Source: Shigella phage JK36 | DNA: 64,000 nucleotides | Sequence record: MK962754.1 | Reading direction: 5' to 3' (one strand) | Shown here: positions 1 to 64,000 of the stretch, in pieces | Layout of the letters: each line of letters begins with the position of its first letter | How positions within the stretch are numbered: the first letter of the stretch is position 1 | Notes under the pieces: generated by a model | What the model was told of the DNA's origin: nothing | Seen by the model: the letters and a program-made list of their open reading frames with translations, nothing else | Database searches by the model: none | Translations under genes and position numbers: made by a program

Positions 1-85
1 TACAAATTTCTTCTACTCTAGCATCAGAATGGTGTGTAAAAGCATTCATCAGGGATAGATAAGGTCCAGTTAAAAATGTTCTCAT
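1..85 (-). CDS. hypothetical protein, N-terminal fragment (gene runs off window start)
   Basis: ATG at 85-83 on minus strand with purine-rich RBS; frame open to position 1 (MRTFLTGPYLSLMNAF...); too short for the ORF track. Confidence 0.25.
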   Translation of the reverse strand, partial: MRTFLTGPYLSLMNAFTHHSDARVEEIC

Positions 86-257
86 ATTATTTCTCTTAAG
101 GTTGGGGCCCTTCCGTGGCACATGTTAGGTCCTTCGACTCGCTATGTAAACCCATTACCGCATTGCGCTCGACCTTATTACAGGTTGGAAAAGGTACATC
201 ACTCAGAGGACTCGACGTTCATGAGGAGAGGTTGCGTTTCCCTTTATTAGGCAAGAA

Positions 258-587
258 TTATACTCTAGGCTTTTGAGCTTGTTTGGTATTGGATTCCCAT
301 GCGGCTTTGGTAATTTTGTTAGCGGCATAACCAAAGGCATTAGATAGAACACCTTTAGAGTTGAATACATCCAATCCAATAAGTACACCGGCTGTGTTAA
401 ATTTAGGAGCAAAGTACGCATTAGTTTTAGAAAGAACTTTTTTCAATTCAGGGTCTTGAACCAAGCCATCAAAAACGCCTTTACTATTTACTTTATATGT
501 TACTTTGGGATTTTTACCTTCTTCGATAGCAGCTTTCTGTTCCGCAGATAATGTAACTTCAGTGATAAACTCCTGATATGTTTTCAT
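258..587 (-). CDS. internal-protein-like capsid-targeted protein (109 aa)
   Basis: N-terminus MKTYQEFITE matches T4 capsid targeting sequence; ATG with AGGAA RBS; early-region position. Confidence 0.6.
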   Translation of the reverse strand: MKTYQEFITEVTLSAEQKAAIEEGKNPKVTYKVNSKGVFDGLVQDPELKKVLSKTNAYFAPKFNTAGVLIGLDVFNSKGVLSNAFGYAANKITKAAWESNTKQAQKPRV

Positions 588-612
588 TTTGTTCCTATTG
601 TTTTAATTTATG

Positions 613-927
613 TTATTCTTTAGGGAAGTTTTTAGAGTATGCATCATAAAGTTTATTACCAATACGACGGAAGACTTTAGCTGCAAAACGGTTTTCAGGG
701 TTTTTAATCATGATTTGCATCATGTAAGTTCCTGCATCCGAAAGAGCTTCTTCATAGTACCCATTAATTTCTTTAAGAGTCCTACGTTTACCACCAGGAC
801 CGTCAACAGTAATTTTCCATTTACCTGTAGAAGTGCGGCTCGGTGGCTCAACTTGTTCAATCCAAATATAACCACCTTCAACGCGTTGGTTGGCGGATTC
901 TGCAATAAATTCTTTATACGTTTTCAT
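613..927 (-). CDS. internal-protein-like capsid-targeted protein (104 aa)
   Basis: N-terminus MKTYKEFIAE (CTS-like); ATG with AAGGAAAC RBS. Confidence 0.6.
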   Translation of the reverse strand: MKTYKEFIAESANQRVEGGYIWIEQVEPPSRTSTGKWKITVDGPGGKRRTLKEINGYYEEALSDAGTYMMQIMIKNPENRFAAKVFRRIGNKLYDAYSKNFPKE

Positions 928-939
928 TTTTGTTTCCTT

Positions 940-990
940 GTTTGTTTTGATAGAGTAATTATACCATATTAATACTTAAGCGTAAACAAT
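940..990 (-). promoter_or_regulatory. T4-type early promoter / PeSL-like cassette
   Basis: Minus strand reads GTTTAC (-35, plus 982-987) then ~17 nt then TATAAT, then conserved CTATCAAAACAAA leader; upstream of ORF 613..927. Confidence 0.5.
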
Positions 991-1251
991 TTAAGCTTTA
1001 CCGCCAGAAATAATTCCGAAGTTGTTAAAATCATATCCAATATCGTCAACATCTACTTTAGGACTTGCTACAACATAAGCAATTTCACTACGTTTTGCAT
1101 AGGTGTTGATTTCTTTACCATCGCCACCTAAGAAAGAATACCCATTACGTTTTAATGAGCCAAAGTCTTCCGCATCACCAATGAAAGCTTTAACTTTAAA
1201 TTTAGGACCTTTGGCATCTGCTTCAATGATAAATTCTTGATACATTTTCAT
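991..1251 (-). CDS. internal-protein-like capsid-targeted protein (86 aa)
   Basis: N-terminus MKMYQEFIIE (CTS-like); ATG with AAGGA RBS; immediately downstream of denV. Confidence 0.55.
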   Translation of the reverse strand: MKMYQEFIIEADAKGPKFKVKAFIGDAEDFGSLKRNGYSFLGGDGKEINTYAKRSEIAYVVASPKVDVDDIGYDFNNFGIISGGKA

Positions 1252-1257
1252 TTTTCC

Positions 1258-1671
1258 TTAGTAAATTGATTTACCATAGTATTTGTACCAAGTCGGACGT
1301 TGAGCAATTTTTTCATCTAAGCGTGCTTGACTTATCGCAATGGACGCTTCGGACGGGACATAATTATTACGAAATTCGGCAGGGATGTCGGAAATATCCT
1401 GGACAGTCGTGTCCTTGATTTTGAACCCACGTTTCAAGCATTCAGCGATTAGCTCGATTTGACGTAAACGTAAAAATTCGAGTTTGTCGTAAAAGAATGT
1501 TACGTGACCTGTGCCTAAGATAAATGTTGGAGAGATTTTAAAATCCTTTACACGTTTACCGTTTTGAACATGTTTACGGACTGCACCAAATACGCGTGGT
1601 AATTCACGATACTCAGCCATAAGATGTTGGTCGGACAGTTCAGAAACAAGTGTTAAATTGATACGAGTCAT
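1258..1671 (-). CDS. denV: endonuclease V (pyrimidine-dimer DNA glycosylase/AP lyase)
   Basis: Protein from [12 protein letters not shown]... is near-identical in my recollection to T4 DenV (138 aa); start moved to internal ATG matching T4. Confidence 0.9.
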
Positions 1672-1683
1672 AATTTCCTCCAA

Positions 1684-1730
1684 GTAGTTGATGAATGTAT
1701 AGTATCAAAGTCCTTGGAGGAAGTAAACAC
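1684..1730 (-). promoter_or_regulatory. T4-type early promoter / PeSL-like cassette
   Basis: Minus strand GTTTAC (plus 1723-1728) + spacer + TACTATA-like -10, same cassette as other copies; upstream of denV. Confidence 0.5.
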
Positions 1731-2011
1731 TATTTTTCTGAAGCGCCTGAAATATATTTTTCAAGACGTTGTTTCATTAGCGAGCCGTTCTTAGCGATTT
1801 CTTCCGGTTTATCGCACATACGTAACAAGGCTTCAAGCTTAGCGATATCGCTGGTACGTTCAAATTTGCGAGTATCTATCTTACTAGCAAGTTCAGAAAT
1901 ACGTGCTAGTAGACTTTCGGCTTCAACCAAAGCTGCACCTAGCTTAGTTGCAAATGTGTCAGTAGCTTCGTTAAGAATAGATTCTGATAAAAATTCACTA
2001 TATGTTTTCAT
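1730..2011 (-). CDS. internal-protein-like capsid-targeted protein (ipII/ipIII position, 93 aa)
   Basis: Internal start gives [10 protein letters not shown] (CTS-like) with GGAAAG RBS; lies between e and denV where T4 has ipII/ipIII. Confidence 0.6.
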
Positions 2012-2496
2012 ATATACGCTTTCCAAGTTCCTGTTTTAAATGTTGAGATTACGCGTTTCGCGCGATTAGGTGTCTGACGATACCATTTAGATTGGGCTAG
2101 ATTTACTGCCGCTTCATCCCAACGTTTCTGTTGAAGCATACGAAGAGAATTAGTAAAACCGGCGACGCCTGCTACACCCATTTGGAAGACCATATTGACC
2201 AATGCACAACGACGAACTGCATCTAAAGAATCATACACCGGTTTAAGTTTAGCATTACCCAAGATTCCGCGAACGGCTTTATCGACGTCTTCATTAAATA
2301 GCTTTTCGGCCTCATCAAGGGTAATTGTACCGTTGCATTTACGACCGATCATTCTGTCAAGTTCAGCTTTAGCTACGGCTAAAGACGGGTTCTTTGTTAC
2401 TAAATGGCCTATGCCAATCGTCCAAAAGCCTTCAGTGTCTTTGTATAAAGTCAGTCTAAGACCTTCGTCATTACGAAGCATTTCAAATATATTCAT
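2008..2496 (-). CDS. e: T4-type endolysin (lysozyme e)
   Basis: [15 protein letters not shown]...DEAEKLF... about 80% identical by eye to T4 lysozyme incl. catalytic E11/D20/T26 context. Confidence 0.95.
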
Positions 2497-2530
2497 AATA
2501 CCTCCCACGTTTATAGGAGGTATTTATTAC

Positions 2531-2989
2531 TTATAGGAGGGTAGTGAGCACCTTATATAATGATTTGCCCATTACATATTCCCATTGAGAAGGTTTAATT
2601 AAAGCGAATGCATCAAATTCAGGAATCTGTCGTCCGTCTGGGAATGTATGATAGGAATTACAAACACTGTTTCTGAATTGCTCGTGCTCTACAGGGATGG
2701 TATATTGGAACAGATGAATATTCTTATTGTCTGAGTAATGATGTTCGCCTAGGTCTTTCAGGAAGGCAGGGTCATATTGTGTAAACCCAGTTTCTTCTTC
2801 GCATTCACGAATAGCGGCTTCAATAGGAGATTCGCCAGGTTCGACACGGCCTTTAGGAATATCCCAGCGATGAACTAATGCACCTTTAGGACGAGAACCA
2901 GTTACACGGCCCATGAATAATTCTTTATCTTCGGTAAGGAAAATAATACCGGCTGATAGTTCTTTCACTTTATTTTTCTTACTCATCAT
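2531..2989 (-). CDS. nudE: Nudix hydrolase
   Basis: Nudix box GRVEPGESPIEAAIRECEEETG; position right after e as in T4. Confidence 0.85.
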   Translation of the reverse strand: MMSKKNKVKELSAGIIFLTEDKELFMGRVTGSRPKGALVHRWDIPKGRVEPGESPIEAAIRECEEETGFTQYDPAFLKDLGEHHYSDNKNIHLFQYTIPVEHEQFRNSVCNSYHTFPDGRQIPEFDAFALIKPSQWEYVMGKSLYKVLTTLL

Positions 2990-3230
2990 CTCGGTCCCAT
3001 GATTTGGCCATTAATTCGGACATAAATTCTTCAATGCGCGTTTCTTTAGATGGACTTTCACTATTAGAGACCGCAAGTTTGTAATCTGCAATAGGACAGA
3101 ACATATCAAGGTCCATATTAAGGTCGTCTTTGATTTTTTCTTCTGACACATCTTTATCGTATGTGTACAGATAACTATCACATGATTCTGATTTAATGTA
3201 AATTGCTATACTCATCTCAAATTCCTGCAT
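2979..3230 (-). CDS. hypothetical protein (83 aa)
   Basis: ORF with ATG; start overlaps the ECR codons of upstream gene; no recognisable motif. Confidence 0.4.
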   Translation of the reverse strand: MQEFEMSIAIYIKSESCDSYLYTYDKDVSEEKIKDDLNMDLDMFCPIADYKLAVSNSESPSKETRIEEFMSELMAKSWDRDDE

Positions 3231-3709
3231 TCGGTAATAAAACGTTCAACTTCATTATTCTTGGCCTTTATCTTGTCTTTACGTTCCTGTAAACTACTTT
3301 TAACAAGATTAATAATGATGCCTACAGTACCTCCACCAATAATACCACCAATAATACTTACGATAGTAGATGCTAATAAGATAGCAATAATATCAACAAA
3401 ACCGAAAGAACTCACCTTAGTACTAAAAAACCATACCGACGGTACAAATATAATCCATCCTGTTATCCATTGGCACTTATTGAAAAACTTTTCAAGCTCA
3501 GCTTGAGTTGTTCGTATTACTTCATCGATAGGTTGATATCCATTAATGTATCTGTTCACGATAATACCTGCTGGCTGGTCGATTTTAAATTCTTGGCAAA
3601 TATGATTCACTAAGTAGGATGGACATCCTGTCCAATCTACTGAATAGTATGAAATACCTTCGTTGCCATCGTCTATATTAGACCAATATGTTTTGTTAAT
3701 CATTACCAT
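3212..3709 (-). CDS. membrane protein, 'FIxECR-tail' family member (165 aa)
   Basis: Hydrophobic segments (IIAILLASTIVSIIGGIIGGGTVGIIINLV); C-terminal tail ...NNEVERFITECRNLR shared with 4 paralogs. Confidence 0.45.
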   Translation of the reverse strand: MVMINKTYWSNIDDGNEGISYYSVDWTGCPSYLVNHICQEFKIDQPAGIIVNRYINGYQPIDEVIRTTQAELEKFFNKCQWITGWIIFVPSVWFFSTKVSSFGFVDIIAILLASTIVSIIGGIIGGGTVGIIINLVKSSLQERKDKIKAKNNEVERFITECRNLR

Positions 3710-4389
3710 CCTTCCATAGGGAATTCCAGATAAACTTGGGCATTGACACGAATTTCATTGGTAATCTTTTTAACTCGGTCTGTATTACGAGATACACGTC
3801 CGAACCAACGCCATCCGTTACTAATTGCACGAGAACCAGTGTGCCATGTTTGCCAATCAAACTGAAGAAGAGTACGATCTGGAGCTTCCCATTTCTCTAG
3901 TTCACCTTTTTCAATTTTTTCGAGGACTTCTTTGTGCCACTGGCGATAGATAAGTTCGCCATCAGGAATCTGACTGAACTCTGCAGTTCCTGTTGCAAAA
4001 TGAGTAGGACACACGTCAGCGTTAACAAGACCAAGAATATGTTCAGAATGGTAACGAGGGTTGTCATAGTCAGGTTGTCCTGCAGTAATAAAGTGTTGAC
4101 CAACTGGAATATCAGGGCGAGGAACATCGTCATGGTGGTATCCAGGAATAGCAGGATACCAACCAGGCATCAGCATATGAACCCGAGAATCAAATACAAC
4201 ATGTTGATTAGTCCAATCAATTGGGAGATTGGCAATAAAGCTACGAGTGATTGAGCCACCATTATCCCAAGCAAAACCCAAATCACAGTTAAAGAACATT
4301 GGTTCATTTTTGATTCGGTCATTTTGTACGTTATGTGCAAAACTACCTACTGCACGAGCTTGACTATTAAACACTTTAGAACTATTCAT
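3703..4389 (-). CDS. hypothetical protein (228 aa), His-rich motifs
   Basis: Long ORF in operon context; motifs PGWYPAIPGYHHDDVPRPD and HSEHILG; function unknown. Confidence 0.5.
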   Translation of the reverse strand: MNSSKVFNSQARAVGSFAHNVQNDRIKNEPMFFNCDLGFAWDNGGSITRSFIANLPIDWTNQHVVFDSRVHMLMPGWYPAIPGYHHDDVPRPDIPVGQHFITAGQPDYDNPRYHSEHILGLVNADVCPTHFATGTAEFSQIPDGELIYRQWHKEVLEKIEKGELEKWEAPDRTLLQFDWQTWHTGSRAISNGWRWFGRVSRNTDRVKKITNEIRVNAQVYLEFPMEGW

Positions 4390-4390
4390 A

Positions 4391-4696
4391 TTATTTTCCT
4401 CGGCATTCTTTAATGAAATTTTCTAGATTGGTAGATTCAATAGCTTTTTTACGAGCTTCGGCATGTTCTTCTTCAGACAATTTACATTTATAATTGACCC
4501 AGACATTATGGTCGAAACTAGTCGTGGCATATAATAACAATGCTCCAACGAATAGCAAAAACGGCGATAAGAATACAAAACCAGGAACACCATCCATATC
4601 GTACGCCTTTTGTAATACTGCAACAGAAAGAGCTGCGTAAAAAGGTGATGCAAATATTGTTAAAAGGCCAATTCGGTTGGTTTCGCCTAATTTCAT
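4391..4696 (-). CDS. small 2-TM membrane protein, 'FIxECR-tail' family (101 aa)
   Basis: Two hydrophobic helices; C-terminal ...ESTNLENFIKECRGK; ATG with GAGGAGA RBS; PeSL upstream. Confidence 0.5.
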   Translation of the reverse strand: MKLGETNRIGLLTIFASPFYAALSVAVLQKAYDMDGVPGFVFLSPFLLFVGALLLYATTSFDHNVWVNYKCKLSEEEHAEARKKAIESTNLENFIKECRGK

Positions 4697-4711
4697 AATA
4701 TTCTCCTCATG

Positions 4712-4756
4712 TTTTAATAGGACTACTATAATATAGCCCTATCAGTTTGTACACTT
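4712..4756 (-). promoter_or_regulatory. early promoter / PeSL-like cassette
   Basis: ATAGGACTACTATAATATAGCCCTATC stem-loop (GATAGG/CCTATC-type inverted repeat) with -35-like element; upstream of 4391..4696. Confidence 0.5.
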
Positions 4757-4955
4757 ATTTTGACATTTCTTCGATGTCACGACGATACCCATCACGAACT
4801 TCACGAAGAGCTTCAAGGCCACACATAGGCTCGATACCAGTAATGTGAACTTGATTAATCTGATACTCTACATCTTCTAACTGAGCGAAAACATAACGAC
4901 GTTCTGCTGCACAACCAGGTTTAGCTTTACCGAAACGTTTATTCAAAGTAGTCAT
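4755..4955 (-). CDS. hypothetical protein (66 aa)
   Basis: ORF-track start 4973 is GTG; ATG at 4955 (MTTLNKRF...) follows a PeSL cassette. Confidence 0.4.
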   Translation of the reverse strand: MTTLNKRFGKAKPGCAAERRYVFAQLEDVEYQINQVHITGIEPMCGLEALREVRDGYRRDIEEMSK

Positions 4956-4975
4956 TTTTATATCTCCATTCACTC

Positions 4976-5025
4976 ATTTGTTTTGATAGGTCTATAGTAT
5001 CAACAACTACAGACCTTGTAAACTG
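4976..5025 (-). promoter_or_regulatory. early promoter / PeSL-like cassette
   Basis: Minus GTTTAC (plus 5018-5023) + spacer + TACTATAGACC; variant of repeated cassette. Confidence 0.5.
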
Positions 5026-5035
5026 TTTTGCGAAA

Positions 5036-5992
5036 TTATTTGAAAGGTTTTACCATATGGAAATTTTGTTTGAAACGTTTGACGTAATCGTCGTGTCCTA
5101 AGCTTTGGTACATACTTACTACTTTGCTATAATTTTCCCAAGCGAACTCACGGAACCATCCTGATGTGATTGATGTACAGACCTTTTCAAGGGCCATCAT
5201 AAAACTATCACGTGGATGGATTTTAAAGTCGTTAGGAATCTGTGAACGTTCTAACGCTAGTACACATGATTCTTCGTATACGCCGGCCAATTTGACCATT
5301 TCTGGTAATGATTCGAACTTCTCGCGTGAGGTCATGACTTCAGAACCGTCTTTCATATAAAATGTATACGCTGGACGGTCTGTTAGTGCAATGGCTTCAT
5401 GAATAGTATCATGGTCATATGTATAGATGTCACCTTTAAAGAACGCACTTTTAGAAGTGTCAAGAACCGGGTGAGCATAGTTCAAGGTTTCTTTCTGGCG
5501 TTTCAGCATAATTTCAGTAAGTTCATCGTTCAGTGTAACACCTTTACCACGAAGATACTGAATATGGTTCATAGTCTTTAAAAAGAACGGATTATTTTTC
5601 TTGAAACGATGGGACATCTTAATTGCAAGACACATCTCAGGAGTTGCCCAGTAAAACCCGTTCAAACGGTCTTTAGTCAAATTTTTCTTGGCGTATTTTA
5701 AAAGGTCATAAGAAGACGTGAAATCTTCAGGAGTGAGTTCACCGACTAGTTCGCGAACGTTAGTGAGAGCCGGAACGATGTATGCTTCAAAATGAGTTTC
5801 GCGTCCATTATGGAAGCATTTGAAAACTTGGACATCAGGGTTATCTTGGTGAACATATACACCCATCATTTGATTTTTGAATGCATTCCAAGAACATTGG
5901 TCTGCAATAAAGTCCCAATCACTATTTTTAATAGCGCTAGAATCAATAAGACCGTGATAGTGAAGTGCACGAGAACCAATAACTAACATCAT
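5036..5992 (-). CDS. hypothetical protein (318 aa), possible nucleotidyltransferase-fold N-terminus
   Basis: Largest novel ORF; N-terminal IGSRAL...(17 aa)...SDWDFIAD resembles the G[GS]...D-x-D signature of pol-beta-type NTases (weak). Confidence 0.5.
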   Translation of the reverse strand: MMLVIGSRALHYHGLIDSSAIKNSDWDFIADQCSWNAFKNQMMGVYVHQDNPDVQVFKCFHNGRETHFEAYIVPALTNVRELVGELTPEDFTSSYDLLKYAKKNLTKDRLNGFYWATPEMCLAIKMSHRFKKNNPFFLKTMNHIQYLRGKGVTLNDELTEIMLKRQKETLNYAHPVLDTSKSAFFKGDIYTYDHDTIHEAIALTDRPAYTFYMKDGSEVMTSREKFESLPEMVKLAGVYEESCVLALERSQIPNDFKIHPRDSFMMALEKVCTSITSGWFREFAWENYSKVVSMYQSLGHDDYVKRFKQNFHMVKPFK

Positions 5993-6020
5993 AATATTTT
6001 CCTCGGATTAATTCATTAAC

Positions 6021-6260
6021 TTAAATTTCACGACATGCGATATTATATTCATCCCAGAGGTCATCATGTGAAGCCTCTACCAATGGAACGATTGTACCGT
6101 TTATGTCTTCATTATAAGGGCAAATTGTACAGTGCGCATCTTCGAATCGGATGCCTTTGTGTTCAGATTTTTTATAACGCATATCGAATATCTTTGCAAA
6201 CTTTTCACGAGTAATGGTTTTACCAACCACTTTGGTTCCGATACTTTCGTAATAAATCAT
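6021..6260 (-). CDS. small Cys-containing protein (79 aa)
   Basis: Start moved to ATG with GGAG RBS (MIYYESIG...); contains HCTICP motif; follows PeSL. Confidence 0.45.
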   Translation of the reverse strand: MIYYESIGTKVVGKTITREKFAKIFDMRYKKSEHKGIRFEDAHCTICPYNEDINGTIVPLVEASHDDLWDEYNIACREI

Positions 6261-6273
6261 TGTGGACTCCATT

Positions 6274-6320
6274 TGTTTTGATAGGACTACTATAACATAG
6301 CCCTATCTTGTTGTAAACTG
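6274..6320 (-). promoter_or_regulatory. early promoter / PeSL-like cassette
   Basis: Minus GTTTAC (plus 6313-6318), spacer, TATAGT, stem-loop GATAGG..CCTATC. Confidence 0.55.
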
Positions 6321-6322
6321 TT

Positions 6323-6520
6323 TTAGCAAGAATAACTAGATGATACCCAGCCTTGAACAGTGATACTATTGTGGGATAATGAGATCGCGTCCTGGAGATT
6401 CAGACCTGCGTTATCTTCAATCCATAATGTAACTTCTTCGCGTTCTTCTGTTGCAATTTGGAACAGGTTTTCCAGAGCAGCTACTGCCGTACGTACAGCA
6501 CAATCTAATTCACGAGACAT
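6323..6520 (-). CDS. small protein, 'WVxSSxxC' paralog 3 (65 aa)
   Basis: C-terminus ...QGWVSSSYSC; N-terminal helix similar to neighbours; tandem with 6530..6802 and 6812..7117. Confidence 0.5.
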   Translation of the reverse strand: MSRELDCAVRTAVAALENLFQIATEEREEVTLWIEDNAGLNLQDAISLSHNSITVQGWVSSSYSC

Positions 6521-6529
6521 ATTGTTTCC

Positions 6530-6802
6530 TTAGCAAGTGTGAGAAGATGCGACCCAACCACCAGTTTCGAGGCTCAGGTTGTAGTCGTATTGGTAAACGT
6601 CAGCCCATTCAGCATAGCCGTTTTTTGTACAACGTTCAAGATCGGCTTTAAGATGTCCGGGTGAATGATAGGTTCCACCCATACCATAAGCTGGGTACAA
6701 GTTGAATGTTGTGTTTTGTTTATCAGCAATTTCTTTGGCAGCCTCAATAGCTGCATAGATTTTTGCTACAGCTTCAGCCAGTTCGGTTTGTTCTTTAGAC
6801 AT
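6530..6802 (-). CDS. small protein, 'WVxSSxxC' paralog 2 (90 aa)
   Basis: C-terminus ...GGWVASSHTC; stop overlaps RBS of next gene. Confidence 0.5.
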   Translation of the reverse strand: MSKEQTELAEAVAKIYAAIEAAKEIADKQNTTFNLYPAYGMGGTYHSPGHLKADLERCTKNGYAEWADVYQYDYNLSLETGGWVASSHTC

Positions 6803-6811
6803 AATGATTCC

Positions 6812-7117
6812 TTAGCACAACGCAGAAGACGAAACCCAAGCACCTTCAGTAATAACGTATCCATTACCTTCACGCTTAACATCGCCGCCATTATTTTCAA
6901 TTTCATCTTTCATCCACTGGGATACGATTTCACCCTTAGGATAATAAGTACGACCGCTACCATAATCACCTACAGAAAATGATACGGCATATTGGTCTGC
7001 GATCTTTGTTGCTTCTTCTTCGATACGTTCAGCTTGATTCAGAAGTTTATAAATTGCATCTGAAGCGGATTTGGCATCATTAAACTCTGGTACTTTAATT
7101 TCAATAATCTTACTCAT
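6812..7117 (-). CDS. small protein, 'WVxSSxxC' paralog 1 (101 aa)
   Basis: C-terminus ...GAWVSSSALC; translationally coupled (ATGA overlap) to upstream membrane-protein gene. Confidence 0.5.
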   Translation of the reverse strand: MSKIIEIKVPEFNDAKSASDAIYKLLNQAERIEEEATKIADQYAVSFSVGDYGSGRTYYPKGEIVSQWMKDEIENNGGDVKREGNGYVITEGAWVSSSALC

Positions 7118-7473
7118 TTTCTACATTCCTTAATAAAGTTTTCGATTGTTTCATTTTCACGTCTAGCTAGGAGTTCATTATAACTAATCATTTGAGAAGC
7201 GTAAACCTTTTTATTTTTCTTGTTGTGGTTTATAAAATCGTAGTAAAAATAGACTACAGTACAAAATGATGCGATGGATGCAAAGGCTTGGGTGTACCGT
7301 AAGTCCTGCCATTGGTCTGTGAATCCACCAGTGTTCCCTATAAATCCTAACACAACGCCGTCAATAAGAAATCCAACTAATCCAAAGGCAAATCCCATGC
7401 CAATACTCATAATAAAAATTAGAATGTTCTCACCAAGAGAAGGCCATACGGTTAAGAGTTGAGGCTTTTGCAT
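7114..7473 (-). CDS. membrane protein, 'FIxECR-tail' family (119 aa)
   Basis: Hydrophobic helices; C-terminal ...ENETIENFIKECRK. Confidence 0.5.
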   Translation of the reverse strand: MQKPQLLTVWPSLGENILIFIMSIGMGFAFGLVGFLIDGVVLGFIGNTGGFTDQWQDLRYTQAFASIASFCTVVYFYYDFINHNKKNKKVYASQMISYNELLARRENETIENFIKECRK

Positions 7474-7877
7474 CTTATTTCCTTAACGAATTCCATAGCT
7501 TCTTCATATTCATACTTTTTAACAGCTTCATCATACTGAGCTTGGGCTTTTGCGCACTGAACTCTCCATTCTCTTACTCGAGCTCTGTGATGACGGCCTT
7601 GGTGCCAATATCCAATCCAATTAATAGGCATCAATAAAAACGGTACAATAAGTGGTGCGACGAACATTAATGAAAATGCTGCATCAGACGATATAACTTC
7701 ACTAGAATCTAAAACAGCTCCTATAATCATAAAGATTAAAAATGCTAAAGCTAAAATAGGGCCAAATAGTACTTCATTTGGGATTAATTTACGCTTATAT
7801 TCATACGCCCAGGGCTTACTTGGCATGTATAGGGTTGGCTTTGACATATTCTCTACATTCCATAATAAATTGCTCAA
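7452..7877 (-). CDS. membrane protein, divergent 'FIxECR-tail' family (141 aa; alternative start at 7847)
   Basis: Two hydrophobic helices; tail ...EEAMEFVKEIRCKSLNS; start ambiguous between 7877 and 7847. Confidence 0.45.
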   Translation of the reverse strand: MSNLLWNVENMSKPTLYMPSKPWAYEYKRKLIPNEVLFGPILALAFLIFMIIGAVLDSSEVISSDAAFSLMFVAPLIVPFLLMPINWIGYWHQGRHHRARVREWRVQCAKAQAQYDEAVKKYEYEEAMEFVKEIRCKSLNS

Positions 7878-8439
7878 GGATTAAATTGTTAGTGAAATTA
7901 GGACTAACAACCATAGTTTCATAAAGCGCATCAATAGCACTTAAAGCATCAACTCTTTTAAGCAAAGGCTTGCCTTCATACATAGTTTCAGAATCGATGA
8001 TTAACGTAAAGTAATATTTTTTATTATCGACTAGAACTTCTGTATCGATATAAAACATATTAGACCTCAGAAGCTTATCTCTAAAACCATAATAATCTTC
8101 AGAGCGTTCGCTGATATATTCCCATTCAGTGTTTAAACAACAAACAGACCATGTAGGAGCAACGAAATCAGTGAATCTAATATCATGGTCTGCAACTAGT
8201 TTAGCAATAGCTCCGATATCATGAATCATAATACCTGGGGCTAATAAAGATTTTCTGCTATGGCTAGCCGTTTTCTCGGTGGTCTCATAAGAAGACGACC
8301 AGTACCATTTACGTCCGGTTGCAACATATCGTAATGAATCAACTAAAGACGTAGGTGGATTTACCTTATCTCGGAACTCTTCGAACATTGAGTCAATATC
8401 ATTATTTTGGTTTCGCATGTTAACTCCTTTATTATCCAA
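7816..8439 (-). CDS. hypothetical protein (207 aa) with internal FIMECR motif near C-terminus
   Basis: ORF in operon; ...LEQFIMECREYVKANPIHAK near C-terminus; no obvious TM segment. Confidence 0.5.
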   Translation of the reverse strand: MDNKGVNMRNQNNDIDSMFEEFRDKVNPPTSLVDSLRYVATGRKWYWSSSYETTEKTASHSRKSLLAPGIMIHDIGAIAKLVADHDIRFTDFVAPTWSVCCLNTEWEYISERSEDYYGFRDKLLRSNMFYIDTEVLVDNKKYYFTLIIDSETMYEGKPLLKRVDALSAIDALYETMVVSPNFTNNLILEQFIMECREYVKANPIHAK

Positions 8440-8467
8440 AAGGAGGACCGGAGTCCTCCGTATTATT

Positions 8468-9061
8468 TTATTTCAAAGAGTTAATATATTCTTGTACATC
8501 AGCAGAAGTGGTTTCGACGCCGGCTGGAGTGCCATTGAACGTTTCAACACGAGTCAGAGTGTCTTCGATATCAACCTTAGTCAGTGCAGCGATTTCAATT
8601 ACATCATCGGCCGTAGAGATACCAAGGGCATTGGCTGCTCGAGTTTCACGAATGTATTCGAGTTTGATTGCCAGGTTCTGACGAGCATCGTCAAGTTCAA
8701 CCACCTTACGAGCAATTTCAATTCGCATAGCGGCATACCCGTCAGCTTTTGTATTAAGTTGTTCGGCAGTTCGACGATACAGAAGACCAAGCTTAGCATG
8801 CATAGTAACATCTTGTCCTTCAGCCAGGAGCTTACGAATTTCACGTTCCTTAGAAGCGGCTTGCTTGTTCTTTTCATTAACAAGTTCGCGAATACGTTTT
8901 TCTTCATTAATAGATTTAACAGAAGCCGTTTTTAGTTCTTTGATTTGTGTAATCAACTTATCTGCGGCTGCGTTATACTGTTCTTCGACAGTCAGATTTT
9001 TAGCCATAGCAGTACCCAGTTTAGTGCGGATGAATTCAACAAGTTTCTTCAGTGTGTTCAT
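8468..9061 (-). CDS. coiled-coil protein (197 aa), PspA/IM30-like heptad pattern (tentative)
   Basis: ORF-track start is TTG; ATG at 9061 with AAAGG RBS; long charged alpha-helical sequence. Confidence 0.45.
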
Positions 9062-9131
9062 ATTATTACCTTTCAATTGGTTGTTTATTATCCAATGAGA
9101 GCATTATACTCTGCTCTCAAGAGTTTGTAAA

Positions 9132-9359
9132 TTATTTTTTAATCAAATTGACATAAAACTTGGCGTCTTCGGGGTGCATGCCTTCGCAGTATTCTTCAAC
9201 CATGAACTTCTTAACAGCTTCATAAGGACCACTCAGATTAAGCTCAGTTGTCCAGAACTTGGAATCTTGGACTGAATCGATACGAACTTCAGGGTGGCGG
9301 TTGCGAATAACTTCTTCTGTGTATTCATAATCAACGACATCAATACTAACTTTAGCCAT
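9132..9359 (-). CDS. hypothetical protein (75 aa)
   Basis: ATG at 9359 preceded by PeSL cassette. Confidence 0.45.
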   Translation of the reverse strand: MAKVSIDVVDYEYTEEVIRNRHPEVRIDSVQDSKFWTTELNLSGPYEAVKKFMVEEYCEGMHPEDAKFYVNLIKK

Positions 9360-9365
9360 TTTGTT

Positions 9366-9418
9366 TTCCTCTTGATTTGATAGGACTACTATAACATAAA
9401 CTTACTTAGATGTAAATT
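9366..9418 (-). promoter_or_regulatory. early promoter / PeSL-like cassette
   Basis: TTGATAGGACTACTATAACATA plus -35-like TTTACA (minus); upstream of 9132..9359. Confidence 0.5.
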
Positions 9419-9570
9419 ATTTCAACGTCACCTTTAGCTGCTTTATAACCTTCAGCCCAAGATACAACAGAGTTTTTATCCGAGGATTCAAATTCAGGCA
9501 TTGGACTTTCACCAATATTCACACAGTATGTTTCTTCATTTTCATCGAACCAAATAATTAAAGTAGTCAT
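9406..9570 (-). CDS. hypothetical protein (54 aa)
   Basis: ATG at 9570 (MTTLIIWF...) with GAGGAG RBS inside conserved cassette; upstream ORF-track extension lies within promoter. Confidence 0.4.
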   Translation of the reverse strand: MTTLIIWFDENEETYCVNIGESPMPEFESSDKNSVVSWAEGYKAAKGDVEIIYI

Positions 9571-9632
9571 TTTGTTTACTCCTCTGTAGTTGATAAGTCT
9601 ATAGTACCACCATCCTTGGCGTTTGTACATCA
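9571..9632 (-). promoter_or_regulatory. early promoter / PeSL-like cassette (43 nt identical to copy at 46917-46959)
   Basis: Leader+RBS+start cassette TAGTCATTTTGTTTACTCCTCTGTAGTTGATAAGTCTATAGTA identical at two loci. Confidence 0.55.
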
Positions 9633-10133
9633 TTTATTTTTAATTTTGCAAATTTTTTCTGCTTCAGCAATTGCAGCGTCAATGATGCTTTGTGCAATTT
9701 TATTACTAGTTGACCTGGCAATCACACTAAGAACAATTTCTTTTTCTTCACCACCCCAACCCCAAGTCCTTTGTTCGTGGGTACCTTTAACTACAGCTGA
9801 AACTTCAACAGAACGTCCACCATCAGAAGTTTTAACATCTACAACCCAATCACCATCTTTCTCTTCTACCCTTGATTTATCCCAAGAAATACTAATATAT
9901 GATTCGCCGTCAATAGAAGTCGCCGGGTTTTTCTCTACCGTAAGACCTTCACTTTCCAGCCATTCAATAGTATTTGCGCATAAATCAGAAGAACACCTCA
10001 TCGGAAACCGGCAAGATTTTTCACCTTTAGATGCTGCATCGTACATCTTTTCCAAAATACGCTTTTGCACGTTTTTAAAAATAGTTTCAGCAGATTCTTC
10101 AGATTTTTTATTCAGTTCAGTGTAAAGACTCAT
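9630..10133 (-). CDS. hypothetical protein (167 aa)
   Basis: ORF preceded by PeSL cassette; no recognisable motif. Confidence 0.5.
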   Translation of the reverse strand: MSLYTELNKKSEESAETIFKNVQKRILEKMYDAASKGEKSCRFPMRCSSDLCANTIEWLESEGLTVEKNPATSIDGESYISISWDKSRVEEKDGDWVVDVKTSDGGRSVEVSAVVKGTHEQRTWGWGGEEKEIVLSVIARSTSNKIAQSIIDAAIAEAEKICKIKNK

Positions 10134-10137
10134 AACA

Positions 10138-10192
10138 TTTTCCTCTATGGTTGATAAGTCTATAGTATCATGTCCTTAGAAGAAGTAAACAT
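10138..10192 (-). promoter_or_regulatory. early promoter / PeSL-like cassette
   Basis: Minus GTTTAC (plus 10184-10189) + 17 nt + TACTATAGACTTATCAACC. Confidence 0.55.
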
Positions 10193-10220
10193 CTTTATGA
10201 AATATTTTTATGCCCTAGAT

Positions 10221-10250
10221 ACCAAAAGGCCCCAACCATAAGGAAGGGGC
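10221..10250 (-). terminator. rho-independent terminator (minus strand)
   Basis: GCCCC-(12 nt loop)-GGGGC hairpin followed on minus strand by TTTTGG; 7 nt after stop of 10257..10721. Confidence 0.55.
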
Positions 10251-10256
10251 ATTCTA

Positions 10257-10721
10257 TTATTTAATTTGTTTAGCAGACCAGATACGGTCTTTAATAAGTT
10301 TTTGGATATCTTCAACATACTCAAGGCTATGAGCGTGAGGATTATCTTTGAAGCTATGTGCTCGTGCCAGTTTCTGGCCTTCTGTTTTGATTACTAAAAG
10401 CTCTTTAAGAATTGCTTCATACTTAGAAATAATTCCTTTGGCGATATTTTTTTCTTGAGCTGCTTTAGGGTCTGTTTTTGGCGCAGGTGCTTTACCTGTA
10501 GCTTTCTGGAACAATTCACCTGATGCAGCTAGGCTTTTAAAAACTCGGCTAACAGTATTAGCATTAGTAAAACCTTCGGCTTTAAAATCTCTAATAAAAC
10601 GGAAACGTTCTTCATCAGAGGCGTCTTTGTAAGAATATTTACCTGCTTGAATTGCTGCAATCGCAGCGGCTTTTACATCTGAACTAGATTGTTCAGTCAA
10701 AAATTCAGCGTATGATTTCAT
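10257..10721 (-). CDS. internal-protein-like capsid-targeted protein (154 aa)
   Basis: N-terminus MKSYAEFLTE resembles CTS; followed by own terminator. Confidence 0.5.
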   Translation of the reverse strand: MKSYAEFLTEQSSSDVKAAAIAAIQAGKYSYKDASDEERFRFIRDFKAEGFTNANTVSRVFKSLAASGELFQKATGKAPAPKTDPKAAQEKNIAKGIISKYEAILKELLVIKTEGQKLARAHSFKDNPHAHSLEYVEDIQKLIKDRIWSAKQIK

Positions 10722-10764
10722 GTTGCTTTTCCTAAGTTAATTAACTTATCTATTTATTATTATG

Positions 10765-10794
10765 CCAAAAAGCCCCGACCTTTCGGAAGGGGCT
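10765..10794 (-). terminator. rho-independent terminator (minus strand)
   Basis: AGCCCC-(loop)-GGGGCT hairpin followed on minus strand by TTTTTGG. Confidence 0.55.
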
Positions 10795-10799
10795 AAGCC

Positions 10800-11000
10800 T
10801 TGCGGCAACCTTGTCGGGGTTCCACCTGCTAAGGCAAGTGTTTGTACGAAACGCCGGGATTCGAACCCGGTTATTAAGCAGTTGACGCTACTCAATATTT
10901 TTAAAAGGCCATATCTCGACCATATCCGAACGTTCCGTCAAAAACGCTACTCGGCTTACGGCAAAGATATTTCCTCGAATCGATAATTCTGTGCGCCGTT
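10800..11000 (-). ncRNA. candidate small stable RNA with tRNA-like T-arm (possible species-1/2 RNA analogue)
   Basis: No credible ORF; minus strand contains CCGGGTTCGAATCCCGG (perfect T-arm-like hairpin) and a GNRA hairpin, directly upstream of a terminator; boundaries uncertain. Confidence 0.25.
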
Positions 11001-11105
11001 TCTGCTGTGATGTAAGGGGATATTAATGAATCATAAAGATTTATTAAGACCAGTCCTTACTCAGGGAACATCAGTCCGACGACTTACCGGTAGCGACCCG
11101 GCTTC

Positions 11106-11450
11106 TTATTTTGGCATATCATCAATTTGTTCTCTACGTCTACGCCATAGATTAATCGCTTCATTGGCACATTCTGCGTTTGGTATATGACGGCAATAAT
11201 ATAATGATTCGCGTTTCTGGAACCGATGTTGTAATGGAATTTCGTTTAAAAGGTCTTTACGGTCAAAGTATTCAAAACTAGTTAACCCGGAACGGTTTTT
11301 AAGAAACTTCCAATGTCCGAATTCATTTTGAAAATAGACATAATCAGCATGCTGATACAGCGAATTAATTAACCTATCGGAAATAACTGTTTCACGTTCG
11401 TTAAAATAAAACGTTAAGTCATGAACTACCAGATAAATATTGCCTTTCAT
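11106..11450 (-). CDS. hypothetical protein (114 aa)
   Basis: ATG at 11450 with GAGGA RBS, immediately downstream of tRNA cluster. Confidence 0.4.
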   Translation of the reverse strand: MKGNIYLVVHDLTFYFNERETVISDRLINSLYQHADYVYFQNEFGHWKFLKNRSGLTSFEYFDRKDLLNEIPLQHRFQKRESLYYCRHIPNAECANEAINLWRRRREQIDDMPK

Positions 11451-11468
11451 ATTTTCCTCACTTATAAT

Positions 11469-11544
11469 TGGTCGAGACAGTAGGGATCGAACCTACGACC
11501 TAGGACTTAGAAGGTCCTTGCTCTTCCTTCTGAGCTATGCCTCG
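11469..11544 (-). tRNA. tRNA-Arg (anticodon TCT)
   Basis: Hand-folded cloverleaf on minus strand: acceptor CGAGGCA/TGTCTCG, T-loop GGTTCGATCC, anticodon loop CTTCTAA, CCA encoded. Confidence 0.8.
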
Positions 11545-11548
11545 TATT

Positions 11549-11623
11549 TGGCGGACGTGATAGGATTCGAACCTATAACCAATCGCTTAACAGGCGATCG
11601 CTCTGCCATTGAGCTACACATCC
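11549..11623 (-). tRNA. tRNA-Asn (anticodon GTT)
   Basis: Acceptor GGATGTG/CACGTCC, T-loop GGTTCGAATCC, anticodon loop CTGTTAA, CCA encoded; not in T4's set. Confidence 0.75.
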
Positions 11624-11627
11624 AAAT

Positions 11628-11714
11628 TGGTGGGGAGTGATGGAGTCGAACCACCCGAGTCGCAATGACAATGGATTTACAGTCCACACCGCTACCTCTA
11701 CGGGATAACTCCCC
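11628..11714 (-). tRNA. tRNA-Tyr (anticodon GTA), long variable arm
   Basis: Acceptor GGGGAGT/ACTCCCC, anticodon loop CTGTAAA, long variable arm, CCA encoded; not in T4's set. Confidence 0.75.
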
Positions 11715-11726
11715 TAATTCATAATT

Positions 11727-11801
11727 TGGTGGCCCTGGGTGGAATTGAACCACCATCTGGCGATTATGAGTCGCTTGCTTGAACCTTCCAGCTACAGGGC
11801 C
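11727..11801 (-). tRNA. tRNA with anticodon CAT (Met, or Ile2 if lysidinylated)
   Basis: Acceptor GGCCCTG/CAGGGCC, T-arm GGTGGTTCAATTCCACC, anticodon loop CTCATAA. Confidence 0.7.
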
Positions 11802-11802
11802 T

Positions 11803-11878
11803 TGGTGCTGATTGACGGAATCGAACCGCCGACCTTCTCATTACAAGTGAGTTGCTCTACCTACTGAGCTAAATCAGC
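11803..11878 (-). tRNA. tRNA-Thr (anticodon TGT)
   Basis: Acceptor GCTGATT/AATCAGC, T-loop GGTTCGATTCC, anticodon loop CTTGTAA. Confidence 0.8.
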
Positions 11879-11883
11879 AAAAC

Positions 11884-11973
11884 TGGCGGAGGCGATAGGA
11901 TTTGAACCTATGAGTCGCCGGAGCGACTGCCGGTTTTCAAGACCGGTGCATTAAACCACTCTGCCACGCCTCC
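11884..11973 (-). tRNA. tRNA-Ser (anticodon TGA), long variable arm
   Basis: Acceptor GGAGGCG/CGCCTCC, anticodon loop CTTGAAA, long variable arm, CCA encoded. Confidence 0.8.
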
Positions 11974-11975
11974 AG

Positions 11976-12049
11976 TCTCCATACAAGGATTTGAACCTTG
12001 GACCTCCTGATCCCAAATCAGGCGCTCTACCAAACTGAGCTACACGGAG
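11976..12049 (-). tRNA. tRNA-Pro (anticodon TGG), CCA not encoded
   Basis: Acceptor CTCCGTG/TATGGAG, anticodon loop TTTGGGA; 3' end followed by CTG not CCA. Confidence 0.75.
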
Positions 12050-12059
12050 TAAATTAAAT

Positions 12060-12133
<74 letters not shown>

Positions 12134-12138
12134 AAATT

Positions 12139-12225
12139 TGGTGCGAGAAGTGGGACTCGAACCCACAAGGAAATCATTCCGCAGCATTTTAAGTGCTGTG
12201 CCTTTACCAATTTGGCCATTCTCGC
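12139..12225 (-). tRNA. tRNA-Leu (anticodon TAA), long variable arm
   Basis: Acceptor GCGAGAA/TTCTCGC, anticodon loop CTTAAAA, long variable arm. Confidence 0.8.
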
Positions 12226-12226
12226 G

Positions 12227-12299
12227 CTGGGAATAAAGGACTCGAACCTTTGCATCCTGGAATCAAAATCCAGTGCCTTACCAACTTGGCTAATTCCCA
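12227..12299 (-). tRNA. tRNA-Gln (anticodon TTG), CCA not encoded; 1 nt from tRNA-Leu
   Basis: Acceptor TGGGAAT/ATTCCCA, T-arm AAGGTTCGAGTCCTTT, anticodon loop TTTTGAT. Confidence 0.75.
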
Positions 12300-12368
12300 A
12301 TTATTAACAAAGGCTCTCTAACAAGAACCCTTGATGATAGAGGGTATTAATCAGTGCGATATGAGTTA

Positions 12369-12393
12369 ATAATAACAAATAATTCTTAAAGCA
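12369..12393 (-). promoter_or_regulatory. possible MotA-dependent middle promoter for tRNA cluster
   Basis: Minus strand TGCTTTA + 12 nt + TATTAT about 70 nt upstream of first tRNA. Confidence 0.3.
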
Positions 12394-12396
12394 TAT

Positions 12397-12690
12397 TTAC
12401 CATTTATGATAATACATATTTACGATGCAGTCAAGACCCAAAGGATTCTTGAAAATATCATATTCAAGAGGACCTTTTTCCGTTTCAATAAAGAAATCAA
12501 AATTTACTGTATTAAATTTACGGTCTTCCTTCACTAATTTAACTTGAGAAGATGAACGGTCAATGTAAACCTTTTCAACTTCAAAACATGTTAAAATGCC
12601 ATAATCATCAATCAAGGCTTTAGCCGCGTCTTGATCATATTTATATCCATTTTCAATAGACGATACTTTAGCATAAAGAATCATTATCAA
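12397..12690 (-). CDS. hypothetical protein (97 aa)
   Basis: ORF in minus-strand early operon; no recognisable motif. Confidence 0.4.
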   Translation of the reverse strand: MIMILYAKVSSIENGYKYDQDAAKALIDDYGILTCFEVEKVYIDRSSSQVKLVKEDRKFNTVNFDFFIETEKGPLEYDIFKNPLGLDCIVNMYYHKW

Positions 12691-13085
12691 CCTTCATCAA
12701 CAATAGTATGAGTATGGGCATTTACAATTTGCCACCAATCAAAGCGATTAGAACCATACATCGGGTTGTTCTCATTTTCTTTGATAATGTCACGGAGTTC
12801 ATCTTCAGTAGCGGCTTTCGCGATTAAATCAGCATATCCACCGCGAGGATAATAATTATCACCTGCAAAAAGTAAAAAGTTCGGTTTAATATTATTGAAC
12901 TCTTCAAGAGTAATAACTTTTCCTGTCGGTTGAACAATCTCTACATATTTATATCCTAATTTTTGAGCAGCATCTACTGCTTCAAGCAAAGTATCATGAG
13001 CCCATCCAATTTGACAACCTGGCTTTTCAGATGGATTAGCCTGATAATCCGCGTACACTTTATACATTCTATTCACCTTTTGCAA
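12687..13085 (-). CDS. hypothetical protein (about 126-132 aa)
   Basis: ORF overlapping neighbours by 4 nt (coupled); start may be at internal Met (MYKVYADYQ). Confidence 0.4.
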   Translation of the reverse strand: MQKVNRMYKVYADYQANPSEKPGCQIGWAHDTLLEAVDAAQKLGYKYVEIVQPTGKVITLEEFNNIKPNFLLFAGDNYYPRGGYADLIAKAATEDELRDIIKENENNPMYGSNRFDWWQIVNAHTHTIVDEG

Positions 13086-13275
13086 TTTTATCCATAACGA
13101 TAGCGATTAAACCGATTAGAAATGCTACTACCAATGAGATAGAATTTTCTGTTGTTGTCAGTAGTCCACAAATGAATCCTACAAACATCGAAAAACTAAA
13201 AGCCATTGAAGCAATTACTACAGCAACATTACGAATCAGTTCAGCGCGTTTCATTTTATTTCTCCATTTACTCAT
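13069..13275 (-). CDS. small membrane protein (68 aa)
   Basis: Two hydrophobic helices (VAVVIASMAFSFSMFVGFICGLL / LVVAFLIGLIAIVM); ATG after PeSL cassette. Confidence 0.4.
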   Translation of the reverse strand: MSKWRNKMKRAELIRNVAVVIASMAFSFSMFVGFICGLLTTTENSISLVVAFLIGLIAIVMDKIAKGE

Positions 13276-13277
13276 TT

Positions 13278-13322
13278 GATTTGATAGGACTACTATAACA
13301 TAATCCTATCATCATGTAAACT
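13278..13322 (-). promoter_or_regulatory. early promoter / PeSL-like cassette
   Basis: TTGATAGGACTACTATAACATAATCCTATC stem-loop; minus GTTTAC at plus 13316-13321. Confidence 0.55.
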
Positions 13323-13324
13323 AT

Positions 13325-13612
13325 TTACAGAAGAGTTTTTGCAATAATTTTAAGCTGAGCTACAGAAATGTGCTTAGCTTTAAACAGTGCAGTCTCTTCA
13401 GCCGGAGAGATAACAATAGTAGCGCCGTCTTTCTTAGCAGACCATCCATCCCCTAAGTAAACAGTACCTTTTACTTCTTCGCCGTCAACCAGACTAATCA
13501 TTGGTTTACCCTCACGTCCTTTATTTGCTTTAATAACTTCGGAAGTAAGGGTTGCTTCGGTCAGAGTAGAAACATTAGCAACAGGTGATATAAATTCTTT
13601 ATAGGTTTTCAT
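13325..13612 (-). CDS. ipI: internal protein I-like capsid-targeted protein (95 aa)
   Basis: MKTYKEFISPVANVSTLTEA... CTS-like; 95 aa and position adjacent to 57B as T4 ipI; symbol by position only. Confidence 0.55.
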   Translation of the reverse strand: MKTYKEFISPVANVSTLTEATLTSEVIKANKGREGKPMISLVDGEEVKGTVYLGDGWSAKKDGATIVISPAEETALFKAKHISVAQLKIIAKTLL

Positions 13613-13629
13613 TTTATTTCCTTGAGGTT

Positions 13630-13682
13630 GTTTATTTGATAGGATGATAGTAACACACCATCATCCTTATGTAAACTGTTTT
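13630..13682 (-). promoter_or_regulatory. early promoter / PeSL-like cassette
   Basis: GATAGGATGATAGTAACACACCATCATCC inverted repeat; minus GTTTAC at plus 13671-13676; upstream of ipI-like gene. Confidence 0.55.
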
Positions 13683-13689
13683 GTGAAAA

Positions 13690-14375
<686 letters not shown>

Positions 14376-14379
14376 TTTA

Positions 14380-15114
14380 TTACCTTAAGATTGTTTCAAT
14401 TTTAGAATAAAGCTCTTCTAAAGAGCCGTCGTTTGTAATAACTAAATCGCCTTCTTCAATAGGCAACCCAGCTTCTGTAATATGTTTATCGGTGGATTCC
14501 GTACCAGAGCGAACCACATGAATAACTGTAGCACCCATCGCTCTAGCGGTTTCCATTTCATGGACTTGGCGTGTATCGGTTACAACATAGTAATCGAAAT
14601 CACTTCCAATATAATCCATATAGTTTAATGCAAAAAGTTTAACCCAATACATACGGTCAAATAAATTAACGACAACATCCGTACCGAGGGCTTGCATAAG
14701 ACGGCGGATCGACCATGTGTCGTTGATATTATTTATAGCTTCGCGCAGGGCTTCATATGGTTTAATATCTAGATACGAATATCCACCTTCTAACGATGAT
14801 AATACTTTAACATTATTAATCGGTAAATAATGACTTTGCAAATAAATTAGCGCTTCTTCCAATAATTCAATAACATCCAACTTATTGAGATTTAATGGTG
14901 TTTCACGGTCGTATCCAATGCCTTCAAAGTATTCGTATTTCAACTCGGTGAATACATCAGGGTTTTCAGCATGTTTACGACCCCATGCGATTGCTAGAGC
15001 GTCTTTAATCGGATATGCTAATTGGTATTTTACGGATTTAAAGTTTGAATTGATGTAATCAGCAGTAGTGTCTTTACCACTACGTTTGATGCCACTTAAA
15101 AAGATTAGCTCCAT
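14380..15114 (-). CDS. 1: deoxynucleoside monophosphate kinase (gp1)
   Basis: MELIFLSGIKRSGKDTTADY... P-loop; very similar to T4 gp1 (241 aa). Confidence 0.95.
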   Translation of the reverse strand: MELIFLSGIKRSGKDTTADYINSNFKSVKYQLAYPIKDALAIAWGRKHAENPDVFTELKYEYFEGIGYDRETPLNLNKLDVIELLEEALIYLQSHYLPINNVKVLSSLEGGYSYLDIKPYEALREAINNINDTWSIRRLMQALGTDVVVNLFDRMYWVKLFALNYMDYIGSDFDYYVVTDTRQVHEMETARAMGATVIHVVRSGTESTDKHITEAGLPIEEGDLVITNDGSLEELYSKIETILR

Positions 15115-15167
15115 AGGTTTTCCTCATATAATTTATGAGTGATTATAACATACGGAGCTAGAAGCGA

Positions 15168-15758
15168 TTAACGCAAGGAAGGGTGTCTAGAAATGGATTT
15201 AGATTCGACTGCTTGACGTGGTTGTTGAGATACAATGACTTCACCATCCTTTTCTATCGTCATATACGCATAGTGAATAGTTGCTACGCATGTAACGGCA
15301 GGGTCAGAGTCTTCAGTGTAACTAAATTCAATTTCACTCAAATCAGAAATCCATGGTTTATAGAAATTCGCCGTCAAAACTACTTCAGTCTTATTGTTGT
15401 TTAAAATGTGCAAAGTAACAAACTCAGGACCATCGGAGTGGGCTGTATTATGACCGGTTATATAGTTATTAGTGCTGAGCATCCATTTATACATGTTCAT
15501 CCAGGACGTCATGTCTTCATCAACTATAAATCGTACAACAAAAGGGTCATATTCAAATGTGGTGCCTGCACGCATTGCACGTCCTAACCCCATTGTGCCC
15601 GTCACAGTTTCAACAACAGGAATTCTCACACCAGGTAATGGAGCCGTTTGAGCATTAAGCACAAAACCTGAAGTTCGTGTACTATCCGGGATATCCACAA
15701 CAAAGTTTGTTATATTTGTTTGGTTAAAAATCTGTCTCGCTGGACGAGTCATAAGCAC
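15168..15758 (-). CDS. 3: gp3 tail completion/sheath stabilizer protein
   Basis: Synteny 1-3-2-4; size close to T4 gp3; exact start (15758/15752) uncertain. Confidence 0.75.
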   Translation of the reverse strand: MLMTRPARQIFNQTNITNFVVDIPDSTRTSGFVLNAQTAPLPGVRIPVVETVTGTMGLGRAMRAGTTFEYDPFVVRFIVDEDMTSWMNMYKWMLSTNNYITGHNTAHSDGPEFVTLHILNNNKTEVVLTANFYKPWISDLSEIEFSYTEDSDPAVTCVATIHYAYMTIEKDGEVIVSQQPRQAVESKSISRHPSLR

Positions 15759-15766
15759 CTCAAAAA

Positions 15767-15803
15767 CGCTTTAATAAAAATGCAGTATAATGGTTTTAGG
15801 TCT
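15767..15803 (+). promoter_or_regulatory. middle-promoter-like module (cGCTTTA + 12 nt + TATAAT) in plus orientation
   Basis: 18 nt GTATAATGGTTTTAGGTC identical to uvsY promoter module; oriented antisense to genes 2/4. Confidence 0.35.
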
Positions 15804-15854
15804 CTTCCATTAATCCGGTTCAACAGAATATCAGAAGAACGGAAGAGAATAGAA

Positions 15855-16676
15855 TTAAGATTTCCAAACAGTATTCGCAGAGAAACGTTTTCCTTTTGAC
15901 ATAAACTGCTGAGTAGGTAACATGATTATGTTAGCCCAGTCTTTAGGAGCTATTTCTGTTATTGTTCCTCTAATGTGGCCTGGCAGGTATGCTTTAATCA
16001 TTTTGTCAGCACCTTGAAATCCTTTCACCTTGCTCCAGTCTATCTTCAACTTTGTGTTATTAGTAATAGTGGTTGTGCTAGCATATTGCTTCAGCAATTC
16101 TTCAAGAAACTGTTGTCGTGCTTTAGGTGGGATATAGTGCAAGTTTAACCCATACATCAAATTATGTTTACCTAATCCTAAATAAATAATCAAAGGATAT
16201 CTGTCCCAATACGGCAGAGTATCTTTATGTTTAGCATCATACACGTAAGTATAAATTTTGCCTGGCGTAGGCTTGACTACTTTATGACCTTTTACACTTT
16301 TTTTAATTGTTTCAACAAACCACTTAGATGATTTATTGTTTACTGCTGCGCCTTCATTTCTAATCTTTTCTCGTATTGAACTGCGAAACGAGTTTATCAT
16401 CAGAAGTTGACGTTCTTGCTTATTGAGTTTATTTTTAGGTTTAGATTCAAGCGTTTCAATTTTCTGTGCAGTTTTAATAGATGATGCATATCTAGACATT
16501 GCAGATGTAAACGACGAGTATTTTATTCCTTTTGATTCTGCAAATGCTTTTGCAGTGATTCCTTTCTCTTTAGCTTTCTTGTATTCTAATCCTATCTCAA
16601 TCCATTTTCTTTCATTCATAGACTGAGCAATCTTAGGGGCTTGTACGCCTTCAGATATAATTTGGAATATGCTCAT
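15855..16676 (-). CDS. 2: gp2 DNA end protector protein
   Basis: 273 aa; synteny and size match T4 gp2. Confidence 0.85.
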
Positions 16677-16678
16677 AA

Positions 16679-17128
16679 TTACCCCTTGTATCCGAGTTTT
16701 CTAAGACCATCTTCGGTTAGAACTCGAAATTTTATATTTCTCTTTTCAGCAACAGCTGAGGCAGCTTTCCATTTGTCACAGTTCACAGACCACGTGTAGA
16801 TTTCATTCATATAACGTTTCTTAGCCGCAGTTGTAAGATTCACCGGTTTAATAGGTGGCTGAGTTTCTTTCTTTGGTTTTATTTCTACAAAGAACTCTTG
16901 ACCTGATGTATCTTTCATCCATATGTCCATATAGTATCGACGTTTCTTACCTTCTGCGTTACAGAAATATGGAATTACTGCTGTTTCACTACCCCATGCA
17001 ATAATTTCTGGATTTTTATCCAACCATTCGAAAAAGAATTTTTCCCAGTTTGAACGATACGTTATTTTGGTATGGTCTCCACGGTATTTTTTTAAATTTT
17101 TTGGGACCCATTTACCAGAGTAGGCCAT
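16679..17128 (-). CDS. 4: gp4 head completion protein
   Basis: Start set to ATG at 17128 (MAYSGKW..., 149 aa) preceded by GGAGGA RBS and late promoter; ORF-track extension unlikely. Confidence 0.85.
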
Positions 17129-17139
17129 GTTGTCCTCCT

Positions 17140-17147
17140 TATAAATA
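17140..17147 (+). promoter_or_regulatory. T4 late promoter TATAAATA (gene 53)
   Basis: Exact TATAAATA 43 nt upstream of gene 53 start. Confidence 0.6.
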
Positions 17148-17154
17148 GTATTAT

Positions 17155-17162
17155 TATTTATA
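17155..17162 (-). promoter_or_regulatory. T4 late promoter TATAAATA (gene 4)
   Basis: Exact TATAAATA on minus strand 27 nt upstream of gene 4 ATG. Confidence 0.6.
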
Positions 17163-17189
17163 CCAATTTCATATTGGAAGGAGACTATC

Positions 17190-17765
17190 TTGTTATTTAC
17201 ATTCTTCGACCCAATAGGATATAGTGCTAAAACAGTTGATAAGAATGCACCTACTATTCCTATGACAGACATATTTCGTAACTATAAAGAGTACTTTAAG
17301 CGTGTTGCTGCCAATTATAGATTACGTTCTTATTATATTAAAGGCTCTCCGCGTCCTGAAGAACTAGCGAATATCATTTATGGCAACCCTCAATTATACT
17401 GGGTTCTTTTGATGTGTAATGACAACTACGACCCGTATTATGGTTGGATTACATCTCAGGAAGCAGCGTATCAAGCTTCTATTCAGAAATATGCTAATGC
17501 AGGCGGCGACCAAATTCTTTATCATATTAACGAGAACCGTGAGAAATTTTACAATTTAGTTTCATATCCAGACGAGCCTTTAGTGTGGTACGATAAAGGT
17601 GATGAAGCTCGTAAGTATCCGCAATATAAAGGACCTTTAGCTGCAGTAGATATTTATGAAGCGGCTGTATTAGATAACGAAAAACTTCGTAAAATAAAAA
17701 TTGTTGCAAAAGAAGATATAAACTCGTTTATTACTGATTTGATTCGTGAGATGGAGATTGCATAA
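17190..17765 (+). CDS. 53: gp53 baseplate wedge subunit
   Basis: MLFTFFDPIGY... very similar to T4 gp53; TTG start after GGAAGGAG RBS. Confidence 0.85.
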   Translation: MLFTFFDPIGYSAKTVDKNAPTIPMTDIFRNYKEYFKRVAANYRLRSYYIKGSPRPEELANIIYGNPQLYWVLLMCNDNYDPYYGWITSQEAAYQASIQKYANAGGDQILYHINENREKFYNLVSYPDEPLVWYDKGDEARKYPQYKGPLAAVDIYEAAVLDNEKLRKIKIVAKEDINSFITDLIREMEIA

Positions 17766-19498
17766 TGGAAATGATTAGCAGTAGCCTTAATTGGTTCGTG
17801 GGTGTTGTCGAGGACAGAATGGACCCATTAAAACAAGGGCGAGTTCGAGTTAGAGTCGTTGGTCTTCATCCGGCGCAGAGAGCACAAGGTGATGTACAAG
17901 GTATTCCTACAGAAAAACTTCCATGGATGACTGTTATTCAACCTATTACGTCTGCATCAATGTCAGGTATTGGTGGTTCTGTTACAGGTCCTGTTGAAGG
18001 AACTCGAGTATATGGTCATTTCTTAGACAAATGGAAAACAAACGGGATCGTACTTGGTACATACGGCGGAATCGTACGTGAAAAGCCTAATAGACTTGAA
18101 GGTTTTTCAGACCCGACAGGCCAGTATCCGCGACGTTTAGGTAATGATACGAACGTATTAAACCAAGGTGGTGAAGCTGGTTATTATTCGAACTCTAACG
18201 TAATTCAAGATAACAACTTGGATTATGGTATAAACCCAGACGATACAGATTTAGCAAATATTCCAGAAGATGATGACCCTAATTTTACAATAACAGAAAT
18301 GTTGCGTCGTGACGAAGGTCTTCGTGATAAAGTGTATTGGGACCATCTCGGATATCCTACAGTAGGTATTGGACACCTTATCGTAATGGAAAAGACCCGA
18401 GATATGTCTCGAATTAATAAATTGTTATCCGATCAAGTAGGGCGTGAAGTAACAGGAAATCCGGGAACTATTACATTAGAAGAAGCAACAGCGTTATTTG
18501 AGAAAGACCTTGCTAAGATGCAAAAAGACATTCGTTCTAATTCTAAAGTAGGTCCTGTTTATGCTAAAATGAACAGATCTCGTCAAATGGCATTAGAAAA
18601 CATGTGCTTCCAAATGGGCGTTGGTGGTGTAGCAAAATTCAATACTATGCTTAAAGCAATGGCCGAAGGCGATTGGAAAACTGCATACAAATCTGGACGC
18701 GATTCATTATGGTTCCAACAGACTAAAGGGCGTGCTTCACGTGTAACAACAATTATTTTAACCGGTAACATGGAATCATACGGTGTTCCTGTTAAAACGC
18801 CGCCTTCACCAGGAGTTGGTGCCGATTTAGTTACTAGAAATACCGATCCAGAAGACCCGGCTGGTCCTCCTGTTCCATTAGATTCACGCATCCTTTTTAA
18901 AGAACCGGAATCAAGTTATCGTGGTGAGTATCCATACGTTCATGCTATGGAAACAGAAAGTGGTCATATCCAAGAATTTGACGATACTCCAGGTAATGAA
19001 CGTTATCGCTTAGTTCATCCAACAGGGTCATATGAGGAAGTTTCTCCGTCTGGTCGTCGTACTCGTAAAACTGTAGAAGACCTTTTTGACATCACTAATG
19101 GTGATGGGAACTTTTTGATTTCTGGCGATAAGCTTGTTAACGTTGGTGCTAATGAAATATATTATAACATGGCAGACCGCCTCCATCAAATAGACGGCAA
19201 TGACACAATCTTTATTCGTGGTAACCAATCTAAAACTGTTGAAGGCGATGGAACTCTTTACGTTAAGGGTAATATCAAAATAGTTGTTGACGGAAATGCA
19301 GATATTCTTGTTAAAGGCGATGCTAAAACTCAGGTCGAAGGGAATCATGATTACACCGTCAACGGAAACGTTAAATGGACTGTTAATGGTAATGTTGATA
19401 TGACTGTTGCCGGGGATTGGGCAGAAACAATGTCTACAATGAGCTCAGTAGCTTCAGGACAATACACTGTTGACGGATCTCGTATTGATATTGGGTAA
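17765..19498 (+). CDS. 5: gp5 baseplate hub subunit and tail lysozyme
   Basis: 577 aa; OB-fold N-term, lysozyme domain (DEGLRDKVYWDHLGYPTVGIGHL), C-terminal VxGxxxxx beta-helix repeats. Confidence 0.95.
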   Translation: MEMISSSLNWFVGVVEDRMDPLKQGRVRVRVVGLHPAQRAQGDVQGIPTEKLPWMTVIQPITSASMSGIGGSVTGPVEGTRVYGHFLDKWKTNGIVLGTYGGIVREKPNRLEGFSDPTGQYPRRLGNDTNVLNQGGEAGYYSNSNVIQDNNLDYGINPDDTDLANIPEDDDPNFTITEMLRRDEGLRDKVYWDHLGYPTVGIGHLIVMEKTRDMSRINKLLSDQVGREVTGNPGTITLEEATALFEKDLAKMQKDIRSNSKVGPVYAKMNRSRQMALENMCFQMGVGGVAKFNTMLKAMAEGDWKTAYKSGRDSLWFQQTKGRASRVTTIILTGNMESYGVPVKTPPSPGVGADLVTRNTDPEDPAGPPVPLDSRILFKEPESSYRGEYPYVHAMETESGHIQEFDDTPGNERYRLVHPTGSYEEVSPSGRRTRKTVEDLFDITNGDGNFLISGDKLVNVGANEIYYNMADRLHQIDGNDTIFIRGNQSKTVEGDGTLYVKGNIKIVVDGNADILVKGDAKTQVEGNHDYTVNGNVKWTVNGNVDMTVAGDWAETMSTMSSVASGQYTVDGSRIDIG

Positions 19499-19501
19499 TA
19501 T

Positions 19502-20017
19502 ATGGCACAAATACTTCCTTTAAATACCGACTTAGGAGAAGACATGGAAGGGGCGTCTATTGACGTCCTTTTTACTCCACAGTTAGAAACAACCGAAACT
19601 TTAGTGTCAATAAATATAACAGATTATGAACCGACACAAGGCATTACGGTAGATGGTAATCGTTTATATGGAACATATGAAAGTGTGTTTAGCTTTTCTT
19701 CGGACGCATTGAAATACCGATTAAATGATGATTTTGAAACCGCATCTTCATGGGATGATTTACCAAAAGATGAGTCCACACAGTTATATTTGTGGAGAGC
19801 TCCTCAGAATCTTCGTAAAGTGTTTAGTTATACGGTTGAAATGATTTATAACTACCAAGAAGAAAGTTCATCAGGCGGTTCTAGAAGTGACTCTGGTACA
19901 GAACCTCCACCGGCTCCAGTACAAAAAACTCTTACTAAGGTTTATACAAAAACTATAGTAGGAAATTGGAGCAAATGGGCTCATCAATTACGAAACTATG
20001 TTTATGTGAGGCAGTGA
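19502..20017 (+). CDS. 5.1: gp5.1 conserved protein
   Basis: 171-aa ORF between 5 and 5.4 as in T4. Confidence 0.6.
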
Positions 20018-20019
20018 AA

Positions 20020-20313
20020 ATGTCTGGCTTAAGTTACGACAAGTGCGTTACAACAGGTCATGAAGCATGGCCTCCTACTGTAATAAATGCTTCCCAATCT
20101 AAAGTGTTCACCGGCGGTATTCCTGTTCTTGTGGCAGGAGACCAAATAACACCTCATACAGAAATTAAAAAACCATACGAGACTCATGGAGGTGTTACTG
20201 AACCTCGTACATCTAAAGTATACGTCACCGGTAAAAAGGCCGTTCAAATGGCTGACCCAATTTCATGCGGGGATACTGTTTCTCAGGCCTCGTCAAAAGT
20301 CTTTATAAAATAG
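20020..20313 (+). CDS. 5.4: gp5.4 PAAR-repeat spike tip protein
   Basis: 97 aa from ATG 20020 ([14 protein letters not shown]...); PAAR-like; position after 5.1. Confidence 0.8.
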
Positions 20314-20321
20314 GAATTAAA

Positions 20322-22295
20322 ATGGCAAACACTCCTGTAAATTATCAATTAACACGAACAGCGAATGCTATTCCCGAGATTTTTATCGGGGGCACATTTG
20401 CCGAAATCAAACAGAACATTATCGAATGGCTCAATGGACAGAATGAATTTCTTGATTATGATTTTGAAGGTTCACGCTTAAACGTATTGTGCGACCTTTT
20501 AGCATATAACACTCTTTACATCCAACAGTTCAGTAATAGTGCAGTGTATGAAAGTTTTATGCGTACTGCAAACTTGCGTAGTTCTGTTGTACAAGCGGCT
20601 CAAGATAACGGATATCTGCCTTCATCTAAATCAGCAGCACAAACAGAAATTATGCTCACATGTACAGATGCATTAAATAGAAACTATATCACCATTCCAC
20701 GTGGCACTCGTTTCTTAGCATACGCTAAAGATACTTCTGTTAACCCGTATAACTTTGTTTCTACTGAAGATGTCATTGTAGTTAAAGACAAAAATAACCA
20801 ATATTTCCCACGTCTTCGATTAGCTCAGGGTCGTATTGTTCGCACTGAATTAACATTTGATAGATTAAAACCTATCATTATTCGTGATAAGAATATTGAC
20901 CGTAATTTGGTTAAGTTGTATGTTGACGGAGCAGAATGGATTAACTGGACTCGTAAGTCGATGGTTCACGCTGGTTCTACGTCAACAATCTATTATATGC
21001 GTGAAACAGTTGATGGGAACACCGAATTTTATTTTGGTGAAGGCGAAATCTCTATTAACACGTCAGAAGGTGCGTTAACATCTAACTATATTGGTGGCCT
21101 TAAACCTGTTCAGGGTTCTAAAATCGTAATTGAGTATATTTCTACTAATGGCGCAGATGCTAACGGTGCTGTAGGATTTTCTTATGCAGATACATTAGCT
21201 AATATCACGGTAATCGATATTAACGAGAACCCTAGCAATAACCCAGACTTTGTCGGGGCCGATGGTGGTGGTGACCCTGAAGATATTGAACGTATCCGCG
21301 AATTAGGCACAATTAAACGCGAAACTCAACAACGTTGTGTAACCGCTTCCGACTATGACACATTCGTTTCTGAGCGGTTTGGTTCTATTATTCAAGCGGT
21401 TCAAACATTCACAGATTCATCTAAACCAGGGTACGCATATATTGCTGCTAAGCCTAAATCTGGATTGTATTTGACTTCTGTTCAACGTGATGATATCAAA
21501 AACTATTTGAATGATTATAACTTAGGGACTATTACACCTGTTGTTATTTCGCCTGATTATTTGTTTATCAAAATGAATATCAAAGTTACATACGCGTTGA
21601 ATAAACTCCAAGAATCAGAACAATATCTTGAAGGGCAGATTATTAATAAAATTGACCGTTATTATATTGAAGATGTAGAAATTTTTAACTCATCGTTTGC
21701 AAAATCTAAAATGCTAACTTATGTCGATGATGCAGATATTTCTATTATTGGTTCTTCAGCTACTATTCAAATGGTTCGCGAAGTACAAAACTTCTATAAA
21801 ACGCCTGAGGCCGGTATTAAATACAATAATCAGATTAAAGATAGATCGATGGAATCTAATATATTCTCGTTTGATTCGCACAGACCTAATCCAGAAAATG
21901 CAAACGAAACTATTAAATATGGTGTTCGCATAGTATCTTCTGACCGTAATGACCGTGGCATAGGTCAAGTTATTATTGGTCCATTTGCAGACGGCGATGT
22001 TGTTGAAAACGAAAATATACAACCTTATACAGGTAATGATTTTAATAAACTTACTGTTACTGACGGACGAAACAAATACTATTCAATTGGTGAAGTGAAT
22101 TATCCTGCCGATTCGATTTATTGGAACATTGCTAAAATTGACCTCACTTCAGACCGTTTTGAAGTTCAAACAATTGAACTTTATTCCGACCCTGCAGATG
22201 ATATTATTTTTACAAAGGATGGTTCTTTAATCGTATTCGAAAATGACTTACGTCCTCAGTACTTAACTATAGATTTGGAGCCTATTTCACAATGA
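20322..22295 (+). CDS. 6: gp6 baseplate wedge subunit
   Basis: Start at ATG 20322 (MANTPVNYQL...), 657 aa; synteny. Confidence 0.9.
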   Translation: MANTPVNYQLTRTANAIPEIFIGGTFAEIKQNIIEWLNGQNEFLDYDFEGSRLNVLCDLLAYNTLYIQQFSNSAVYESFMRTANLRSSVVQAAQDNGYLPSSKSAAQTEIMLTCTDALNRNYITIPRGTRFLAYAKDTSVNPYNFVSTEDVIVVKDKNNQYFPRLRLAQGRIVRTELTFDRLKPIIIRDKNIDRNLVKLYVDGAEWINWTRKSMVHAGSTSTIYYMRETVDGNTEFYFGEGEISINTSEGALTSNYIGGLKPVQGSKIVIEYISTNGADANGAVGFSYADTLANITVIDINENPSNNPDFVGADGGGDPEDIERIRELGTIKRETQQRCVTASDYDTFVSERFGSIIQAVQTFTDSSKPGYAYIAAKPKSGLYLTSVQRDDIKNYLNDYNLGTITPVVISPDYLFIKMNIKVTYALNKLQESEQYLEGQIINKIDRYYIEDVEIFNSSFAKSKMLTYVDDADISIIGSSATIQMVREVQNFYKTPEAGIKYNNQIKDRSMESNIFSFDSHRPNPENANETIKYGVRIVSSDRNDRGIGQVIIGPFADGDVVENENIQPYTGNDFNKLTVTDGRNKYYSIGEVNYPADSIYWNIAKIDLTSDRFEVQTIELYSDPADDIIFTKDGSLIVFENDLRPQYLTIDLEPISQ

Positions 22296-25200
22296 CAGTA
22301 AAAGCGCCAGCAGTCACAAGTCTCAGAATATCCAAGTTGTCCGCTAACCAAGTTCAAATACGCTGGGATGACGTTGGTGCTAATTTCTACTATTTTGTAG
22401 AAATCGCTGAGACTAAAACGGCAGACGGGGAAATAATTCCCCCTGCCAGCTACAGATGGATAAATTTAGGATATACTCCTAATAGCAACTGGTTCGAAAG
22501 TAGCTTAGACCCATTAACTTCTTATATTATTCGTGTATCAACTGCCGCCGAAGGCTTCGAGAGATCTGATTGGGTATATACCGAAATATTTGAATCATTT
22601 CAGACTAACGCGTATACATTTCAACATATGATTGAAATGCAATTGGCTAACACTTTTATTAGAGAAAAATTTACAAATAACAACATGGCTTATGTCGATT
22701 TTAATAACGACACTATAATGGCAGCTCTAATGAATGAATCGTTCCAATTTAGCCCTGCTTATGCGGATATTTCATCTATTAAAAATTTCATTATTGGCGA
22801 AAATGAGTATCATGAAATTCAAGGTTCGATTCAACAGGTGTGTCATGATATAAACCGTGTTTATTTGATGGAATCCGAAGGAATTCTTTATTTGTTTGAA
22901 CGGTATCAGCCTGTGGTTAAAGTCTCTAATGATAAGGGACAAACCTGGAAATCGGTTAAATTGTTTAATGACCGTGTAGGGTACCCTGTATCAAGAACAG
23001 TGTATTACCAAACAGGTTATACCACGTATGTTCTTGGGTATGATAAATTATTTTACGGCCGTAAATCAACTGACGTTCGTTGGTCTGCTGATGATGTGAG
23101 ATTTAGTTCTCAAGATATAACATTTGCTAAAATTGGTGACCAGTTAAATTTAGGATTTGATGTAGAAATATTTGGTAACTACGCATCATTACCTGCTAAC
23201 GTATCACGTATTGCAGAAGCTATCGTTTGCAACGACGATTATGTATACGTTGCTGCTCGAGATAAAGTTCGTTTTATTAAAACTAGTAATGCCCCTATTG
23301 ATTCAGACCCGTTATCTCCGACATATTCCGAACGTTTGTTTGAACAAGAAACATTTAACATCACAGGTAACCCTAAGGCAGTTTGCTATAAAATGGATTC
23401 TGTTGGCGGTAAAATATTTGCACTGATTATCGGCGAAGTTGTTAATCTTAATGACGACCCGAGGACCACTCCTATTGTTGATTCTGCTGATAAGGGCGTT
23501 TACGTTCTAGACCATGATGCTGGCACATTTAAACGTGTGTTTGGTAATACTGAAGAAGAACGCCGTCGTATTGAACCTGGGTACACCAGTATGTCTACTG
23601 ATGGTGTTGAGTTATCTATTTCATCTAGTAATTTTAAATTTCTAGAATCGGATATTGTTGATGACCCAAAAACACAAATCAAGTACGGTTTAATCGGTGC
23701 TGTTAAATATGAGTATCCTCGCGAATGGTTGGCTGATAAACATTATCATATGATGGCATTTATTTCAACTGAAGACTCTCAATGGGAATCGTTCACTCCT
23801 CAACCGATGGAATACTATGCCGAGCCATTCTTTAGTTATTCTAGAAAGTCCGGTACTCGATGTTGGATTAATAACTCAGACAAGGCTGTTGTAATTTATT
23901 CTGATTTACTTTACACTAAGGTTATTGAGAATCATCCACTTAGTTCTTCAGACCGTGAAGTTCATGAATATTGGAAGGACGGTGACTGTACAATAGTGAT
24001 GCCTAACGTAGATTTCACCGGATTTAAAAAATATGCATCCGGCATGATTTTCTATAAATCATCAGGTGAGATTATTTCTTATTATGATTTTAGTTATCGT
24101 GTTAGAGATAATGTTTCTATAATTTGGAAGCCTACTAATATATTCTTAACAGCATCATTACAAAACCAAGAAAAAGATACCACATGGACTCCTGTAGAAG
24201 AGAACGGTATTGCAGACCCAGATTTACGACCATTGCTCACTACAATGATGCCGGAGTCTTATCTTTTAGATAATACAAACTTCGAAGCATTCTGCGAGGC
24301 TTATATTCAGTATCTTTCTGACGGTTATGGGACCCATTATAACAACCTTTTGAATCTTATTAAAAATCAATATCCGCGCGAAGAACATGCGTGGGAATAT
24401 TTATGGTCTGAGATTTATAAACGAAACATTTACTTAAACGCCGAAAAACGCGATTTAGTGTCTCGTTTCTTTGAATCAAGAAGTTATGACTTCTATTCAA
24501 CTAAAGGAACCGAAGCGTCATATAAATTCTTGTTTAAAGTGCTTTATAACGAAGATGTTGAAATTGAAATTGAATCTAGTTCCGGGACCGAATATGATAT
24601 CATCATTGAATCTGATTCGTTGACAGAAGATTTGGTCGGACAAACCATATACACCGCTACAGGACGTTGTAATGTGACGTATATCGAGAGAAGTTACTCT
24701 AAAGGTAAATTACAATGGACTGTAACAATTCACAACCTCTTAGGTCGTTTAATCCAAGGACAGGAAGTTAAAGCTGAAAGACTCCCTGGTTTTGAAGGTG
24801 AAATTGTTCGTGGTATTAAAGGTAAAGAGCTTTCTCAGAACAACATCGATTACATAAATCGTGGTAGAGCATACTACGTAATGAAGATTAAATCTAAACT
24901 TCCATCATCTCGTTGGAAATCAGACGTATTACGTTTTGTTCATCCGGTTGGATTTGGATTTATCGCAATTACCCTTCTCACAATGTTTATTAACACCGGA
25001 TTAACACTTAAACATGTTGAAACCATTATTAATAAATACAAAAACTATAAGTGGGATTCTGGATTACCGACTAAATATGCAGACCGAGTGGCTAAATTAG
25101 ACCCACAAGGAAATGTTGAGTTTGACCCTATTACAGGTAAAGCGATATATGAAATAGGCCCTATGGCTGGTCAAGATTATCCATTGCCTGAAGATTATAA

Positions 25201-25390
25201 CGCTGAAAACAATAACTCCATATTTCAAGGTCAACTTCCATCGGAACGACGTAAACTGATGAGCCCATTATTTGATGCGTCCGGAACAACATTCTCTAGA
25301 TTTAGAGATTTGGTTGAACAACGGTTAATCGATAATGTAGGAAATCCAAGAGACCCCGTGAATCCACCACAGGTTAAATTAGATGAATGA
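22292..25390 (+). CDS. 7: gp7 baseplate wedge initiator
   Basis: 1032 aa, identical length to T4 gp7; ATGA overlap with gene 6. Confidence 0.9.
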   Translation: MTVKAPAVTSLRISKLSANQVQIRWDDVGANFYYFVEIAETKTADGEIIPPASYRWINLGYTPNSNWFESSLDPLTSYIIRVSTAAEGFERSDWVYTEIFESFQTNAYTFQHMIEMQLANTFIREKFTNNNMAYVDFNNDTIMAALMNESFQFSPAYADISSIKNFIIGENEYHEIQGSIQQVCHDINRVYLMESEGILYLFERYQPVVKVSNDKGQTWKSVKLFNDRVGYPVSRTVYYQTGYTTYVLGYDKLFYGRKSTDVRWSADDVRFSSQDITFAKIGDQLNLGFDVEIFGNYASLPANVSRIAEAIVCNDDYVYVAARDKVRFIKTSNAPIDSDPLSPTYSERLFEQETFNITGNPKAVCYKMDSVGGKIFALIIGEVVNLNDDPRTTPIVDSADKGVYVLDHDAGTFKRVFGNTEEERRRIEPGYTSMSTDGVELSISSSNFKFLESDIVDDPKTQIKYGLIGAVKYEYPREWLADKHYHMMAFISTEDSQWESFTPQPMEYYAEPFFSYSRKSGTRCWINNSDKAVVIYSDLLYTKVIENHPLSSSDREVHEYWKDGDCTIVMPNVDFTGFKKYASGMIFYKSSGEIISYYDFSYRVRDNVSIIWKPTNIFLTASLQNQEKDTTWTPVEENGIADPDLRPLLTTMMPESYLLDNTNFEAFCEAYIQYLSDGYGTHYNNLLNLIKNQYPREEHAWEYLWSEIYKRNIYLNAEKRDLVSRFFESRSYDFYSTKGTEASYKFLFKVLYNEDVEIEIESSSGTEYDIIIESDSLTEDLVGQTIYTATGRCNVTYIERSYSKGKLQWTVTIHNLLGRLIQGQEVKAERLPGFEGEIVRGIKGKELSQNNIDYINRGRAYYVMKIKSKLPSSRWKSDVLRFVHPVGFGFIAITLLTMFINTGLTLKHVETIINKYKNYKWDSGLPTKYADRVAKLDPQGNVEFDPITGKAIYEIGPMAGQDYPLPEDYNAENNNSIFQGQLPSERRKLMSPLFDASGTTFSRFRDLVEQRLIDNVGNPRDPVNPPQVKLDE

Positions 25391-26387
25391 TTCAAGTGTT
25401 ATCTATCGTGCAATAGTTACATCAAAATTTAGAACAGAGAAAATGCTGAATTTTTATAATTCAGTTGGGGATGGAGATGATAAGAACTCCATTTATATTA
25501 CGTTTGGACGTTCAGAGCCTTGGGCGTCAAATGAAAATGAGGTGGGCTTCGCCCCACCTTATCCTACAGATTCTGTTCTTGGTGTTACTGATATGTGGAC
25601 CCATATGATGGGCACCGTTAAAGTTTTACCTTCAATGTTAGATTCTGTTATTCCTAGACGTGATTGGGGAGATGTGCGATATCCAGACCCTTACACGTTT
25701 AGAATTAACGATATAGTCGCATGTAATACTGCTCCGTACAACGCGACAGAAGTTGGAGCTGGTTGGTTAATTTACCGTTGTTTAGATGTCCCTGACGTAG
25801 GGCTCTGTTCAATAGAATCTTTAGATAATAAAGATGAATGTCTTAAATTGGGTGGTAAATGGACTCCGTCTGTTCGTTCTATGTCTCCTCCTGAAGGCAG
25901 AGGCGATGCTAATGGGGTTATCGAAACCGGTGATGGATATATTTGGGAATACCTTTATGAGATTCCTGCTGATGTGTCAATTAACCGTTGCACTAACGAA
26001 TATCTTGTAGTTCCATGGCCGGAAGAAATTAAAGAAGACCCCACCCGTTGGGGATATGAAAATAACTTAACTTGGCAACAAGACGACTACGGCTTGATTT
26101 ACCGTGTTAAAGCTAATACGATGCGGTTTAAAGCATATTTTGATTCTGTTTATTTCCCTGAGGCAGCTTTGCCTGGTAACAAGGGTTTTAGACAGATATC
26201 AATTATCGCAAACCCGTTAGAAGCTAAGAAAAATCCAAATGACCCTAATGTTAAAGCAGAAAAGGATTATTACGACCCTAGAGACCTGCAGCGTCATTCC
26301 GGTGAAATGATTTATATGGAAAACCGACCACCTGTTATTATGGCAATGGACCAAACAGAAGAAATTAACATTTTGTTTATGTTTTAA
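25383..26387 (+). CDS. 8: gp8 baseplate wedge subunit
   Basis: 334 aa as T4 gp8; synteny. Confidence 0.9.
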   Translation: MNDSSVIYRAIVTSKFRTEKMLNFYNSVGDGDDKNSIYITFGRSEPWASNENEVGFAPPYPTDSVLGVTDMWTHMMGTVKVLPSMLDSVIPRRDWGDVRYPDPYTFRINDIVACNTAPYNATEVGAGWLIYRCLDVPDVGLCSIESLDNKDECLKLGGKWTPSVRSMSPPEGRGDANGVIETGDGYIWEYLYEIPADVSINRCTNEYLVVPWPEEIKEDPTRWGYENNLTWQQDDYGLIYRVKANTMRFKAYFDSVYFPEAALPGNKGFRQISIIANPLEAKKNPNDPNVKAEKDYYDPRDLQRHSGEMIYMENRPPVIMAMDQTEEINILFMF

Positions 26388-26390
26388 TTA

Positions 26391-26415
26391 GGGAGCCTTC
26401 GGGCTCCCATTTTTG
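26391..26415 (+). terminator. rho-independent terminator after gene 8
   Basis: GGGAGCC-TTCG-GGCTCCC hairpin (UUCG tetraloop) + ATTTTTG. Confidence 0.6.
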
Positions 26416-26419
26416 TATC

Positions 26420-26427
26420 TATAAATA
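26420..26427 (+). promoter_or_regulatory. T4 late promoter TATAAATA (gene 9)
   Basis: Exact TATAAATA 33 nt upstream of gene 9 ATG. Confidence 0.6.
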
Positions 26428-26459
26428 GAATATAATATCGGACAACAAAAGGCAGAATT

Positions 26460-27332
26460 ATGGCATTTTTTAAGCAAACTCCTAAACAATTAATCGATAC
26501 CGGCGAAATTGGTAATGCCTCAACAGGTGATATCTTATTCGACGGTGGTAATAAAATAAATGACGATATCAACGCTATTTACAATGCATTTGGCGATCAA
26601 CGTAAAATGGCTGTAGCAGATGGAACCGGACCTACAGGTCAAACTATTCATGCCACAGGTTATTATCAAAAAGGAAAGGCGGTCGATTATCAAACTCCTA
26701 TTAAACCAGGCACTATGCATGATATTGATGCTTCTGATGGTGGTGTGATTGTTATTATTGACCGTCCTGAATTAGGTGACTCTGTAGAATTCATAAACTC
26801 TAATGGGTCTATTTCTGTTAACAATCCTTTAAGTATCCAAGTAACCGATGGTTCGATTAAAGGTGTTCTTAATAATCTTGTTATTTCAACCCCTTATACC
26901 CATGTTGTTCTTCGTTGTGTTGAACTTAACGGGCCAACTTCAGTATGGAATTATTCTACTGATAGCATGTTTGGGCAGAAAGAATCTCCTGTCGATGGGA
27001 CTTGGAGTCTTACAGGAAACACAGTTTCTATTCCTCTGTTTTATCGCACAGATTATAACATGGCTAAATTGCTTGTTACATGTCAATCCGCGGACGGTAG
27101 AAAAATAAAAACATGCGAAATAAATATTCTAATAGATACAATTAACTCAGAAGTTCTTTCTACCGAATTTGCAGTAATGCGAGTTGGTAATGTAGATGAA
27201 ACCGACGAGATTGCTAATATTAGCTTTAGTATTATTAACAACTTTGCTACTATGACGATTACATCCGATATTATTGGATTACGTTCGGCAGTTAAAATTA
27301 TCTCAACTCAGAAAATTGGGGTCGCTCAATAA
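26460..27332 (+). CDS. 9: gp9 baseplate wedge tail-fiber connector
   Basis: 290 aa; synteny and similarity to T4 gp9. Confidence 0.9.
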   Translation: MAFFKQTPKQLIDTGEIGNASTGDILFDGGNKINDDINAIYNAFGDQRKMAVADGTGPTGQTIHATGYYQKGKAVDYQTPIKPGTMHDIDASDGGVIVIIDRPELGDSVEFINSNGSISVNNPLSIQVTDGSIKGVLNNLVISTPYTHVVLRCVELNGPTSVWNYSTDSMFGQKESPVDGTWSLTGNTVSIPLFYRTDYNMAKLLVTCQSADGRKIKTCEINILIDTINSEVLSTEFAVMRVGNVDETDEIANISFSIINNFATMTITSDIIGLRSAVKIISTQKIGVAQ

Positions 27333-29137
27333 TGAAACAAAATATTAAAATTGGTAACGTCGTTGATGACGGACAAGGCGATTACCTTCGTCGAGGTGGT
27401 GAAAAAATAAATGAGAACTTTGACGAAATCTATTATGAATTAGGTGATGGTGAAGTTCCTTATGCCGCTGGCGCATGGAAAACTTATGATGCGGCTGATG
27501 GTCTTAATCTTAAGGCTGCTTGGGGTAAATCTTATGCAATTAATACTACTTCTGGACGAGTTTCGGTAAATCTTCCTAAAGGAACAATTGCAGACTATAA
27601 TAAAGTTATTCGTGCTCGTGACGTATTTGCAACTTGGAACATTAACCCTGTTACTTTAATTCCGGCAAACGGAGACACGATTAAAGGTTCTTCATCTCCG
27701 GTAGAAATTAACGTTCAGTTCTCTGATTTAGAATTAGTTTATTGTGCTCCTGGACGTTGGGAATACATCAAGAACAAACAAATTGATAAAATAGTTAGCT
27801 CTGACATTAGTAATGTTGCTCGTAGAGAATATCTGGTTGAAACCCAAGGTCAGACCGATTTCATGGATGTTTTTAACGGGACCTCTTATAACGTTAACAA
27901 CATTCGCGTAAAACATCGTGGCAACGAATTGTATTATGGTGATGTATTCAGTGATAATAGTGATTTTGGTTCTCCAGGCGCTAATCCTGGTGAACTGGTT
28001 GCACTCGATGGATTTAATATTAGATTACGCCAACCATGTAATGTTGGGGACACTGTACAAATTGAGACATTCCTAGATGGTGTTTCTCAGTGGCGTAGTT
28101 CATATACTCGTCGCCAAGTTCGCATTTTAGATAGTAAATTGACTGCTAAAAAGTCTATTGACGGAAGTATTTACGTCACTGATTTGAGTACATTCAGGTC
28201 TATTCCATTTACAGCATTTGGTATTAATCCTACAGAACCACCTAACCCGAATTCGTTAGAAGTTCGCTTCAATGGTATTCTCCAAGAATTAGCTGGTACT
28301 GTTGGAACTCCTATTTTCCGTTGTGAAGGTGTGGATGCTGATTCTGAAGAGTCATGCGCTAATCTCGGTGGGACATGGACTCAATCGTATACAGATTATG
28401 CGATTGAATATACTGATAATATCCCTAGCGCAATTCTGTTTGACCGTCAATTTGAAGACCAAGACATTATTACCATCACATGGTTTAATAACGATTTAGG
28501 AACTCTTCTTGAAATGGAAGAAATCCTTGATGTCGCTGATGAGAAATATGTTTCTCAAGGGTCTAACATTGAAATTACTGGTGACGTTGCATTAACCGAT
28601 TTCGATAAAATTGGATGGCCTAATGTAGAACCTGTTCCTAAGTATGAACGTGAATTCTCGTCTATCTCAGCAATATTTGACACAATTTATCCTGTTGGGA
28701 CTATTTACGAAAATGCTGTTAACCCTAATAATCCGGCCACTTATTTAGGTTTTGGTTCATGGAAAATTTGGGGGCAAGGCAAAGTATTAGCAGGTTGGAA
28801 TGACGACGCATCCGATCCTAATTTTGCATTAAATAATAATGACCTTGACGTCAATGGTAACCCTACTCATACCGCAGGTGGTACCGTTGGTGTAACAACC
28901 ATCACATTAGAAAATGCTGATTTACCAGCTACACAAACCGATGAAAAGGTTCTTATTTCTGATGATAATGGTACGGTAATTATAGGCGGTTGCCAATACG
29001 ACCCGGATGAAGAAGGTCCTATTTACACTAAATATCGTGAAGACCATGCAAAGACTAATGAATCTCATGTTCCAGCGCGTTCTATAACTAATATTCAGCC
29101 ATCTATAACTGTATACCGTTGGGTAAGGATTGCATAA
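27332..29137 (+). CDS. 10: gp10 baseplate wedge subunit and tail pin
   Basis: 601 aa; synteny. Confidence 0.9.
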
Positions 29138-29796
29138 TGACTGTACTTAATACAAAGGCGGGAGTTATTTCCCGTCATGCTGATTTTTTGAATTACAGAA
29201 AAAATCCAACTCAAATTGATGTTTTAAACAACCAAGCTGTAGGTTCCGTGACTATTTCTCAGTTAGCTCGCGGTTTTTATGATGCTAACGTAGAATCTGC
29301 AATAAATGATGTCCATAATATGGCACGAGCTGATATTGGTACTGTTGTCACAAACACTTCAGGCATATCGCCTGAAGGTACAGCACAAGTTGATTATTGG
29401 ACTTTTTCTGGTGATGTTCTCGACGATACTTTGGCCCCTGGAACGCCGGTCGTTATTAACGTATTTGGACTTGCTGTTAAAGCAACAATTGGTATGACTG
29501 ATAACGAATTAACGGCACAAGTTCGTATAGCTTTACAAGAAGCCATTGCTAATCAAATCGCTATTTCTTCTTATAAAGACCATCCGTCTGAAGGTAATAA
29601 ACTTCAGGTGACATATTTAGATAACCAACGTCATGTGTTGCCAACATATGCTTCGTTTGGTGTAACAATTTCGCAAGAAATTTTGTCTGAAGCAAAATCC
29701 GGATACGGAACATGGAATTTATTGGGTGCCCAAACGGTTACTCTTGATAACCATGATACTCCTACCGTTTTCTACCACTTTGTGAGAGCCTCATGA
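29137..29796 (+). CDS. 11: gp11 baseplate wedge subunit and tail pin
   Basis: Start at ATG 29137 overlapping gene 10 stop (TAATG); 219 aa as T4 gp11. Confidence 0.9.
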
Positions 29797-31376
29797 GTAA
29801 TAACAATACATACCAACACGTTTCAAACGAATCCATTTACGTTGAATTCGACCCTACGGGGTCGAATTTTCCAGACACAGTCACTAATGTCCAAGCCGCA
29901 TTAGCTGCCATTTCTCCTTCAGGTGTTAATGGCGTACCGGAAGCAACAACTACTACACCAGGAATTATTCAAATAGCTACTCCACAAGAAGTTATTGATG
30001 GATTAGATAATAGTAAAGCTGTTACTCCGGCAACACTGAATGCTCGTCTACAATATCCTAATGCAACTGAAACTCAATATGGCTTAACTCGTTATGCTAC
30101 TGAAGATGAAGCAGTAACCGGAACTATTGACGATGCATCAATTACTCCGCTTAAATTGAATCAAAAAATAGACAATGTATTTCAGACAAAAGTGTCAACA
30201 GAAGCAACAAATGGTGTAATTAAAATTTCAACTTCTGCTGCGGCATTAGCTGGTTCTGACGATACAACGGCAATGACCCCGTTAAAAACACAACAATTAG
30301 CAATTAAACTTATTTCACAAATTGCTCCAAATAATGGTGACGCCACCGAATCTATTACCGGTGTTGTTCGTTTGGCTACAGTTGCTCAAGCGCAACAAGG
30401 CACCCTTCGTGAAGGCTATGCAATTTCACCTTATACCTTTATGAATTCAGTAGCATCAGAAACTAATAAAGGTGTCGTTAAACTAGGGACACAGACCGAA
30501 GTAAATAGTAACAACTCTTCAGTTGTAGTGACCGGCGCAACATTAAACGGGCGTGGGGCTACAACTTCTTTACGTGGAGTTGTTCGTTTAACTACACAAG
30601 CGGGTAGCCAATCAGGTGGTGATGGTTCTTCTGCCCTTGCTTGGAATGCTGATGTTATCCACCAACGAGGCGGACAAACTATTAATGGCACACTTCGCAT
30701 TAATAATACGTTGACGGTTGGTTCTGGTGGCGCTAATATAACGGGTAATGTCAATATGACCGGCGGTTATATTCAAGGCAATCGTATTGTGACTCAAAAT
30801 GAATTAGACCGAATTCTTCCAGTTGGCGCTATTACAATGTGGGCTGCAGATAGTTTACCGAGTTCTGACTGGCGCTTCTGCCACGGTGGGACCGTTTCTG
30901 CTTCAGAATGTCCGGTATATGCTTCTAGAATTGGGACACGATATGGTGGTAGTTCTTCTAACCCAGGCTTGCCTGATATGCGTGGATTATTTGTTCGCGG
31001 CTCAGGTCGTGGTAACCATTTAACTAACCCTAATGTTAATGGTAATGACCAATTCGGTAAGCCTCGTCTGGCGGTAGGTTGTACCGGTGGATATGTCGGT
31101 GAAGTGCAAAAACAACAGATGTCGTATCATAAGCATGCTGGTGGTTTTGGCGAACATGACGATTCCGGTGCATTTGGTAATACTCGTCGTTCAAACTTTG
31201 TTGGTACTCGTAAAGGACTTGACTGGGATAACCGTTCATATTTTACTAACGAAGGATATGAAATTGATCCAGCGTCTCAGCGTAACTCTAAATATACCAT
31301 GAATCGTCCAGAATTAATTGGAAATGAAACTCGTCCATGGAATATTTCTTTAAACTATATCATTAAGGTAAAATAA
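29793..31376 (+). CDS. 12: gp12 short tail fiber
   Basis: 527 aa as T4 gp12; synteny. Confidence 0.9.
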
Positions 31377-32824
31377 TGGCTGATATAACTCTGGTAGATT
31401 TACCATATGTTGACGGCCCGCCAGACGCGGGTCAGAGTCGTATTGAATGGATTAAAAACGATGAAGAAATAACAGGTGCTGACACAAAATACGGTTCTGA
31501 AGGTGTAATGAACCGCCCTATTGTTGAAGTTCAACGTAACGTAGAAGCGTTAGATGTTAATATTAAAACTATAGCATCTTCTTTGAATACGGCCAATGAA
31601 GATATCAAAGTTATTCAAGGTATTTTAGATGTTTCTGGGGATGTTGATGCTCTTGCACAGATAGGCCAGAACACCCAAGATATTGATGTCATTAAAGTCA
31701 CAGTTCAAACCCATGCTAGTGAATTGAATGATTTGAATGAACATATTGATGCGAATACTGATGATATTGGTGTTTATAATCAGGAAACAGATTCAGTTTA
31801 TAGAACGGTTCGTAACGACCTGCTTTGGATTAAAAATGAATTAGGACAATATACTGGTCAAGATATTAATGGGGTTCCTACTCCAGGAAATGATAGCACT
31901 GGTATGAAACGCCGTATTATGACTAATAGCTCCGTAATTGTTGACCACGGTGTTCGATTAACTGATTTAGAAACTAAATTTGCTGATTCTGACGTCGGCT
32001 CTTTAACTATTGAAGTCGAACACTTGCGCGAAGAAATGGGGCCTCGTACTTCTTTCACTACTCCAGTGTTTAGTCGTCTTTCCGGTATTGATTTAACTTT
32101 GTCGCGTCAAAATGCTGACTTGGATGGCATTAAACAGTCTATTGGGTATCCTAATACGACTTCTATTATTACTACCACTAATGCAAATAGTTCAGCAATA
32201 AATGACATTAATCTTGAGCTCAATCAATCAGGTGGTATTAAACCTCGTTTGACTACGGTAGAAACTGCCATTGGCGCCGATGATTTGCCTACTACAATCC
32301 AAGGACGTATTAAACTCAATACTGATGCTATCGGAGCATTGAACACTGTTGTCGGCTCTGATTCTTCGTCAGGACTGCGTTTTAATGTGTCATGGTTAAA
32401 TAACGTAGTTGGTGTTGACGCTTCAGGTGGGAAACCGGAACCAGACGGCTCTTTGCTTTATCGTACTCGAGAGCTTGAAGGAACTATCAGTGGGATGAGT
32501 AATGACATTCAGAACATTCAAACTGATGTTGGGACTAATAGCACAGGAATTAAGGGTTCTGTAAACACATTAAATACTCTTATAAATGGCACCAACCCAA
32601 ATGGTTCGACTGTTGAAGAACGCGGTATATTGCCTACAGTTAAAAGTCATGATATGACAATTAATGGTTTAACTTCTAGAATTGCTACTCTTGAAACTGA
32701 TTTGGCCGCTGCAGAAGCTGAAATCCAAACTCTTAAGGACGCTGGATATATTGAAGATGCTCCTTCAGACGGTAAATTCTATGTTCGCAAAGATGGTGCA
32801 TGGGTTGAACTTCCTACAGCTTAA
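31376..32824 (+). CDS. wac: fibritin (neck whiskers)
   Basis: 482 aa coiled-coil protein with C-terminal foldon-like GYIEDAPSDGKFYVRKDGAWVELP. Confidence 0.9.
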   Translation: MADITLVDLPYVDGPPDAGQSRIEWIKNDEEITGADTKYGSEGVMNRPIVEVQRNVEALDVNIKTIASSLNTANEDIKVIQGILDVSGDVDALAQIGQNTQDIDVIKVTVQTHASELNDLNEHIDANTDDIGVYNQETDSVYRTVRNDLLWIKNELGQYTGQDINGVPTPGNDSTGMKRRIMTNSSVIVDHGVRLTDLETKFADSDVGSLTIEVEHLREEMGPRTSFTTPVFSRLSGIDLTLSRQNADLDGIKQSIGYPNTTSIITTTNANSSAINDINLELNQSGGIKPRLTTVETAIGADDLPTTIQGRIKLNTDAIGALNTVVGSDSSSGLRFNVSWLNNVVGVDASGGKPEPDGSLLYRTRELEGTISGMSNDIQNIQTDVGTNSTGIKGSVNTLNTLINGTNPNGSTVEERGILPTVKSHDMTINGLTSRIATLETDLAAAEAEIQTLKDAGYIEDAPSDGKFYVRKDGAWVELPTA

Positions 32825-32830
32825 TGAAAA

Positions 32831-32844
32831 GGGCCTTCGGGCCC
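32831..32844 (+). terminator. stem-loop / weak terminator after wac
   Basis: GGGCC-TTCG-GGCCC hairpin (UUCG tetraloop); T-tract weak. Confidence 0.35.
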
Positions 32845-32856
32845 TAAAGGATTTAT

Positions 32857-33783
32857 ATGTCAGGTTATAATGCACAAAACCCTAAAGAATTAAAGGATGT
32901 AATATTACGTCGTTTAGGCGCTCCTATTGTAAATGTTGAATTAACTACGGACCAAATTTATGATTGTATTTCACGAGCGTTAGAACTTTATGGCGAATAC
33001 CATTTTGACGGGTTGAATAAAGGTTTCCATGTATTTTTTGTTGATGACGAAGAAAAATACCGTCACGGCGTATTTGATATGCGTGGTTCTAACGTATTTG
33101 CCGTAACAAGAATTATAAGAACAAATGTTGGCTCTATTACTTCAATGGATGGTAATGCAACTTATCCATGGTTCACCGATTTCCTTTTAGGAATGGCTGG
33201 TGTTTCAGGTGGTATGGGTAGTAATTGTGGTAAATTCTACGGTCCGAACGCTTTTGGCGCTGACCTCGGGTATTATTCTCAATTAGTATCTTATATGGGT
33301 ATGCTTCAAGATATGATTGCTCCTCTTCCAGATTTTTGGTTTAACTCTGCAAACGAGCAATTAAAAGTAATGGGTAACTTTAGACAGAAAGATGTCATTA
33401 TCGTTGAATCGTATGTTCGCTCTTATATCGAGACCCATAAGATGGTAGGAAATACAGTAGGGTACGGACAGGTTGGTCCTCGTGATTCATGGTCTATTTC
33501 TGAACGTTATGATAATCCAGACCATAATTTGGTCGGACGTCGAGTTGGTGAAGATCCTGCAACTAAACAAGGCGCATATAACAACCGCTGGGTTAAAGAT
33601 TATGCAACTGCATTAGCTAAAGAGCTTAATGGACAAATTCTTGCTAAACATCAAGGTATGATGTTACCTGGTGGCGTCACTGTTGATGGTGTTCGATTAA
33701 TTGAAGAAGCTCGTTTAGAGAAAGAAGCTTTACGAGAAGAGTTATATTTACTGGACCCTCCTGCAGGTATTTTGGTAGGTTAA
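32857..33783 (+). CDS. 13: gp13 neck protein
   Basis: 308 aa; synteny. Confidence 0.9.
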
Positions 33784-33784
33784 T

Positions 33785-34549
33785 ATGGCAACTTATGATA
33801 AAAATCTTTTCGCCAAGCTAGAAAATCGTGGTGGGTATTCTCAGACAAATGAGACCGAAATCCTCAATCCATTTGTCAATTTTAATAATTATGAGAATAG
33901 TCAGACATTAGCCGATGTTCTAGTGGCAGAAAGCATACAGATGCGCGGTATTGAATGTTTTTATGTTCCACGTGAATATGTTGCCGTGGACCTTATCTTT
34001 GGTGAGGACCTTAAAAATAAATTTACTAAAGCATGGAAATTTGCTGCATATCTGAACTCTTTTGAAGGTTATGAAGGAGCGAAATCGTTCTTCAGCAACT
34101 TCGGAATGCAAGTTCAAGACGAGGTTACATTATCTATTAACCCGGGCCTTTTCAAACACCAGGTCAACAATCAGGAGCCTAAGGAAGGTGATTTAATATA
34201 CTTCCCAATGGACAACAGTTTGTTTGAGATTAACTGGGTTGAACCATATGACCCATTCTATCAAGTAGGTAAAAATGCGATTCGTAAAATTACTGCAGGC
34301 AAGTTTATTTACTCTGGCGAAGAAATCAATCCGGTGCTTCAGAAAAATGAAGGTATCAATATACCTGAATTTAGTGACTTGGAACTTAACCCTGTTAGAA
34401 ATCTTGACGGTATCCATGACATTAATATCGATGAATATTCTGAAGTTGAGCAAATCAATTCAGAGGCAAGTGAATACGTTGAGCCGTATGTAGTAGTTAA
34501 CAACCGTGGTAGACAAAATTCACCATTTGACGATGGGTTTATGAATTAA
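33785..34549 (+). CDS. 14: gp14 neck protein
   Basis: 254 aa; synteny. Confidence 0.9.
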
Positions 34550-34572
34550 TAAATAGATAAGATAAAGCAAAC

Positions 34573-34590
34573 ACCGGTCGAAAGGCCGGT
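34573..34590 (+). other. GNRA-tetraloop hairpin between genes 14 and 15
   Basis: ACCGGTC-GAAA-GGCCGGT, 7-bp stem with GAAA loop, just upstream of gene 15 RBS. Confidence 0.35.
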
Positions 34591-34601
34591 TAGGAGAAAT
34601 G

Positions 34602-35423
34602 ATGTTTGGTTATTTTTACAACTCGTCGTTCAGGCGATATATCACAATGATGGGCGATTTGTTTTCAAATATCCAAGTTAACCGTCAATTGTCTACAGGC
34701 AATAAATTAATTAGAGTTCCTATTACGTATGCATCTAAAGAGCACTTTATGATGAAACTTAATAAATGGACCTCTATAAACTCACAAGAAGATGTGGCTA
34801 AAGTCGAAACTATTCTACCACGTATAAATCTCCAAATGGTAGATTTCGTTTATAACCCAACGTTTAAAACGAATATATTGAATAACTCTCTTTTGAGTAA
34901 ATCGACTAAGGATATTGTAGACCAATACAACCCATCACCAATTAAAATGATTTTTGAACTGAGCATCTTTACTCGTTATGAAGATGATATGTTCCAAATT
35001 GTTGAGCAAATTATTCCATATTTTCAGCCGCATTTTAATACGACTATGATTGAGCAATATGGGCAGGATATTCCATTTGAAAGGGATATTAAAGTCGTAT
35101 GGATGGCAGCAGCAATGGATGAACAAATAGACGGTGATAATTTATCTCGTCGACGTTTAGAGTGGTCATTAACATTTGAAGTAAATGGATGGATGTATCC
35201 TCCGGTAGGCGCAGCTGAAGGCCTTATTAAAACGACTTATCTTGATTTTCATGCTAATGAACGAGACCTTCAAACAGCCGCCAGTGTTTTTGAATCAGTT
35301 GATACAGAAATTAAACCGAGAGACGTTGAAGCACAAGATTGGAATGGTGAAGTTGAACAAACTTATACTCATGATATTCCAATCCCGACTCCACCAACCC
35401 CTCCTGGTCCTAGAAAACAATAA
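34602..35423 (+). CDS. 15: gp15 tail sheath stabilizer and completion protein
   Basis: Start at second ATG (MFGYFYNSSF...) for RBS spacing; 273 aa. Confidence 0.85.
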   Translation: MFGYFYNSSFRRYITMMGDLFSNIQVNRQLSTGNKLIRVPITYASKEHFMMKLNKWTSINSQEDVAKVETILPRINLQMVDFVYNPTFKTNILNNSLLSKSTKDIVDQYNPSPIKMIFELSIFTRYEDDMFQIVEQIIPYFQPHFNTTMIEQYGQDIPFERDIKVVWMAAAMDEQIDGDNLSRRRLEWSLTFEVNGWMYPPVGAAEGLIKTTYLDFHANERDLQTAASVFESVDTEIKPRDVEAQDWNGEVEQTYTHDIPIPTPPTPPGPRKQ

Positions 35424-37749
<2,326 letters not shown>

Positions 37750-37776
37750 AAATAAAGCAAATTAAGAGGAATTAAA

Positions 37777-39759
37777 ATGTCACTTCTCTCTCCGGGCGTT
37801 GAGCTCAAAGAAACTACCGTACAGAGTACTGTAGTTAATAACTCCACTGGTACTGCTGCCCTGGCTGGAAAATTCCAATGGGGACCTGCATTCCAGATTA
37901 AACAAATCACTGATGAAGTTGCATTAGTTGATATGTTTGGTACTCCTAATACGGATACAGCAGATTATTTCATGTCTGCTATGAACTTCCTTCAATATGG
38001 TAATGACCTTCGTGTTGTACGCGCAGTTGACCGTGATACTGCTAAGAACTCATCTCCTGTAGCAGGCAATATTGAATTCACAATCTCTGCTGCTGGTAGT
38101 AACTATGCAGTTGGTGATAAAATTATCGTTAAGTATTTGACCGAAACTGTTGAAGCAGATGGTTATGTCACTTCAGTTGATGTCGATGGTAAAATTCTTA
38201 ACATTTATATCCCAACCGGTAAAATTATTGCTCGTGCAAAAGAAATTAATGAATATCCGGCATTGGGTTCTAACTGGACCGCCGAAGTTGCCAGTTCTTC
38301 TTCTGGACTCTCTGGCGTTATTACAATTGGTTCTATCGTAACCGATTCGGGTATTCTGTTAACTGAAGTTGAAACTTCTGAAGAAGCTATTACTTCTCTA
38401 ACTTTCCAAGAATCTATTAAAAAATATGGTGTCCCAGGCGTAGTTGCTCTTTATCCTGGTGAACTTGGCGACCAGCTCGAAATTGAAATCGTATCTAAAG
38501 CAGACTACGACAAAGGTGCTTCAGCCCAGTTAAAAATTTATCCTGATGGTGGTACTCGCGCATCTACTGCTAAAGCAATATTTGGGTATGGCCCACAAAC
38601 TGATGACCAATATGCAATTATCGTTCGTCGTAACGATGCTGTAGTCCAGAGTGTAGTTCTTTCTACTAAACGCGGTGAACGCGATATTTATGGTAGTAAT
38701 ATCTTTATTGATGATTTCTTTGCTAAAGGCGCAAGCAATTATATTTTCGCTACTGCACAAGGTTGGCCAAAAGGTTTCTCTGGCGTAATCAAACTGGGTG
38801 GTGGCTTATCATCTAATGAAACGGTTGACGCTGGTGATTTAATGGAAGCTTGGGATTTGTTTGCTGACCGTGAATCTGTTAATGCGCAGTTGTTTATTGC
38901 CGGTTCTTGTGCAGGTGAATCTTTAGAAGTTGCTTCTACAGTTCAGAAACATGTTGTAGCAATTGGTGATTCTCGTCAAGATTGCTTGGTTCTTTGCTCA
39001 CCGCCACGTGCAACTATAGTCGGTATTCCTGTTAATCGTGCAGTTGATAATCTGGTTGATTGGCGTACTGCGTCAGGAACTTACACTGATAATAACTTTA
39101 ATGTAAGTTCTACTTATGCTGCTATTGACGGTAACTATAAATATCAATATGACAAATATAATGACGTGAATCGTTGGGTTCCATTAGCTGCTGATATCGC
39201 TGGTCTTTGTGCTCGTACAGACAATATTTCTCAGCCTTGGATGTCTCCAGCCGGTTATAACCGTGGACAAATTCTTAACGTTATTAAGCTTGCAATTGAA
39301 ACTCGTCAACCACAGCGTGATCGTTTGTATCAGGAAGCTATTAACCCTGTTACTGGTACCGGTGGTGATGGGTATGTTCTGTACGGTGATAAAACTGCCA
39401 CTTCTGTTCCTTCACCATTTGACCGTATTAACGTTCGTCGTTTGTTCAATATGGTTAAAACGAACATTGGTTCAGCATCCAAATATCGCCTGTTTGAATT
39501 GAACAACGCATTTACCCGTTCTTCTTTCCGTACAGAGACTTCTCAATATCTACAGGGTATTAAAGCTCTCGGTGGTGTATATAACTTTAAAGTTGTTTGT
39601 GATACTACCAATAACACCCCAGCAGTTATCGACCGTAATGAATTTGTAGCTACTTTCTACTTACAACCTGCCCGCTCGATAAATTATATTACGTTGAACT
39701 TTGTAGCAACAGCAACTGGTGCCGATTTCGACGAACTGATTGGTGCTGTAGGTGGTTAA
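37777..39759 (+). CDS. 18: gp18 tail sheath protein
   Basis: 660 aa; synteny and similarity. Confidence 0.95.
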   Translation: MSLLSPGVELKETTVQSTVVNNSTGTAALAGKFQWGPAFQIKQITDEVALVDMFGTPNTDTADYFMSAMNFLQYGNDLRVVRAVDRDTAKNSSPVAGNIEFTISAAGSNYAVGDKIIVKYLTETVEADGYVTSVDVDGKILNIYIPTGKIIARAKEINEYPALGSNWTAEVASSSSGLSGVITIGSIVTDSGILLTEVETSEEAITSLTFQESIKKYGVPGVVALYPGELGDQLEIEIVSKADYDKGASAQLKIYPDGGTRASTAKAIFGYGPQTDDQYAIIVRRNDAVVQSVVLSTKRGERDIYGSNIFIDDFFAKGASNYIFATAQGWPKGFSGVIKLGGGLSSNETVDAGDLMEAWDLFADRESVNAQLFIAGSCAGESLEVASTVQKHVVAIGDSRQDCLVLCSPPRATIVGIPVNRAVDNLVDWRTASGTYTDNNFNVSSTYAAIDGNYKYQYDKYNDVNRWVPLAADIAGLCARTDNISQPWMSPAGYNRGQILNVIKLAIETRQPQRDRLYQEAINPVTGTGGDGYVLYGDKTATSVPSPFDRINVRRLFNMVKTNIGSASKYRLFELNNAFTRSSFRTETSQYLQGIKALGGVYNFKVVCDTTNNTPAVIDRNEFVATFYLQPARSINYITLNFVATATGADFDELIGAVGG

Positions 39760-39791
39760 TAAGACGCCTGATGGGCTATTTCGGTAGCCCA

Positions 39792-39799
39792 TATAAATA
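39792..39799 (+). promoter_or_regulatory. T4 late promoter TATAAATA (gene 19)
   Basis: Exact TATAAATA after GGGCTA..TAGCCC hairpin, upstream of gene 19. Confidence 0.5.
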
Positions 39800-39871
39800 T
39801 ACTATATCGTTTAAAAATTAATTCTATGGGCATCAGGTTAATCCTAAGCCCATATTACTACAGAGGCTAAT

Positions 39872-40363
39872 ATGTTTGTAGATGACGTAACTCGTGCCTT
39901 CGAATCAGGTGATTTCGCTCGCCCTAACCTGTTCGAAGTAGAAATCTCTTATCTTGGGCAAAACTTTAGCTTCCAGTGTCGTGCTACGGCTCTTCCTGCT
40001 GCGATTGTTGAAAAGGTTCCTGTTTCTTATATGAACCGTAAAATTAACGTGGCCGGTGATCGTACATTCGATGATTGGACTATTACAGTAATGAACGATG
40101 ATGCTCATAGCATTCGTCAGAAATTTGTTGATTGGCAAGGTATTGCAGCAGGACAAGGTAATGAAATTACCGGTGGTAAACCTGCTGAATATAAAAAGTC
40201 TGCTATCGTTCGTCAATTTGCTCGTGATGCTAAAACGGTCACTAAAGAAGTTGAAATTGTCGGTTTGTGGCCTACTAACGTTGGTGAAGTATCTCTTGAT
40301 TGGGATTCGAATAACGAGATTGAAACGTTCGAAGTAACTCTTGCTCTTGATTGGTGGGAATAA
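39872..40363 (+). CDS. 19: gp19 tail tube protein
   Basis: 163 aa as T4 gp19. Confidence 0.95.
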   Translation: MFVDDVTRAFESGDFARPNLFEVEISYLGQNFSFQCRATALPAAIVEKVPVSYMNRKINVAGDRTFDDWTITVMNDDAHSIRQKFVDWQGIAAGQGNEITGGKPAEYKKSAIVRQFARDAKTVTKEVEIVGLWPTNVGEVSLDWDSNNEIETFEVTLALDWWE

Positions 40364-40411
40364 TCTGGTTGGGGAGAAATCCCCAGCTTCCCGTGATGAC
40401 GGAGAAGTCCA

Positions 40412-40419
40412 TATAAATA
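40412..40419 (+). promoter_or_regulatory. T4 late promoter TATAAATA (gene 20)
   Basis: Exact TATAAATA 29 nt upstream of gene 20 ATG. Confidence 0.6.
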
Positions 40420-40447
40420 TAACTATAATTCCCATTCGGAGAATACA

Positions 40448-42019
40448 ATGAAATTTAATATCTTAAGTTTGTTTGCTCCATGGGCAAAAATGGACGAACG
40501 TGATTACAAAGACCAAGAAAAAGAAAATTTAGAATCTATCACAGCACCAAAATTGGACGACGGCGCTAAAGAATACGAAGTATCTGAAAATGAAGCACAG
40601 CAAACATATAATGCCATGTTTCAGAGAATGTTCGGTAGTCAAGAACCAGGGCTCAAATCAACCCGTGAATTAATCGATACGTATCGAAATTTGATGACGA
40701 ACTATGAAGTGGATAATGCAGTCTCTGAAATAGTTTCCGATGCTATCGTGTATGAAGATGATACAGAAGTCGTTTCTATAAATTTAGACAACACAAAATT
40801 TAGTCCAAATATCAAATCAATGATGTTGGATGAATTTAACGAAGTGTTGAATCATTTATCTTTCCAACGTAAAGGTTCAGATCATTTTAGACGTTGGTAT
40901 GTGGATTCTCGAATTTTCTTCCATAAAATTATTGACCCTAAACGCCCTAAAGAAGGTATTAAAGAGCTTCGTCGTTTAGACCCACGTCAAGTTCAATATG
41001 TCCGTGAAGTTATTACAACCACTGAAGCTGGTGTTAAAATAGTCAAGGGTTATAAAGAATATTTCATTTATGACACATCACACGAATCTTATGCTTGTGA
41101 TGGTCGCATATATGAAGCGGGCACAAAAATAAAAATCCCTAAAGCCGCGATTGTTTACGCCCATTCTGGTTTAGTTGATTGTTGTGGTAAAAATATCATC
41201 GGTTATTTGCATCGGGCTATTAAGCCAGCGAACCAATTAAAACTTCTTGAAGATGCTGTCGTAATTTATCGTATTACTCGTGCTCCCGATCGTCGTGTAT
41301 GGTACGTTGATACAGGTAATATGCCTTCAAGAAAAGCAGCAGAACATATGCAACATGTTATGAATACGATGAAAAACCGTATTGCATATGATGCTACTAC
41401 AGGCAAGATTAAAAACCAACAGCATATTATGTCGATGACCGAAGATTATTGGTTACAACGACGTGATGGTAAAGCAGTAACAGAAGTTGATACATTACCA
41501 GGTGCAGATAATACCGGAAATATGGAAGATGTACGTTGGTTCCGTAATGCGCTTTATATGGCTTTACGTATTCCTATTACCCGTATTCCAAGTGACCAAG
41601 GTGGTATACAGTTTGATGCTGGTACTTCTATTACACGAGATGAATTGTCATTTGGTAAATTTATTCGTGAGCTGCAACATAAATTTGAAGAGATATTCCT
41701 AGACCCGCTTAAAACTAATTTAATTCTTAAAGGAATTATTACAGAAGATGAGTGGAATGATGAAATAAATAATATTAAGATAAAATTTCATCGGGATAGT
41801 TATTTCTCGGAATTAAAGGATGCTGAGATTCTGGAGCGTCGCATTAATATGCTTCAGATGGCCGAACCATTTATTGGTAAATATATTTCTCACAGAACAG
41901 CTATGAAAGATATTCTTCAGATGTCTGACGAGGAAATTGAACAAGAGGCTAAGCAAATTGAAGAAGAGTCGAAAGAGGCTCGTTTCCAAGACCCCGACCA
42001 AGAACAAGAGGATTTTTAA
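40448..42019 (+). CDS. 20: gp20 portal vertex protein
   Basis: 523 aa; synteny. Confidence 0.95.
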
Positions 42020-42258
42020 TGGACGATTTAATTCAAGCTATTAAATCAAACGACCTCGTTGCTACTCGAAAGTTTTTTGAAAGTGCAATGGCAGAAAAAA
42101 CGGTTCGTTTGATTGAAGCACGCAAAGCAGAAATCGCTTCTCAATTTTTGATTGAAGGCGAAGAACCTGAAGAAGAAGAAAAGAAAGCTAAAGCTTCGGA
42201 AGACGACGCTGATGAAGGCGATGACGACGAAGACGAAGATGATGAGGACGATGAATAA
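42019..42258 (+). CDS. 67: gp67 prohead core protein
   Basis: 79 aa with acidic C-terminus; position after 20. Confidence 0.85.
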
Positions 42259-42683
42259 TGTATCTTATCCCTGAATCTTATGAATTGGTACTCGAAAATG
42301 TCGAAGCACTTATTCCTGAAGCACAGGGCCGAATCGATGCATTGTCTTCTGCTCTCGATATTGACGATATAAATACTATTATCGAGAACATGCTTGAAAC
42401 TGAAACGGATTTAGCTGTTGCAATGGCTTCCATTATTAATGAAGAACAGTTAAATGAGTTTATCGTTAAACATGTTTCTTCTCGTGGTGAAGTCACCCGC
42501 ACTAAAGACCGTAAAACTCGTGAACGTAACGCGTTCCAAACCACTGGTCTTTCTAAAGCAAAACGTAGACAAATCGCTCGTAAGGTCGTTAAAGCTAAAA
42601 AAGCTAACCCTTCAGGCCAAGTTAAAGGCTTGCGTAAGCGTAAAAAGGCTCTTAAACGTCGTAAAGCATTAGGATTAAGCTAA
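42258..42683 (+). CDS. 68: gp68 prohead core protein
   Basis: 141 aa; basic C-terminus; synteny. Confidence 0.85.
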
Positions 42684-43324
42684 TGAATAAACCCGAGTTA
42701 CTTATTGAAACTTGGGGTCAACCCGGTGAGATTATTGATGGCGTTCCAATGTTGGAATCTCATGATGGAAAAGATTCTGGCTTAAAACCAGGGCTTTATA
42801 TAGAAGGTATTTTTCTTCAGGCAGAGGTTGTTAACCGAAATAAACGTTTATATCCTAAACGCGTTTTGGAAAAAGCAGTAAGTGACTATATTAAAGAACA
42901 AGTCGCAACCAAACAAGCCCTTGGAGAATTAAACCATCCACCTCGTGCAAATGTTGACCCTATGCAAGCCGCTATCATTATCGAAGATATGTGGTGGAAA
43001 GGAAACGATGTATATGGACGTGCTAGAATTATTGAAGGCGACCATGGTCCCGGCGATAAATTAGCTGCTAATATACGAGCTGGTTGGATTCCAGGTGTTT
43101 CCTCTCGTGGTCTTGGTTCTTTAACCGACACCAATAAAGGGTACCGTATCGTGAACGAAGGATTTAAATTAACCGTCGGCGTAGATGCCGTATGGGGACC
43201 TTCTGCTCCAGATGCTTGGGTTACTCCTAAACAAATATCAGAATCAGAAAATTCGGTGGAAATCACCAAAAACAGTGCTGACGAAGCATTTAAAGCTCTC
43301 GCAGAGAGTTTAAAAGCATTATAA
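42683..43324 (+). CDS. 21: gp21 prohead core scaffold protease
   Basis: 213 aa; synteny. Confidence 0.9.
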   Translation: MNKPELLIETWGQPGEIIDGVPMLESHDGKDSGLKPGLYIEGIFLQAEVVNRNKRLYPKRVLEKAVSDYIKEQVATKQALGELNHPPRANVDPMQAAIIIEDMWWKGNDVYGRARIIEGDHGPGDKLAANIRAGWIPGVSSRGLGSLTDTNKGYRIVNEGFKLTVGVDAVWGPSAPDAWVTPKQISESENSVEITKNSADEAFKALAESLKAL

Positions 43325-43327
43325 ATA
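43320..43327 (+). promoter_or_regulatory. T4 late promoter TATAAATA (gene 22)
   Basis: Exact TATAAATA overlapping gene 21 stop. Confidence 0.6.
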
Positions 43328-43357
43328 ATAATGTAATCTAAACCACAGGACACTAAA

Positions 43358-44170
43358 ATGATCAAAGAACAACTTTTGAAAGAAGCTCAGAACATCGAGA
43401 CTTCAGTTGCTCTTAATAGTGTTTTCGAATCAGTAGAACTGTCTCCGGACGTTAAAGCTAATTTCAGCACTGTATTCGAAGCCACCGTTAAGCAGGAAGC
43501 AGTCAAACTTGCTGAATCTCATATCAAAGCCATCGCCGAAAAGGCCGAAGAAGAAGTTGAAAAGGCTAAAGAAGATGCTGAAGAGAAAGCTGATAAAAAA
43601 TTGGCTGAACAAGCTTCTAAATTCCTAGACCATCTTGCAAAAGAATGGCTCGCAGAAAACCAAATCGCAGTTGATAAAGGCATTAAAGCTGATTTGTTCG
43701 AATCCATGCTTGGTGGTCTGAAAGAACTGTTTGTTGAACATAACGTTGTTGTTCCAGAAGAATCTGTAGATGTTGTAGCAGAAATGGAAGAAGAGCTGGC
43801 CGAACATAAAGAAGAAACCGCTCGTTTGTTCGAAGAAGTTACCAAACGTGATGCATATATCAATTACGTTCAGCGTGAAACCGCTATTAATGAAAGCGTA
43901 AAAGACCTGACTGAATCTCAGAAAGAAAAAGTTATTGGCCTGGTTGAAGGTATGGATTATTCTGACGCATTTGGTACTAAGTTAACTGCTATTGTAGAAA
44001 TGGTTAAAGGTTCTACTAAAGAAGAAGCCGCTATTACCGAAAGTATAAATACAGTTGACAATGACGCTGCCGGTCTTAATTTTGTTGCCGAAGCAGTTGA
44101 CACTACCACAACTCAGGTAGAACAGAATTCTAATGTAAGTTTATATGCGAAAGTCGCATCTCGTTTCTAA
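43358..44170 (+). CDS. 22: gp22 prohead core scaffold protein
   Basis: 270 aa acidic coiled-coil; synteny. Confidence 0.9.
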   Translation: MIKEQLLKEAQNIETSVALNSVFESVELSPDVKANFSTVFEATVKQEAVKLAESHIKAIAEKAEEEVEKAKEDAEEKADKKLAEQASKFLDHLAKEWLAENQIAVDKGIKADLFESMLGGLKELFVEHNVVVPEESVDVVAEMEEELAEHKEETARLFEEVTKRDAYINYVQRETAINESVKDLTESQKEKVIGLVEGMDYSDAFGTKLTAIVEMVKGSTKEEAAITESINTVDNDAAGLNFVAEAVDTTTTQVEQNSNVSLYAKVASRF

Positions 44171-44577
44171 TTTAAAGGTTAACACAAATGACTACTATCA
44201 AAACTAAAGCTCAGCTCGTAGACAAATGGAAAGAACTGCTGGAAGGTGAAGGCCTGCCGGAAATCGCTAATAGCAAGCAGGCTATTATCGCTAAAATCTT
44301 CGAAAACCAGGAAAAAGATTTCGAAGTATCCCCTGAATATAAAGACGAGAAAATCGCTCAGGCATTTGGTTCTTTCTTGACCGAAGCTGAAATTGGTGGT
44401 GACCATGGTTATAATGCTCAGAACATCGCAGCGGGTCAAACCTCTGGTGCAGTAACCCAAATTGGGCCGGCAGTTATGGGTATGGTTCGTCGTGCTATTC
44501 CTAATCTGATCGCTTTTGATATTTGTGGTGTTCAGCCTATGAACAGCCCGACCGGTCAGGTATTTGCTCTCCGTGCA

Positions 44578-45422
44578 GTATATGGTAAAGACCCTATCGC
44601 TGCTGGCGCTAAAGAAGCTTTCCATCCGATGTATGCTCCAGATGCGATGTTCTCTGGTCAGGGTGCTGCTAAGAAATTCCCAGCTCTGGCTGCTGACACT
44701 ACTACTGTTGTAGGTGATATCTATACTCACTTCTTCCAAGAAACTGGTACTGTATATCTGCAAGCTTCTGCTGTCGTAACACTTGATTCTGGTGCAACTG
44801 ATGCAGCTAAATTAGATGCAGAAGTTAAGAAACAAATGGAAGCTGGTGCACTGGTAGAAATCGCTGAAGGTATGGCTACTTCTATCGCTGAACTCCAGGA
44901 AGGTTTCAACGGTTCTACCGATAACCCATGGAATGAAATGGGCTTCCGTATCGATAAACAAGTTATCGAAGCTAAATCTCGCCAGCTGAAAGCTGCTTAC
45001 TCTATCGAATTAGCACAAGACCTCCGTGCAGTACACGGTATGGATGCTGATGCTGAATTGAGCGGTATTCTGGCTACAGAAATTATGCTAGAAATCAACC
45101 GTGAAGTTGTTGATTGGATTAACTACTCTGCACAGGTTGGTAAATCTGGTATGACCCTGACTCCGGGTTCTAAAGCTGGTGTATTTGACTTCCAGGACCC
45201 GATTGATATCCGTGGTGCTCGTTGGGCCGGTGAAAGCTTTAAATCTCTGTTGTTCCAGATTCATAAAGAAGCAGTTGAAATTGCTCGTCAAACCGGTCGC
45301 GGTGAAGGTAACTTCATTATCGCTTCCCGTAACGTAGTTAACGTACTGGCTTCAGTTGATACTGGTATTTCTTACGCTGCACAGGGTCTGGCTTCTGGTT
45401 TTAATACCGACACTACTAAGTC
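44578..45422 (+). repeat. tandem direct repeat, copy 1 (845 bp)
   Basis: Identical to 45423..46267 except C at 45262 (G at 46107). Confidence 0.95.
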
Positions 45423-46267
45423 GTATATGGTAAAGACCCTATCGCTGCTGGCGCTAAAGAAGCTTTCCATCCGATGTATGCTCCAGATGCGATGTTCTCT
45501 GGTCAGGGTGCTGCTAAGAAATTCCCAGCTCTGGCTGCTGACACTACTACTGTTGTAGGTGATATCTATACTCACTTCTTCCAAGAAACTGGTACTGTAT
45601 ATCTGCAAGCTTCTGCTGTCGTAACACTTGATTCTGGTGCAACTGATGCAGCTAAATTAGATGCAGAAGTTAAGAAACAAATGGAAGCTGGTGCACTGGT
45701 AGAAATCGCTGAAGGTATGGCTACTTCTATCGCTGAACTCCAGGAAGGTTTCAACGGTTCTACCGATAACCCATGGAATGAAATGGGCTTCCGTATCGAT
45801 AAACAAGTTATCGAAGCTAAATCTCGCCAGCTGAAAGCTGCTTACTCTATCGAATTAGCACAAGACCTCCGTGCAGTACACGGTATGGATGCTGATGCTG
45901 AATTGAGCGGTATTCTGGCTACAGAAATTATGCTAGAAATCAACCGTGAAGTTGTTGATTGGATTAACTACTCTGCACAGGTTGGTAAATCTGGTATGAC
46001 CCTGACTCCGGGTTCTAAAGCTGGTGTATTTGACTTCCAGGACCCGATTGATATCCGTGGTGCTCGTTGGGCCGGTGAAAGCTTTAAATCTCTGTTGTTC
46101 CAGATTGATAAAGAAGCAGTTGAAATTGCTCGTCAAACCGGTCGCGGTGAAGGTAACTTCATTATCGCTTCCCGTAACGTAGTTAACGTACTGGCTTCAG
46201 TTGATACTGGTATTTCTTACGCTGCACAGGGTCTGGCTTCTGGTTTTAATACCGACACTACTAAGTC
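45423..46267 (+). repeat. tandem direct repeat, copy 2 (845 bp)
   Basis: Direct repeat of 44578..45422; carries the T4-like Asp codon (GAT) at 46107. Confidence 0.95.
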
Positions 46268-46625
46268 TGTATTTGCCGGTGTACTTGGTGGTAAATACCG
46301 CGTATACATCGACCAGTATGCTAAACAGGATTACTTCACCGTTGGTTACAAAGGCGCTAACGAAATGGATGCAGGTATTTACTATGCTCCTTACGTTGCA
46401 CTTACCCCGCTGCGTGGTTCCGATCCTAAGAACTTCCAGCCGGTAATGGGCTTTAAAACTCGTTACGGTATCGGTGTTAACCCGTTTGCTGAAAGTTCCC
46501 TGCAGGCTCCAGGTGCTCGCATCCAGTCCGGTATGCCATCTATCCTGAACAGCCTTGGTAAGAACGCTTACTTCCGCCGTGTATATGTAAAAGGCATCTA
46601 ATCTTAATTGATTAAATCTTATTTT

Positions 46626-46650
46626 GGGAGACTTCGGTCTCCCATTTTTG
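46626..46650 (+). terminator. rho-independent terminator after gene 23
   Basis: GGGAGAC-TTCG-GTCTCCC hairpin + ATTTTTGGTTTT. Confidence 0.65.
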
Positions 46651-46653
46651 GTT

Positions 46654-46923
46654 TTATTTCTGTGCAATTTCGATGTAAGTTTTCAAAATATTTTGCCAAT
46701 TAGGCATACCTTCTTGGACATATGCCGGAGAACCGTCTTTGTTTTTGAATGATGCAAGTTTATCAGTGGCCCAATAACCTTTAGCTCGAGCTTCAGAATC
46801 AACTTTCATCCATACTTTGTTGAAGGCATTACCATTAACTTTTGCACCATATTTTTCTACTAACTTAACTGCTTCAGCTTCCAGAACTTTTAAAGTATCT
46901 CGTAAGAAACGTGCTTTAGTCAT
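46654..46923 (-). CDS. hypothetical protein (89 aa) at the position of segD in T4
   Basis: ATG 46923 with GAGGAG RBS inside conserved early cassette; not a GIY-YIG endonuclease (too short, no motif). Confidence 0.5.
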   Translation of the reverse strand: MTKARFLRDTLKVLEAEAVKLVEKYGAKVNGNAFNKVWMKVDSEARAKGYWATDKLASFKNKDGSPAYVQEGMPNWQNILKTYIEIAQK

Positions 46924-46985
46924 TTTGTTTACTCCTCTGTAGTTGATAAGTCTATAGTATCACATACCAAATACGTTGTAAACAA
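46924..46985 (-). promoter_or_regulatory. early promoter / PeSL-like cassette
   Basis: 43 nt identical to 9564-9606; minus GTTTAC at plus 46978-46983. Confidence 0.55.
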
Positions 46986-46989
46986 TCTT

Positions 46990-46997
46990 TATAAATA
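46990..46997 (+). promoter_or_regulatory. T4 late promoter TATAAATA (gene 24)
   Basis: Exact TATAAATA 28 nt upstream of gene 24 ATG. Confidence 0.6.
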
Positions 46998-47024
46998 ATC
47001 TATATCACATAAGGAAAAAATGCA

Positions 47025-48308
47025 ATGAGTAAAATCCAAAAATTATTGCGTGAATCTACAACGTCTACTAGCAACTCAATTGGTCGCCCAAATCTCGTTG
47101 CTTTGACTCGCGCTACGACTAAATTAATATATTCTGACATTGTAGCAACACAAAGAACTAATCAACCTGTTGCTGCTTTTTATGGTATCAAATATCTTAA
47201 CCCAGATAACGAATTCACATTTAAAACCGGTGCTACTTATGCTGGCGAAGTTGGATATGTAGACCGAGAAAAAATTACTGAGCTCACAGAAGAATCAAAA
47301 GTCACACTAAATAAAGGTGATTTTTTCAAATATAATAATATCGTCTATAAAGTGTTAGAAGATACACCATTTGCAGATATTCAAGAAAGTGATCTAGAAT
47401 TAGCTCTTCAGATTGCAGTCGTTCATTTAAAGGTACGGTTATTTTCAGATGCAGCGGTAACAAGCAAATTTGAAAGCTCTGGTAGCGAAATTTCTGATGC
47501 AAGATTCCAGATTAATAAATGGCAAACTTCAGTCAAATCTCGTAAACTTAAAACTGGCCTCACGGTTGAATTAGCGCAAGATTTGGAAGCGAATGGATTT
47601 GATGCCCCTAACTTCTTAGAAGATTTGCTTGCTACTGAAATGGCTGATGAAATTAATAAAGATATTCTTCAGTCTTTAATTACTGTATCGAAACGTTATA
47701 AAGTTACTGGAATTACTGACACCGGATTTATTGACTTGAGCTATGCATCCGCTCCAGAAGCAGGTCGTTCATTATATCGAATGGTGTGTGAAATGGTATC
47801 ACACATTCAAAAAGAGACAACTTATACTGCAACGTTTTGTGTAGCCTCAGCTCGTGCAGCTGCTATTCTTGCTGCTTCTGGTTGGTTAAAACATAAGCCA
47901 GAAGATGACAAGTATCTTTCACAAAATGCTTATGGATTCTTGGCAAATGGATTACCTCTTTACTGCGATACCAACAGTCCGTTAGATTATGTTATTGTGG
48001 GTGTTGTAGAAAATATCGGCGAAAAAGAAATTGTAGGGTCCATCTTTTATGCTCCATACACTGAAGGAGTAGATTTAGATGACCCGGAACATGTCGGTGC
48101 ATTTAAAGTTGTAGTTGATCCGGAAAGTTTGCAACCGTCTATCGGATTATTGGTTAGATATGCTTTATCAGCAAATCCTTACACAGTAGCAAAAGACGAA
48201 AAAGAAGCGAGAATAATTGATGGCGGGGACATGGATAAAATGGCAGGACGTTCAGACTTGTCTGTTTTATTAGGTGTTAAGCTACCAAAAATTATCATTG
48301 ATGAATAA
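47025..48308 (+). CDS. 24: gp24 head vertex protein
   Basis: 427 aa as T4 gp24; gp23-like fold. Confidence 0.9.
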   Translation: MSKIQKLLRESTTSTSNSIGRPNLVALTRATTKLIYSDIVATQRTNQPVAAFYGIKYLNPDNEFTFKTGATYAGEVGYVDREKITELTEESKVTLNKGDFFKYNNIVYKVLEDTPFADIQESDLELALQIAVVHLKVRLFSDAAVTSKFESSGSEISDARFQINKWQTSVKSRKLKTGLTVELAQDLEANGFDAPNFLEDLLATEMADEINKDILQSLITVSKRYKVTGITDTGFIDLSYASAPEAGRSLYRMVCEMVSHIQKETTYTATFCVASARAAAILAASGWLKHKPEDDKYLSQNAYGFLANGLPLYCDTNSPLDYVIVGVVENIGEKEIVGSIFYAPYTEGVDLDDPEHVGAFKVVVDPESLQPSIGLLVRYALSANPYTVAKDEKEARIIDGGDMDKMAGRSDLSVLLGVKLPKIIIDE

Positions 48309-48314
48309 AACAAA

Positions 48315-48337
48315 GGGACCTTACGGTCCCTTTTTTC
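48315..48337. terminator. bidirectional rho-independent terminator (gene 24 / rnlB)
   Basis: GGGACC-TTACG-GTCCC hairpin flanked by T-rich runs on both strands. Confidence 0.6.
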
Positions 48338-48338
48338 G

Positions 48339-49337
48339 TTATGATACTAATTCAATCCATGCAGGACGCAGAACATCTTGCACCATTCGGACTAATTCTT
48401 TCTTAACAAGATTCGGATTATCAGATGATGTTAATACAATACCTTCGCGAGAAGTTTCTTCCAGAATATCTTGAACAGTCAATCCCATCACTTTGCCAAA
48501 ATCTTTTGGCGTTACAGCACCAATCTTAGAAATCACATTATTAATACGATTTAATGTAACATAACAAGCTAGAACATCAAGCAAGTTTTTGTCAGTTTCG
48601 GTTAATGGAACCTGAGTTTTAATAGGCTTATCAGACTTTTTCTTTTCACTGAATTTAGAGTTCTTGCACTTAATAGCTACACGAGTACCGTTTGGCAGCC
48701 ATTTAGGGAAACAAGGCTTCAGAACATAACCTTCTGCCGTATTATCGCCAATAACATTAGCATCAAATACGCAATTATTTGCTTCGACAAGGTCTTCCGA
48801 TGCCGTGGCGTTATAAGCGGCTAAGACAGAATCAAGATCGTTTGGAATCATGATAAGAGCATCAAATGTGCCACGTCCAAGCATTGGTGCCATTTTAAAA
48901 CCGAATTCATTACAGAAATCTTGCATTTCGTAATCGGTCAAATACGTATTATCACCACTTTCTGTATTGATAAGGATATCGAACACATAAAAATCTTTTT
49001 CACCGTAGTCAACACCTTTCTGGATTCCACCACCAGCGAATTCACCGAATACTTGATATGATACGGCTCGAGAACTACCCATTACTTCTTGAACGTTTTT
49101 AATAGCCTTATCATACTTCTTGAGTACGATTTCATAACCATAAAAATCTTCTGCCGGAAGAATAGGGCCTGTGCGCTTGGCGCATGTGACGTTGTCACGT
49201 TCAATTATTAACGAGAAGTTAGTCCCATGGATTTTCTCACGTGCTACCCAAACACCAGTAGTCAAACCATTAGTGTAGAGTTTTTCAATAAACTTAGAGT
49301 TGTAGTGGTTTTCAAGACTGCTGTATTTCTTAAACAT
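48339..49337 (-). CDS. rnlB: RNA ligase 2
   Basis: [21 protein letters not shown]...[12 protein letters not shown] (KxHG nucleotidyl-lysine motif); near-identical to T4 Rnl2. Confidence 0.9.
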
Positions 49338-49456
49338 AAATCACCATTATAAATAATAATATCAAAATAATTAGCAGAGACTCTATCTCTGACCGGATGT
49401 TTAATTTGAATGGATAGAACCTAGATTCATTATACCATCAAAAATTGTAAAGCATA

Positions 49457-49708
49457 TTAGAACTTGATTTCTATCCAATGACCATCACGCTGGTCGTGAT
49501 TAATTTTGTACTGAAAGCCGTTATCACGAAGCCATTGACCGACTTGTTCAGTTATAGTTAAATCGTTCTTTGACGGGTAGTACGTGAATTGTGTCTGGCC
49601 TTTATCAGCGGCTTTCTCTGCCATCACAGAGAAGTTAGTAATAAAATCACTCAACAAATTAGCTTTAGTGGCCAGCGCCCTTTCTCTTAATTCCTGTGCA
49701 AAACTCAT
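49457..49708 (-). CDS. hypothetical protein (83 aa; 24.2 position)
   Basis: ORF downstream of 24.3-like gene; position-based. Confidence 0.5.
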   Translation of the reverse strand: MSFAQELRERALATKANLLSDFITNFSVMAEKAADKGQTQFTYYPSKNDLTITEQVGQWLRDNGFQYKINHDQRDGHWIEIKF

Positions 49709-49905
49709 TTCTTCACCTTTTTGTTAATCAAACGTTTACGGTATACAACTTTTTCTTTTGCTTTAAACTTTGACCGAGCTATCTCGGCTTTAGTCCATAG
49801 TAATCCAACTTCTTTAGGTTGTAAACCAATTTTTTGAGCAATTTCTACGAATGAAAATCCCGCCTCATGTAATGTATAAACTTCAACTTCAGCTCTCATA
49901 ATCAA
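49705..49905 (-). CDS. hypothetical small basic protein (66 aa; 24.3 position)
   Basis: ORF with basic C-terminus; ATGA overlap with next gene. Confidence 0.5.
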   Translation of the reverse strand: MIMRAEVEVYTLHEAGFSFVEIAQKIGLQPKEVGLLWTKAEIARSKFKAKEKVVYRKRLINKKVKK

Positions 49906-50000
49906 TCCCGTACTATTTGGTTTGTGCCATTATATACATAAATCTCAAGTTGTGTTTTGTATGCTTTAAAAACGAAGAAAGGGGCCGAAGCCCCTTACGA

Positions 50001-51131
50001 TTATGGATATGTATAGATGATACCAGTTTCCAAAGCAGTTTTATGGATGATGTATCCATTACGTGATTCTTGAACATCAACTTCCGGATAGTCTTTCATC
50101 ATCTTCTGAAGAGTGTAACGATGCAGGTAGTATTTACTATCTGGATCTTCAGTTTTCCAATCTTTACCTTCTTCAGTCATTTTTTGGATTTCATCCATAA
50201 CCCACCATCCGCACCAGATGTAAGCTGAAGTACGATGTGGAAGAGGATGAACATAAGGTAATTCACCTTCTGGTTCTGGAGCAACTTTATCGGTTACTTG
50301 AACTTGACCTTCTGCTGTAATAGTTTTGCTATCATAATCAGTAGCAGTAACAGTTGCAGTAACTTCAATAGTTTGACTTCCAATAGATGAGGTATCAACG
50401 GTATATACATTAGTTGACCCTTCTACAGGAGAAGAATCTTTCTTCCATGAATACTCAATTTGCGCTTCTTCTGGAGCATCAGTGACATTAACGGTAAATG
50501 TAGCCGAAGCATCTTGCTGAACGTTAATAGAAGGAGGAGTCAATGTAACCTGTGGATTCATTGTCTTCTTATTAACCGTTAATGATACTTCATTCGAAGT
50601 AACTTCCTTTGCATCATAATCTGTCGCGGTTACTTGGGCTACACATTTAATTCTTTTTACTCCACTTGCAGTTGGAGTATAGCTAAATGTAGAGTTAGTT
50701 TCTCCACCAACCTGTGAATCATCTACATACCACTGATACGTAGCAGATGCGCCTGATGGCTGCGAAGCCAAAGCAGCGGTAAATTCAACAGCTGTTCCAA
50801 TCACTCCAGCCGCAGGACTAGCAGGAGTTACGGCTAAGGTAGTCGTCTGTGTCTTATTTTGAACTGTGATAGTTGTAGTAGCTTCTGCTGTTTCAGCGTC
50901 AGTATCAGGAATAGTATTTGTTGCAACAACTTTAATTGTTTTTGTTCCGGCAGGTCCTTTTAACACATAATCAAAAGTTTCTGCTGATCCTTCTTGGGGA
51001 GCATCGTCTACACTCCATGCATAGGTAATAGTTCCACCTTCAGTTTGACCACTGGGTGCAGCAGTAAACTGCTTAGTCTCATCTATAACTCCAGTAGGTG
51101 TTTTAGGAGTTATATCAACTGTAAAAGCCAT
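50001..51131 (-). CDS. hoc: highly immunogenic outer capsid protein Hoc
   Basis: 376 aa; MAFTVDITPKTPTGVIDETKQF... Ig-like repeats; near-identical to T4 Hoc. Confidence 0.9.
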   Translation of the reverse strand: MAFTVDITPKTPTGVIDETKQFTAAPSGQTEGGTITYAWSVDDAPQEGSAETFDYVLKGPAGTKTIKVVATNTIPDTDAETAEATTTITVQNKTQTTTLAVTPASPAAGVIGTAVEFTAALASQPSGASATYQWYVDDSQVGGETNSTFSYTPTASGVKRIKCVAQVTATDYDAKEVTSNEVSLTVNKKTMNPQVTLTPPSINVQQDASATFTVNVTDAPEEAQIEYSWKKDSSPVEGSTNVYTVDTSSIGSQTIEVTATVTATDYDSKTITAEGQVQVTDKVAPEPEGELPYVHPLPHRTSAYIWCGWWVMDEIQKMTEEGKDWKTEDPDSKYYLHRYTLQKMMKDYPEVDVQESRNGYIIHKTALETGIIYTYP

Positions 51132-51140
51132 AAGTTATCC

Positions 51141-51809
51141 TTATTTTAATGTTACGAAAGAAGAATTACGAGTTTCACGAATTAGAACTGATCCATCGCG
51201 ATTAATATAATAAATTAAGCTAAATAATGTTTGGTGAGCAGAAGCGTGCACAAAACTGGTTGGACGAGATTTCCAATCTGGGGTTTCGGCTATCCATTGA
51301 TAAATCCACCAAGGAACAGTAACATATCCTGGGGCTTTGCCTAATTTAATGAGTGTAGGACTAAAATTTTCAGGCAGAACAAATTTTACTTCTTTATTTA
51401 CCTCTGTCTCAGGCTCTTTTTCAGATTCAACAACCTGAGTAATTGCTTCTTCGAATTTATCATGGTCGAATTCTTTTTCTTGTTCGACAACTTCTAATAC
51501 TTCAACTTGTTCTGTTGGAGAATCAAACAACAGAATAGCTTCTTCTTTAACTTCTTCGTTGGTGAAATTAACACCGTCCACATCATCTGCGGCAGTAATT
51601 AAATCGGTGATAGATAATCCATCGGTTTCAGGTAATGGTTCATCAGCCAGTGCGTTAAGAGCTTCTTCGATATCAATAACAATATTATCGAATGATTTTG
51701 TTTTCTTAACACTAATGCCAAATTGTTTCGCATATTCGAACAGTTTAGCTTTGGCTTCCTTTTTATCAGAAAGAGCACGTAACTCTTCAATATAGTCTTT
51801 ATCGATCAT
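51141..51809 (-). CDS. inh: Inh inhibitor of prohead protease
   Basis: 222 aa; position after hoc as in T4. Confidence 0.8.
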   Translation of the reverse strand: MIDKDYIEELRALSDKKEAKAKLFEYAKQFGISVKKTKSFDNIVIDIEEALNALADEPLPETDGLSITDLITAADDVDGVNFTNEEVKEEAILLFDSPTEQVEVLEVVEQEKEFDHDKFEEAITQVVESEKEPETEVNKEVKFVLPENFSPTLIKLGKAPGYVTVPWWIYQWIAETPDWKSRPTSFVHASAHQTLFSLIYYINRDGSVLIRETRNSSFVTLK

Positions 51810-51822
51810 GATATTTCCTCAT

Positions 51823-51830
51823 TATAAATA
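51823..51830 (+). promoter_or_regulatory. T4 late promoter TATAAATA (uvsW)
   Basis: Exact TATAAATA 30 nt upstream of uvsW ATG. Confidence 0.6.
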
Positions 51831-51859
51831 TAACTATATTTATTACATGGTAATTTGAC

Positions 51860-53374
51860 ATGACTGACATTAAAGTACATTTTCATGATTTTAGTCACGT
51901 GCGCATTGAATGCGACGAAAGTACGTTTTACGAACTTCGTGACTTTTTTAGCTTTGAAGCTGACGGGTATAAATTTAACCCAAAATATCGCTATGGGCAA
52001 TGGGATGGTAGAATTCGACTTTTAGATTACAACCGTTTGTTACCATATGGACTTGTAGGACAAATAAAAAAGTTCTGTAGCAATATGAGTTATTCTGTAT
52101 GGATTGACCCTAAAATCTTTGAGACCGAAGACCTTACCAGAGAAGATTTTGACGCATGGCTTTCTAAACAAGAAATTTATTCGGGCAACTCCAAAATCGA
52201 ACCACATTGGTATCAAAAAGATGCAGTATATGAAGGACTAGTTAATCGTCGTCGAATTTTAAACCTTCCGACATCAGCAGGTAAATCACTAATCCAAGCA
52301 CTTTTAGCTCGGTATTATCTAGAGAACTATGAAGGTAAAATTCTCATTATCGTCCCTACAACAGCATTGACAACCCAGATGGCTAATGATTTTGTTGATT
52401 ATCGCTTGTTTAGTCATTCGATGATTAAGAAAATTGGCGGTGGTGCTGATAAAGCAGACAAATCTAAAAACGACGCTCCAATTATTGTTGGCACATGGCA
52501 AACGGTAGTTAAGCAGCCTAAAGAATGGTTCTCTCAGTTCGGTATGATGATGAACGATGAATGCCACTTAGCAACAGGCAAAAGTATTTCTTCAATCATC
52601 GCAGGATTAAATAATTGTATGTTTAAATTCGGTTTATCTGGCTCATTAAGAGACGGAAAAGCCAATGTAATGCAGTACGTGGGTATGTTCGGCGAAATCT
52701 TCCGTCCTGTTAGCACGTCTAAATTAATGGAAGATGGACAGGTAACTGAGCTTAAGATTAATAGTATTTTCCTTCGTTATCCGGACGAATTCACTGTTAA
52801 ATTAAAAGGTAAAACATACCAAGAAGAAGTTAAAATTATTACCGGACTAAAACGTCGTACAAAGTGGATTGCTCAACTTTCAGTCAAATTGGCTAAGAAA
52901 GACGAGAACGCTTTTGTAATGTTTAAACACGTTACACACGGTAAAGAAATATTTGAAGCTATTAAAGAGCTTGGATACGAAAAAGTTTATTACGTATCAG
53001 GTGAAGTTGATACTGAAACACGTAACGCGCTTAAAGTCATGGCAGAAAATGGTAAAGGCATTATTATTGTCGCATCATATGGAGTATTCTCTACTGGTAT
53101 TTCAGTCAAGAATCTTCATCATGTTATTTTTGCCCATGGTGTTAAATCAAAAATTATCGTACTTCAAACCGTAGGTCGCGTGCTTCGCAAGCATGGTTCT
53201 AAATCTGTTGCTACAGTTTGGGATCTCATCGACGATGCAGGTGTAAAACCTAAATCATTAAATACTAAAAAGAAGTATACTCATCTTAATTACTTGTTAA
53301 AACACGGTATTGATCGTATCCAACGTTACGCTGATGAGAAATTTAACTATGTAATGAAAACAATTAATTTATAA
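51860..53374 (+). CDS. uvsW: UvsW DNA/RNA helicase
   Basis: 504 aa; SF2 helicase motifs (PTSAGKS, DECH). Confidence 0.9.
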   Translation: MTDIKVHFHDFSHVRIECDESTFYELRDFFSFEADGYKFNPKYRYGQWDGRIRLLDYNRLLPYGLVGQIKKFCSNMSYSVWIDPKIFETEDLTREDFDAWLSKQEIYSGNSKIEPHWYQKDAVYEGLVNRRRILNLPTSAGKSLIQALLARYYLENYEGKILIIVPTTALTTQMANDFVDYRLFSHSMIKKIGGGADKADKSKNDAPIIVGTWQTVVKQPKEWFSQFGMMMNDECHLATGKSISSIIAGLNNCMFKFGLSGSLRDGKANVMQYVGMFGEIFRPVSTSKLMEDGQVTELKINSIFLRYPDEFTVKLKGKTYQEEVKIITGLKRRTKWIAQLSVKLAKKDENAFVMFKHVTHGKEIFEAIKELGYEKVYYVSGEVDTETRNALKVMAENGKGIIIVASYGVFSTGISVKNLHHVIFAHGVKSKIIVLQTVGRVLRKHGSKSVATVWDLIDDAGVKPKSLNTKKKYTHLNYLLKHGIDRIQRYADEKFNYVMKTINL

Positions 53375-53399
53375 GGGCTTCGGCCCTTAGGAGATAAAA

Positions 53400-53630
53400 A
53401 TGGTACTTGAATTTAAACAATTTTTATACGAAGCATCTATTGACGAATTCATGGGTAAAATTGCTAGTTGTCATACCCTAGAAGGGCTTGAAGAATTGGA
53501 AGCTTATTATAAGAAACGTATAAAAGAAACGGAATTAAAAGATACAGATGATATTTCTGTCAGGGATGCCTTAGCAGGTAAGCGTGCCGAACTTGAAGGC
53601 GATGATGAGGATGTGGAAGAAGACTTCTAA
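53400..53630 (+). CDS. uvsW.1: UvsW.1 small acidic protein
   Basis: 76 aa ORF directly after uvsW; RBS GGAG. Confidence 0.6.
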   Translation: MVLEFKQFLYEASIDEFMGKIASCHTLEGLEELEAYYKKRIKETELKDTDDISVRDALAGKRAELEGDDEDVEEDF

Positions 53631-53631
53631 T

Positions 53632-53664
53632 TAAAAAAAAAGGCCCAACCTTTTTGGAAGGGCC
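53632..53664 (-). terminator. rho-independent terminator (minus strand, uvsY operon)
   Basis: GGCCC-(loop)-GGGCC hairpin followed on minus strand by TTTTTTTTT. Confidence 0.55.
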
Positions 53665-53690
53665 AAAAACCATAGGCAAAAAAGGTAACA

Positions 53691-53858
53691 CTATAGTAAA
53701 AGTTGGGTTTCGTTCAATTGCTCTTCTGAACTTTCTGAAACCGGCAATTGTTGGACATAATTATAACAAGGACCAGGATGTGCTGGACCTTTGTCTGTTT
53801 CAACAACCAATGCAGAATCGATTGGAGTTTTACAGACAACACAAATCTTATCTGACAT
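53691..53858 (-). CDS. small Cys-rich protein (about 55 aa; uvsY.-1 position)
   Basis: ATG at 53858 with AGGAGG RBS; MSDKICVVCKTP...HPGPCYNY; below ORF-track size cutoff; stop position +/-3. Confidence 0.35.
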   Translation of the reverse strand: MSDKICVVCKTPIDSALVVETDKGPAHPGPCYNYVQQLPVSESSEEQLNETQLLL

Positions 53859-53890
53859 GATTGCCTCCTAAGTTGAAATTACATATCTAT

Positions 53891-54115
53891 TTATACCACT
53901 CGCATGCACATATCGATACCCATATCTTTTGTATAAAAATACTCGTCGATGTACCCAGCAAACTTCCCTTTAATATAAAGGACGTCTTCGCCACAAGGGT
54001 GGTCTGCCAGGATACGAATATCCTGACGACGTAGACGATACTTTTCCATTAAGAATTTAATTTCAGTTTCAAATTCTTCGTCATTATTAAAGGCATCTTC
54101 AATTGAATAACGCAT
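53891..54115 (-). CDS. uvsY.-2: UvsY.-2 protein
   Basis: 74 aa ORF immediately downstream of uvsY (ATGA overlap). Confidence 0.6.
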   Translation of the reverse strand: MRYSIEDAFNNDEEFETEIKFLMEKYRLRRQDIRILADHPCGEDVLYIKGKFAGYIDEYFYTKDMGIDMCMRVV

Positions 54116-54528
54116 TATTGCCCCGCTTCAAATTCTCGCATATCCTGGATATGTTTAAGTGCAAAACTACGAGACTTAACTGCGTCAAGTGCACCACTAC
54201 AGAACTCAAGTAAAATTCCCCAGTATTGTAAAGTAGTCTCTATTTTAAGCACATCTTTATCTGCAGCCAGGACAGTTTTCATTTCAGATTTCTCGTATCG
54301 GTCCATACTGAATTCATCACCGTCACCTCGTCCCGAGTAGTAGTCTAATCTTGCTTTTAGAGCAGTTTTCTTCTGAGTCTCTATACGCAACATTTCTTTA
54401 CGAATAAATGAGTGCTTACGTAGCCATTTGCTGTATAACTTAACATTATTCGCCGTCTCATATTGCAACTTTGTCGTATCAATAGCTAAGTCTGCGTCTA
54501 ACTCTTCCTGTAAATCTTCCAGCTTCAT
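54115..54528 (-). CDS. uvsY: UvsY recombination mediator protein
   Basis: 137 aa as T4 UvsY; strong similarity. Confidence 0.9.
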   Translation of the reverse strand: MKLEDLQEELDADLAIDTTKLQYETANNVKLYSKWLRKHSFIRKEMLRIETQKKTALKARLDYYSGRGDGDEFSMDRYEKSEMKTVLAADKDVLKIETTLQYWGILLEFCSGALDAVKSRSFALKHIQDMREFEAGQ

Positions 54529-54582
54529 AATATTCTCTCTTTAACTAATAATCTCCCGGCTGTATCGGAAGGACCTAAAACC

Positions 54583-54607
54583 ATTATACATAGGTTGCCT
54601 TGAAGCA
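54583..54607 (-). promoter_or_regulatory. MotA-dependent middle promoter (uvsY)
   Basis: Minus strand TGCTTCA (MotA box) + 12 nt + TATAAT, about 50 nt upstream of uvsY. Confidence 0.55.
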
Positions 54608-55006
54608 TTACACTCTATTGCTTGACGCTAACTGAAGTTTAATTTGTTCAATATCGTCAGGGTTGTCTACGACCGAAAATCTAATCTCTACTATAACCGT
54701 ATAGTCATCATATACTGGCGTTACACTTACAGAAAGTTTGTCGATGCGTGGCTCATAGTTACGAACAGCTGCCTGGATATTACGCTCAATCGTATCGGCT
54801 GTAAGTGGTGTCATGTTCTCGAAAAGTTCATCGACCAAATCACATCCAAATTCAGGGTCGAAGGGGCGTGAGCCTTTTCTAGTTGTCACTATACCAAGAA
54901 GACTATTTTTAATAGAACGAAGTCCTACAGAACGAGCAACGTCCTTGTTCCAATCCATACGCATTTCTGGATCGATATCTGAATAAAGTTTATTGATATT
55001 AGACAT
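54608..55006 (-). CDS. 25: gp25 baseplate wedge subunit
   Basis: 132 aa as T4 gp25. Confidence 0.85.
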   Translation of the reverse strand: MSNINKLYSDIDPEMRMDWNKDVARSVGLRSIKNSLLGIVTTRKGSRPFDPEFGCDLVDELFENMTPLTADTIERNIQAAVRNYEPRIDKLSVSVTPVYDDYTVIVEIRFSVVDNPDDIEQIKLQLASSNRV

Positions 55007-55632
55007 TATAGTAACTCAAAGAATTCTTTGAGGCCTCGTATTGTGTGAACGTGTGACGCCCCACATTTGGGACATTTAATAGGGGTTGCCAGATAAATTG
55101 ACGGCGATACTAAAAGATTTTTAATATTGATCATGTCATCTTCTGTTATAAGGCCGTAAAGGTCGTTTATTTCTGCTTCAGTTAAATCTTCAACAGGGAT
55201 GGACTCTCCATTGACAAAAACGGCCTCAATACATGAAGCAATCATTAATGCGATATTTTTATCGTCAAATAATTTAGGTTGACGGAACTTAATTTTAATA
55301 CCGCTGAACGAATACCAGGGATCGGCCTGTTCATCTAATTGAGTGTGCAATAAATTCATATAGACTTGAAATGAATGCCCACAGGAACAATTCCAGGTGT
55401 GTTCTTGATTCACTTCACCTAATGAATGGGCCCACAGATTTACCAACAATAACTCGGCTTCTTGTTTAGTCAAGTTTTTAGCATTAGAGCAATTAGTGAT
55501 AATATTGTTCACTGCGGATTCAATAGTACCGGTAGCCCGCGCACCTATGAGTCCTAAATATTCTTTTAAAGTAAAGGCTCTACAATTCACTTCTTTATCG
55601 CCTAAACGTACTGTAAACGTATATTTGTACAT
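55006..55632 (-). CDS. 26: gp26 baseplate hub subunit
   Basis: 208 aa as T4 gp26; ATGA overlap with gene 25. Confidence 0.85.
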   Translation of the reverse strand: MYKYTFTVRLGDKEVNCRAFTLKEYLGLIGARATGTIESAVNNIITNCSNAKNLTKQEAELLLVNLWAHSLGEVNQEHTWNCSCGHSFQVYMNLLHTQLDEQADPWYSFSGIKIKFRQPKLFDDKNIALMIASCIEAVFVNGESIPVEDLTEAEINDLYGLITEDDMINIKNLLVSPSIYLATPIKCPKCGASHVHTIRGLKEFFELL

Positions 55633-55650
55633 GTTAACTCCTTTATTGTG

Positions 55651-55658
55651 TATTTATA
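55651..55658 (-). promoter_or_regulatory. T4 late promoter TATAAATA (gene 26)
   Basis: TATAAATA on minus strand 19 nt upstream of gene 26 ATG; overlaps gene 51 late promoter. Confidence 0.5.
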
Positions 55659-55662
55659 AATA
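55655..55662 (+). promoter_or_regulatory. T4 late promoter TATAAATA (gene 51)
   Basis: Exact TATAAATA 18 nt upstream of gene 51 ATG. Confidence 0.55.
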
Positions 55663-55679
55663 ATAGAAAAGGAGTAATT

Positions 55680-56432
55680 ATGGCTAATATAATTCGTTGT
55701 AAATTACCGGATGGTGTTCATCGTTTCAAGCCGTTCACCGTAGCGGATTATAGAGACTTTTTACTAGTTAGAAATGATATCGAACATCGTTCGCCACAAG
55801 AACAAAAAGAAATAATTGCCGATCTGATTGATGATTATTTTGGCGAGTATCCTAAAACATGGCAACCATTTATATTCCTGCAAGTTTTTGCAGGCTCTAT
55901 AGGCAAAACAAAAGTTCCCGTTATTTTCACTTGCCCTAAATGCTCTAAAGAAAAAACTGCACCATTTGAGATATATCAAAAAGAACTAGTCGAACCTGAA
56001 CTTGATGTTGCTGGTATAAAAATACGTTTTTCTTTCCCTGAAAAGTTTTATGACAACAAGGCATTAATGATAAGTGAAAACATAAAAGAAATATATTATA
56101 ATGACGAATGGTACCCATGGAATGATTTGACTGAAGAGAACCAAATCCAAGTAATAGAAGCAATAGACATTGACTCGCTCGAGAAGGTTATTGCTTCTAT
56201 GAACCCTATTAATTTGACCCTTAGATTAGGTTGTTGTGAACGACATGTTAAAACATATACTGATATCTTAGAGGTTTTTAAATTGTTAGTTAACCCTGAT
56301 GAGATTTTTACATTCTATCAGATAAACCATTCACTAGTAAAGAGTCAATACACATTGGATTCTATTATGCAAATGATTCCTGTTGAACGTGGTATTGCTT
56401 TAACATTAGTAGAAAAGGACCATAAAAAATGA
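55680..56432 (+). CDS. 51: gp51 baseplate hub assembly catalyst
   Basis: 250 aa; synteny. Confidence 0.85.
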
Positions 56433-57601
56433 AAGTATTCCAACGTCCAGGATATCCTAACTTAAGCGTTAAATTATACCAAGATTATTCGGCTTGGCAA
56501 GAAAATAGATACGTTGAACTCGCGGCAACAATAACAACTTTAACCATGCGAGATTCGCTATATGGAAGAAATGAAGGGATTCTTCAATTTTATGACACTA
56601 AAAACATCCACACTAAAATGGACGGTAGACAGATAGTTCAAATCTCTGTTTCAAATTCAAACACACCTCTCCAAGTTAGAACTCGAATTTATGGATGTAG
56701 ACATTATTCTGTGTCTGTGGACTCAAAAGGTGACAATATTATTGCAATTGAGCTTGGAACAATACATTCTATAGAGAACCTTAAATTTGGGCGTCCATTC
56801 TTCCCGGACGCAGGCGAATCTATACGTGAAATGTTAGGTGTCATATACAAAGACCGTGCGTTAATTACTCCGCCAATAAACACTATTAATGCTTATGTTC
56901 CTGATATCCCTTGGACAAGCACATTTGATGATTATTTGGCATATGTCAGAGAATTAGGACTTGCTACAGCGAGTGATAAGTTCGTATTCGTATGGCAAGA
57001 TATTTTAGGCGTAAACATGATTGACTACGATACTCTTATTGGTCAGGAAGGCATTAAGATGATTGTAGGTGAGCCAAATACTGTAGGTCAGTATATTCAA
57101 GAGCTTGAGTATCCATTAGTATGGGATTTCACCTGGATGACTAAAGCTAACCAATTTACAAGAGACCCTATTAAAAACGCCACGATATTCGCTCATTCAT
57201 TTTTAGATACATCTATTCCGGTTATTGTTACAGGCGATGGTGATAATGCTATTCTTGTGTCAAGATCCGGTGGATATTCCGAAATGACCTATCGTAATGG
57301 ATTTGAAGAAGCAAGTCGTCTTCAGACAATGGCTCAATATGACGGATATGCTAAATGCACTACTACAGGCAATTTTAACATAACGCCTGCTACTAAAATT
57401 ATATTTGTTGACCAAAAGAACCAATTCAAATCCGAATTTTACGTAGATGAAGTTATTCATGAGTTATCAAATAACAACTCACAAACTCATCTGTACATGT
57501 TTACCAACTCAATGGTGTTAGAACCTGTTAACCCAGTTAAGGTTAAAAATGAACTTAAATCTGATTCTACCTCTAAAGAAAATAATTCTACCACAGTCTA
57601 A
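56429..57601 (+). CDS. 27: gp27 baseplate hub subunit
   Basis: 390 aa; synteny. Confidence 0.85.
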
Positions 57602-58082
57602 TAAAAAGGTAATGATTCCCAAATTAGGGCTCAAACATTATAATCTTTTAAAGGACGTTAAAGGCCCTGATGAAAACATGAAAATCTTAGCTGATTCTAT
57701 TTGTAAAAATATGAGTCCCGCAGATTTTGATTTTGCATGTCTACACATATTGGAATTTAATAACAAACTTAAGTCTGAAGTTGAAAAAGATGGATTCACT
57801 TATAAACTAGATGACGTCTATGTATGCCAACGAACAGAATTCCAATTTCAAGGTAATACTTTTTATTTTAGACCCCCAGGCAAATTTGAACAATTCGCTA
57901 CAATCAGTGAAATGCTATCAAATTGCTTAATAAAAGTTAATGACGAAGAGAAAGAAATTTCTTTCCTTGAGATGCCTGCTTTTGTAATCAAATGGGCAGA
58001 AGACCTTTCGACAACTATTGCTATTCCAGGCCCTAATGGTCCTATTAAGGGTATAGCAGAAATTATTGGATTGCTTGAATGA
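57549..58082 (+). CDS. 28: gp28 baseplate hub distal subunit
   Basis: 177 aa as T4 gp28; overlaps gene 27 end. Confidence 0.8.
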
Positions 58083-59851
58083 AACCTGAAGAAATGAAAT
58101 CCATGCGTAGAAATAAGGTCATTGCCGATAATAAACCACAAAAAGTAGCTGCTGATGCAGCTACCGATTCATTAGAAGCATTGAATAACATTTCATCAAA
58201 ACTAGACGATGTCCAAGCCGCGTCTGAACTCACATCACAAAGTGTAGAAGATAAAGGCAATGGAATTATTGAATCAATTGGAGACTTAAAGAATTCGACA
58301 GATAATACTGCTGAAGGCACAGAGCTTATCGCAGAAGTTATTGAAAAACAAACTGAAGTCACTAAAGGTATAAACGAAGTTTCTAGTGCAATAAGCTCTA
58401 AGTTAGACCGATTAGCTACATTATTAGAGCAAAAATTACAAACATCTACCGCTATTCAAAATACAGGAGGCACCTCTCTTGAAGTAATTGAGAACGCAAT
58501 ACCTGTTAAAGTGGTTGAGAATGAAACTTCTGATGAGTTGTTTAAAGCATTCCCTACACCTGAAAAGATTGATAATAAGCCAGACGAAGATTTCTTCCCA
58601 GCACCGGTTCAAGAAAGTGCTAATTCTACTTCCGATTCTAAAGGCGGAATTAGCTTTAAATTGAGCGATAAAATTGCAATGCTCACCAAAACAGTTCAAA
58701 CCGGGTTTAATAAATCAATATCAATTTCAGACAGAATTGCTGGAATGCTTTTCAAATACACTATAACGGCTGCTATTGAAGCAGCAAAAATGGCCGCACT
58801 TATTCTTGGTATTGTTATCGGTATTGATTTATTGATAGTCCATTTCAAATATTGGACAGACAAGTTCACTTCTGCCTGGGATTTATTTGATGAAAACTTT
58901 ACTAAATTCTCCGATGAAGCTAAAGAGTGGGGTAAATTCTTAAGTGATATATTCACTTCTATTGACTCTATAAAACAATTGTGGGAAGCTGGAGACTGGG
59001 GTGGTTTAACCGTTGCTATTGTCAAAGGTGTAGGAACAGCATTAATGAACTTAGGTGAACTAATTCAATTAGGAATGGCTAAACTCTCCGCGTCTATATT
59101 GCGTGCTATAGGTTTTGGTGATACCGCGGACGAAATAGAAGGACGTGCTTTAGAAGGATTCCAAGAAACTACTGGGAACAAATTAAAGAAAGAAGACCAA
59201 GAGAAAGTCGCTAAATATCAAATGAAACGTGACGATGGGGAATTAGGAACCGTTTCTAAAGGTCTTGATATGTTACAACGCGGCAAAACATTCGTTACTA
59301 ACTGGGTTCGTGGTAATGACAATAAAGAAGAGTTTAGTACAAGCGATGAGCGTGCTGCGGAATCAGCAAAATTAAAAGAGTTACCTGAAGAGGAGCGTAA
59401 AGAGGCGTATATAAAAGCTAATGAAACTCGTGCGGCACTGGTTAGATTTGAGGATTATATCGATAAAATCGATATGACTAATCCGGAAAATGCTAAAAAC
59501 GTCGAGAAGTCTTATGCTGATTTAAGTAAACTTATTAAAGACCCTGAACTTAATAAAACTCCTGTTGTTAAAAAGGAACTAGATGCTAGATTTGAAAAGC
59601 TAAATAATAAAATGGCTGAAGCCAAAAAGGCTCAGACAACAGTTAAGCCTGAATCTTCGTCTAAATCTCCGGAAGCAAAACAAGTTCAGTCAATAGAGAA
59701 AGGACGTGCTTCTGAATCTAAACAACAGCAACCGGTAGCGGCGATTAGTAACACAAATAATGTCGTCAAAAAGAATACCGTAGTCCAGAATATGACCCCT
59801 GTAACAAGTACAACGGCTCCTGGAATTTTCCATGCCACCGGTGTTAATTAA
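58079..59851 (+). CDS. 29: gp29 baseplate hub subunit / tail length determinator
   Basis: 590 aa as T4 gp29. Confidence 0.85.
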   Translation: MKPEEMKSMRRNKVIADNKPQKVAADAATDSLEALNNISSKLDDVQAASELTSQSVEDKGNGIIESIGDLKNSTDNTAEGTELIAEVIEKQTEVTKGINEVSSAISSKLDRLATLLEQKLQTSTAIQNTGGTSLEVIENAIPVKVVENETSDELFKAFPTPEKIDNKPDEDFFPAPVQESANSTSDSKGGISFKLSDKIAMLTKTVQTGFNKSISISDRIAGMLFKYTITAAIEAAKMAALILGIVIGIDLLIVHFKYWTDKFTSAWDLFDENFTKFSDEAKEWGKFLSDIFTSIDSIKQLWEAGDWGGLTVAIVKGVGTALMNLGELIQLGMAKLSASILRAIGFGDTADEIEGRALEGFQETTGNKLKKEDQEKVAKYQMKRDDGELGTVSKGLDMLQRGKTFVTNWVRGNDNKEEFSTSDERAAESAKLKELPEEERKEAYIKANETRAALVRFEDYIDKIDMTNPENAKNVEKSYADLSKLIKDPELNKTPVVKKELDARFEKLNNKMAEAKKAQTTVKPESSSKSPEAKQVQSIEKGRASESKQQQPVAAISNTNNVVKKNTVVQNMTPVTSTTAPGIFHATGVN

Positions 59852-59859
59852 GGATTATT

Positions 59860-60969
59860 ATGATTAGTGTAAAAGAAATAGTAGTAGATGCAAAGGATTT
59901 AAATAAAGCAATCCCAGTCTCAGAAAGTGCCGGGCAAAGCACTAAAACCGAAACAACCACTAAAACTTATGTTGCTCAATTTCCTACAGGAAGAGCAGCC
60001 GGAAATGACTCCACAGGAGACTTCCAGGTAACAGACCTTTATAAGAATGGATTATTATTTACCGCGTACAATATGTCTGCACGCGATTCAGGATCCCTCA
60101 GGAATTTACGTCCGGCGTATGCCGGGACTTCATCTAATGGTATCATATCAGATTTAACTGACAACGTGAAAGATGCAGTGACTAAATTCTCAAATGGCTT
60201 GCTTCCTGCCGGAGCTAATAAGTCTACTATAAACAAAACTCCTGTTGCTAATATACTTTTGCCACGTTCCAAATCTGATGTTGATACAACTTCACATCGT
60301 TTTAATGATATCGGTGATAGCCTTATTACTAAAGGTGGAGGTACTGCTACGGGTGTTTTAAGTAACATTGCTTCTACTGCAGTTTTTGGTGCATTAGATT
60401 CTATTACTCAAGGGCTTATGGCTGATAATAACGAACAGATTTATACGACTTCTCGTAGTATGTATGGTGGTGCTGAGAACCGTACTAAAGTCTTTACATG
60501 GGATTTAACTCCGCGTTCAACTGAAGACCTTATGGCTATTATAAACATTTACCAGTATTTTAACTATTTCTCATATGGTGAGACCGGTAAATCACAGTAC
60601 GCCCAAGAGATTAAAAGTTATTTAGACGAATGGTACCGTTCAACGTTTATTGAGCCTATGACGCCAGATGATGCAGTAAAAAATAAGACATTGTTTGAAA
60701 AGATTACTGCGTCATTAACAAATGTATTAGTTGTAAGCAACCCTACAATTTGGATGGTTAAAAACTTTGGTTATACGTCTAAATTTGATGGATTAACTGA
60801 CGTATTTGGTCCATGTCAAATTCAAAGCGTACGTTTTGATAAAACTCCAAATGGACAATTTAATGGTCTCGCTGTTGCTCCTAACTTACCATCAACATTT
60901 ACGTTAGAGATAACAATGCGAGAAATTATTACATTAAACCGTTCTTCACTTTATGCGGGGACTTTCTAA
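59860..60969 (+). CDS. 48: gp48 baseplate tail tube cap
   Basis: 369 aa; synteny. Confidence 0.85.
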   Translation: MISVKEIVVDAKDLNKAIPVSESAGQSTKTETTTKTYVAQFPTGRAAGNDSTGDFQVTDLYKNGLLFTAYNMSARDSGSLRNLRPAYAGTSSNGIISDLTDNVKDAVTKFSNGLLPAGANKSTINKTPVANILLPRSKSDVDTTSHRFNDIGDSLITKGGGTATGVLSNIASTAVFGALDSITQGLMADNNEQIYTTSRSMYGGAENRTKVFTWDLTPRSTEDLMAIINIYQYFNYFSYGETGKSQYAQEIKSYLDEWYRSTFIEPMTPDDAVKNKTLFEKITASLTNVLVVSNPTIWMVKNFGYTSKFDGLTDVFGPCQIQSVRFDKTPNGQFNGLAVAPNLPSTFTLEITMREIITLNRSSLYAGTF

Positions 60970-61931
60970 TGTACTCTTTAGAAGAATTTAATAACCAAGC
61001 TATAAATGCAGATTTCCAACGAAACAATATGTTTAGTTGTGTATTTGCTACTACACCATCGACTAAATCATCTTCACTAATTTCGTCAATTGGTAGTTTT
61101 GCTTATAATAACTTAGGGTTGGATTCCGATTGGCTAGGATTGTCTCAAGGTGATATCAATCAGGGCGTAACAACCCTGATTACAGCAGGAACACAGAAAT
61201 TAATTCGAAAATCAGGTATAAGTAAATACCTGATTGGAGCAATGAGTCAACGTACGGTACAAAGCTTGTTAGGTGAGTTCACAGTAGGAGCTTATCTGAT
61301 AGACTTCTTCAATATGGCATATAATAATACAGGTTTAATGATTTATTCTGTAAAAATGCCTGAGAACCGATTATCTTATGAAACGGATTTCAACTATAAC
61401 TCCCCGAACATCCGAATTACCGGCCGTGAAATGGACCCGTTAGTAATAAGCTTTAGAATGGATTCTGAAGCATCTAACTTTAGAGCAATGCAAGACTGGG
61501 TAAACTCGGTCCAAGACCCTGTAACAGGTCTTCGCGCTTTACCACAAGACGTCGAAGCAGATATTCAGGTTAATTTACACGCACGAAATGGTTTACCACA
61601 TACCGCTGTCATGTTCACAGGATGTATTCCTGTTAGTGTCTCTTCTCCTGAGTTAACGTATGATGGTGATAATCAGATAACAGTTTTTGATGTAACATTT
61701 GCTTATCGCGTTATGCAATCAGGTGCTGTAAATAGACAGGCTGCTTTAGAATGGCTGGAATCAGGACTTATTAGTAGTGTTTCAGGAATGTTTGGAAATA
61801 ATCAGAATGATTCTGGACTAGGAAGTGCAGTATCAAGACTTTCTAGATTAGGTGGGACTGCTGGTGGTGTGTCTAATATAAACACATTGACAGGTGTGGT
61901 GAATTCTGCGTCAAGAGTTTTAGGACTATAA
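60969..61931 (+). CDS. 54: gp54 baseplate tail tube initiator
   Basis: 320 aa as T4 gp54. Confidence 0.85.
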   Translation: MYSLEEFNNQAINADFQRNNMFSCVFATTPSTKSSSLISSIGSFAYNNLGLDSDWLGLSQGDINQGVTTLITAGTQKLIRKSGISKYLIGAMSQRTVQSLLGEFTVGAYLIDFFNMAYNNTGLMIYSVKMPENRLSYETDFNYNSPNIRITGREMDPLVISFRMDSEASNFRAMQDWVNSVQDPVTGLRALPQDVEADIQVNLHARNGLPHTAVMFTGCIPVSVSSPELTYDGDNQITVFDVTFAYRVMQSGAVNRQAALEWLESGLISSVSGMFGNNQNDSGLGSAVSRLSRLGGTAGGVSNINTLTGVVNSASRVLGL

Positions 61932-61937
61932 GAAAAA

Positions 61938-61962
61938 GGGAGACAACGTCTCCCTTTAGGGG
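61938..61962. terminator. bidirectional rho-independent terminator
   Basis: GGGAGAC-AAC-GTCTCCC hairpin followed by TTTAGGGGTTT on plus and by TTTTTC on minus. Confidence 0.55.
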
Positions 61963-61963
61963 T

Positions 61964-62257
61964 TTATTTACGGAATGAAAGGAATGCTGGTGCTCGGAAT
62001 GGAGTATCATCTTTAGAGTATTTAACTAATACGACCATTGGTACCTCTGTTTCTAAATGACCTGTCACCACACCGATAAAAATTTGATCAGTGTGCTCAG
62101 GGTCACGAAAGTTTTTAAGAGGTTCCATAGCAATATGGAATGCACCTGGGAATACTCGATTCAATTCGTCAATCACAGCTTCGTTAAAAACATCATCCGC
62201 TGGGATAGCATCTTCAACTACTAGTTCTTGACCATTAAAGCGAAGCATAGATTTCAT
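61964..62257 (-). CDS. hypothetical protein (97 aa; alt.-1 position)
   Basis: ATG at 62257 with GAGGAAAA RBS after PeSL cassette; upstream ORF-track extension lies inside promoter. Confidence 0.45.
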   Translation of the reverse strand: MKSMLRFNGQELVVEDAIPADDVFNEAVIDELNRVFPGAFHIAMEPLKNFRDPEHTDQIFIGVVTGHLETEVPMVVLVKYSKDDTPFRAPAFLSFRK

Positions 62258-62261
62258 AACG

Positions 62262-62318
62262 TTTTCCTCATGTTGTTGATGGGATGATAGTATCACACAT
62301 CCATGTGTTTGTAAACTA
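62262..62318 (-). promoter_or_regulatory. early promoter / PeSL-like cassette
   Basis: GATGGGATGATAGTATCACACATCC inverted repeat; minus GTTTAC at plus 62311-62316 overlapping alt stop. Confidence 0.5.
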
Positions 62319-64000
62319 TCCTTGGATAAATTTAAACGGAACTGATTCTAAATCCATTAAAGATGCTAACAATTTCAAACCTTTAGGTGCACTAGTTTTT
62401 TCTACAAATGAGGCAAAAGATACCGGCTCATCTGATTCGATTTCACCCGTCATAGCAACTACCTCGCCTGTTTCCATGAGAACATCACCATCGTAAATGA
62501 CAGCTTCGTCCAACTGGTCCGAGGACATGACTTCAGCTTGAATAAATTTAAGGTTGGATTCTAAACCTGCACCAGTGTCAGATGACGCATCTGTAATTTT
62601 ATTTATCTGCAAGAGAATGCCTCTAGGCAAAATAATTTCTTGCTCATTAGGGTGATTACTCAACTGTCCGGGATAAATCACGTTAACTTTATGAGCGCCA
62701 TCAATAGCCCATCCAACATTAACACGAATTTGTTCTGGCGCATGCATAGCGGTACGTGCCAGGCTAGGAGAAATAGTAACACCTTCGTCATTATTGTCAA
62801 TGTTAAGCTCTTTGCGAACTTCTTCAGGAGCAAGTCCAAGGGCAACGTTCTCTTTAAACCCACCAAAAATAATAGGAGCTAATGAAGTAGAAACATAGTT
62901 TCTGAAGTAGAATACCTTATTTTTAACCATTGCTTCGTAAATAGGCATTCTGATAGACTGGGCTCTATACAACGTTAGTCCTTCAGGTAAACGGTCTCCA
63001 TTTAAAAACGCCGAATCAAGACCATCAATAGCGCGTTTAACTTCATCTTCATCTGCAACATCATAAAAATCCGGTTTATAACGGCCTAACAACATATTAT
63101 TGATATCGGTATACGCAGAAGAGGCATATTCGCGAATAGCTCGTTTTTCAGCAACAGAGTATTGTTTAGGGTCCCGATTCATTGTTATATTAAAGGTGCC
63201 TCTAGCCGATTCTCGTGCATAAGTATACATCACATTAGACAAGAACGCTGATTTACGTTGTTTCCAAGTTTTTTCAGATACTTCAGCTAAAACATCGTCG
63301 GCCAGTTGGAAATTATCACGTCTAAAATCTTCAAACCATTCGTCTTTAATTGAGTCCGCAATTTCGTTTGCAGCTTCAACAAAAGCAGCTAATGCTTTAA
63401 CAGATGTTGTTTTTTCAGTTTTAATTTTCTTAGCAAACTTTTCTAAAGTTGGCTTAATAACACTACCATAAGAAACTTCATCAGCAAATCTAAAGGATTC
63501 ATCAATACGATTATAAATCTTATTTTCGATATCAGCAACTAAAGTGCCTTTTGCTGTGGATGATGCTTGGGCTAGTACGATTTCATATGCTTCAGGAAGT
63601 AATTCGGCTGTAGCCGGGCCACTAACTTCTTTAGCAGAATTTTCGTATTTCTGGAATAACTCACCTTCTTGGCGGTCAGCTTCTAAAGATTGGCTTGCGG
63701 CAATAGCACGACGAGAAATTTTAGTACGAGCAATAACAGGCTTATCTTTACGTTTTTCTTCTACAGCAGCAATAGAACCAGCGATAGCCGTTTCTTTGGT
63801 GACTTTTTCGCCGGTCTTTTTACTCACATAAACTTCGCCAACATCAGAATCTACTTTCGTGTACAACTCTGTGTTAATGTTAGGGATGCCTTTAATATCT
63901 TCAATGTTGGCATTTTTACGAACCATCATCACATAGGTGTGTTTACCTGTGAATTGATACATTGCCGACAATACTTTAAAACGACCACCGGTTTTAGTAG
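62316..64000 (-). CDS. alt: Alt ADP-ribosyltransferase (packaged, injected), C-terminal about 560 aa; start beyond window
   Basis: Position after gene 54 on opposite strand; size and C-terminal sequence consistent with T4 Alt; frame open to window end. Confidence 0.8.
   Translation of the reverse strand, partial: TKTGGRFKVLSAMYQFTGKHTYVMMVRKNANIEDIKGIPNINTELYTKVDSDVGEVYVSKKTGEKVTKETAIAGSIAAVEEKRKDKPVIARTKISRRAIAASQSLEADRQEGELFQKYENSAKEVSGPATAELLPEAYEIVLAQASSTAKGTLVADIENKIYNRIDESFRFADEVSYGSVIKPTLEKFAKKIKTEKTTSVKALAAFVEAANEIADSIKDEWFEDFRRDNFQLADDVLAEVSEKTWKQRKSAFLSNVMYTYARESARGTFNITMNRDPKQYSVAEKRAIREYASSAYTDINNMLLGRYKPDFYDVADEDEVKRAIDGLDSAFLNGDRLPEGLTLYRAQSIRMPIYEAMVKNKVFYFRNYVSTSLAPIIFGGFKENVALGLAPEEVRKELNIDNNDEGVTISPSLARTAMHAPEQIRVNVGWAIDGAHKVNVIYPGQLSNHPNEQEIILPRGILLQINKITDASSDTGAGLESNLKFIQAEVMSSDQLDEAVIYDGDVLMETGEVVAMTGEIESDEPVSFASFVEKTSAPKGLKLLASLMDLESVPFKFIQG

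Follow-up and report, generated by a model that had tools for sequence, protein, structure and literature searches.

Small phage proteins with a conserved Cys-terminated tail are encoded beside a predicted pol-beta-type nucleotidyltransferase

Nucleotidyltransferases (NTases) of the pol-beta fold that modify proteins include GlnD/GlnE and MntA, the latter of which AMPylates HepT. The closest known systems to the locus described here are the MenAT/AbiE NTase modules. The antitoxin MenA1, a helical protein of 68 aa, obstructs two MenT1 protomers at their active sites (PMC10435456), and MenT NTases are able to phosphorylate protein at a Ser/Thr hydroxyl within their own active site (PMC11375011). 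The present locus likewise combines small helical proteins with a predicted NTase; the proteins are several in number and carry a nearly invariant tail that ends in Cys.

The window, a stretch of 64,000 nucleotides from Shigella phage JK36 (MK962754.1), comes from a T4-type phage, RB69-like (Mosigvirus), and is 98-99% identical to the phages FP43, JK42 and ATK47. All of the genes discussed are located on the minus strand, in the order e-nudE-e.2 / RB69ORF133c-139c / e.3-e.6, and the features of the locus are collected in Table 1. The block of small genes sits between e.2 and e.3 and is absent from T4, in which e.2 abuts e.3. The label "sulfurtransferase" in the JK42 annotation was considered for one of the three small genes and rejected, as it belongs to the e.4-like membrane protein (7452..7877), for which Pfam and NCBIfam give no backing for this label.

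Table 1. Features of the small-protein and enzyme locus in the window
Feature	Coordinates	Strand	Assignment or remark
Promoter-like site, TTTACG-17-TATAAT	7177..7205	-	Inside the upstream e.3-like gene; T4-middle-promoter-like in the SA79RD annotation
P1, 101 aa, pI 4.6, RB69ORF139c orthologue	6812..7117	-	phrog_899, E 1e-22; family HMM, E 3e-43
P1 tail tag, W94-C101	6815..6838	-	
P2, 90 aa, RB69ORF137c orthologue	6530..6802	-	phrog_899, E 5e-19; family HMM, E 6e-28
P2 tail tag	6533..6556	-	
P3, 65 aa, RB69ORF136c orthologue	6323..6520	-	phrog_4882; family HMM, E 1e-8
P3 tail tag	6326..6349	-	
Early-promoter-like site, TTTACA-17-TATAGT	6289..6317	-	-10 element overlapped by the 11-bp stem-loop
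Stem-loop, 11 bp	6280..6307	-	-16.1 kcal/mol, z -2.2; terminator in the SA79RD annotation
HCTICP protein, 79 aa	6021..6260	-	phrog_3723; between the paralogs and the enzyme gene
DUF7277+DUF7275 protein (enzyme), 318 aa, RB69ORF134c orthologue, predicted pol-beta-type NTase	5036..5992	-	phrog_2141

A check of the reading frames and sequences agrees with the original prediction on the three minus-strand ORFs, their C-termini and their codons. The C-termini are GAWVSSSALC in P1, GGWVASSHTC in P2 and QGWVSSSYSC in P3, and the Ser/Ala positions of the tail are encoded by tcg tct tct, gca tct tct and tca tct agt, respectively. P1 contains a DYGSGRTYYP hairpin motif and P2 a AYGMGGTYHSPG motif; P3 lacks the YGxG hairpin and keeps the N-terminal helix. 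The start of P1 forms an ATGA overlap with the stop codon of the upstream e.3-like gene, and the P1/P2 and P2/P3 gaps are 9 nt each, with AAGGA spanning the stop codon. All three proteins are acidic (pI 4.2-5.0). The tandem paralogy that had been claimed also stands: pairwise BLASTP among P1, P2 and P3 gives E values of 2e-4 to 1e-3 and all three match the family HMM, which indicates that they are weak but real paralogs. PHROGs separates them, with P1 and P2 in phrog_899 and P3 in phrog_4882. Against a relative of 92-97% identity, the synonymous and non-synonymous codon changes number 8/0 in P1, 9/3 in P2 and 13/1 in P3; this mostly synonymous pattern indicates expressed, constrained genes and argues that P1-P3 are under purifying selection. 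The window has 724 stop-to-stop ORFs with a length of 35 aa or more, and of these only P1, P2 and P3 bear the tail. Searches of Pfam, NCBIfam and the PDB sequences with the small proteins return nothing significant.

A word-seeded search with the small proteins retrieves close relatives only. An exhaustive HMMER search, performed with a 7-sequence profile against 1.84 billion representatives at a threshold of E <=1e-3, yields 173 clusters of proteins, nearly all of 65-140 aa, and the match extends to the last residue. The C-terminal motif, which was sought in the homologues as had been proposed, is a hallmark of the whole family: 199 of the 218 non-redundant members end in Cys, and among these 199 the residues W(-8), S(-5) and S(-4) are conserved in 194, 194 and 192 members, respectively. 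Position -6 is Ser, Ala or Pro in most of the 199, the residue at -3 is mostly polar, and each of the three window proteins has the tail W-x-[SAP]-S-S-x-x-C. The predicted terminal Cys is exact in 138 among the 153 listed family proteins and in this respect was well founded; it is not absolute, however, as one subfamily reads W[VI]SSTQ[EA]C followed by one extra residue. Another subtype has a terminal W-x-x-S-S-C together with a second, internal copy, DW-x-x-S-S-C-YGE. What stays constant is thus W-x-[SAP]-S-S, then 0-2 residues and a Cys, and the family tail reads W-x-[S/A/P]-S-S-(0-2 residues)-Cys-(0-1 residue)-end.

Upstream of the tail, the family has a second motif, [AE]YG[MS]GGTYYP, plus an acidic linker, and the N-terminal helix ends in ..IA[DE]... 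The tail stays invariant as the protein bodies diverge, to the extent that P3 is without a whole motif, and the alignments indicate that the universally conserved features of these proteins are the helix and the tail only. Three paralog types, P1 (G[AV]W[VI]SSSxMC), P2 (GGWV[SA]SSxxC) and P3 (xxW[VQ]SSSYxC), are common to several genera, and their order is likewise the same across genera; Dhakavirus has further types. The paralogs are therefore old and stable. The suggestion that they reflect an arms race is not borne out, given these shared types and order and the predominance of synonymous substitutions.

The constraint acts on the protein rather than on the DNA, as the original prediction had claimed from the codons in the window. 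In 136 distinct tail DNA sequences, all six Ser codons occur at both invariant Ser positions, both Cys codons (TGC, TGT) appear and the stop codon may be any of the three, and this free codon variation at invariant positions places the constraint at the protein level. It also bears on the possibility that the motif is a nucleotide-level signal (for ribosome binding or recombination) at the gene junctions, or that the ORFs are not genes. The GGA after the stop codon of P1 and P2 does form the Shine-Dalgarno sequence of the next gene; however, the invariant positions use the TCN and AGY boxes freely with three different stop codons, the motif persists where no gene follows closely, and synonymous changes far exceed non-synonymous ones. 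The likelihood of this explanation is negligible.

In the AF2 model of P1, which is confident (pLDDT 89), residues 15-43 form a long helix, accompanied by a small sheet and by a short turn at the C-terminus. The Trp-Val of the P1 tail falls in a β-strand of the sheet, so part of the tail conservation may be structural. A Foldseek search of the PDB with the P1 fold gives no significant neighbour (best E 0.6), and the small-protein profile matches PDB sequences with E 0.3 or worse. The small proteins have no transmembrane segment and are predicted to be cytoplasmic. The spacing S(-4)-x-x-C(-1)-COOH equals that of the AviCys-forming end of epidermin-type peptides, which raises the question of a RiPP-like precursor whose S-x-x-Cys-COOH end would be dehydrated and decarboxylated to an aminovinyl-cysteine ring, or excised. 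This is highly improbable: the neighbourhood is without a dehydratase, HFCD decarboxylase, YcaO or radical-SAM gene, the model predicts a folded domain and not a leader-core peptide, the -3 residue is mostly polar, and there are subfamilies with an extra residue after the Cys or with 0-residue spacing. Both AviCys-type processing and a DNA-level explanation can be regarded as effectively excluded.

In the first distant homologue examined, the tandem set lies directly upstream of a gene for a DUF7277+DUF7275 protein, and the same pair of domains is found in the enzyme of the window, whose gene is located 331 nt downstream of P3. The original prediction had described the unit as the triplet plus a CxxC protein, with the operon ending at the HCTICP gene. 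Both parts of this description have to be revised, because the CxxC gene occurs in few lineages, the near-universal partner is the downstream DUF7277/DUF7275 gene, and the string of genes runs on into the 318-aa enzyme gene. The ATG of the HCTICP gene at 6260 is preceded by an SD-like GGAG at a distance of 8 nt, and an alternative ATG at 6272 is without one; the early-promoter-like site and the stem-loop separate this gene from P3. Its homologues are found in Mosigvirus and one other lineage only and read HCGIDPY, in which the second Cys is replaced by Asp and the CxxC is not conserved. By this distribution, the HCTICP gene is a lineage-restricted insert and not a core component.

The linkage was sampled from both sides. 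From the family side, 41 IMG/VR loci were taken, of which 2 end too early; in all 39 with downstream DNA, the enzyme gene lies downstream on the same strand, with 1-6 tandem family members, although these loci were sought with a YGMGGTY-containing alignment and are biased to the hairpin-bearing subtypes. The enzyme-side sample is without this bias: 73 of 80 IMG/VR loci have 1-5 members upstream that the HMM or the motif detects, and a further 2 have members with divergent tails (..SSWVQSSC and ..NWDSSTC), which brings the count to about 75 of 80. Cultured phages with the module include phiPsa315 (Pseudomonas, Otagovirus), Mt1B1_P17 (E. coli, Phapecoctavirus) and phiR1-RT (Yersinia, Tegunavirus, genes g125-g128), and jumbo-phage contigs of approximately 350-370 kb carry it too; in one Logan contig, the enzyme gene again lies downstream of the family genes on the same strand. 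The number of partner genes varies for a single enzyme gene, and no family member separate from the enzyme occurs in the 39 family-side loci or in the other loci sampled. Even between phage groups that differ greatly, the link of the family genes with the NTase gene, both read in one direction, is thus almost obligatory.

Partner-less enzyme loci amount to approximately 6% (CC31 and one other clade), and no such partner accompanies the short, distant homologues of the enzyme in Streptomyces and Gordonia phages. The existence of these loci means that the enzyme must have a partner-independent activity. In CC31, seven tRNA genes lie directly upstream of the partner-less enzyme gene. The proximity of tRNA genes was considered as a functional hint and not adopted, as only about 10 of 51 loci have tRNA genes at a distance of up to 5 kb; it is suggestive in CC31 and not general. 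The family pattern has no relative in the genomes of 185,579 species, and a search of bacterial genomes for the enzyme finds only 5 MAG contigs, all 5 of which hold the phage-type module. The small-protein family and the enzyme module are, as far as these genome searches reach, restricted to phages.

The gaps between the partners and the enzyme gene reach 1.3 kb, occasionally more, with genes, promoters and stem-loops inserted. Such insertions fit the possibility that the small proteins are independent effectors that act alone on host targets, such as acidic mimics or binders of defence or nucleic-acid-binding proteins, with the tail as a structural or metal/dimer element and the NTase linkage as mere co-regulation in one early gene cassette. 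The proteins are indeed small, acidic and encoded in an early-transcribed accessory region, and the tail Trp is part of the predicted fold. However, the synteny is kept across Straboviridae, Stephanstirmvirinae, Otagovirus and jumbo phages despite otherwise unrelated neighbours, and the lack of any member away from the enzyme is hard to explain without functional coupling, which makes independent action decidedly unlikely.

By tblastn, the enzyme is found in 733 phage records, among them phages of E. coli, Klebsiella, Acinetobacter, Aeromonas and Pseudomonas from several phage families, and a 90%-clustered protein database contains more than 2,200 relatives, with PF23940 in all and PF23942 in most. 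An alignment of 41 enzyme sequences reveals a large set of invariant residues: G6, S7, D25, D27, E69, K125, H128, R165 and H174, followed by D193, H194, D195, H198, E240, E241, E248 and R249, and a C-terminal set of C272, S274, T276, S277, G278 and R281. The same residues are invariant across 80 further enzyme loci, and the partner-less enzymes exhibit no loss of conserved residues. When examined for the features of pol-beta NTases, the enzyme has the pattern hG[GS]...Dh[DE]h, a third carboxylate and an alpha/beta NTase fold. The best structural match is the MenT1 toxin (10.0), followed by ANT(2'') (8.6), TglT/MenT3 (8.3) and MenT4 (7.7), with lower matches to TM1012 and LnuA.

The enzyme is accordingly modelled as a predicted pol-beta-type NTase, minimal and AbiEii-like, with a very conserved extra helical domain in which KVCTSITSGWFRE and DHD..H are conserved. 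The NTase fold and a fully conserved catalytic set are kept, and the enzyme is predicted to be catalytically intact. At the sequence level, hmmscan against Pfam with E values up to 10 finds only DUF7275 and DUF7277 and no DUF1814/AbiEii, and PDB sequence and profile searches with the enzyme return neither MenT nor any significant PDB chain. The sole HEPN-like signal is a non-significant match (E 0.08) between the RNase L KEN domain and the helical domain. A Cys-Cys or metal site formed by the tail Cys and Cys243 of the enzyme was also considered and rejected, as loci with Tyr or Met at position 243 keep Cys-tailed partners; the invariant Cys272 is still a candidate for a site shared with the tail Cys.

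In light of the near-constant position of the family genes upstream of the enzyme gene, the tail and the enzyme probably work together, and the conservation pattern suggests that the tail is probably the element that interacts with the NTase. The functional unit is tentatively proposed to consist of one phage-specific NTase and 1-6 small acidic tagged partner proteins. We infer that the tail of every partner, whatever its body, would engage one conserved site on the enzyme. In the preferred version, the enzyme would nucleotidylate or phosphorylate the tail, at a Ser or at the Cys, and would thereby activate the small proteins early in infection. By analogy, this covalent modification is a plausible reading that falls a little short of probable; it is favoured because many divergent proteins with an invariant tag beside one enzyme are the classical signature of tag processing, and the recognition or modification tag of the original prediction is the reading that best matches the data. 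Against it, the known substrates of the closest structural relatives of the enzyme are tRNA 3' ends and antibiotics, not proteins, and nucleotidylation of a Ser/Cys tail by a MenT-like enzyme is, to our knowledge, without precedent. A bolder form, which we consider somewhat unlikely, would make the tail an acceptor tag in a phage protein-modification system of a kind not known before: the MenT-like enzyme would load the Ser/Cys tail of small acidic proteins with a nucleotide, a short oligonucleotide or a phosphate, and the resulting protein-nucleotide conjugates would then act in host takeover or counter-defence.

Alternatively, the small proteins may be antitoxin-like regulators that act non-covalently on a potentially toxic MenT-like NTase and either inhibit it or set its specificity. 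As a pseudo-substrate, the helix and the tail would fill the active site, for instance with the terminal thiol or carboxylate reaching the metal site, and this "cysteine switch in trans" would time or restrict the action of the enzyme on tRNA or another nucleic acid. The order of a small acidic helical protein upstream and an NTase downstream is that of MenA1-MenT1, and MenT1 is also the best structural match of the enzyme. Additionally, the partners are acidic, with a mean net charge of -7.5 over the family; the enzyme occurs without partners, and partners were never found without the enzyme in the loci sampled; and the double-motif subfamily could bridge two protomers. The partners alone are also non-toxic: the orthologous phiR1-RT proteins g126, g127 and g128 gave relative CFU values of 0.94, 0.69 and >1 in E. 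coli, with a toxicity cut-off of 0.4, in a screen that covered g126-g128 of a module whose enzyme orthologue is g125 (PMC6893735 supplement). However, no known antitoxin resembles a set of up to 6 long-kept, ordered paralogs per genome, and divergent bodies that end in one invariant tag are more characteristic of the substrates of an enzyme. There is also no obvious need for a virulent phage to neutralise its own host-directed toxin. An antitoxin-like role is doubtful.

The window proteins are clear members of PHROG 899, 4882 and 2141 and of Pfam DUF7277 and DUF7275. These PHROG and DUF entries give no function, and both libraries are silent on the tail motif and on the partner-enzyme link; in 8 million full texts, no paper mentions DUF7275, DUF7277 or the RB69 ORF names. 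The enzyme is present in more than 700 sequenced phage genomes and, in the phages of proteobacteria, is almost always accompanied by Cys-tailed partners, and the module pairs a predicted NTase, with a fold closest to tRNA-modifying toxins, with a variable set of tagged proteins. Modification of the tag by the enzyme, as in the preferred covalent reading, would amount to a new protein modification, and blockage of the enzyme by the tag to a new control of a MenT-type enzyme, by viruses rather than bacteria. Either outcome would give a function to two DUF and two PHROG families.

A comparison with MenAT1/AbiE reveals a common arrangement, in which the gene of a small helical acidic protein lies directly upstream on the same strand, and several differences. 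The phage enzyme is without a sequence match to DUF1814/AbiEii, its likeness to MenT is structural only, and it is approximately 120 aa longer and has the strongly conserved extra helical domain. The phage module has 1-6 partners instead of one, and these are dissimilar to MenA1, AbiEi and COG5340 and bear the invariant Cys-terminated tail. Additionally, the module is found in virulent phages only, whereas bacterial toxin-antitoxin modules reside in bacterial chromosomes, plasmids or prophages. The type VII MNT-HEPN system (MntA-HepT) and GlnD/GlnE resemble the proposed mechanism in that a pol-beta-fold NTase acts on a protein, and HepT is encoded next to MntA; however, the phage partner is not a HEPN RNase, and the proposed acceptor is a Ser/Cys tail, not Tyr. 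The same genomic signature as that of the phage module is found in exosortase/PEP-CTERM, rhombosortase/GlyGly-CTERM, CaaX prenylation and ubiquitin-like GG tails. What is common to the PEP-CTERM-type systems and the phage module is a variable number of divergent proteins with an invariant terminal motif and a single enzyme gene, whereas the enzyme class, an NTase, is entirely different from that of the exosortase/CaaX-type systems, and the phage partners are predicted to be cytoplasmic.

The first of the three tandem Cys-tailed small proteins, P1, is 101 aa long in the window and in 48 other sequences, whereas its counterpart in the RB69 reference record, RB69ORF139c, comprises only 71 aa and has lost the Cys tail, ending in …SQWYEK. 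The short RB69ORF139c is probably due to a frameshift or sequencing error in RB69, which splits ORF138c/139c. A double-motif subtype of the Cys-tailed family, which combines an internal copy, DW-x-x-S-S-C-YGE, with W-x-x-S-S-C at the C-terminal end, is found in 26 loci and occurs frequently among phages that include Dhakavirus and Tegunavirus; none is present in the window. Because this subtype was missed by the first motif scan, the partner counts per locus (Cys-tailed members encoded upstream of the enzyme gene) in the 80 enzyme-side loci are too low and represent lower bounds.

Coordinates of the features (window positions unless a locus is named)
Feature	Location	Strand	Remark
10 tRNA genes, cluster	11469..12299		4.4 kb upstream of P1
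Seven tRNA genes, phage CC31	L066 3615..4567		directly upstream of enzyme gene
e.3/e.4/e.5-like small proteins	4391..4696, 7114..7473, 7452..7877, 7816..8439	-	shared second C-terminal motif
Double-motif subtype, phiR1-RT g128	L129 13690..13911		
Double-motif subtype member	L126 2413..2631		

Another recurring C-terminal motif is observed in the same region, in small e.3/e.4/e.5-like proteins, several of which carry a membrane-protein annotation. These proteins end in ..ENFIKECRGK, ..ENFIKECRK, ..MEFVKEIRCKSLNS and ..EQFIMECREYVK.. in the window, and tails in phage CC31 (L066) are ENFIRMCRKN, FINDCRKARK, EEFITECRGKN and ENFISRCRIKR, which looks like a common tail, [DE]xFIxxCR[KG], at gene junctions. 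The e.4-like membrane-protein gene (7452..7877) is named "sulfurtransferase" in phages JK42, JK45 and F31, and a Pfam search of the protein returned no match supporting this name.

Genes for tRNAs lie within 5 kb of the gene for the enzyme, a predicted nucleotidyltransferase (NTase), in approximately 10 of the 51 loci. Loci noted for their tRNA genes are the window, L065, L119, L120 and the locus of CC31, a phage that has no Cys-tailed partner. Since MenT-type enzymes, the toxin NTases to which the enzyme is structurally related, act on tRNA, this closeness may be relevant to function. In the enzyme (5036..5992), residues ~67-149 also give a weak, non-significant profile match (E 0.08) to RNase L, within its KEN (HEPN-type) domain, which is noteworthy because NTase and HEPN domains are frequently paired.

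At 6280..6317, an 11-bp stem-loop without a U-tract is overlapped by an early-promoter-like GTTTAC-17-TATAGT site, and the position of this element is the exact insertion place of the lineage-specific HCTICP gene. The element resembles the promoter-early stem-loop cassettes described in T4-type phages.

Follow-up and report, generated by a model that had tools for sequence, protein, structure and literature searches.

Within the 64,000-nt stretch of Shigella phage JK36 analysed here (MK962754.1; hereafter the window), twelve copies of a shared promoter-leader element precede minus-strand genes, and in our reading they are very probably early-promoter/leader cassettes of the promoter-early stem-loop (PeSL) kind known from T4-type phages, here in an RB69-like phage (Mosigvirus). 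When relatives are compared, junctions inside these elements are found for three cassette indels and an allele swap, and also for several exchanges of modules. By the strict definition, the elements that contain no stem-loop (7 of 12) are plain early promoters and not PeSLs.

By megablast, the window belongs to the Mosigvirus genus (RB69 group) of T4-like coliphages; p000y matches positions 1-15000 at 98%, and APCEc01 matches positions 45000-49000 at 99.9%. According to the annotation of relatives, the first 14 kb correspond to the denV-e-e.x-tRNA-ipI hyperplastic region with its minus-strand genes, the plus-strand late structural block occupies about 15-48 kb, and then come g23, g24, rnlB, hoc, alt and g54. 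In the 64-kb window, 11 of 13 elements are located at 1-14 kb and the remaining two at the plastic sites g23-g24 and alt-g54. The ORFs behind the elements match PHROGs without assigned function, which is the small-ORF hyperplastic setting of PeSLs. An Rfam scan returned 10 tRNAs only, and no match at any element.

Anatomy of the shared element

The core TAYHRTNNNYYYATYAA (TAYWRT-N3-YYYATCAA; also written as TAYHRT N3 YYYATYAA) was built from the cassette copies themselves, then matched across the window and compared with shuffles. It has 12 matches, all on the minus strand, while shuffles expect 0.26. The first -10 base of the elements, by which they are named here, lies at 963, 1704, 4730, 4999, 6294, 9393, 9606, 10167, 13297, 13652, 46959 and 62292. 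The initial annotation had listed at least twelve minus-strand copies at these places, and all of them were recovered; a 13th early promoter, at 9131 (e.6 orthologue), does not carry the YYYATCAA core. Near-identity between elements extends over 15-48 nt, and they recur in direct orientation every 0.2-1.5 kb.

Each copy had been described as GTTTAC followed by about 17 nt. The spacing is right, for the -35 to -10 spacer is 17 nt in all 12 elements, but the exact hexamer is present in 9 of 12, the other three having one-base variants (GTGTAC, ATGTAC and ATTTAC). The -10 is TACTAT, TATAGT or TATAAT, with TG one base 5' of it in most elements. After the -10, YYYATCAA is conserved in 12 of 12, and the sequence suggests the A that opens ATCAA as the most likely start site, at 951, 1692, 4718, 4987, 6282, 9381, 9594, 10155, 13285, 13640, 46947 and 62280 in the order of the elements; then follow a leader of 22-32 nt, a GGAG-type SD and the ATG of a minus-strand ORF (SD and ATG in 12 of 12). 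On the other side, A+T reaches 60-90% in the 20 nt upstream of the -35, and in every element but 46959, which has no co-directional gene upstream, the preceding gene ends at a stop codon -12 to +16 nt from the -35 (11 of 12).

For example, element 963 (925-987) reads GTTTACG, 17 nt, TATAAT, tac and TCTATCAA, then a leader and the ATG of an internal-protein gene (MKTYKEFI...), and is without a hairpin. At the far end of the window, element 62292 (62255-62316) precedes a 97-aa ORF between alt and gene 54, and only a weak hairpin was found in it.

The T4 early promoter consensus consists of GTTTAC at -36 to -31, an A-rich tract in the -40s, a TGn or GT-rich sequence before the -10, and TAnnnT (summarized in PMC1524935). 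With this consensus as in Nolan 2006, the elements have the sequence features of T4-type early promoters, and a sigma70-like early promoter oriented with the downstream gene is predicted in 12 of 12 elements and at 9131. We infer promoter activity from these sequences and from orthology to RB69 predictions, and the literature search gave no usable genome-wide start-site map for T4 or RB69. The shared leaders, with GGAG and an A-rich stretch, resemble the RegB/S1 consensus GGAGRAYARAA. In a BLAST search of a phage collection, -10-to-SD sequences about 84% identical were found before the unrelated denV, nrdC, alc and regB genes in other genera, and an exact 28-mer of the shared leader has 0 matches in IMG/VR.

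The 43-nt pair and cassette exchange

The longest exact match between elements, by far, is TAGTCATTTTGTTTACTCCTCTGTAGTTGATAAGTCTATAGTA with 43 nt, followed by matches of 28, 23, 23 and 21 nt. It occurs exactly twice, at 9564-9606 and 46917-46959 (0 expected from shuffles), so that the identity first reported, including the RBS and the ATGACT start, is exact; over 9564-9610 the identity with the second locus is 46 of 47. On the minus strand the 43-mer reads TACTAT-AGA-CTTATCAA-CTACAGAGGAGTAAACAAA-ATGACTA. From its -10 (TACTAT), the copy at 9564-9606 runs through the probable start site, which is the A of ATCAA, and the leader with its SD (GAGGAG) to the ATGACTA of ORF54; that at 46917-46959 is the identical -10-to-ATGACTA module before ORF89 (46654-46923), between g23 and g24. 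The first belongs to element 9606 (9568-9630, minus strand; RB69 Pe:72567), which reads ATGTACA, 17 nt, TACTAT, aga and CTTATCAA and is without a hairpin; the second belongs to element 46959 (46921-46983, minus strand; RB69 Pe:109605). Upstream of this module, from the -35 through the spacer, the two elements differ, and ORF54 and ORF89 are unrelated beyond Met-Thr and match different PHROGs with no assigned function. The A/T-rich region upstream of element 46959 overlaps the plus-strand late-promoter box of gene 24, TATAAATA (46990-46997).

The first copy is unchanged in RB69 and p000y, and both copies are also 43/43 identical in APCEc01. RB69 has both leaders; the one at the e.8 locus matches the window, and the one at g23-g24 differs at 3 of 43 positions and stands beside a split ORF. 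In about 137 Mosigvirus records, RB69 included, ORF89 and its promoter stand between g23 and g24, and SHSML-52-1 has the g23-g24 copy at 46/47 with the ORF54 cassette absent. Since RB69 has both copies, about 137 records have the second, and SHSML-52-1 keeps one of them, the pair is an old shared module and does not mark any recent insertion in the late cluster. By sequence comparison, it is an old duplicated or converted -10-to-ATG module attached to two unrelated ORFs, and it is probably preserved by function (SD, start context, and the RegB/S1-like GGAG with an A-rich stretch). The pair had been put forward as direct evidence that ORFs were shuffled into the late-gene cluster, a claim that its age in RB69 and about 137 records does not sustain. 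Stronger evidence of exchange at g23-g24 comes from the aligned sequences of LF82-1 and ATK48, which have a diverged ORF89 allele together with a homing endonuclease gene at this site. Their homology to the window ends inside the leader, at the SD in LF82-1 and at ATCAA in ATK48, and this allele swap could be driven by the accompanying homing endonuclease gene.

Further exchanges were found when window positions 1-15000 were compared with four Mosigvirus relatives by local BLAST, followed by base-level inspection. The ORF54 cassette (9397-9609, minus strand) is 213 nt long, which equals the spacing of elements 9393 and 9606, and its ORF matches phrog_5461, with no assigned function. Element 9393 (9357-9417, minus strand; frd.3 orthologue) is without a hairpin and has the ORF54 stop codon inside its spacer. 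The cassette is missing from SHSML-52-1 and NicPhage, in which a single chimeric element is left: its upstream half is that of 9606, its leader comes from 9393, and the two are joined by a crossover in YYTATCAA. ORF54 is present in RB69, and its ORF and flanks have matches of about 84% in Tequatrovirus phages; the absence in SHSML-52-1 and NicPhage is therefore probably a deletion. The ORF66 cassette (4755-5016, minus strand) consists of an ORF at 4755-4955, which matches phrog_6200 with no assigned function, and one element. It is missing from LF82-4 and G2469, again with a single chimeric element, here with the crossover at the -35, and the junction of this indel falls in element 4730. In NicPhage, an additional internal-protein gene lies between two elements identical at 47 of 48 positions; the window lacks this gene and has a single hybrid element (13297) in place of the two.

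Smaller parts are exchanged as well. The leader module of element 10167 (10131-10191, minus strand), which precedes ORF167, varies among relatives; in p000y and G2469, ORF167 has the leader AACATGAGGAGAATATT, which in the window precedes ORF101. ORF61 is preceded in SHSML-52-1 and LF82-4 by another promoter module, which has its own compensated hairpin. Taken over the compared region, 7 of 25 breakpoint clusters lie in elements, which make up 5.3% of the sequence (P=2.5e-4), and several more are within 30 nt. At the ORF54 and ORF66 junctions only about 7-8 nt are shared at the crossover, a length so short for T4 homologous recombination that one has to assume either microhomology-mediated events or ancestral elements that resembled each other more.

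Hairpins around the -10

Two stretches of each element were folded, one with the spacer, the -10 and 14 nt, and the other from -35 to ATG. A strong hairpin is present in 5 of 12 elements (4730, 4999, 6294, 13297 and 13652), at -14.5 to -16 kcal/mol and with p<=0.002 against spacer shuffles, and none was found in the other seven, both 43-nt copies included, in the fold of spacer, -10 and 14 nt. In the -35-to-ATG fold, z is -2.4 to -4.2 for the five hairpin elements and -4.5 for element 1704, the denV promoter. Counting all forms, stem-loops are present in these 5 of 12, in the 9131 promoter and, as an SD variant, in denV, and six elements, both 43-nt copies among them, have none. Folds that would sequester the SD fall short of significance in 10167 (z -0.7) and in 46959 (z -1.6), and no significant hairpin of any kind was found in 10167. 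The initial annotation had placed the -10 of every copy inside an inverted repeat; this is right for the five elements and wrong for the rest, including the two 43-nt copies and element 1704, in which the hairpin covers the SD.

All of these elements are on the minus strand. Element 4730 (4694-4754) reads GTGTACA, 17 nt, TATAGT, agt and CCTATTAA with the leader AACATGAGGAGAATATTATG, and its hairpin spans 4715-4744 (z -3.95). Elements 4999 (4953-5023; GTTTACA, 17 nt, TACTAT, aga) and 6294 (6258-6318; GTTTACA, 17 nt, TATAGT, agt) both continue with CCTATCAA, and have hairpins at 4988-5016 (GGUCUGUAGU/ACUAUAGACC; z -2.4) and 6280-6307 (GAUAGGGCUAU/AUAGUAGUCCUAUC; z -3.4). In element 13297 (13252-13321), which is chimeric relative to NicPhage, the hairpin is located at 13282-13311 (z -4.2), and in element 13652 (13610-13676), before an ipI-like gene, at 13641-13667 (GGAUGAUGGUG/UACUAUCAUCC; z -3.6). 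The 9131 promoter (9059-9131; TTTACA, 17 nt, TATAAT), to which RB69 Pe:72069 upstream of e.6 corresponds in position, has a hairpin around the -10 at 9096-9119 (-15.8 kcal/mol, z -3.35). In the denV element 1704 (1669-1728), the spacer arm UUCCUCCAAG pairs with the SD-containing CUUGGAGGAA in a helix at 1675-1722 (-18.3 kcal/mol, z -4.5), and this pairing is kept in relatives.

A wider set of 172 distinct elements combines those of the window with those of five relatives and of 120 loci in IMG/VR, which were located by a search pattern that left the spacer free. A hairpin was called where the spacer formed an ungapped stem with the -10/discriminator/start segment at a score >=8. They were found in 43 of 172 distinct elements, compared with 1.1 expected from spacer shuffles and 9.2 when spacers were swapped among elements. 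There are 19 distinct 3'-arm sequences, each with a complementary (compensated) spacer. On the sense strand the stems contain 452 Watson-Crick pairs, 20 G·T pairs, 0 A·C pairs and no other mismatches. A co-directional ORF lies directly upstream of 40 of the 40 testable hairpin elements and of 97 of 123 hairpin-less ones (p=4e-4), the P-values for this set being optimistic because its elements are partly kin by descent.

The compensated arms and the excess over shuffles indicate that the stem is selected, in a subset of elements only. The occurrence of G·T without A·C on the sense strand points to a sense single strand, either read-through RNA or non-template DNA; the stem-loop thus probably works as a single-stranded sense-strand structure in RNA, and it may also form in the non-template DNA single strand. 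The 5' arm is at about -27 to -16 and the 3' arm at about -8 to +3. As the 5' arm lies upstream of the start, a transcript begun at the element's own promoter would not contain it. No U-tract follows the hairpins, the sense strand running on as AUCAAAACAAA, and a generic terminator scan flagged none of them, which makes classical intrinsic termination doubtful.

A tentative reading of these patterns is that the spacer has been selected to pair with the promoter's own -10/start segment, so that the hairpin would fold only in transcripts of the upstream gene. It might then act as a sense-strand intercistronic insulator (an attenuator, a pause site or a 3'-end stabiliser without a U-tract) and make each cassette transcriptionally autonomous. 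If this is true, T4-like phages would be able to tune their cassettes by having or lacking the hairpin. As far as we found, neither the G·U-only mismatch spectrum nor the strict association with an upstream ORF is described in the PeSL papers.

Proposed working of the elements and known systems

In the proposed mechanism, each element would serve as a host sigma70 promoter, with an A-rich UP-like tract holding the upstream stop codon, GTTTACA, 17 nt and an often TGn-extended -10 (TAYWRT), followed by a C/T-rich discriminator and a leader of 22-32 nt with the SD and an A-rich stretch, in front of a small early gene. Recombination between elements deletes, inserts or exchanges the intervening ORF or ORFs and reshuffles promoter and leader sub-modules, as the comparison with relatives shows; the enzymology is presumed. 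In about a quarter to a third of elements, the spacer would have evolved pairing with the -10/discriminator/start segment (in denV with the SD), and the hairpin would form only in upstream read-through RNA or on the non-template DNA strand. There it most likely would attenuate or terminate read-through or mark its 3' end, as for the RB49 PeSL stem-loop, and the denV hairpin would silence translation of the read-through RNA. The sense-strand G·U bias and the co-directional ORF always present upstream lend indirect support to an effect on upstream transcription.

The elements might instead be strong early promoters kept alike by RNA polymerase, ribosome and RegB recognition, with no role in recombination, while homing endonucleases or illegitimate recombination ending in intergenic DNA change the gene content. 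The likeness of about 84% from -10 to SD before unrelated genes in other genera fits such a functional constraint, and intergenic space is tiny and almost all promoter, so that viable indels must end in an element. Homing endonuclease genes adjoin the swapped g23-g24 allele, and two junctions share only about 7-8 nt. We consider this explanation unlikely, because the 47/48-identical elements of NicPhage flank exactly the gene that is absent from the window, which retains one hybrid, and adjacent HSPs overlap in subject coordinates, a signature of repeat-mediated deletion. Moreover, promoter and leader sub-modules swap while the ORFs stay unchanged, and PeSL-to-PeSL mini-circles have been shown experimentally in RB49 and phi1 (PMC2839356).

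The 43-nt identity has also been considered as a recent gene conversion, or as a cassette of the e.8 region transposed into the g23-g24 gap. Against such a recent event, ORF89 and its promoter are at the same site in about 137 records, RB69 among them, neither the ORFs nor the upstream halves with -35 and spacer are related, and SHSML-52-1 has the g23-g24 copy (46/47) without the partner cassette. The identity of 43/43 in the window and APCEc01, where other element pairs reach at most 28 nt, speaks for it, and the three differences between the RB69 copies would allow homogenisation in the lineage of the window. All three, however, are in the g23-g24 copy with the split ORF, which suggests decay there and not conversion here; a recent event is improbable. 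Least probable is that the inverted repeat acts as DNA, whether as the site of a dimeric regulator, as a nuclease-attracting cruciform (a recombination hot spot) or as a terminator of antisense plus-strand late transcription. The centre of the palindrome coincides with the -10, and a moderately T-rich stretch follows the hairpin on the plus strand. Yet the arms differ (19 types) with pairing kept, and on this ground a sequence-specific operator was rejected; the sense-strand G·T pairs (20:0) would be A·C on the plus strand, which disfavours a plus-strand RNA terminator and a symmetric cruciform; and hairpins occur only behind co-directional ORFs. The PeSL-kind cassette thus remains the preferred explanation.

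PeSLs of RB49 and phi1 begin with an AT-rich tract in which the upstream gene has its stop codon; a sigma70-like early promoter comes next and is combined with a stem-loop, and the SD and ATG of the following gene close the element (Arbiol 2010, PMC2839356). Most often the stem-loop, in which G-T pairs occur, lies in the interval from -35 to -10 or overlaps the -10; PeSLs are located in hyperplastic regions and flank indels (PMC2839356). One PeSL stem-loop cuts lacZ expression like rrnB T1, and neighbouring PeSLs recombine into mini-circles (PMC2839356); the elements were later extended to PST/T4 and nt-1/KVP40 (Comeau 2014, PMC4122927). A mismatch in anatomy, with the PeSL stem-loop upstream of the promoter, was considered and dropped, as PMC2839356 places the commonest stem-loops at or near the -10. 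The likeness to PeSLs proposed in the initial annotation is thus apt: the anatomy is the same as in PMC2839356, and the cassette junctions of relatives lie inside the elements. In common with the PeSLs of RB49/phi1, PST/T4 and nt-1/KVP40, the window elements have the same part order, hyperplastic clustering before small function-unassigned ORFs, and indel or replacement junctions within elements. They differ in coming from Mosigvirus, a genus outside both papers (by term search, RB69 is not mentioned in the 2010 paper), and in their -35, which is GTTTACA as in T4, unlike the TTGACA of PeSLs. The stems here are A/T-rich with covarying arms, whereas PeSL stems are polyG/polyC, and the start-site core YYYATCAA is strongly conserved. 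No more than about 25-40% of copies have a stem-loop, which is known here from sequence, whereas terminator activity and mini-circles are results from RB49 and phi1.

For RB69, 57-58 early promoters have been predicted, including Pe:72567 and Pe:109605 (Nolan 2006, PMC1524935, Additional file 3). That list covers both 43-nt loci and neighbouring elements through their RB69 orthologues, and a C-rich -3 to -1 is noted (PMC1524935); the paper is silent on hairpins, shared leaders and gene shuffling (stem, palindrome and inverted repeat: 0 matches). Translational control by a promoter inside a hairpin is known in T4 for e, soc, 49 and I-TevI, with late or middle promoters (PMC3014915). Similarly, the denV read-through RNA can pair its SD, while RNA from the proximal promoter is without the 5' arm. 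Unlike in these T4 genes, the internal promoter here is early, and most of the hairpins cover the -10/start site and not the SD.

Repoila and colleagues are said to have described, in 1994, that T-even internal-protein genes share a conserved 5' region (promoter, SD and MKTY(K/Q)EFI) and vary in number and order between relatives. In the same manner, the window, SHSML-52-1 and NicPhage differ by entire internal-protein gene cassettes; unlike in the T-even loci, ORFs of other kinds (ORF54 and ORF66) are shuffled too, and the position of the junctions can be narrowed down to the promoter. The analogy of Arbiol with integron cassettes applies in that repeated, structured sites flank small promoter-associated ORFs, which may form circles, but there is no dedicated integrase or attC-type site, and general or microhomology-mediated recombination is presumed.

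The phenomenon itself is already known from PeSLs, and Mosigvirus is an added group; new here are the base-level junctions, the covariation of the arms, the G·U-only mismatch spectrum and the link with an upstream ORF. The covariation and the strand asymmetry make the proposed attenuator role directly testable. The PeSL picture thereby reaches the RB69/Mosigvirus group, home of many therapeutic coliphage candidates, in which the elements predict the sites of accessory-gene difference between otherwise near-identical phages and represent natural self-expressing insertion sites for engineering.

Predicted spacer–leader pairing in the denV element

The promoter element of denV (element 1704, named by the first base of its -10) contains a predicted minus-strand helix at 1675-1722, in which the spacer UUCCUCCAAG is a perfect complement of the Shine-Dalgarno (SD) region CUUGGAGGAA. 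By this pairing, the denV SD would be masked in read-through RNA and free in RNA started at the proximal promoter. The arrangement is like the control of e, soc and 49 in T4, but differs in that the denV promoter is an early one.

The spacer motif CCAAGGA(C/T)GG, which pairs with the SD in the denV element, recurs in elements without a hairpin (1704, 9606, 10167 and several of the similar elements collected from IMG/VR). The related leader of element 9606, CAACTACAGAGGAG (cf. CAACTACTTGGAGG), has lost pairing with the motif, and the two together may represent a decayed SD-masking helix.

Internal-protein genes and the tRNA array

Five minus-strand ORFs open with an identical sequence of about 26 nt (565-590, 905-930, 1229-1254, 1989-2014 and 13590-13615), which codes for MKTY(K)EF(I), the sequence that targets T4-type internal proteins to the capsid. 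Relatives carry such ORFs in varying numbers, annotated as encoding internal head or virion proteins. The homology available for recombination runs past the promoter into the common N-terminal coding sequence of these ORFs.

The tRNA block is a further presence/absence polymorphism among the relatives inspected. JK36 carries an array of 10 tRNA genes on the minus strand (11472-12299); p000y also has 10, SHSML-52-1, NicPhage and G2469 have 2 each (Arg, Met), and LF82-4 has 1 (Met) and, within the tRNA region, a gene for a homing endonuclease.

Gene 23 and the gap before gene 24

Gene 23 (g23), encoding the major capsid protein, contains an internal 845-nt tandem repeat (44578-45422 and 45423-46267), the copies differing at only one position (45262 vs 46107). 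The duplication shifts the frame and breaks the gene into ORFs 44188-45558 and 45474-46601. In APCEc01, g23 is single-copy and intact. The repeat is most likely not biological but an overlap left untrimmed when a circularly permuted genome was assembled or circularised.

Two GC-rich tetraloop hairpins flanked by T-runs, 78% similar to each other, are found at 46608-46657 (GGGAGACTTCGGTCTCCC) and 26373-26422 (GGGAGCCTTCGGGCTCCC). On the former, g23 and ORF89 (46654-46923, minus strand) converge from either side; it is therefore probably a bidirectional terminator.

Upstream of ORF89, the minus-strand early promoter (element 46959) has its -35 at 46977-46983. The plus-strand late-promoter box of gene 24, TATAAATA (46990-46997), lies inside the A/T-rich region upstream of this promoter, 28 nt upstream of the gene 24 ATG (47025). 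The two promoters are divergent and have about 25 nt in common (46977-47003).

In LF82-1 and ATK48, the gap holds a homing endonuclease gene and a strongly diverged ORF89 allele (MNKLNFIRTTL...), the region matching 46654-46923 being 564-1493 of the LF82-1 locus sequence (L003) and 564-1223 of that from ATK48 (L004). This replacement may be an endonuclease-driven co-conversion tract with its right end in the promoter leader.

Follow-up and report, generated by a model that had tools for sequence, protein, structure and literature searches.

The spacer between genes 3 and 2 of Shigella phage JK36 carries a short module that, judged by its sequence, is a reversed, positionally fixed middle-promoter cassette evolving in concert with the promoter of uvsY, which is itself orthologous to T4 PuvsY, the oriF promoter. 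On balance, we favor the view that the module is an active MotA/AsiA-dependent promoter, that it starts a noncoding RNA antisense to gene 2 near position 15798 with uvsY-like timing, and that it is homogenized with PuvsY by gene conversion. Positions refer to the window, i.e., the whole stretch of 64,000 nucleotides that was analyzed (MK962754.1). The window belongs to a Mosigvirus (RB69-type) relative of T4, and 152 phage records match it at this locus at 95-99% or better.

RESULTS

Two facing copies of a MotA-type promoter

The module lies within the 102-nt spacer that separates the start of gene 3 (15752) from the stop of gene 2 (15855); gene 4 begins at 16679 on the minus strand, and genes 53 and 5 are on the plus strand (Table 1). 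The first-pass annotation had reported an 18-mer, GTATAATGGTTTTAGGTC, as identical at plus 15785-15802 and minus 54572-54589, and the match proved to be exact at these coordinates. It is the sole exact inverted 18-mer in the window, and a search at up to 3 mismatches found no further match to it elsewhere in the window. Ungapped similarity of the two copies reaches 34 nt at 79% (15785-15818 / 54556-54589), and when a 1-nt indel is allowed, similarity further downstream takes in CTTCC and CCGG. The two inverted copies are 38.8 kb apart and face each other across the late-gene block (gene 2 to uvsY).

The elements of a middle promoter were found at both sites. On the minus strand, TGCTTCA (54607-54601) is followed by a 12-nt spacer, TATAAT (54588-54583) and the uvsY ATG (54528-54526), the anatomy that had been described for a MotA-type middle promoter at uvsY. 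On the plus strand, the order is cGCTTTA (15767-15773), a 12-nt spacer and TATAAT (15786-15791), and the earlier description of the gene 3/2 copy as a MotA-class sequence running along the plus strand, antisense to gene 2, was right, gene context included. The elements of the reversed module fit the pattern of a T4-type middle promoter, namely, a MotA box (a/t)(a/t)TGCTT(t/c)A centered near -30 and a TAnnnT element 11-13 bp past it with no -35 hexamer. A C replaces the consensus T ahead of GCTT in AAACGCTTTA, as it does in the mapped T4 promoters PnrdC.7, PrIIA, Ptk.3 and Pdex.2. A generic -35/-10 scan did not call the reversed module, as expected for the middle-promoter class. The mapped start of T4 PuvsY, 115371, is an A seven nt past TATAAT in the homologous sequence TATAATgaatctA, and the start of the module was predicted by analogy with it.

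TABLE 1 Coordinates of the reversed module, its relatives and the neighboring features in the window
Feature	Position	Strand	Description
Gene 3 (tail completion / sheath stabilizer)	15168..15752	-	Ribosome-binding site adjoins back of MotA box
MotA box of reversed module	15764..15773	+	AAACGCTTTA; GCTT core 15768-15771; center ~30 nt upstream of predicted start
Segment common to uvsY promoter	15785..15818	+	Spans -10 and first ~20 transcribed nt
-10 hexamer TATAAT	15786..15791	+	12 nt 3' of MotA box, without -35 element
Predicted transcription start	15798	+	A, 7 nt past -10; by analogy with T4 PuvsY
Hairpin	15801..15848	.	Core CTCTTCC 15802-15808 / GGAAGAG 15841-15847, between module and gene 2 stop codon
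Gene 2 (DNA end protector)	15855..16676	-	Gene that the reversed module would transcribe antisense
Third family member	49429..49457	-	ATATGCTTTA, 13-nt spacer, TATAATgaatctaggttctatccatt; site at -49434; 97 nt upstream of rnlB start codon
uvsY (recombination mediator)	54115..54528	-	Driven by partner module
Partner 18-mer copy	54572..54589	-	Includes -10 TATAAT 54588-54583; predicted start near 54576
MotA box of uvsY promoter	54601..54610	-	TAATGCTTCA; its TAA is the gene 25 stop codon

The third family member has a transcribed sequence of the family type (gaatctaggttctatccatt), and from its sequence it looks like an ordinary promoter serving rnlB (48339-49337). As for the activator, MotA homologues were found in 1142 records, including that of phage DCP548 (PQ671645), which is 98.4% identical to the window at the locus; motA itself lies outside the 64-kb window. 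RB69 is listed among the motA+asiA phages in a review.

Two further kinds of repeat were observed in the window. An 845-bp tandem duplication lies within the major capsid gene 23 (44578-46106), exact over 684 nt at that offset, and splits the gene into two overlapping open reading frames (44188-45558 and 45474-46601); removal of one duplicate unit restores an intact 522-codon gp23. It is probably an assembly artefact, the other option being a real duplication, which would be lethal. Families of 57- to 66-nt direct repeats occur at 4694-4759, 6258-6323, 9357-9422, 13261-13326, 4983-5039, 13636-13692 and 46943-46999. Their reverse complement shows GTTTAC...TATAGT-type early promoters beside hairpins, i.e., PeSL-like cassettes on the minus strand.

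The T4 counterpart is the best MotA-type site of its genome

A weight matrix covering the Mot box, the spacer and the -10 region was built, after a check of the coordinates, from 58 mapped T4 middle promoters (Hinton 2010), which were scored leave-one-out. The reversed module of the window scored 18.0 bits, about rank 18 of 61 and thus in the upper third relative to mapped promoters. With the same T4-trained matrix, the uvsY promoter of the window reached 19.2 bits and the -49434 rnlB promoter 21.2 bits, the top MotA-type site in the window. The mapped PrnlB of T4 is a poor match (5.9 bits), and another copy is present elsewhere in Mosigvirus genomes; the poor T4 match beside a strong rnlB site in the window suggests that the module family is differently distributed between genera.

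In T4, the plus strand of the gene 2-3 spacer reads taATGCTTTA-13-gGTATAATgggTCTAAGTCCcttccatt, and PuvsY reads taATGCTTCA-13-gGTATAATgaaTCTAAGTCCatccaat. The MotA box of this orthologue is a perfect TAATGCTTTA, and the site scores 23.5 bits, the highest value in the genome (PuvsY, 22.6). The whole T4 genome holds 52 sites of at least 15 bits, 50 of them on the early/middle strand, where most coincide with mapped promoters. The late strand has just two, at 75988 (gene 2-3 spacer) and 11885 (srd/modA spacer); these are the top two of the genome, and both have TCTAAGTCC(c)TTCCATT past the -10, a transcribed sequence of the PuvsY type. When the 12 positions downstream of the -10 were compared among 1711 promoter pairs, PuvsY/P2-3 and PnrdC.7/P2-3 were the most alike; they agreed at 10 positions, where the average pair agreed at 3.5 (sd 1.6). 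The window carries the Mosigvirus version of one of the two best MotA consensus promoters of T4.

Neither T4 GenBank record annotates a promoter at the gene 2-3 spacer, no middle promoter near T4 76,000 is among the 58 compiled in 2010, although a search by consensus should rank this site first, and nothing on the gene 2-3 locus was found in the literature on T4 antisense RNA, transcription start site maps, "anti-late RNA" or origins. The two best MotA consensus sites of T4 oppose their local genes and are absent from the promoter lists consulted, although T4 transcription and replication rank with the best-mapped systems in biology.

The T4 site at 11885 forms a second reversed PuvsY-type module (NC_000866, 11786-11907; -10 at 11885 on the plus strand; 23.3 bits; AAATGCTTTA-12-GGTATAATgaatctaagtccttccatt). 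It stands back-to-back with the srd early promoter, is directed antisense into the modA 3' end and modB, and is kept in other Tequatroviruses. The oriA point, annotated at 16763, is ~4.9 kb away. The scan also returned early/middle-strand sites of 16-19.7 bits outside the 2010 list, at -148350, -132792, -139194, -137496, -143623 and -90530. The last is antisense to gene 11, classed as "middle" in unstranded RNA-seq counts. At the listed start of Pcd (132839) no recognizable promoter was seen, and a strong site has its -10 at 132792; hence, the Pcd coordinate given in the list may be inaccurate.

The promoter elements are the conserved part of the spacer

Reversed modules were found in the gene 2-3 spacers of Moonvirus CF1 (19.0 bits, the top site in 50 kb), Karamvirus KMB20 (16.0 bits), Gaprivervirus RZ (20.4 bits) and the Acinetobacter Lazarusvirus Apostate (15.3 bits). 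The corresponding spacer of Aeromonas phage 44RR holds an annotated intergenic repeat, one of six copies, which is also reversed. In an alignment of the spacers of six genera, mean identity was 47%, TATAATG was the only fully invariant block, and a GCTT box stood 12-14 nt upstream of it in all six, indicating that the conserved footprint is that of the plus-strand promoter. Five other Mosigvirus loci have an identical module, and a degenerate scan of viral contigs showed that all three T4-type copies are kept in other Tequatroviruses; the pattern used, GTATAATGNNTYTARGTC, was too loose, and it matched chiefly unrelated contigs.

The first-pass annotation had offered a relic of cassette transfer as one explanation. 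This did not hold up, since at least six MotA-encoding genera have the module at the same place and in the same orientation, no columns of the spacer other than the promoter elements are invariant, and the module coevolves with the uvsY-side promoter of the same genome (see below). Fixed placement, invariant promoter elements and coevolution together argue for an ancient and maintained element, and against a decaying leftover or a recent Mosigvirus-specific duplication. On these sequence grounds, the reversed module is no accident; it is a maintained member of the T4 program that is absent from promoter lists.

The module is missing in Jiaodavirus, a MotA-encoding genus in which genes 2 and 3 abut, and in the one RB49-type Krischvirus examined (GEC-3S, NC_025425). 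To our knowledge, the RB49-type lineage lacks motA. GEC-3S alone has a small reversed open reading frame in the gene 2-3 spacer (63302-63580): an oppositely oriented gene of 84 codons, with a bidirectional terminator after it. A reverse-oriented transcription unit is thus present at this position even without a MotA-type module, and it could represent the ancestral state or an independent insertion. Separately, an identical 17.1-bit Mot-type match, GACGGCTTCC-12-TTGTTATAAT, was seen antisense within gene 25 of Moonvirus (L015, +39556) and Karamvirus (L016, +41722). It is probably a by-product of coding conservation, and the window has no counterpart of at least 14 bits.

The two copies evolve in concert

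The gene 2-3 copy and the promoter beside gene 25 were compared in seven genomes, ungapped and anchored on the -10, with 18 positions outside the -10 being scored. Global alignment with free end gaps was dropped because it gave noisy identity matrices in which pairs slid out of register. Pairs from the same genome matched at 14.3 of the 18 positions, paralogous pairs across genomes at 8.0, and orthologues at 8.1-8.2. The observed within-genome match was reached by the true pairing only, i.e., in 1 of 5040 permutations, and in 1 of 120 when the five Tevenvirinae were taken alone.

The shared sequence differs from genome to genome. The two copies have in common GGTATAATG..TCTAAGTCC in T4, TCGCTTTC-13-GTTATAATGGTTTTGAGTTC in Karamvirus, off-consensus box included, TATAATGGTTCTAGACC in Gaprivervirus, and TCAATCAATAACA, located further downstream, in Moonvirus CF1. 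The pair is near-identical over ~85 bp in Acinetobacter phage Apostate, from the box to about +50, and ~90 bp are common to both copies in Aeromonas phage 44RR. Across genomes, the inverted copies are convergent and 38-40 kb apart. These data indicated that a convergent inverted pair bracketing the late block evolves in concert, and gene conversion would keep two inverted copies alike. A role in late mRNA is ruled out as their common constraint, because the sense in which late transcripts read one copy is opposite to that for the other. The reversed module combines promoter-grade sequence, orientation, conservation and concerted evolution.

A hairpin adjoins the module

The hairpin that separates the module from the stop codon of gene 2 is predicted to fold at -25.3 kcal/mol in the minus (late mRNA) sense versus -13.7 kcal/mol in the plus sense; the T4 values are -23.2 (late-mRNA sense) and -11.9 kcal/mol. 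Its stem is kept by compensatory changes, with the arms CTTCCATT/AATGGAAG in T4, CTTCCGGT/ACCGGAAG in CF1 and TTCTTCCGGA/TCCGGAAGAA in Karamvirus, and it is probably part of the gene 2-to-3 late message. An intrinsic terminator, as annotated in a relative by WebGeSTer, was rejected, for the loop measures ~30 nt and a U-run is present on neither strand. No Rfam match was obtained at E<=1. No conserved open reading frame was found on the plus strand past the predicted start, and a small-protein reading was discarded on that ground; an ATG in the hairpin arm occurs in T4 and not in the window.

On the plus strand, terminator-like hairpins with T-runs lie within antisense genes 2 and 4, at 16200-16218, 16538-16555 and 16754-16766. 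Five such sites were found in 15100-17400, compared with 1.2 expected from shuffles. By sequence, those in genes 2 and 4 are possible end points of an antisense transcript.

T4 expression classes at the locus

In a published T4 time course (PMC9697503), directional libraries were made and the reads were counted by featureCounts defaults, with strand ignored. Its Table S2 classes gene 2 as "middle" and genes 3, 4, 53, 5, 5.1, 5.4, 6-10, 12-20 and 22-24 as "late"; gene 2 is thus the only member of the 4-2-3 operon classed as "middle" in these unstranded counts. Also "middle" in the same table are gene 34, which holds the antisense promoter P34i, and gene 11, with which an antisense site of 16.0 bits, predicted by our matrix, overlaps. 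Three of the 29 late-block genes deviate from "late" (p ~0.1), and the antisense sites predicted in T4 genes 7 and 18 are accompanied by no class shift in the unstranded counts. The T4 counts fit a pre-late RNA over gene 2 that stops short of gene 4, an indirect hint.

That a middle promoter can run antisense to a late gene has a precedent in P34i. In the 2007 work of Stoskiene et al., some excellent consensus matches reportedly yielded no transcript, whether in vivo or in vitro, and the T4 gene 2-3 and 11885 sites could be among these transcript-less matches. Moreover, gene conversion alone can produce the identity with PuvsY, from which a shared function need not follow.

DISCUSSION

We infer that the reversed module is active in vivo. 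Among the options that the first-pass annotation had raised, an antisense RNA appears to be the best backed, by the promoter score, the cross-genus footprint and the hint from the unstranded T4 RNA-seq counts. The TATAAT at 15786-15791 would be opened a few minutes into infection by the host RNA polymerase, carrying AsiA-remodeled sigma-70, together with MotA bound at 15764-15773; transcription would then proceed on the plus strand from near 15798 through the hairpin and into the antisense strand of gene 2. The timing would match that of uvsY because the same promoter drives both. The length of the transcript and a role in silencing gene 2 are conjectural. The RNA would contain no conserved reading frame and would probably end within or just past gene 2, by Rho or at the hairpins at 16200 and 16538, and antisense pairing or head-on interference would hold gene 2 silent during the replication/recombination phase. 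A plausible rationale is that a DNA-end-binding protein would be kept off while UvsX/UvsY recombination-dependent replication needs free ends. If active, the module would add to the T4 middle program a conserved antisense unit that is timed like uvsY and aimed at the gene for the DNA end protector.

Other explanations have to be weighed against this antisense promoter. A rather unlikely but serious one is that the module is a second oriF-type origin, at which an R-loop just past the promoter would prime rightward leading-strand synthesis into the late-gene block. This would mirror the leftward initiation from the uvsY promoter, and the homogenized copies would be a by-product of origin-dependent recombination. 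According to a review, oriF and oriG need only ~100 bp, namely, a middle promoter and a downstream unwinding element without specific sequence. The module and PuvsY have in common the first 12-50 transcribed nt as well as the promoter; such a promoter plus ~50 bp makes up the minimal oriF/oriG unit, a span that the common segment covers, and the shared unit of Apostate (~85 bp, Mot box to ~+50) is of minimal-origin size, in keeping with the ~100 bp of these origins. The T4 gene 2-3 copy lies 3.3 kb from the oriE point (annotated at 79,355) and points towards it; array mapping also places oriE a few kb from this copy. A replication review states that no middle promoter is known near oriE and that early replication mostly starts in late-gene regions, at strand-switch points, and the other reversed T4 copy (11885) has the oriA point 16763 at the distance given above. 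Against an origin speak the plasmid screens for autonomously replicating T4 fragments, which yielded oriF and oriG only, and the annotation of oriE with a minus-strand direction and an early promoter. Besides, PnrdC.7 of T4 and the rnlB promoter of the window, both of the same family, look like ordinary gene promoters, and to fall within 5 kb of one of five origins in 169 kb is a ~30% chance event. Composition did not help: A+T over +1..+61 is 68.9% in the T4 gene 2-3 copy (rank 30 of 58), 70.5% at oriF (22 of 58) and 62.3% at oriG (50 of 58), and neither A+T nor a nearest-neighbor stability measure separates oriF/oriG from other promoters. Somewhat more doubtful is the bolder proposal that the gene 2-3 module and the uvsY promoter form paired convergent R-loop origins, with the reversed copy being the missing MotA-dependent part of oriE and the 11.9-kb copy standing likewise near oriA. 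If true, forks sent out by the paired origins, and hence sliding clamps, would enter the late genes at either end, and origin-triggered recombination between the copies would explain their concerted evolution. The reversed module, if active, would be a testable candidate for the unexplained oriE properties.

We also consider it unlikely that the module acts at the DNA level alone, as a PmSL-like dispersed repeat with little or no productive transcription that is overwritten from the selected uvsY promoter and serves as a recombination substrate, with gene conversion and a potential inversion of the 38.8-kb block. The concerted evolution of the copies was directly observed, T4-type phages are documented to carry repeated promoter/stem-loop cassettes, Mot-box versions included, through which recombination takes place, the module is not in the mapped promoter list, and Jiaodavirus dispenses with it. 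A passive copy, however, should decay or be lost in compact genomes, whereas two subfamilies have retained the spacer, the orientation and the promoter elements, the T4 copy is undegraded as the best consensus match of its genome, and a pre-late RNA signal lies over T4 gene 2. In addition, a crossover between the copies would cut gene 3 off from the late promoter that lies upstream of gene 4, so that inversion is probably deleterious. Very improbable, in our judgment, is a late-mRNA element, made up of the hairpin 3' of gene 2 and the leader of gene 3, with the promoter likeness on the other strand being incidental. Such an element would account for a hairpin about twice as stable in the late-mRNA sense, with compensatory changes, and for a Mot box adjoining the gene 3 ribosome-binding site; yet the hairpin lies outside the promoter elements, invariance coincides exactly with the -10 and the GCTT box, and the covariation of the copies is left unexplained, as late mRNA reads the module at the uvsY site in the opposite sense. 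The orientation towards genes 53 and 5 is compatible with their early or middle transcription by read-through of antisense genes 2 and 4, the earlier entry into the baseplate cluster that the first-pass annotation had suggested. We give this hardly any credence: ~1.4 kb of untranslated antisense RNA would need to escape Rho, the plus-strand terminator-like hairpins starting at 16200, 16538 and 16754 stand in the path, and in T4, genes 4, 53 and 5 are "late" even in the unstranded counts, only gene 2 being shifted, and their proteins are late. There remains a chance likeness of two unrelated A+T-rich sequences. When the window was shuffled 200 times (dinucleotide-type), 22 of the shuffles contained some exact 18-mer repeat (11%), and for that reason the repeat alone is weak evidence (p ~0.1). 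Chance is refuted by the copies being in register with the promoter elements and by the same paired layout in seven genomes, with its 1 in 5040 permutations, and we regard its probability as practically negligible.

Besides the antisense promoter that we favor, the copies are of interest in their own right. Concerted evolution of 20- to 90-bp inverted promoter copies that are 38-40 kb apart, in two subfamilies, offers a clear natural record of ectopic gene conversion among T4-type phages. This record holds whatever the function of the module, and it is testable on existing data.

Among known systems, the PeSL/PmSL cassettes (Arbiol 2010, Comeau 2014) resemble the module in being short intergenic units of a promoter and a hairpin that are repeated and recombination-prone; versions with a Mot box (PmSL) have been noted in vibriophage nt-1 (Arbiol 2010, Comeau 2014). 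In copy number the module is similar, with three promoter copies in the window (15786+, 49434- and 54588-) and at least four in T4. In contrast, PeSLs occupy hyperplastic regions, are co-oriented with the small variable genes that they flank, and promote insertion and deletion, whereas the module is reversed, sits in the conserved late core between genes 2 and 3, where it is fixed across genera, and is one of a long-range inverted pair; the hairpin that adjoins the gene 2-3 copy is not part of the repeat common to the other copies. Neither Arbiol 2010 nor Comeau 2014 mentions uvsY, inverted copies or the gene 2-3 locus. Closer in layout are two of the "6 copies of repeated sequence in intergenic regions" of 44RR2.8t (AY375531), which have the convergent arrangement of the module: one in the gene 2-3 spacer (plus strand, L019 455-566) and one just downstream of gene 25 (minus strand, L024 4780-4846), with ~90 bp in common, TATAAT...TAGGCC among them. 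The repeat unit consists of a stem-loop, TTTTTATCC, TATAAT and a second hairpin. Unlike the module, it scores only 10.2 bits with the T4-trained matrix, which recognizes no T4-type Mot box in it, and its annotators gave no function or orientation logic.

T4 P34i, the oriG promoter, is like the module a MotA-type promoter that has no coding job and opposes a late structural gene, and its host gene is "middle", as gene 2 is, in the unstranded counts. It differs in its place within a coding sequence of the usual early/middle strand orientation for such promoters and in having only generic PuvsY features (GTATAATGG), whereas the module lies between genes, runs along the late strand and is related to PuvsY by true sequence kinship. 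With T4 PuvsY, the module shares the Mot box, a 12- to 13-nt spacer, TATAAT, the -10 flanks and the initial transcribed sequence, and in each of the genomes examined the gene 2-3 module is closest to the promoter at the PuvsY position of that same genome. The two differ in that PuvsY has a gene to express and is a demonstrated R-loop origin, whereas the module faces away from the genes on its own strand.

Follow-up and report, generated by a model that had tools for sequence, protein, structure and literature searches.

An 845-nt tandem duplication that breaks the major capsid gene of a T4-like phage sequence is very probably an assembly artefact

Anatomy of the duplication in gene 23

The stretch of DNA analysed here (64,000 nt, hereafter the window) belongs to a coliphage of the T4-like group. 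Its identity is 99.4% to Shigella phage JK45 and 99.3% to Escherichia phage APCEc01 over 24 kb, and 99.8% to APCEc01 over gene 23; none of the phage records searched equals the window in sequence. The gene order, running from the lysozyme region to the baseplate, tail, terminase and head genes, agrees with the annotation of JK45. Gene 23, encoding the major capsid protein gp23 that is essential in T4-like phages, occupies positions 44188–46601 of the plus strand; as written, it spans 2414 nt and holds one 845-nt segment in excess. It is flanked by gene 22 (43358–44170, scaffold) and gene 24 (47025–48308, vertex), as in JK45, and these two ORFs correspond to the JK45 genes annotated as "prohead core protein" and "capsid vertex protein". 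The interval 46602–47024, which follows gene 23, contains only an 89-aa ORF on the minus strand (46654–46923). At the matching place, JK45 also carries a 660-nt gene annotated as "segD gene product" (homing endonuclease), a difference that amounts to the presence or absence of a mobile endonuclease gene beside the capsid gene.

Within gene 23, two direct copies of an 845-nt unit lie head to tail on the plus strand, copy 1 at 44578–45422 and copy 2 at 45423–46267. The initial annotation had described them as 844/845 identical, and a script comparison of both stretches bore this out, with C45262 of copy 1 versus G46107 of copy 2 as the sole difference. The script also set the full extent of the repeat, the identity extending by 0 further bases on both sides; the repeat finder had displayed the initial 300 nt of the repeat at an identical 845-nt spacing. 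With a maximum period of 500, Tandem Repeats Finder gave no report of it. It is impossible that a repeat of 845 nt at 99.9% identity arose through chance. Elsewhere in the 64-kb window, no repeat of at least 60 nt was found except a family of 66-nt promoter-like motifs. These intergenic motifs (4694–4759, 6258–6323, 9357–9422 and 13261–13326) are 73–76% identical and have the core GATAGGACTACTATAACATA; read on the minus strand, they resemble T4 early promoters (GTTTAC ... TATAGT/TATTAT) placed before minus-strand early genes, and we take them to be putative promoters of this type. Gene 23 itself contains a 34-nt similarity, 74% identical, between 44569–44602 and 45022–45055 (and their duplicates), which encodes LRAVYGKDPIAAG and LRAVHGMDADAEL. 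This short repetition within the capsid protein sequence has no relation to the boundaries of the 845-nt duplication.

Because the unit begins at base 1 of codon 131 and finishes at base 2 of codon 412 of gene 23 (a length of 3n + 2, not divisible by 3), the reading frame moves by one base at the junction between the two copies. The junction, ...ACTAAGTC/GTATATGG... at 45415–45430, also written ...GACACTACTAAGTC/GTATATGGTAAAG... across the plus-strand boundary 45422/45423, is blunt and has 0 nt of microhomology. Adjacent to the breakpoints, the 8-nt sequence GTATTTGC recurs as a homology, 18 nt upstream of the left breakpoint and 1 nt downstream of the right. Recombination through GTATTTGC would yield an in-frame unit of 864 nt, and the actual junction bypasses it. 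Close to the breakpoints there is also a 4-nt GTAT, shifted out of register by one base and likewise bypassed. A microhomology-mediated duplication was thus rejected, given a junction without microhomology and both GTATTTGC and GTAT out of register. With a start on a codon boundary, an end in mid-codon and a length that breaks the frame, the end points of the unit have no biological logic.

As written, the coding capacity for gp23 is divided between two partial ORFs on the plus strand. The reading from the ATG at 44188 leaves its frame at 45423 and ends with a stop at 45558; its 456 residues comprise 411 native ones and a final 45 out of frame. The native C-terminal part of gp23 is encoded by a 375-aa ORF from an internal Met at 45474 to 46601, which is a by-product of the duplication and no gene. 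Deleting either 845-nt copy regains a single ORF of 522 codons. These two ORFs, the frame change behind them and the regained ORF had all been proposed in the initial annotation, and each was reproduced here. The restored 522-aa product aligns end to end with T4 gp23 (PDB 6uzc_a, residues 2–521), with no gaps over the full span. T4 gp23, the closest known protein, is represented by the Pfam family PF07068 and by PDB entries 6uzc, 7vs5 and 5vf3. The Gp23 profile of PF07068 (376 positions) is complete in neither fragment: it matches the 456-aa ORF over positions 1–282 (E = 9.4e-81) and the 375-aa ORF over positions 74–375 (E = 5.4e-99). The likeness to T4 gp23, namely the gap-free alignment together with gene 22 and gene 24 as neighbours as in T4-like genomes, contrasts with a gene that is split as written, and a single uninterrupted ORF colinear with T4 gp23 is present only after deletion of one copy. 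The true gene 23 is most likely 1569 nt long (522 codons plus the stop).

Rescue of the written gene by a programmed frameshift or by an internal start was considered and rejected. Entering the frame of copy 2 requires a -1 shift at the junction (...ACT AAG TCG TAT ATG...), where no slippery heptamer is found, and the product of such a shift would hold an internal repeat of 282 residues. In addition, the late-promoter motif TATAAATA does not occur inside the 845-nt unit.

Related phages and the quality of the remaining window

Sequence searches revealed no second instance of the arrangement. Among the best 40 of 1040 related phage records none has two copies; against them, a 2601-nt query collapses to 1756 nt, corresponding to one copy. 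A 100-nt probe centred on the junction was covered over at least 80% of its length by none of the 185 matching phage records, and in the best 15 of these 185 the alignments end near the junction. The exact junction strings have 0 matches in IMG/VR, JGI metagenome contigs and GTDB genomes, and the junction probe has no match in complete E. coli genomes or PLSDB plasmids. Exact-protein look-ups of the 456-aa and 375-aa products showed that neither is recorded as a called gene product.

The remaining window is clean. Stop-to-stop frames of at least 80 codons in the window were compared with those of JK45, and the results given here concern the JK45 frames of at least 100 codons that were matched in the window. 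Apart from gene 23, all gene-matching frames equal their JK45 counterparts in length, save one frame lengthened through a 13-nt insertion and one that the window end truncates; a further length exception is a non-coding antisense frame. Many of the matched frames show 100% protein identity. Where the window and JK45 differ by indels, these are multiples of 3, pairs that compensate each other within variable stretches, or changes in homopolymer length, the last of which break none of the compared frames. Gene 23 is the sole broken gene among the JK45-matched frames. Given that these frames are intact and that the 845-nt repeat is unique, the sequence is a polished assembly of good quality in which one structural defect stands alone. 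Homopolymer frameshifts, as signs of a noisy long-read assembly, were looked for and not found in the JK45-matched frames, and a generally poor assembly was rejected.

Several other differences from relatives were observed in the window. In gene 23, the stretch 44695–44776 is variable, and relatives differ there by indels. The 13-nt insertion relative to JK45 lies at 3663–3675 and lengthens the minus-strand frame at 3215–3754 from 150 to 180 codons stop to stop; a small hypothetical gene may thereby have a changed N-terminus or start region. A cluster of ten tRNA genes (Arg, Asn, Tyr, Met, Thr, Ser, Pro, Gly, Leu and Gln) occupies 11469–12299 on the minus strand. JK45, the closest relative over this region, has two annotated tRNAs (Arg and Met) at the matching place, and the window diverges from JK45 at about 11.5–13.3 kb. 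At 262–988, about 727 nt have no blastn alignment to JK45, in which the flanks are adjacent. This segment contains two small minus-strand ORFs of 109 and 104 aa, both starting MKTYxEFI..., and the 86-aa ORF next to it (991–1251) has a similar start, MKMYQEFI.... The shared beginnings suggest that the three ORFs may form a small tandem paralogue family.

Origin of the duplication

Genuine segmental duplications and amplifications in T4 typically have boundary homologies of 6–10 bp, or 2–10 bp, of which one copy stays between the repeats (PMC9391042). Such amplifications contain whole genes and are kept through selection for higher dosage (PMC9391042); an example is the Hp17 amplification of genes 16–18 by Wu, Wu and Black 1991, as cited in PMC9391042. 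The present repeat is like the T4 tandem duplications (rII, Hp17 genes 16–18 and dmd-tifA) in that a contiguous segment is repeated head to tail and its size is compatible with headful packaging. However, a boundary homology of 2–10 bp is absent, the junction being blunt with 0 nt of extension and the nearby 8-nt homology unused. Also unlike those cases, where whole dosage-selected genes are duplicated in a viable phage, the unit here comprises codons 131–412 of one essential gene, whose frame is broken and which is thereby destroyed. Recombination in T4 is highly active, and an 845-nt direct repeat would quickly be lost; single-copy viable segregants would arise and outgrow a defective two-copy parent. 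Since the fragments are partial, slippery site and late promoter are lacking and the repeat would be lost by recombination, a two-copy genome cannot be the majority of a plaque-forming stock.

The single mismatch between the copies points in the same direction. Copy 1 has the codon CAT (His359) on the plus strand and copy 2 has GAT (Asp359). As the initial annotation had stated, T4 has Asp at this place, like copy 2, according to the alignment with T4 gp23. Perfect matches to a 61-nt probe numbered 0 among 189 matching phage records when it carried C as in copy 1, and 133 among 204 when it carried G as in copy 2. Judging from these comparisons, His359 is a private, non-conservative Asp-to-His variant. 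The mismatch had initially been taken to argue slightly against an assembler stutter. We read it oppositely, as a private base situated 160 nt before copy 1, and with it presumably the contig, ends. A fresh biological duplication begins with identical copies, whereas independent contig ends need not match, so that the mismatch favours an artefact. Indeed, such a difference is expected between two independently built consensus sequences of one locus, such as contig ends.

T4-like phages package circularly permuted, terminally redundant DNA by the headful mechanism, and the T4-type terminase genes in the window encode proteins 100% identical to those of JK45. We propose the following putative history of the duplication. 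With packaged DNA that is presumably circularly permuted and terminally redundant, reads would assemble into a linear contig with arbitrary ends that could exceed one genome length, its end repeating its start. This contig, or two neighbouring contigs, would have begun at the present position 45423 and ended at the present position 45422, with an overlap of 845 nt; copy 2 would then represent the original 5′ end, carrying the consensus Asp codon, and copy 1 the original 3′ end. Afterwards, the sequence would have been re-opened at the conventional T4 start, or reference-ordered contigs would have been pasted end to end, with the overlap left unmerged. The unmerged overlap would appear as an internal tandem duplication at an arbitrary site, by chance within gene 23. 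C45262 would be a consensus error in the thinly covered final 160 nt of a contig end. In the real genome the unit would be present once, and gene 23 would be an intact gene of 522 codons encoding Asp359.

We thus regard it as very probable that the 845-nt duplication is an assembly or finishing artefact and no feature of the phage genome. The broader statement, that an assembly or finishing error of whatever mechanism produced it, is highly probable. Within this class, a rotated contig with an untrimmed overlap is our best guess at the specific history, which we infer from the anatomy of the repeat. Phage contigs may exceed 100% of the genome length, and it is recommended that duplicated regions be checked (PMC8785237); work on phage assembly workflows reports artificially overlapping contig ends (PMC5923482). 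The locus resembles an untrimmed contig overlap of a permuted phage in being a near-identical direct repeat with arbitrary blunt ends in a headful-packaging T4-like genome, missing from all relatives and independent assemblies searched and forming the sole defect of a clean sequence. It differs from that pattern in that the repeat is internal and not at the sequence ends, which would require a later step of rotation or concatenation. Moreover, the overlap left by the k-mers of SPAdes is typically 127 nt, versus 845 nt here; the explanation therefore requires that two contigs were joined by hand or that the assembler was of the overlap or long-read type. As for the rotation, window base 44100 corresponds to 107.0–108.1 kb in relatives that use the T4 rIIA-start convention. 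Gene 23 of JK45 lies at 108,265, and gene 23 of the window would lie at 108,188 if the window is the assumed tile 64001–128000; on that assumption, the coordinates hint that the source was rotated to the rIIA-start convention.

The initial annotation had named an artefact, a defective genome and a real duplication as options and left them unranked; the evidence now strongly favours the artefact and leaves the other two low. T4-like phages could in principle form a blunt real duplication through non-homologous illegitimate recombination, and this is one of the points against an artefact, besides the length of the overlap and the assumption behind the rotation. It could have arisen in a defective sub-population that is complemented by wild-type phage at high multiplicity and whose variant path entered the consensus. 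T4 does make tandem segmental duplications at measurable rates, and an extra 845 bp fits into the roughly 3.3 kb of terminal redundancy provided by its headful packaging (PMC9391042). Furthermore, a de Bruijn assembler normally writes a junction only if it is present in some reads. Nevertheless, we consider this origin improbable: the junction bypasses an adjacent 8-nt homology and uses no microhomology, unlike the documented T4 events, and a genome that makes no capsids from its partial fragments would be counter-selected. Loss of a copy by homologous recombination would leave such genomes a small minority and not the consensus, and His359 would demand that this rare genome had undergone another event, independent of the first. 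A real duplication fixed in a viable phage, which would obtain its capsid through recoding, fragment complementation or a second capsid gene elsewhere, has a negligible probability. Nothing positive speaks for it in the 64 kb of the genome covered here. It would need the -1 shift without a slippery heptamer, its product would even then carry the 282-residue internal repeat, and neither fragment holds the full Gp23 profile. Nothing similar occurs in the best 40 of 1040 relatives, and the junction is found in 0 of 185; in addition, it is established that T4 recombination would quickly delete an 845-nt repeat and that wild-type segregants would take over.

Technical origins other than an untrimmed overlap were also weighed, namely a long-read stutter, a chimeric read, or a mixed lysate of two near-identical phages that collapsed and expanded in assembly, its contigs breaking within gene 23 and being pasted together. 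They draw on the same anatomical evidence as the preferred explanation, and the indel-variable stretch 44695–44776 of gene 23 could break the assembly graph of a mixed lysate. However, the frameshifts of unpolished long reads are absent and the other JK45-matched genes are intact. C45262, found in no sequenced relative, is unlikely to be the allele of a second strain. We assign a very small probability to these origins; in practice, they are a sub-case of the artefact and call for the same correction.

Consequences for the sequence record

The value of the finding lies in curation, not in discovery. The sequence as written contains a broken essential capsid gene and two spurious ORFs, and its genome is 845 bp too long. 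Left uncorrected, the duplication would mislead annotation, gp23-based phylogeny and comparisons of genome size or ANI. The predicted correction is to remove one copy and to retain the version with Asp359 (46107 G).

Should the junction prove real, it would represent the unusual case of a T4-like phage in which a blunt-ended duplication within an essential gene persists at high frequency. That the duplication is present in a sizeable share of the packaged genomes, as a blunt product of illegitimate recombination maintained through complementation, is highly improbable in our view. If true, it would provide a snapshot of how paralogues of capsid genes, such as gp23 and gp24, begin or, alternatively, a defective interfering genome of a T4-like phage.
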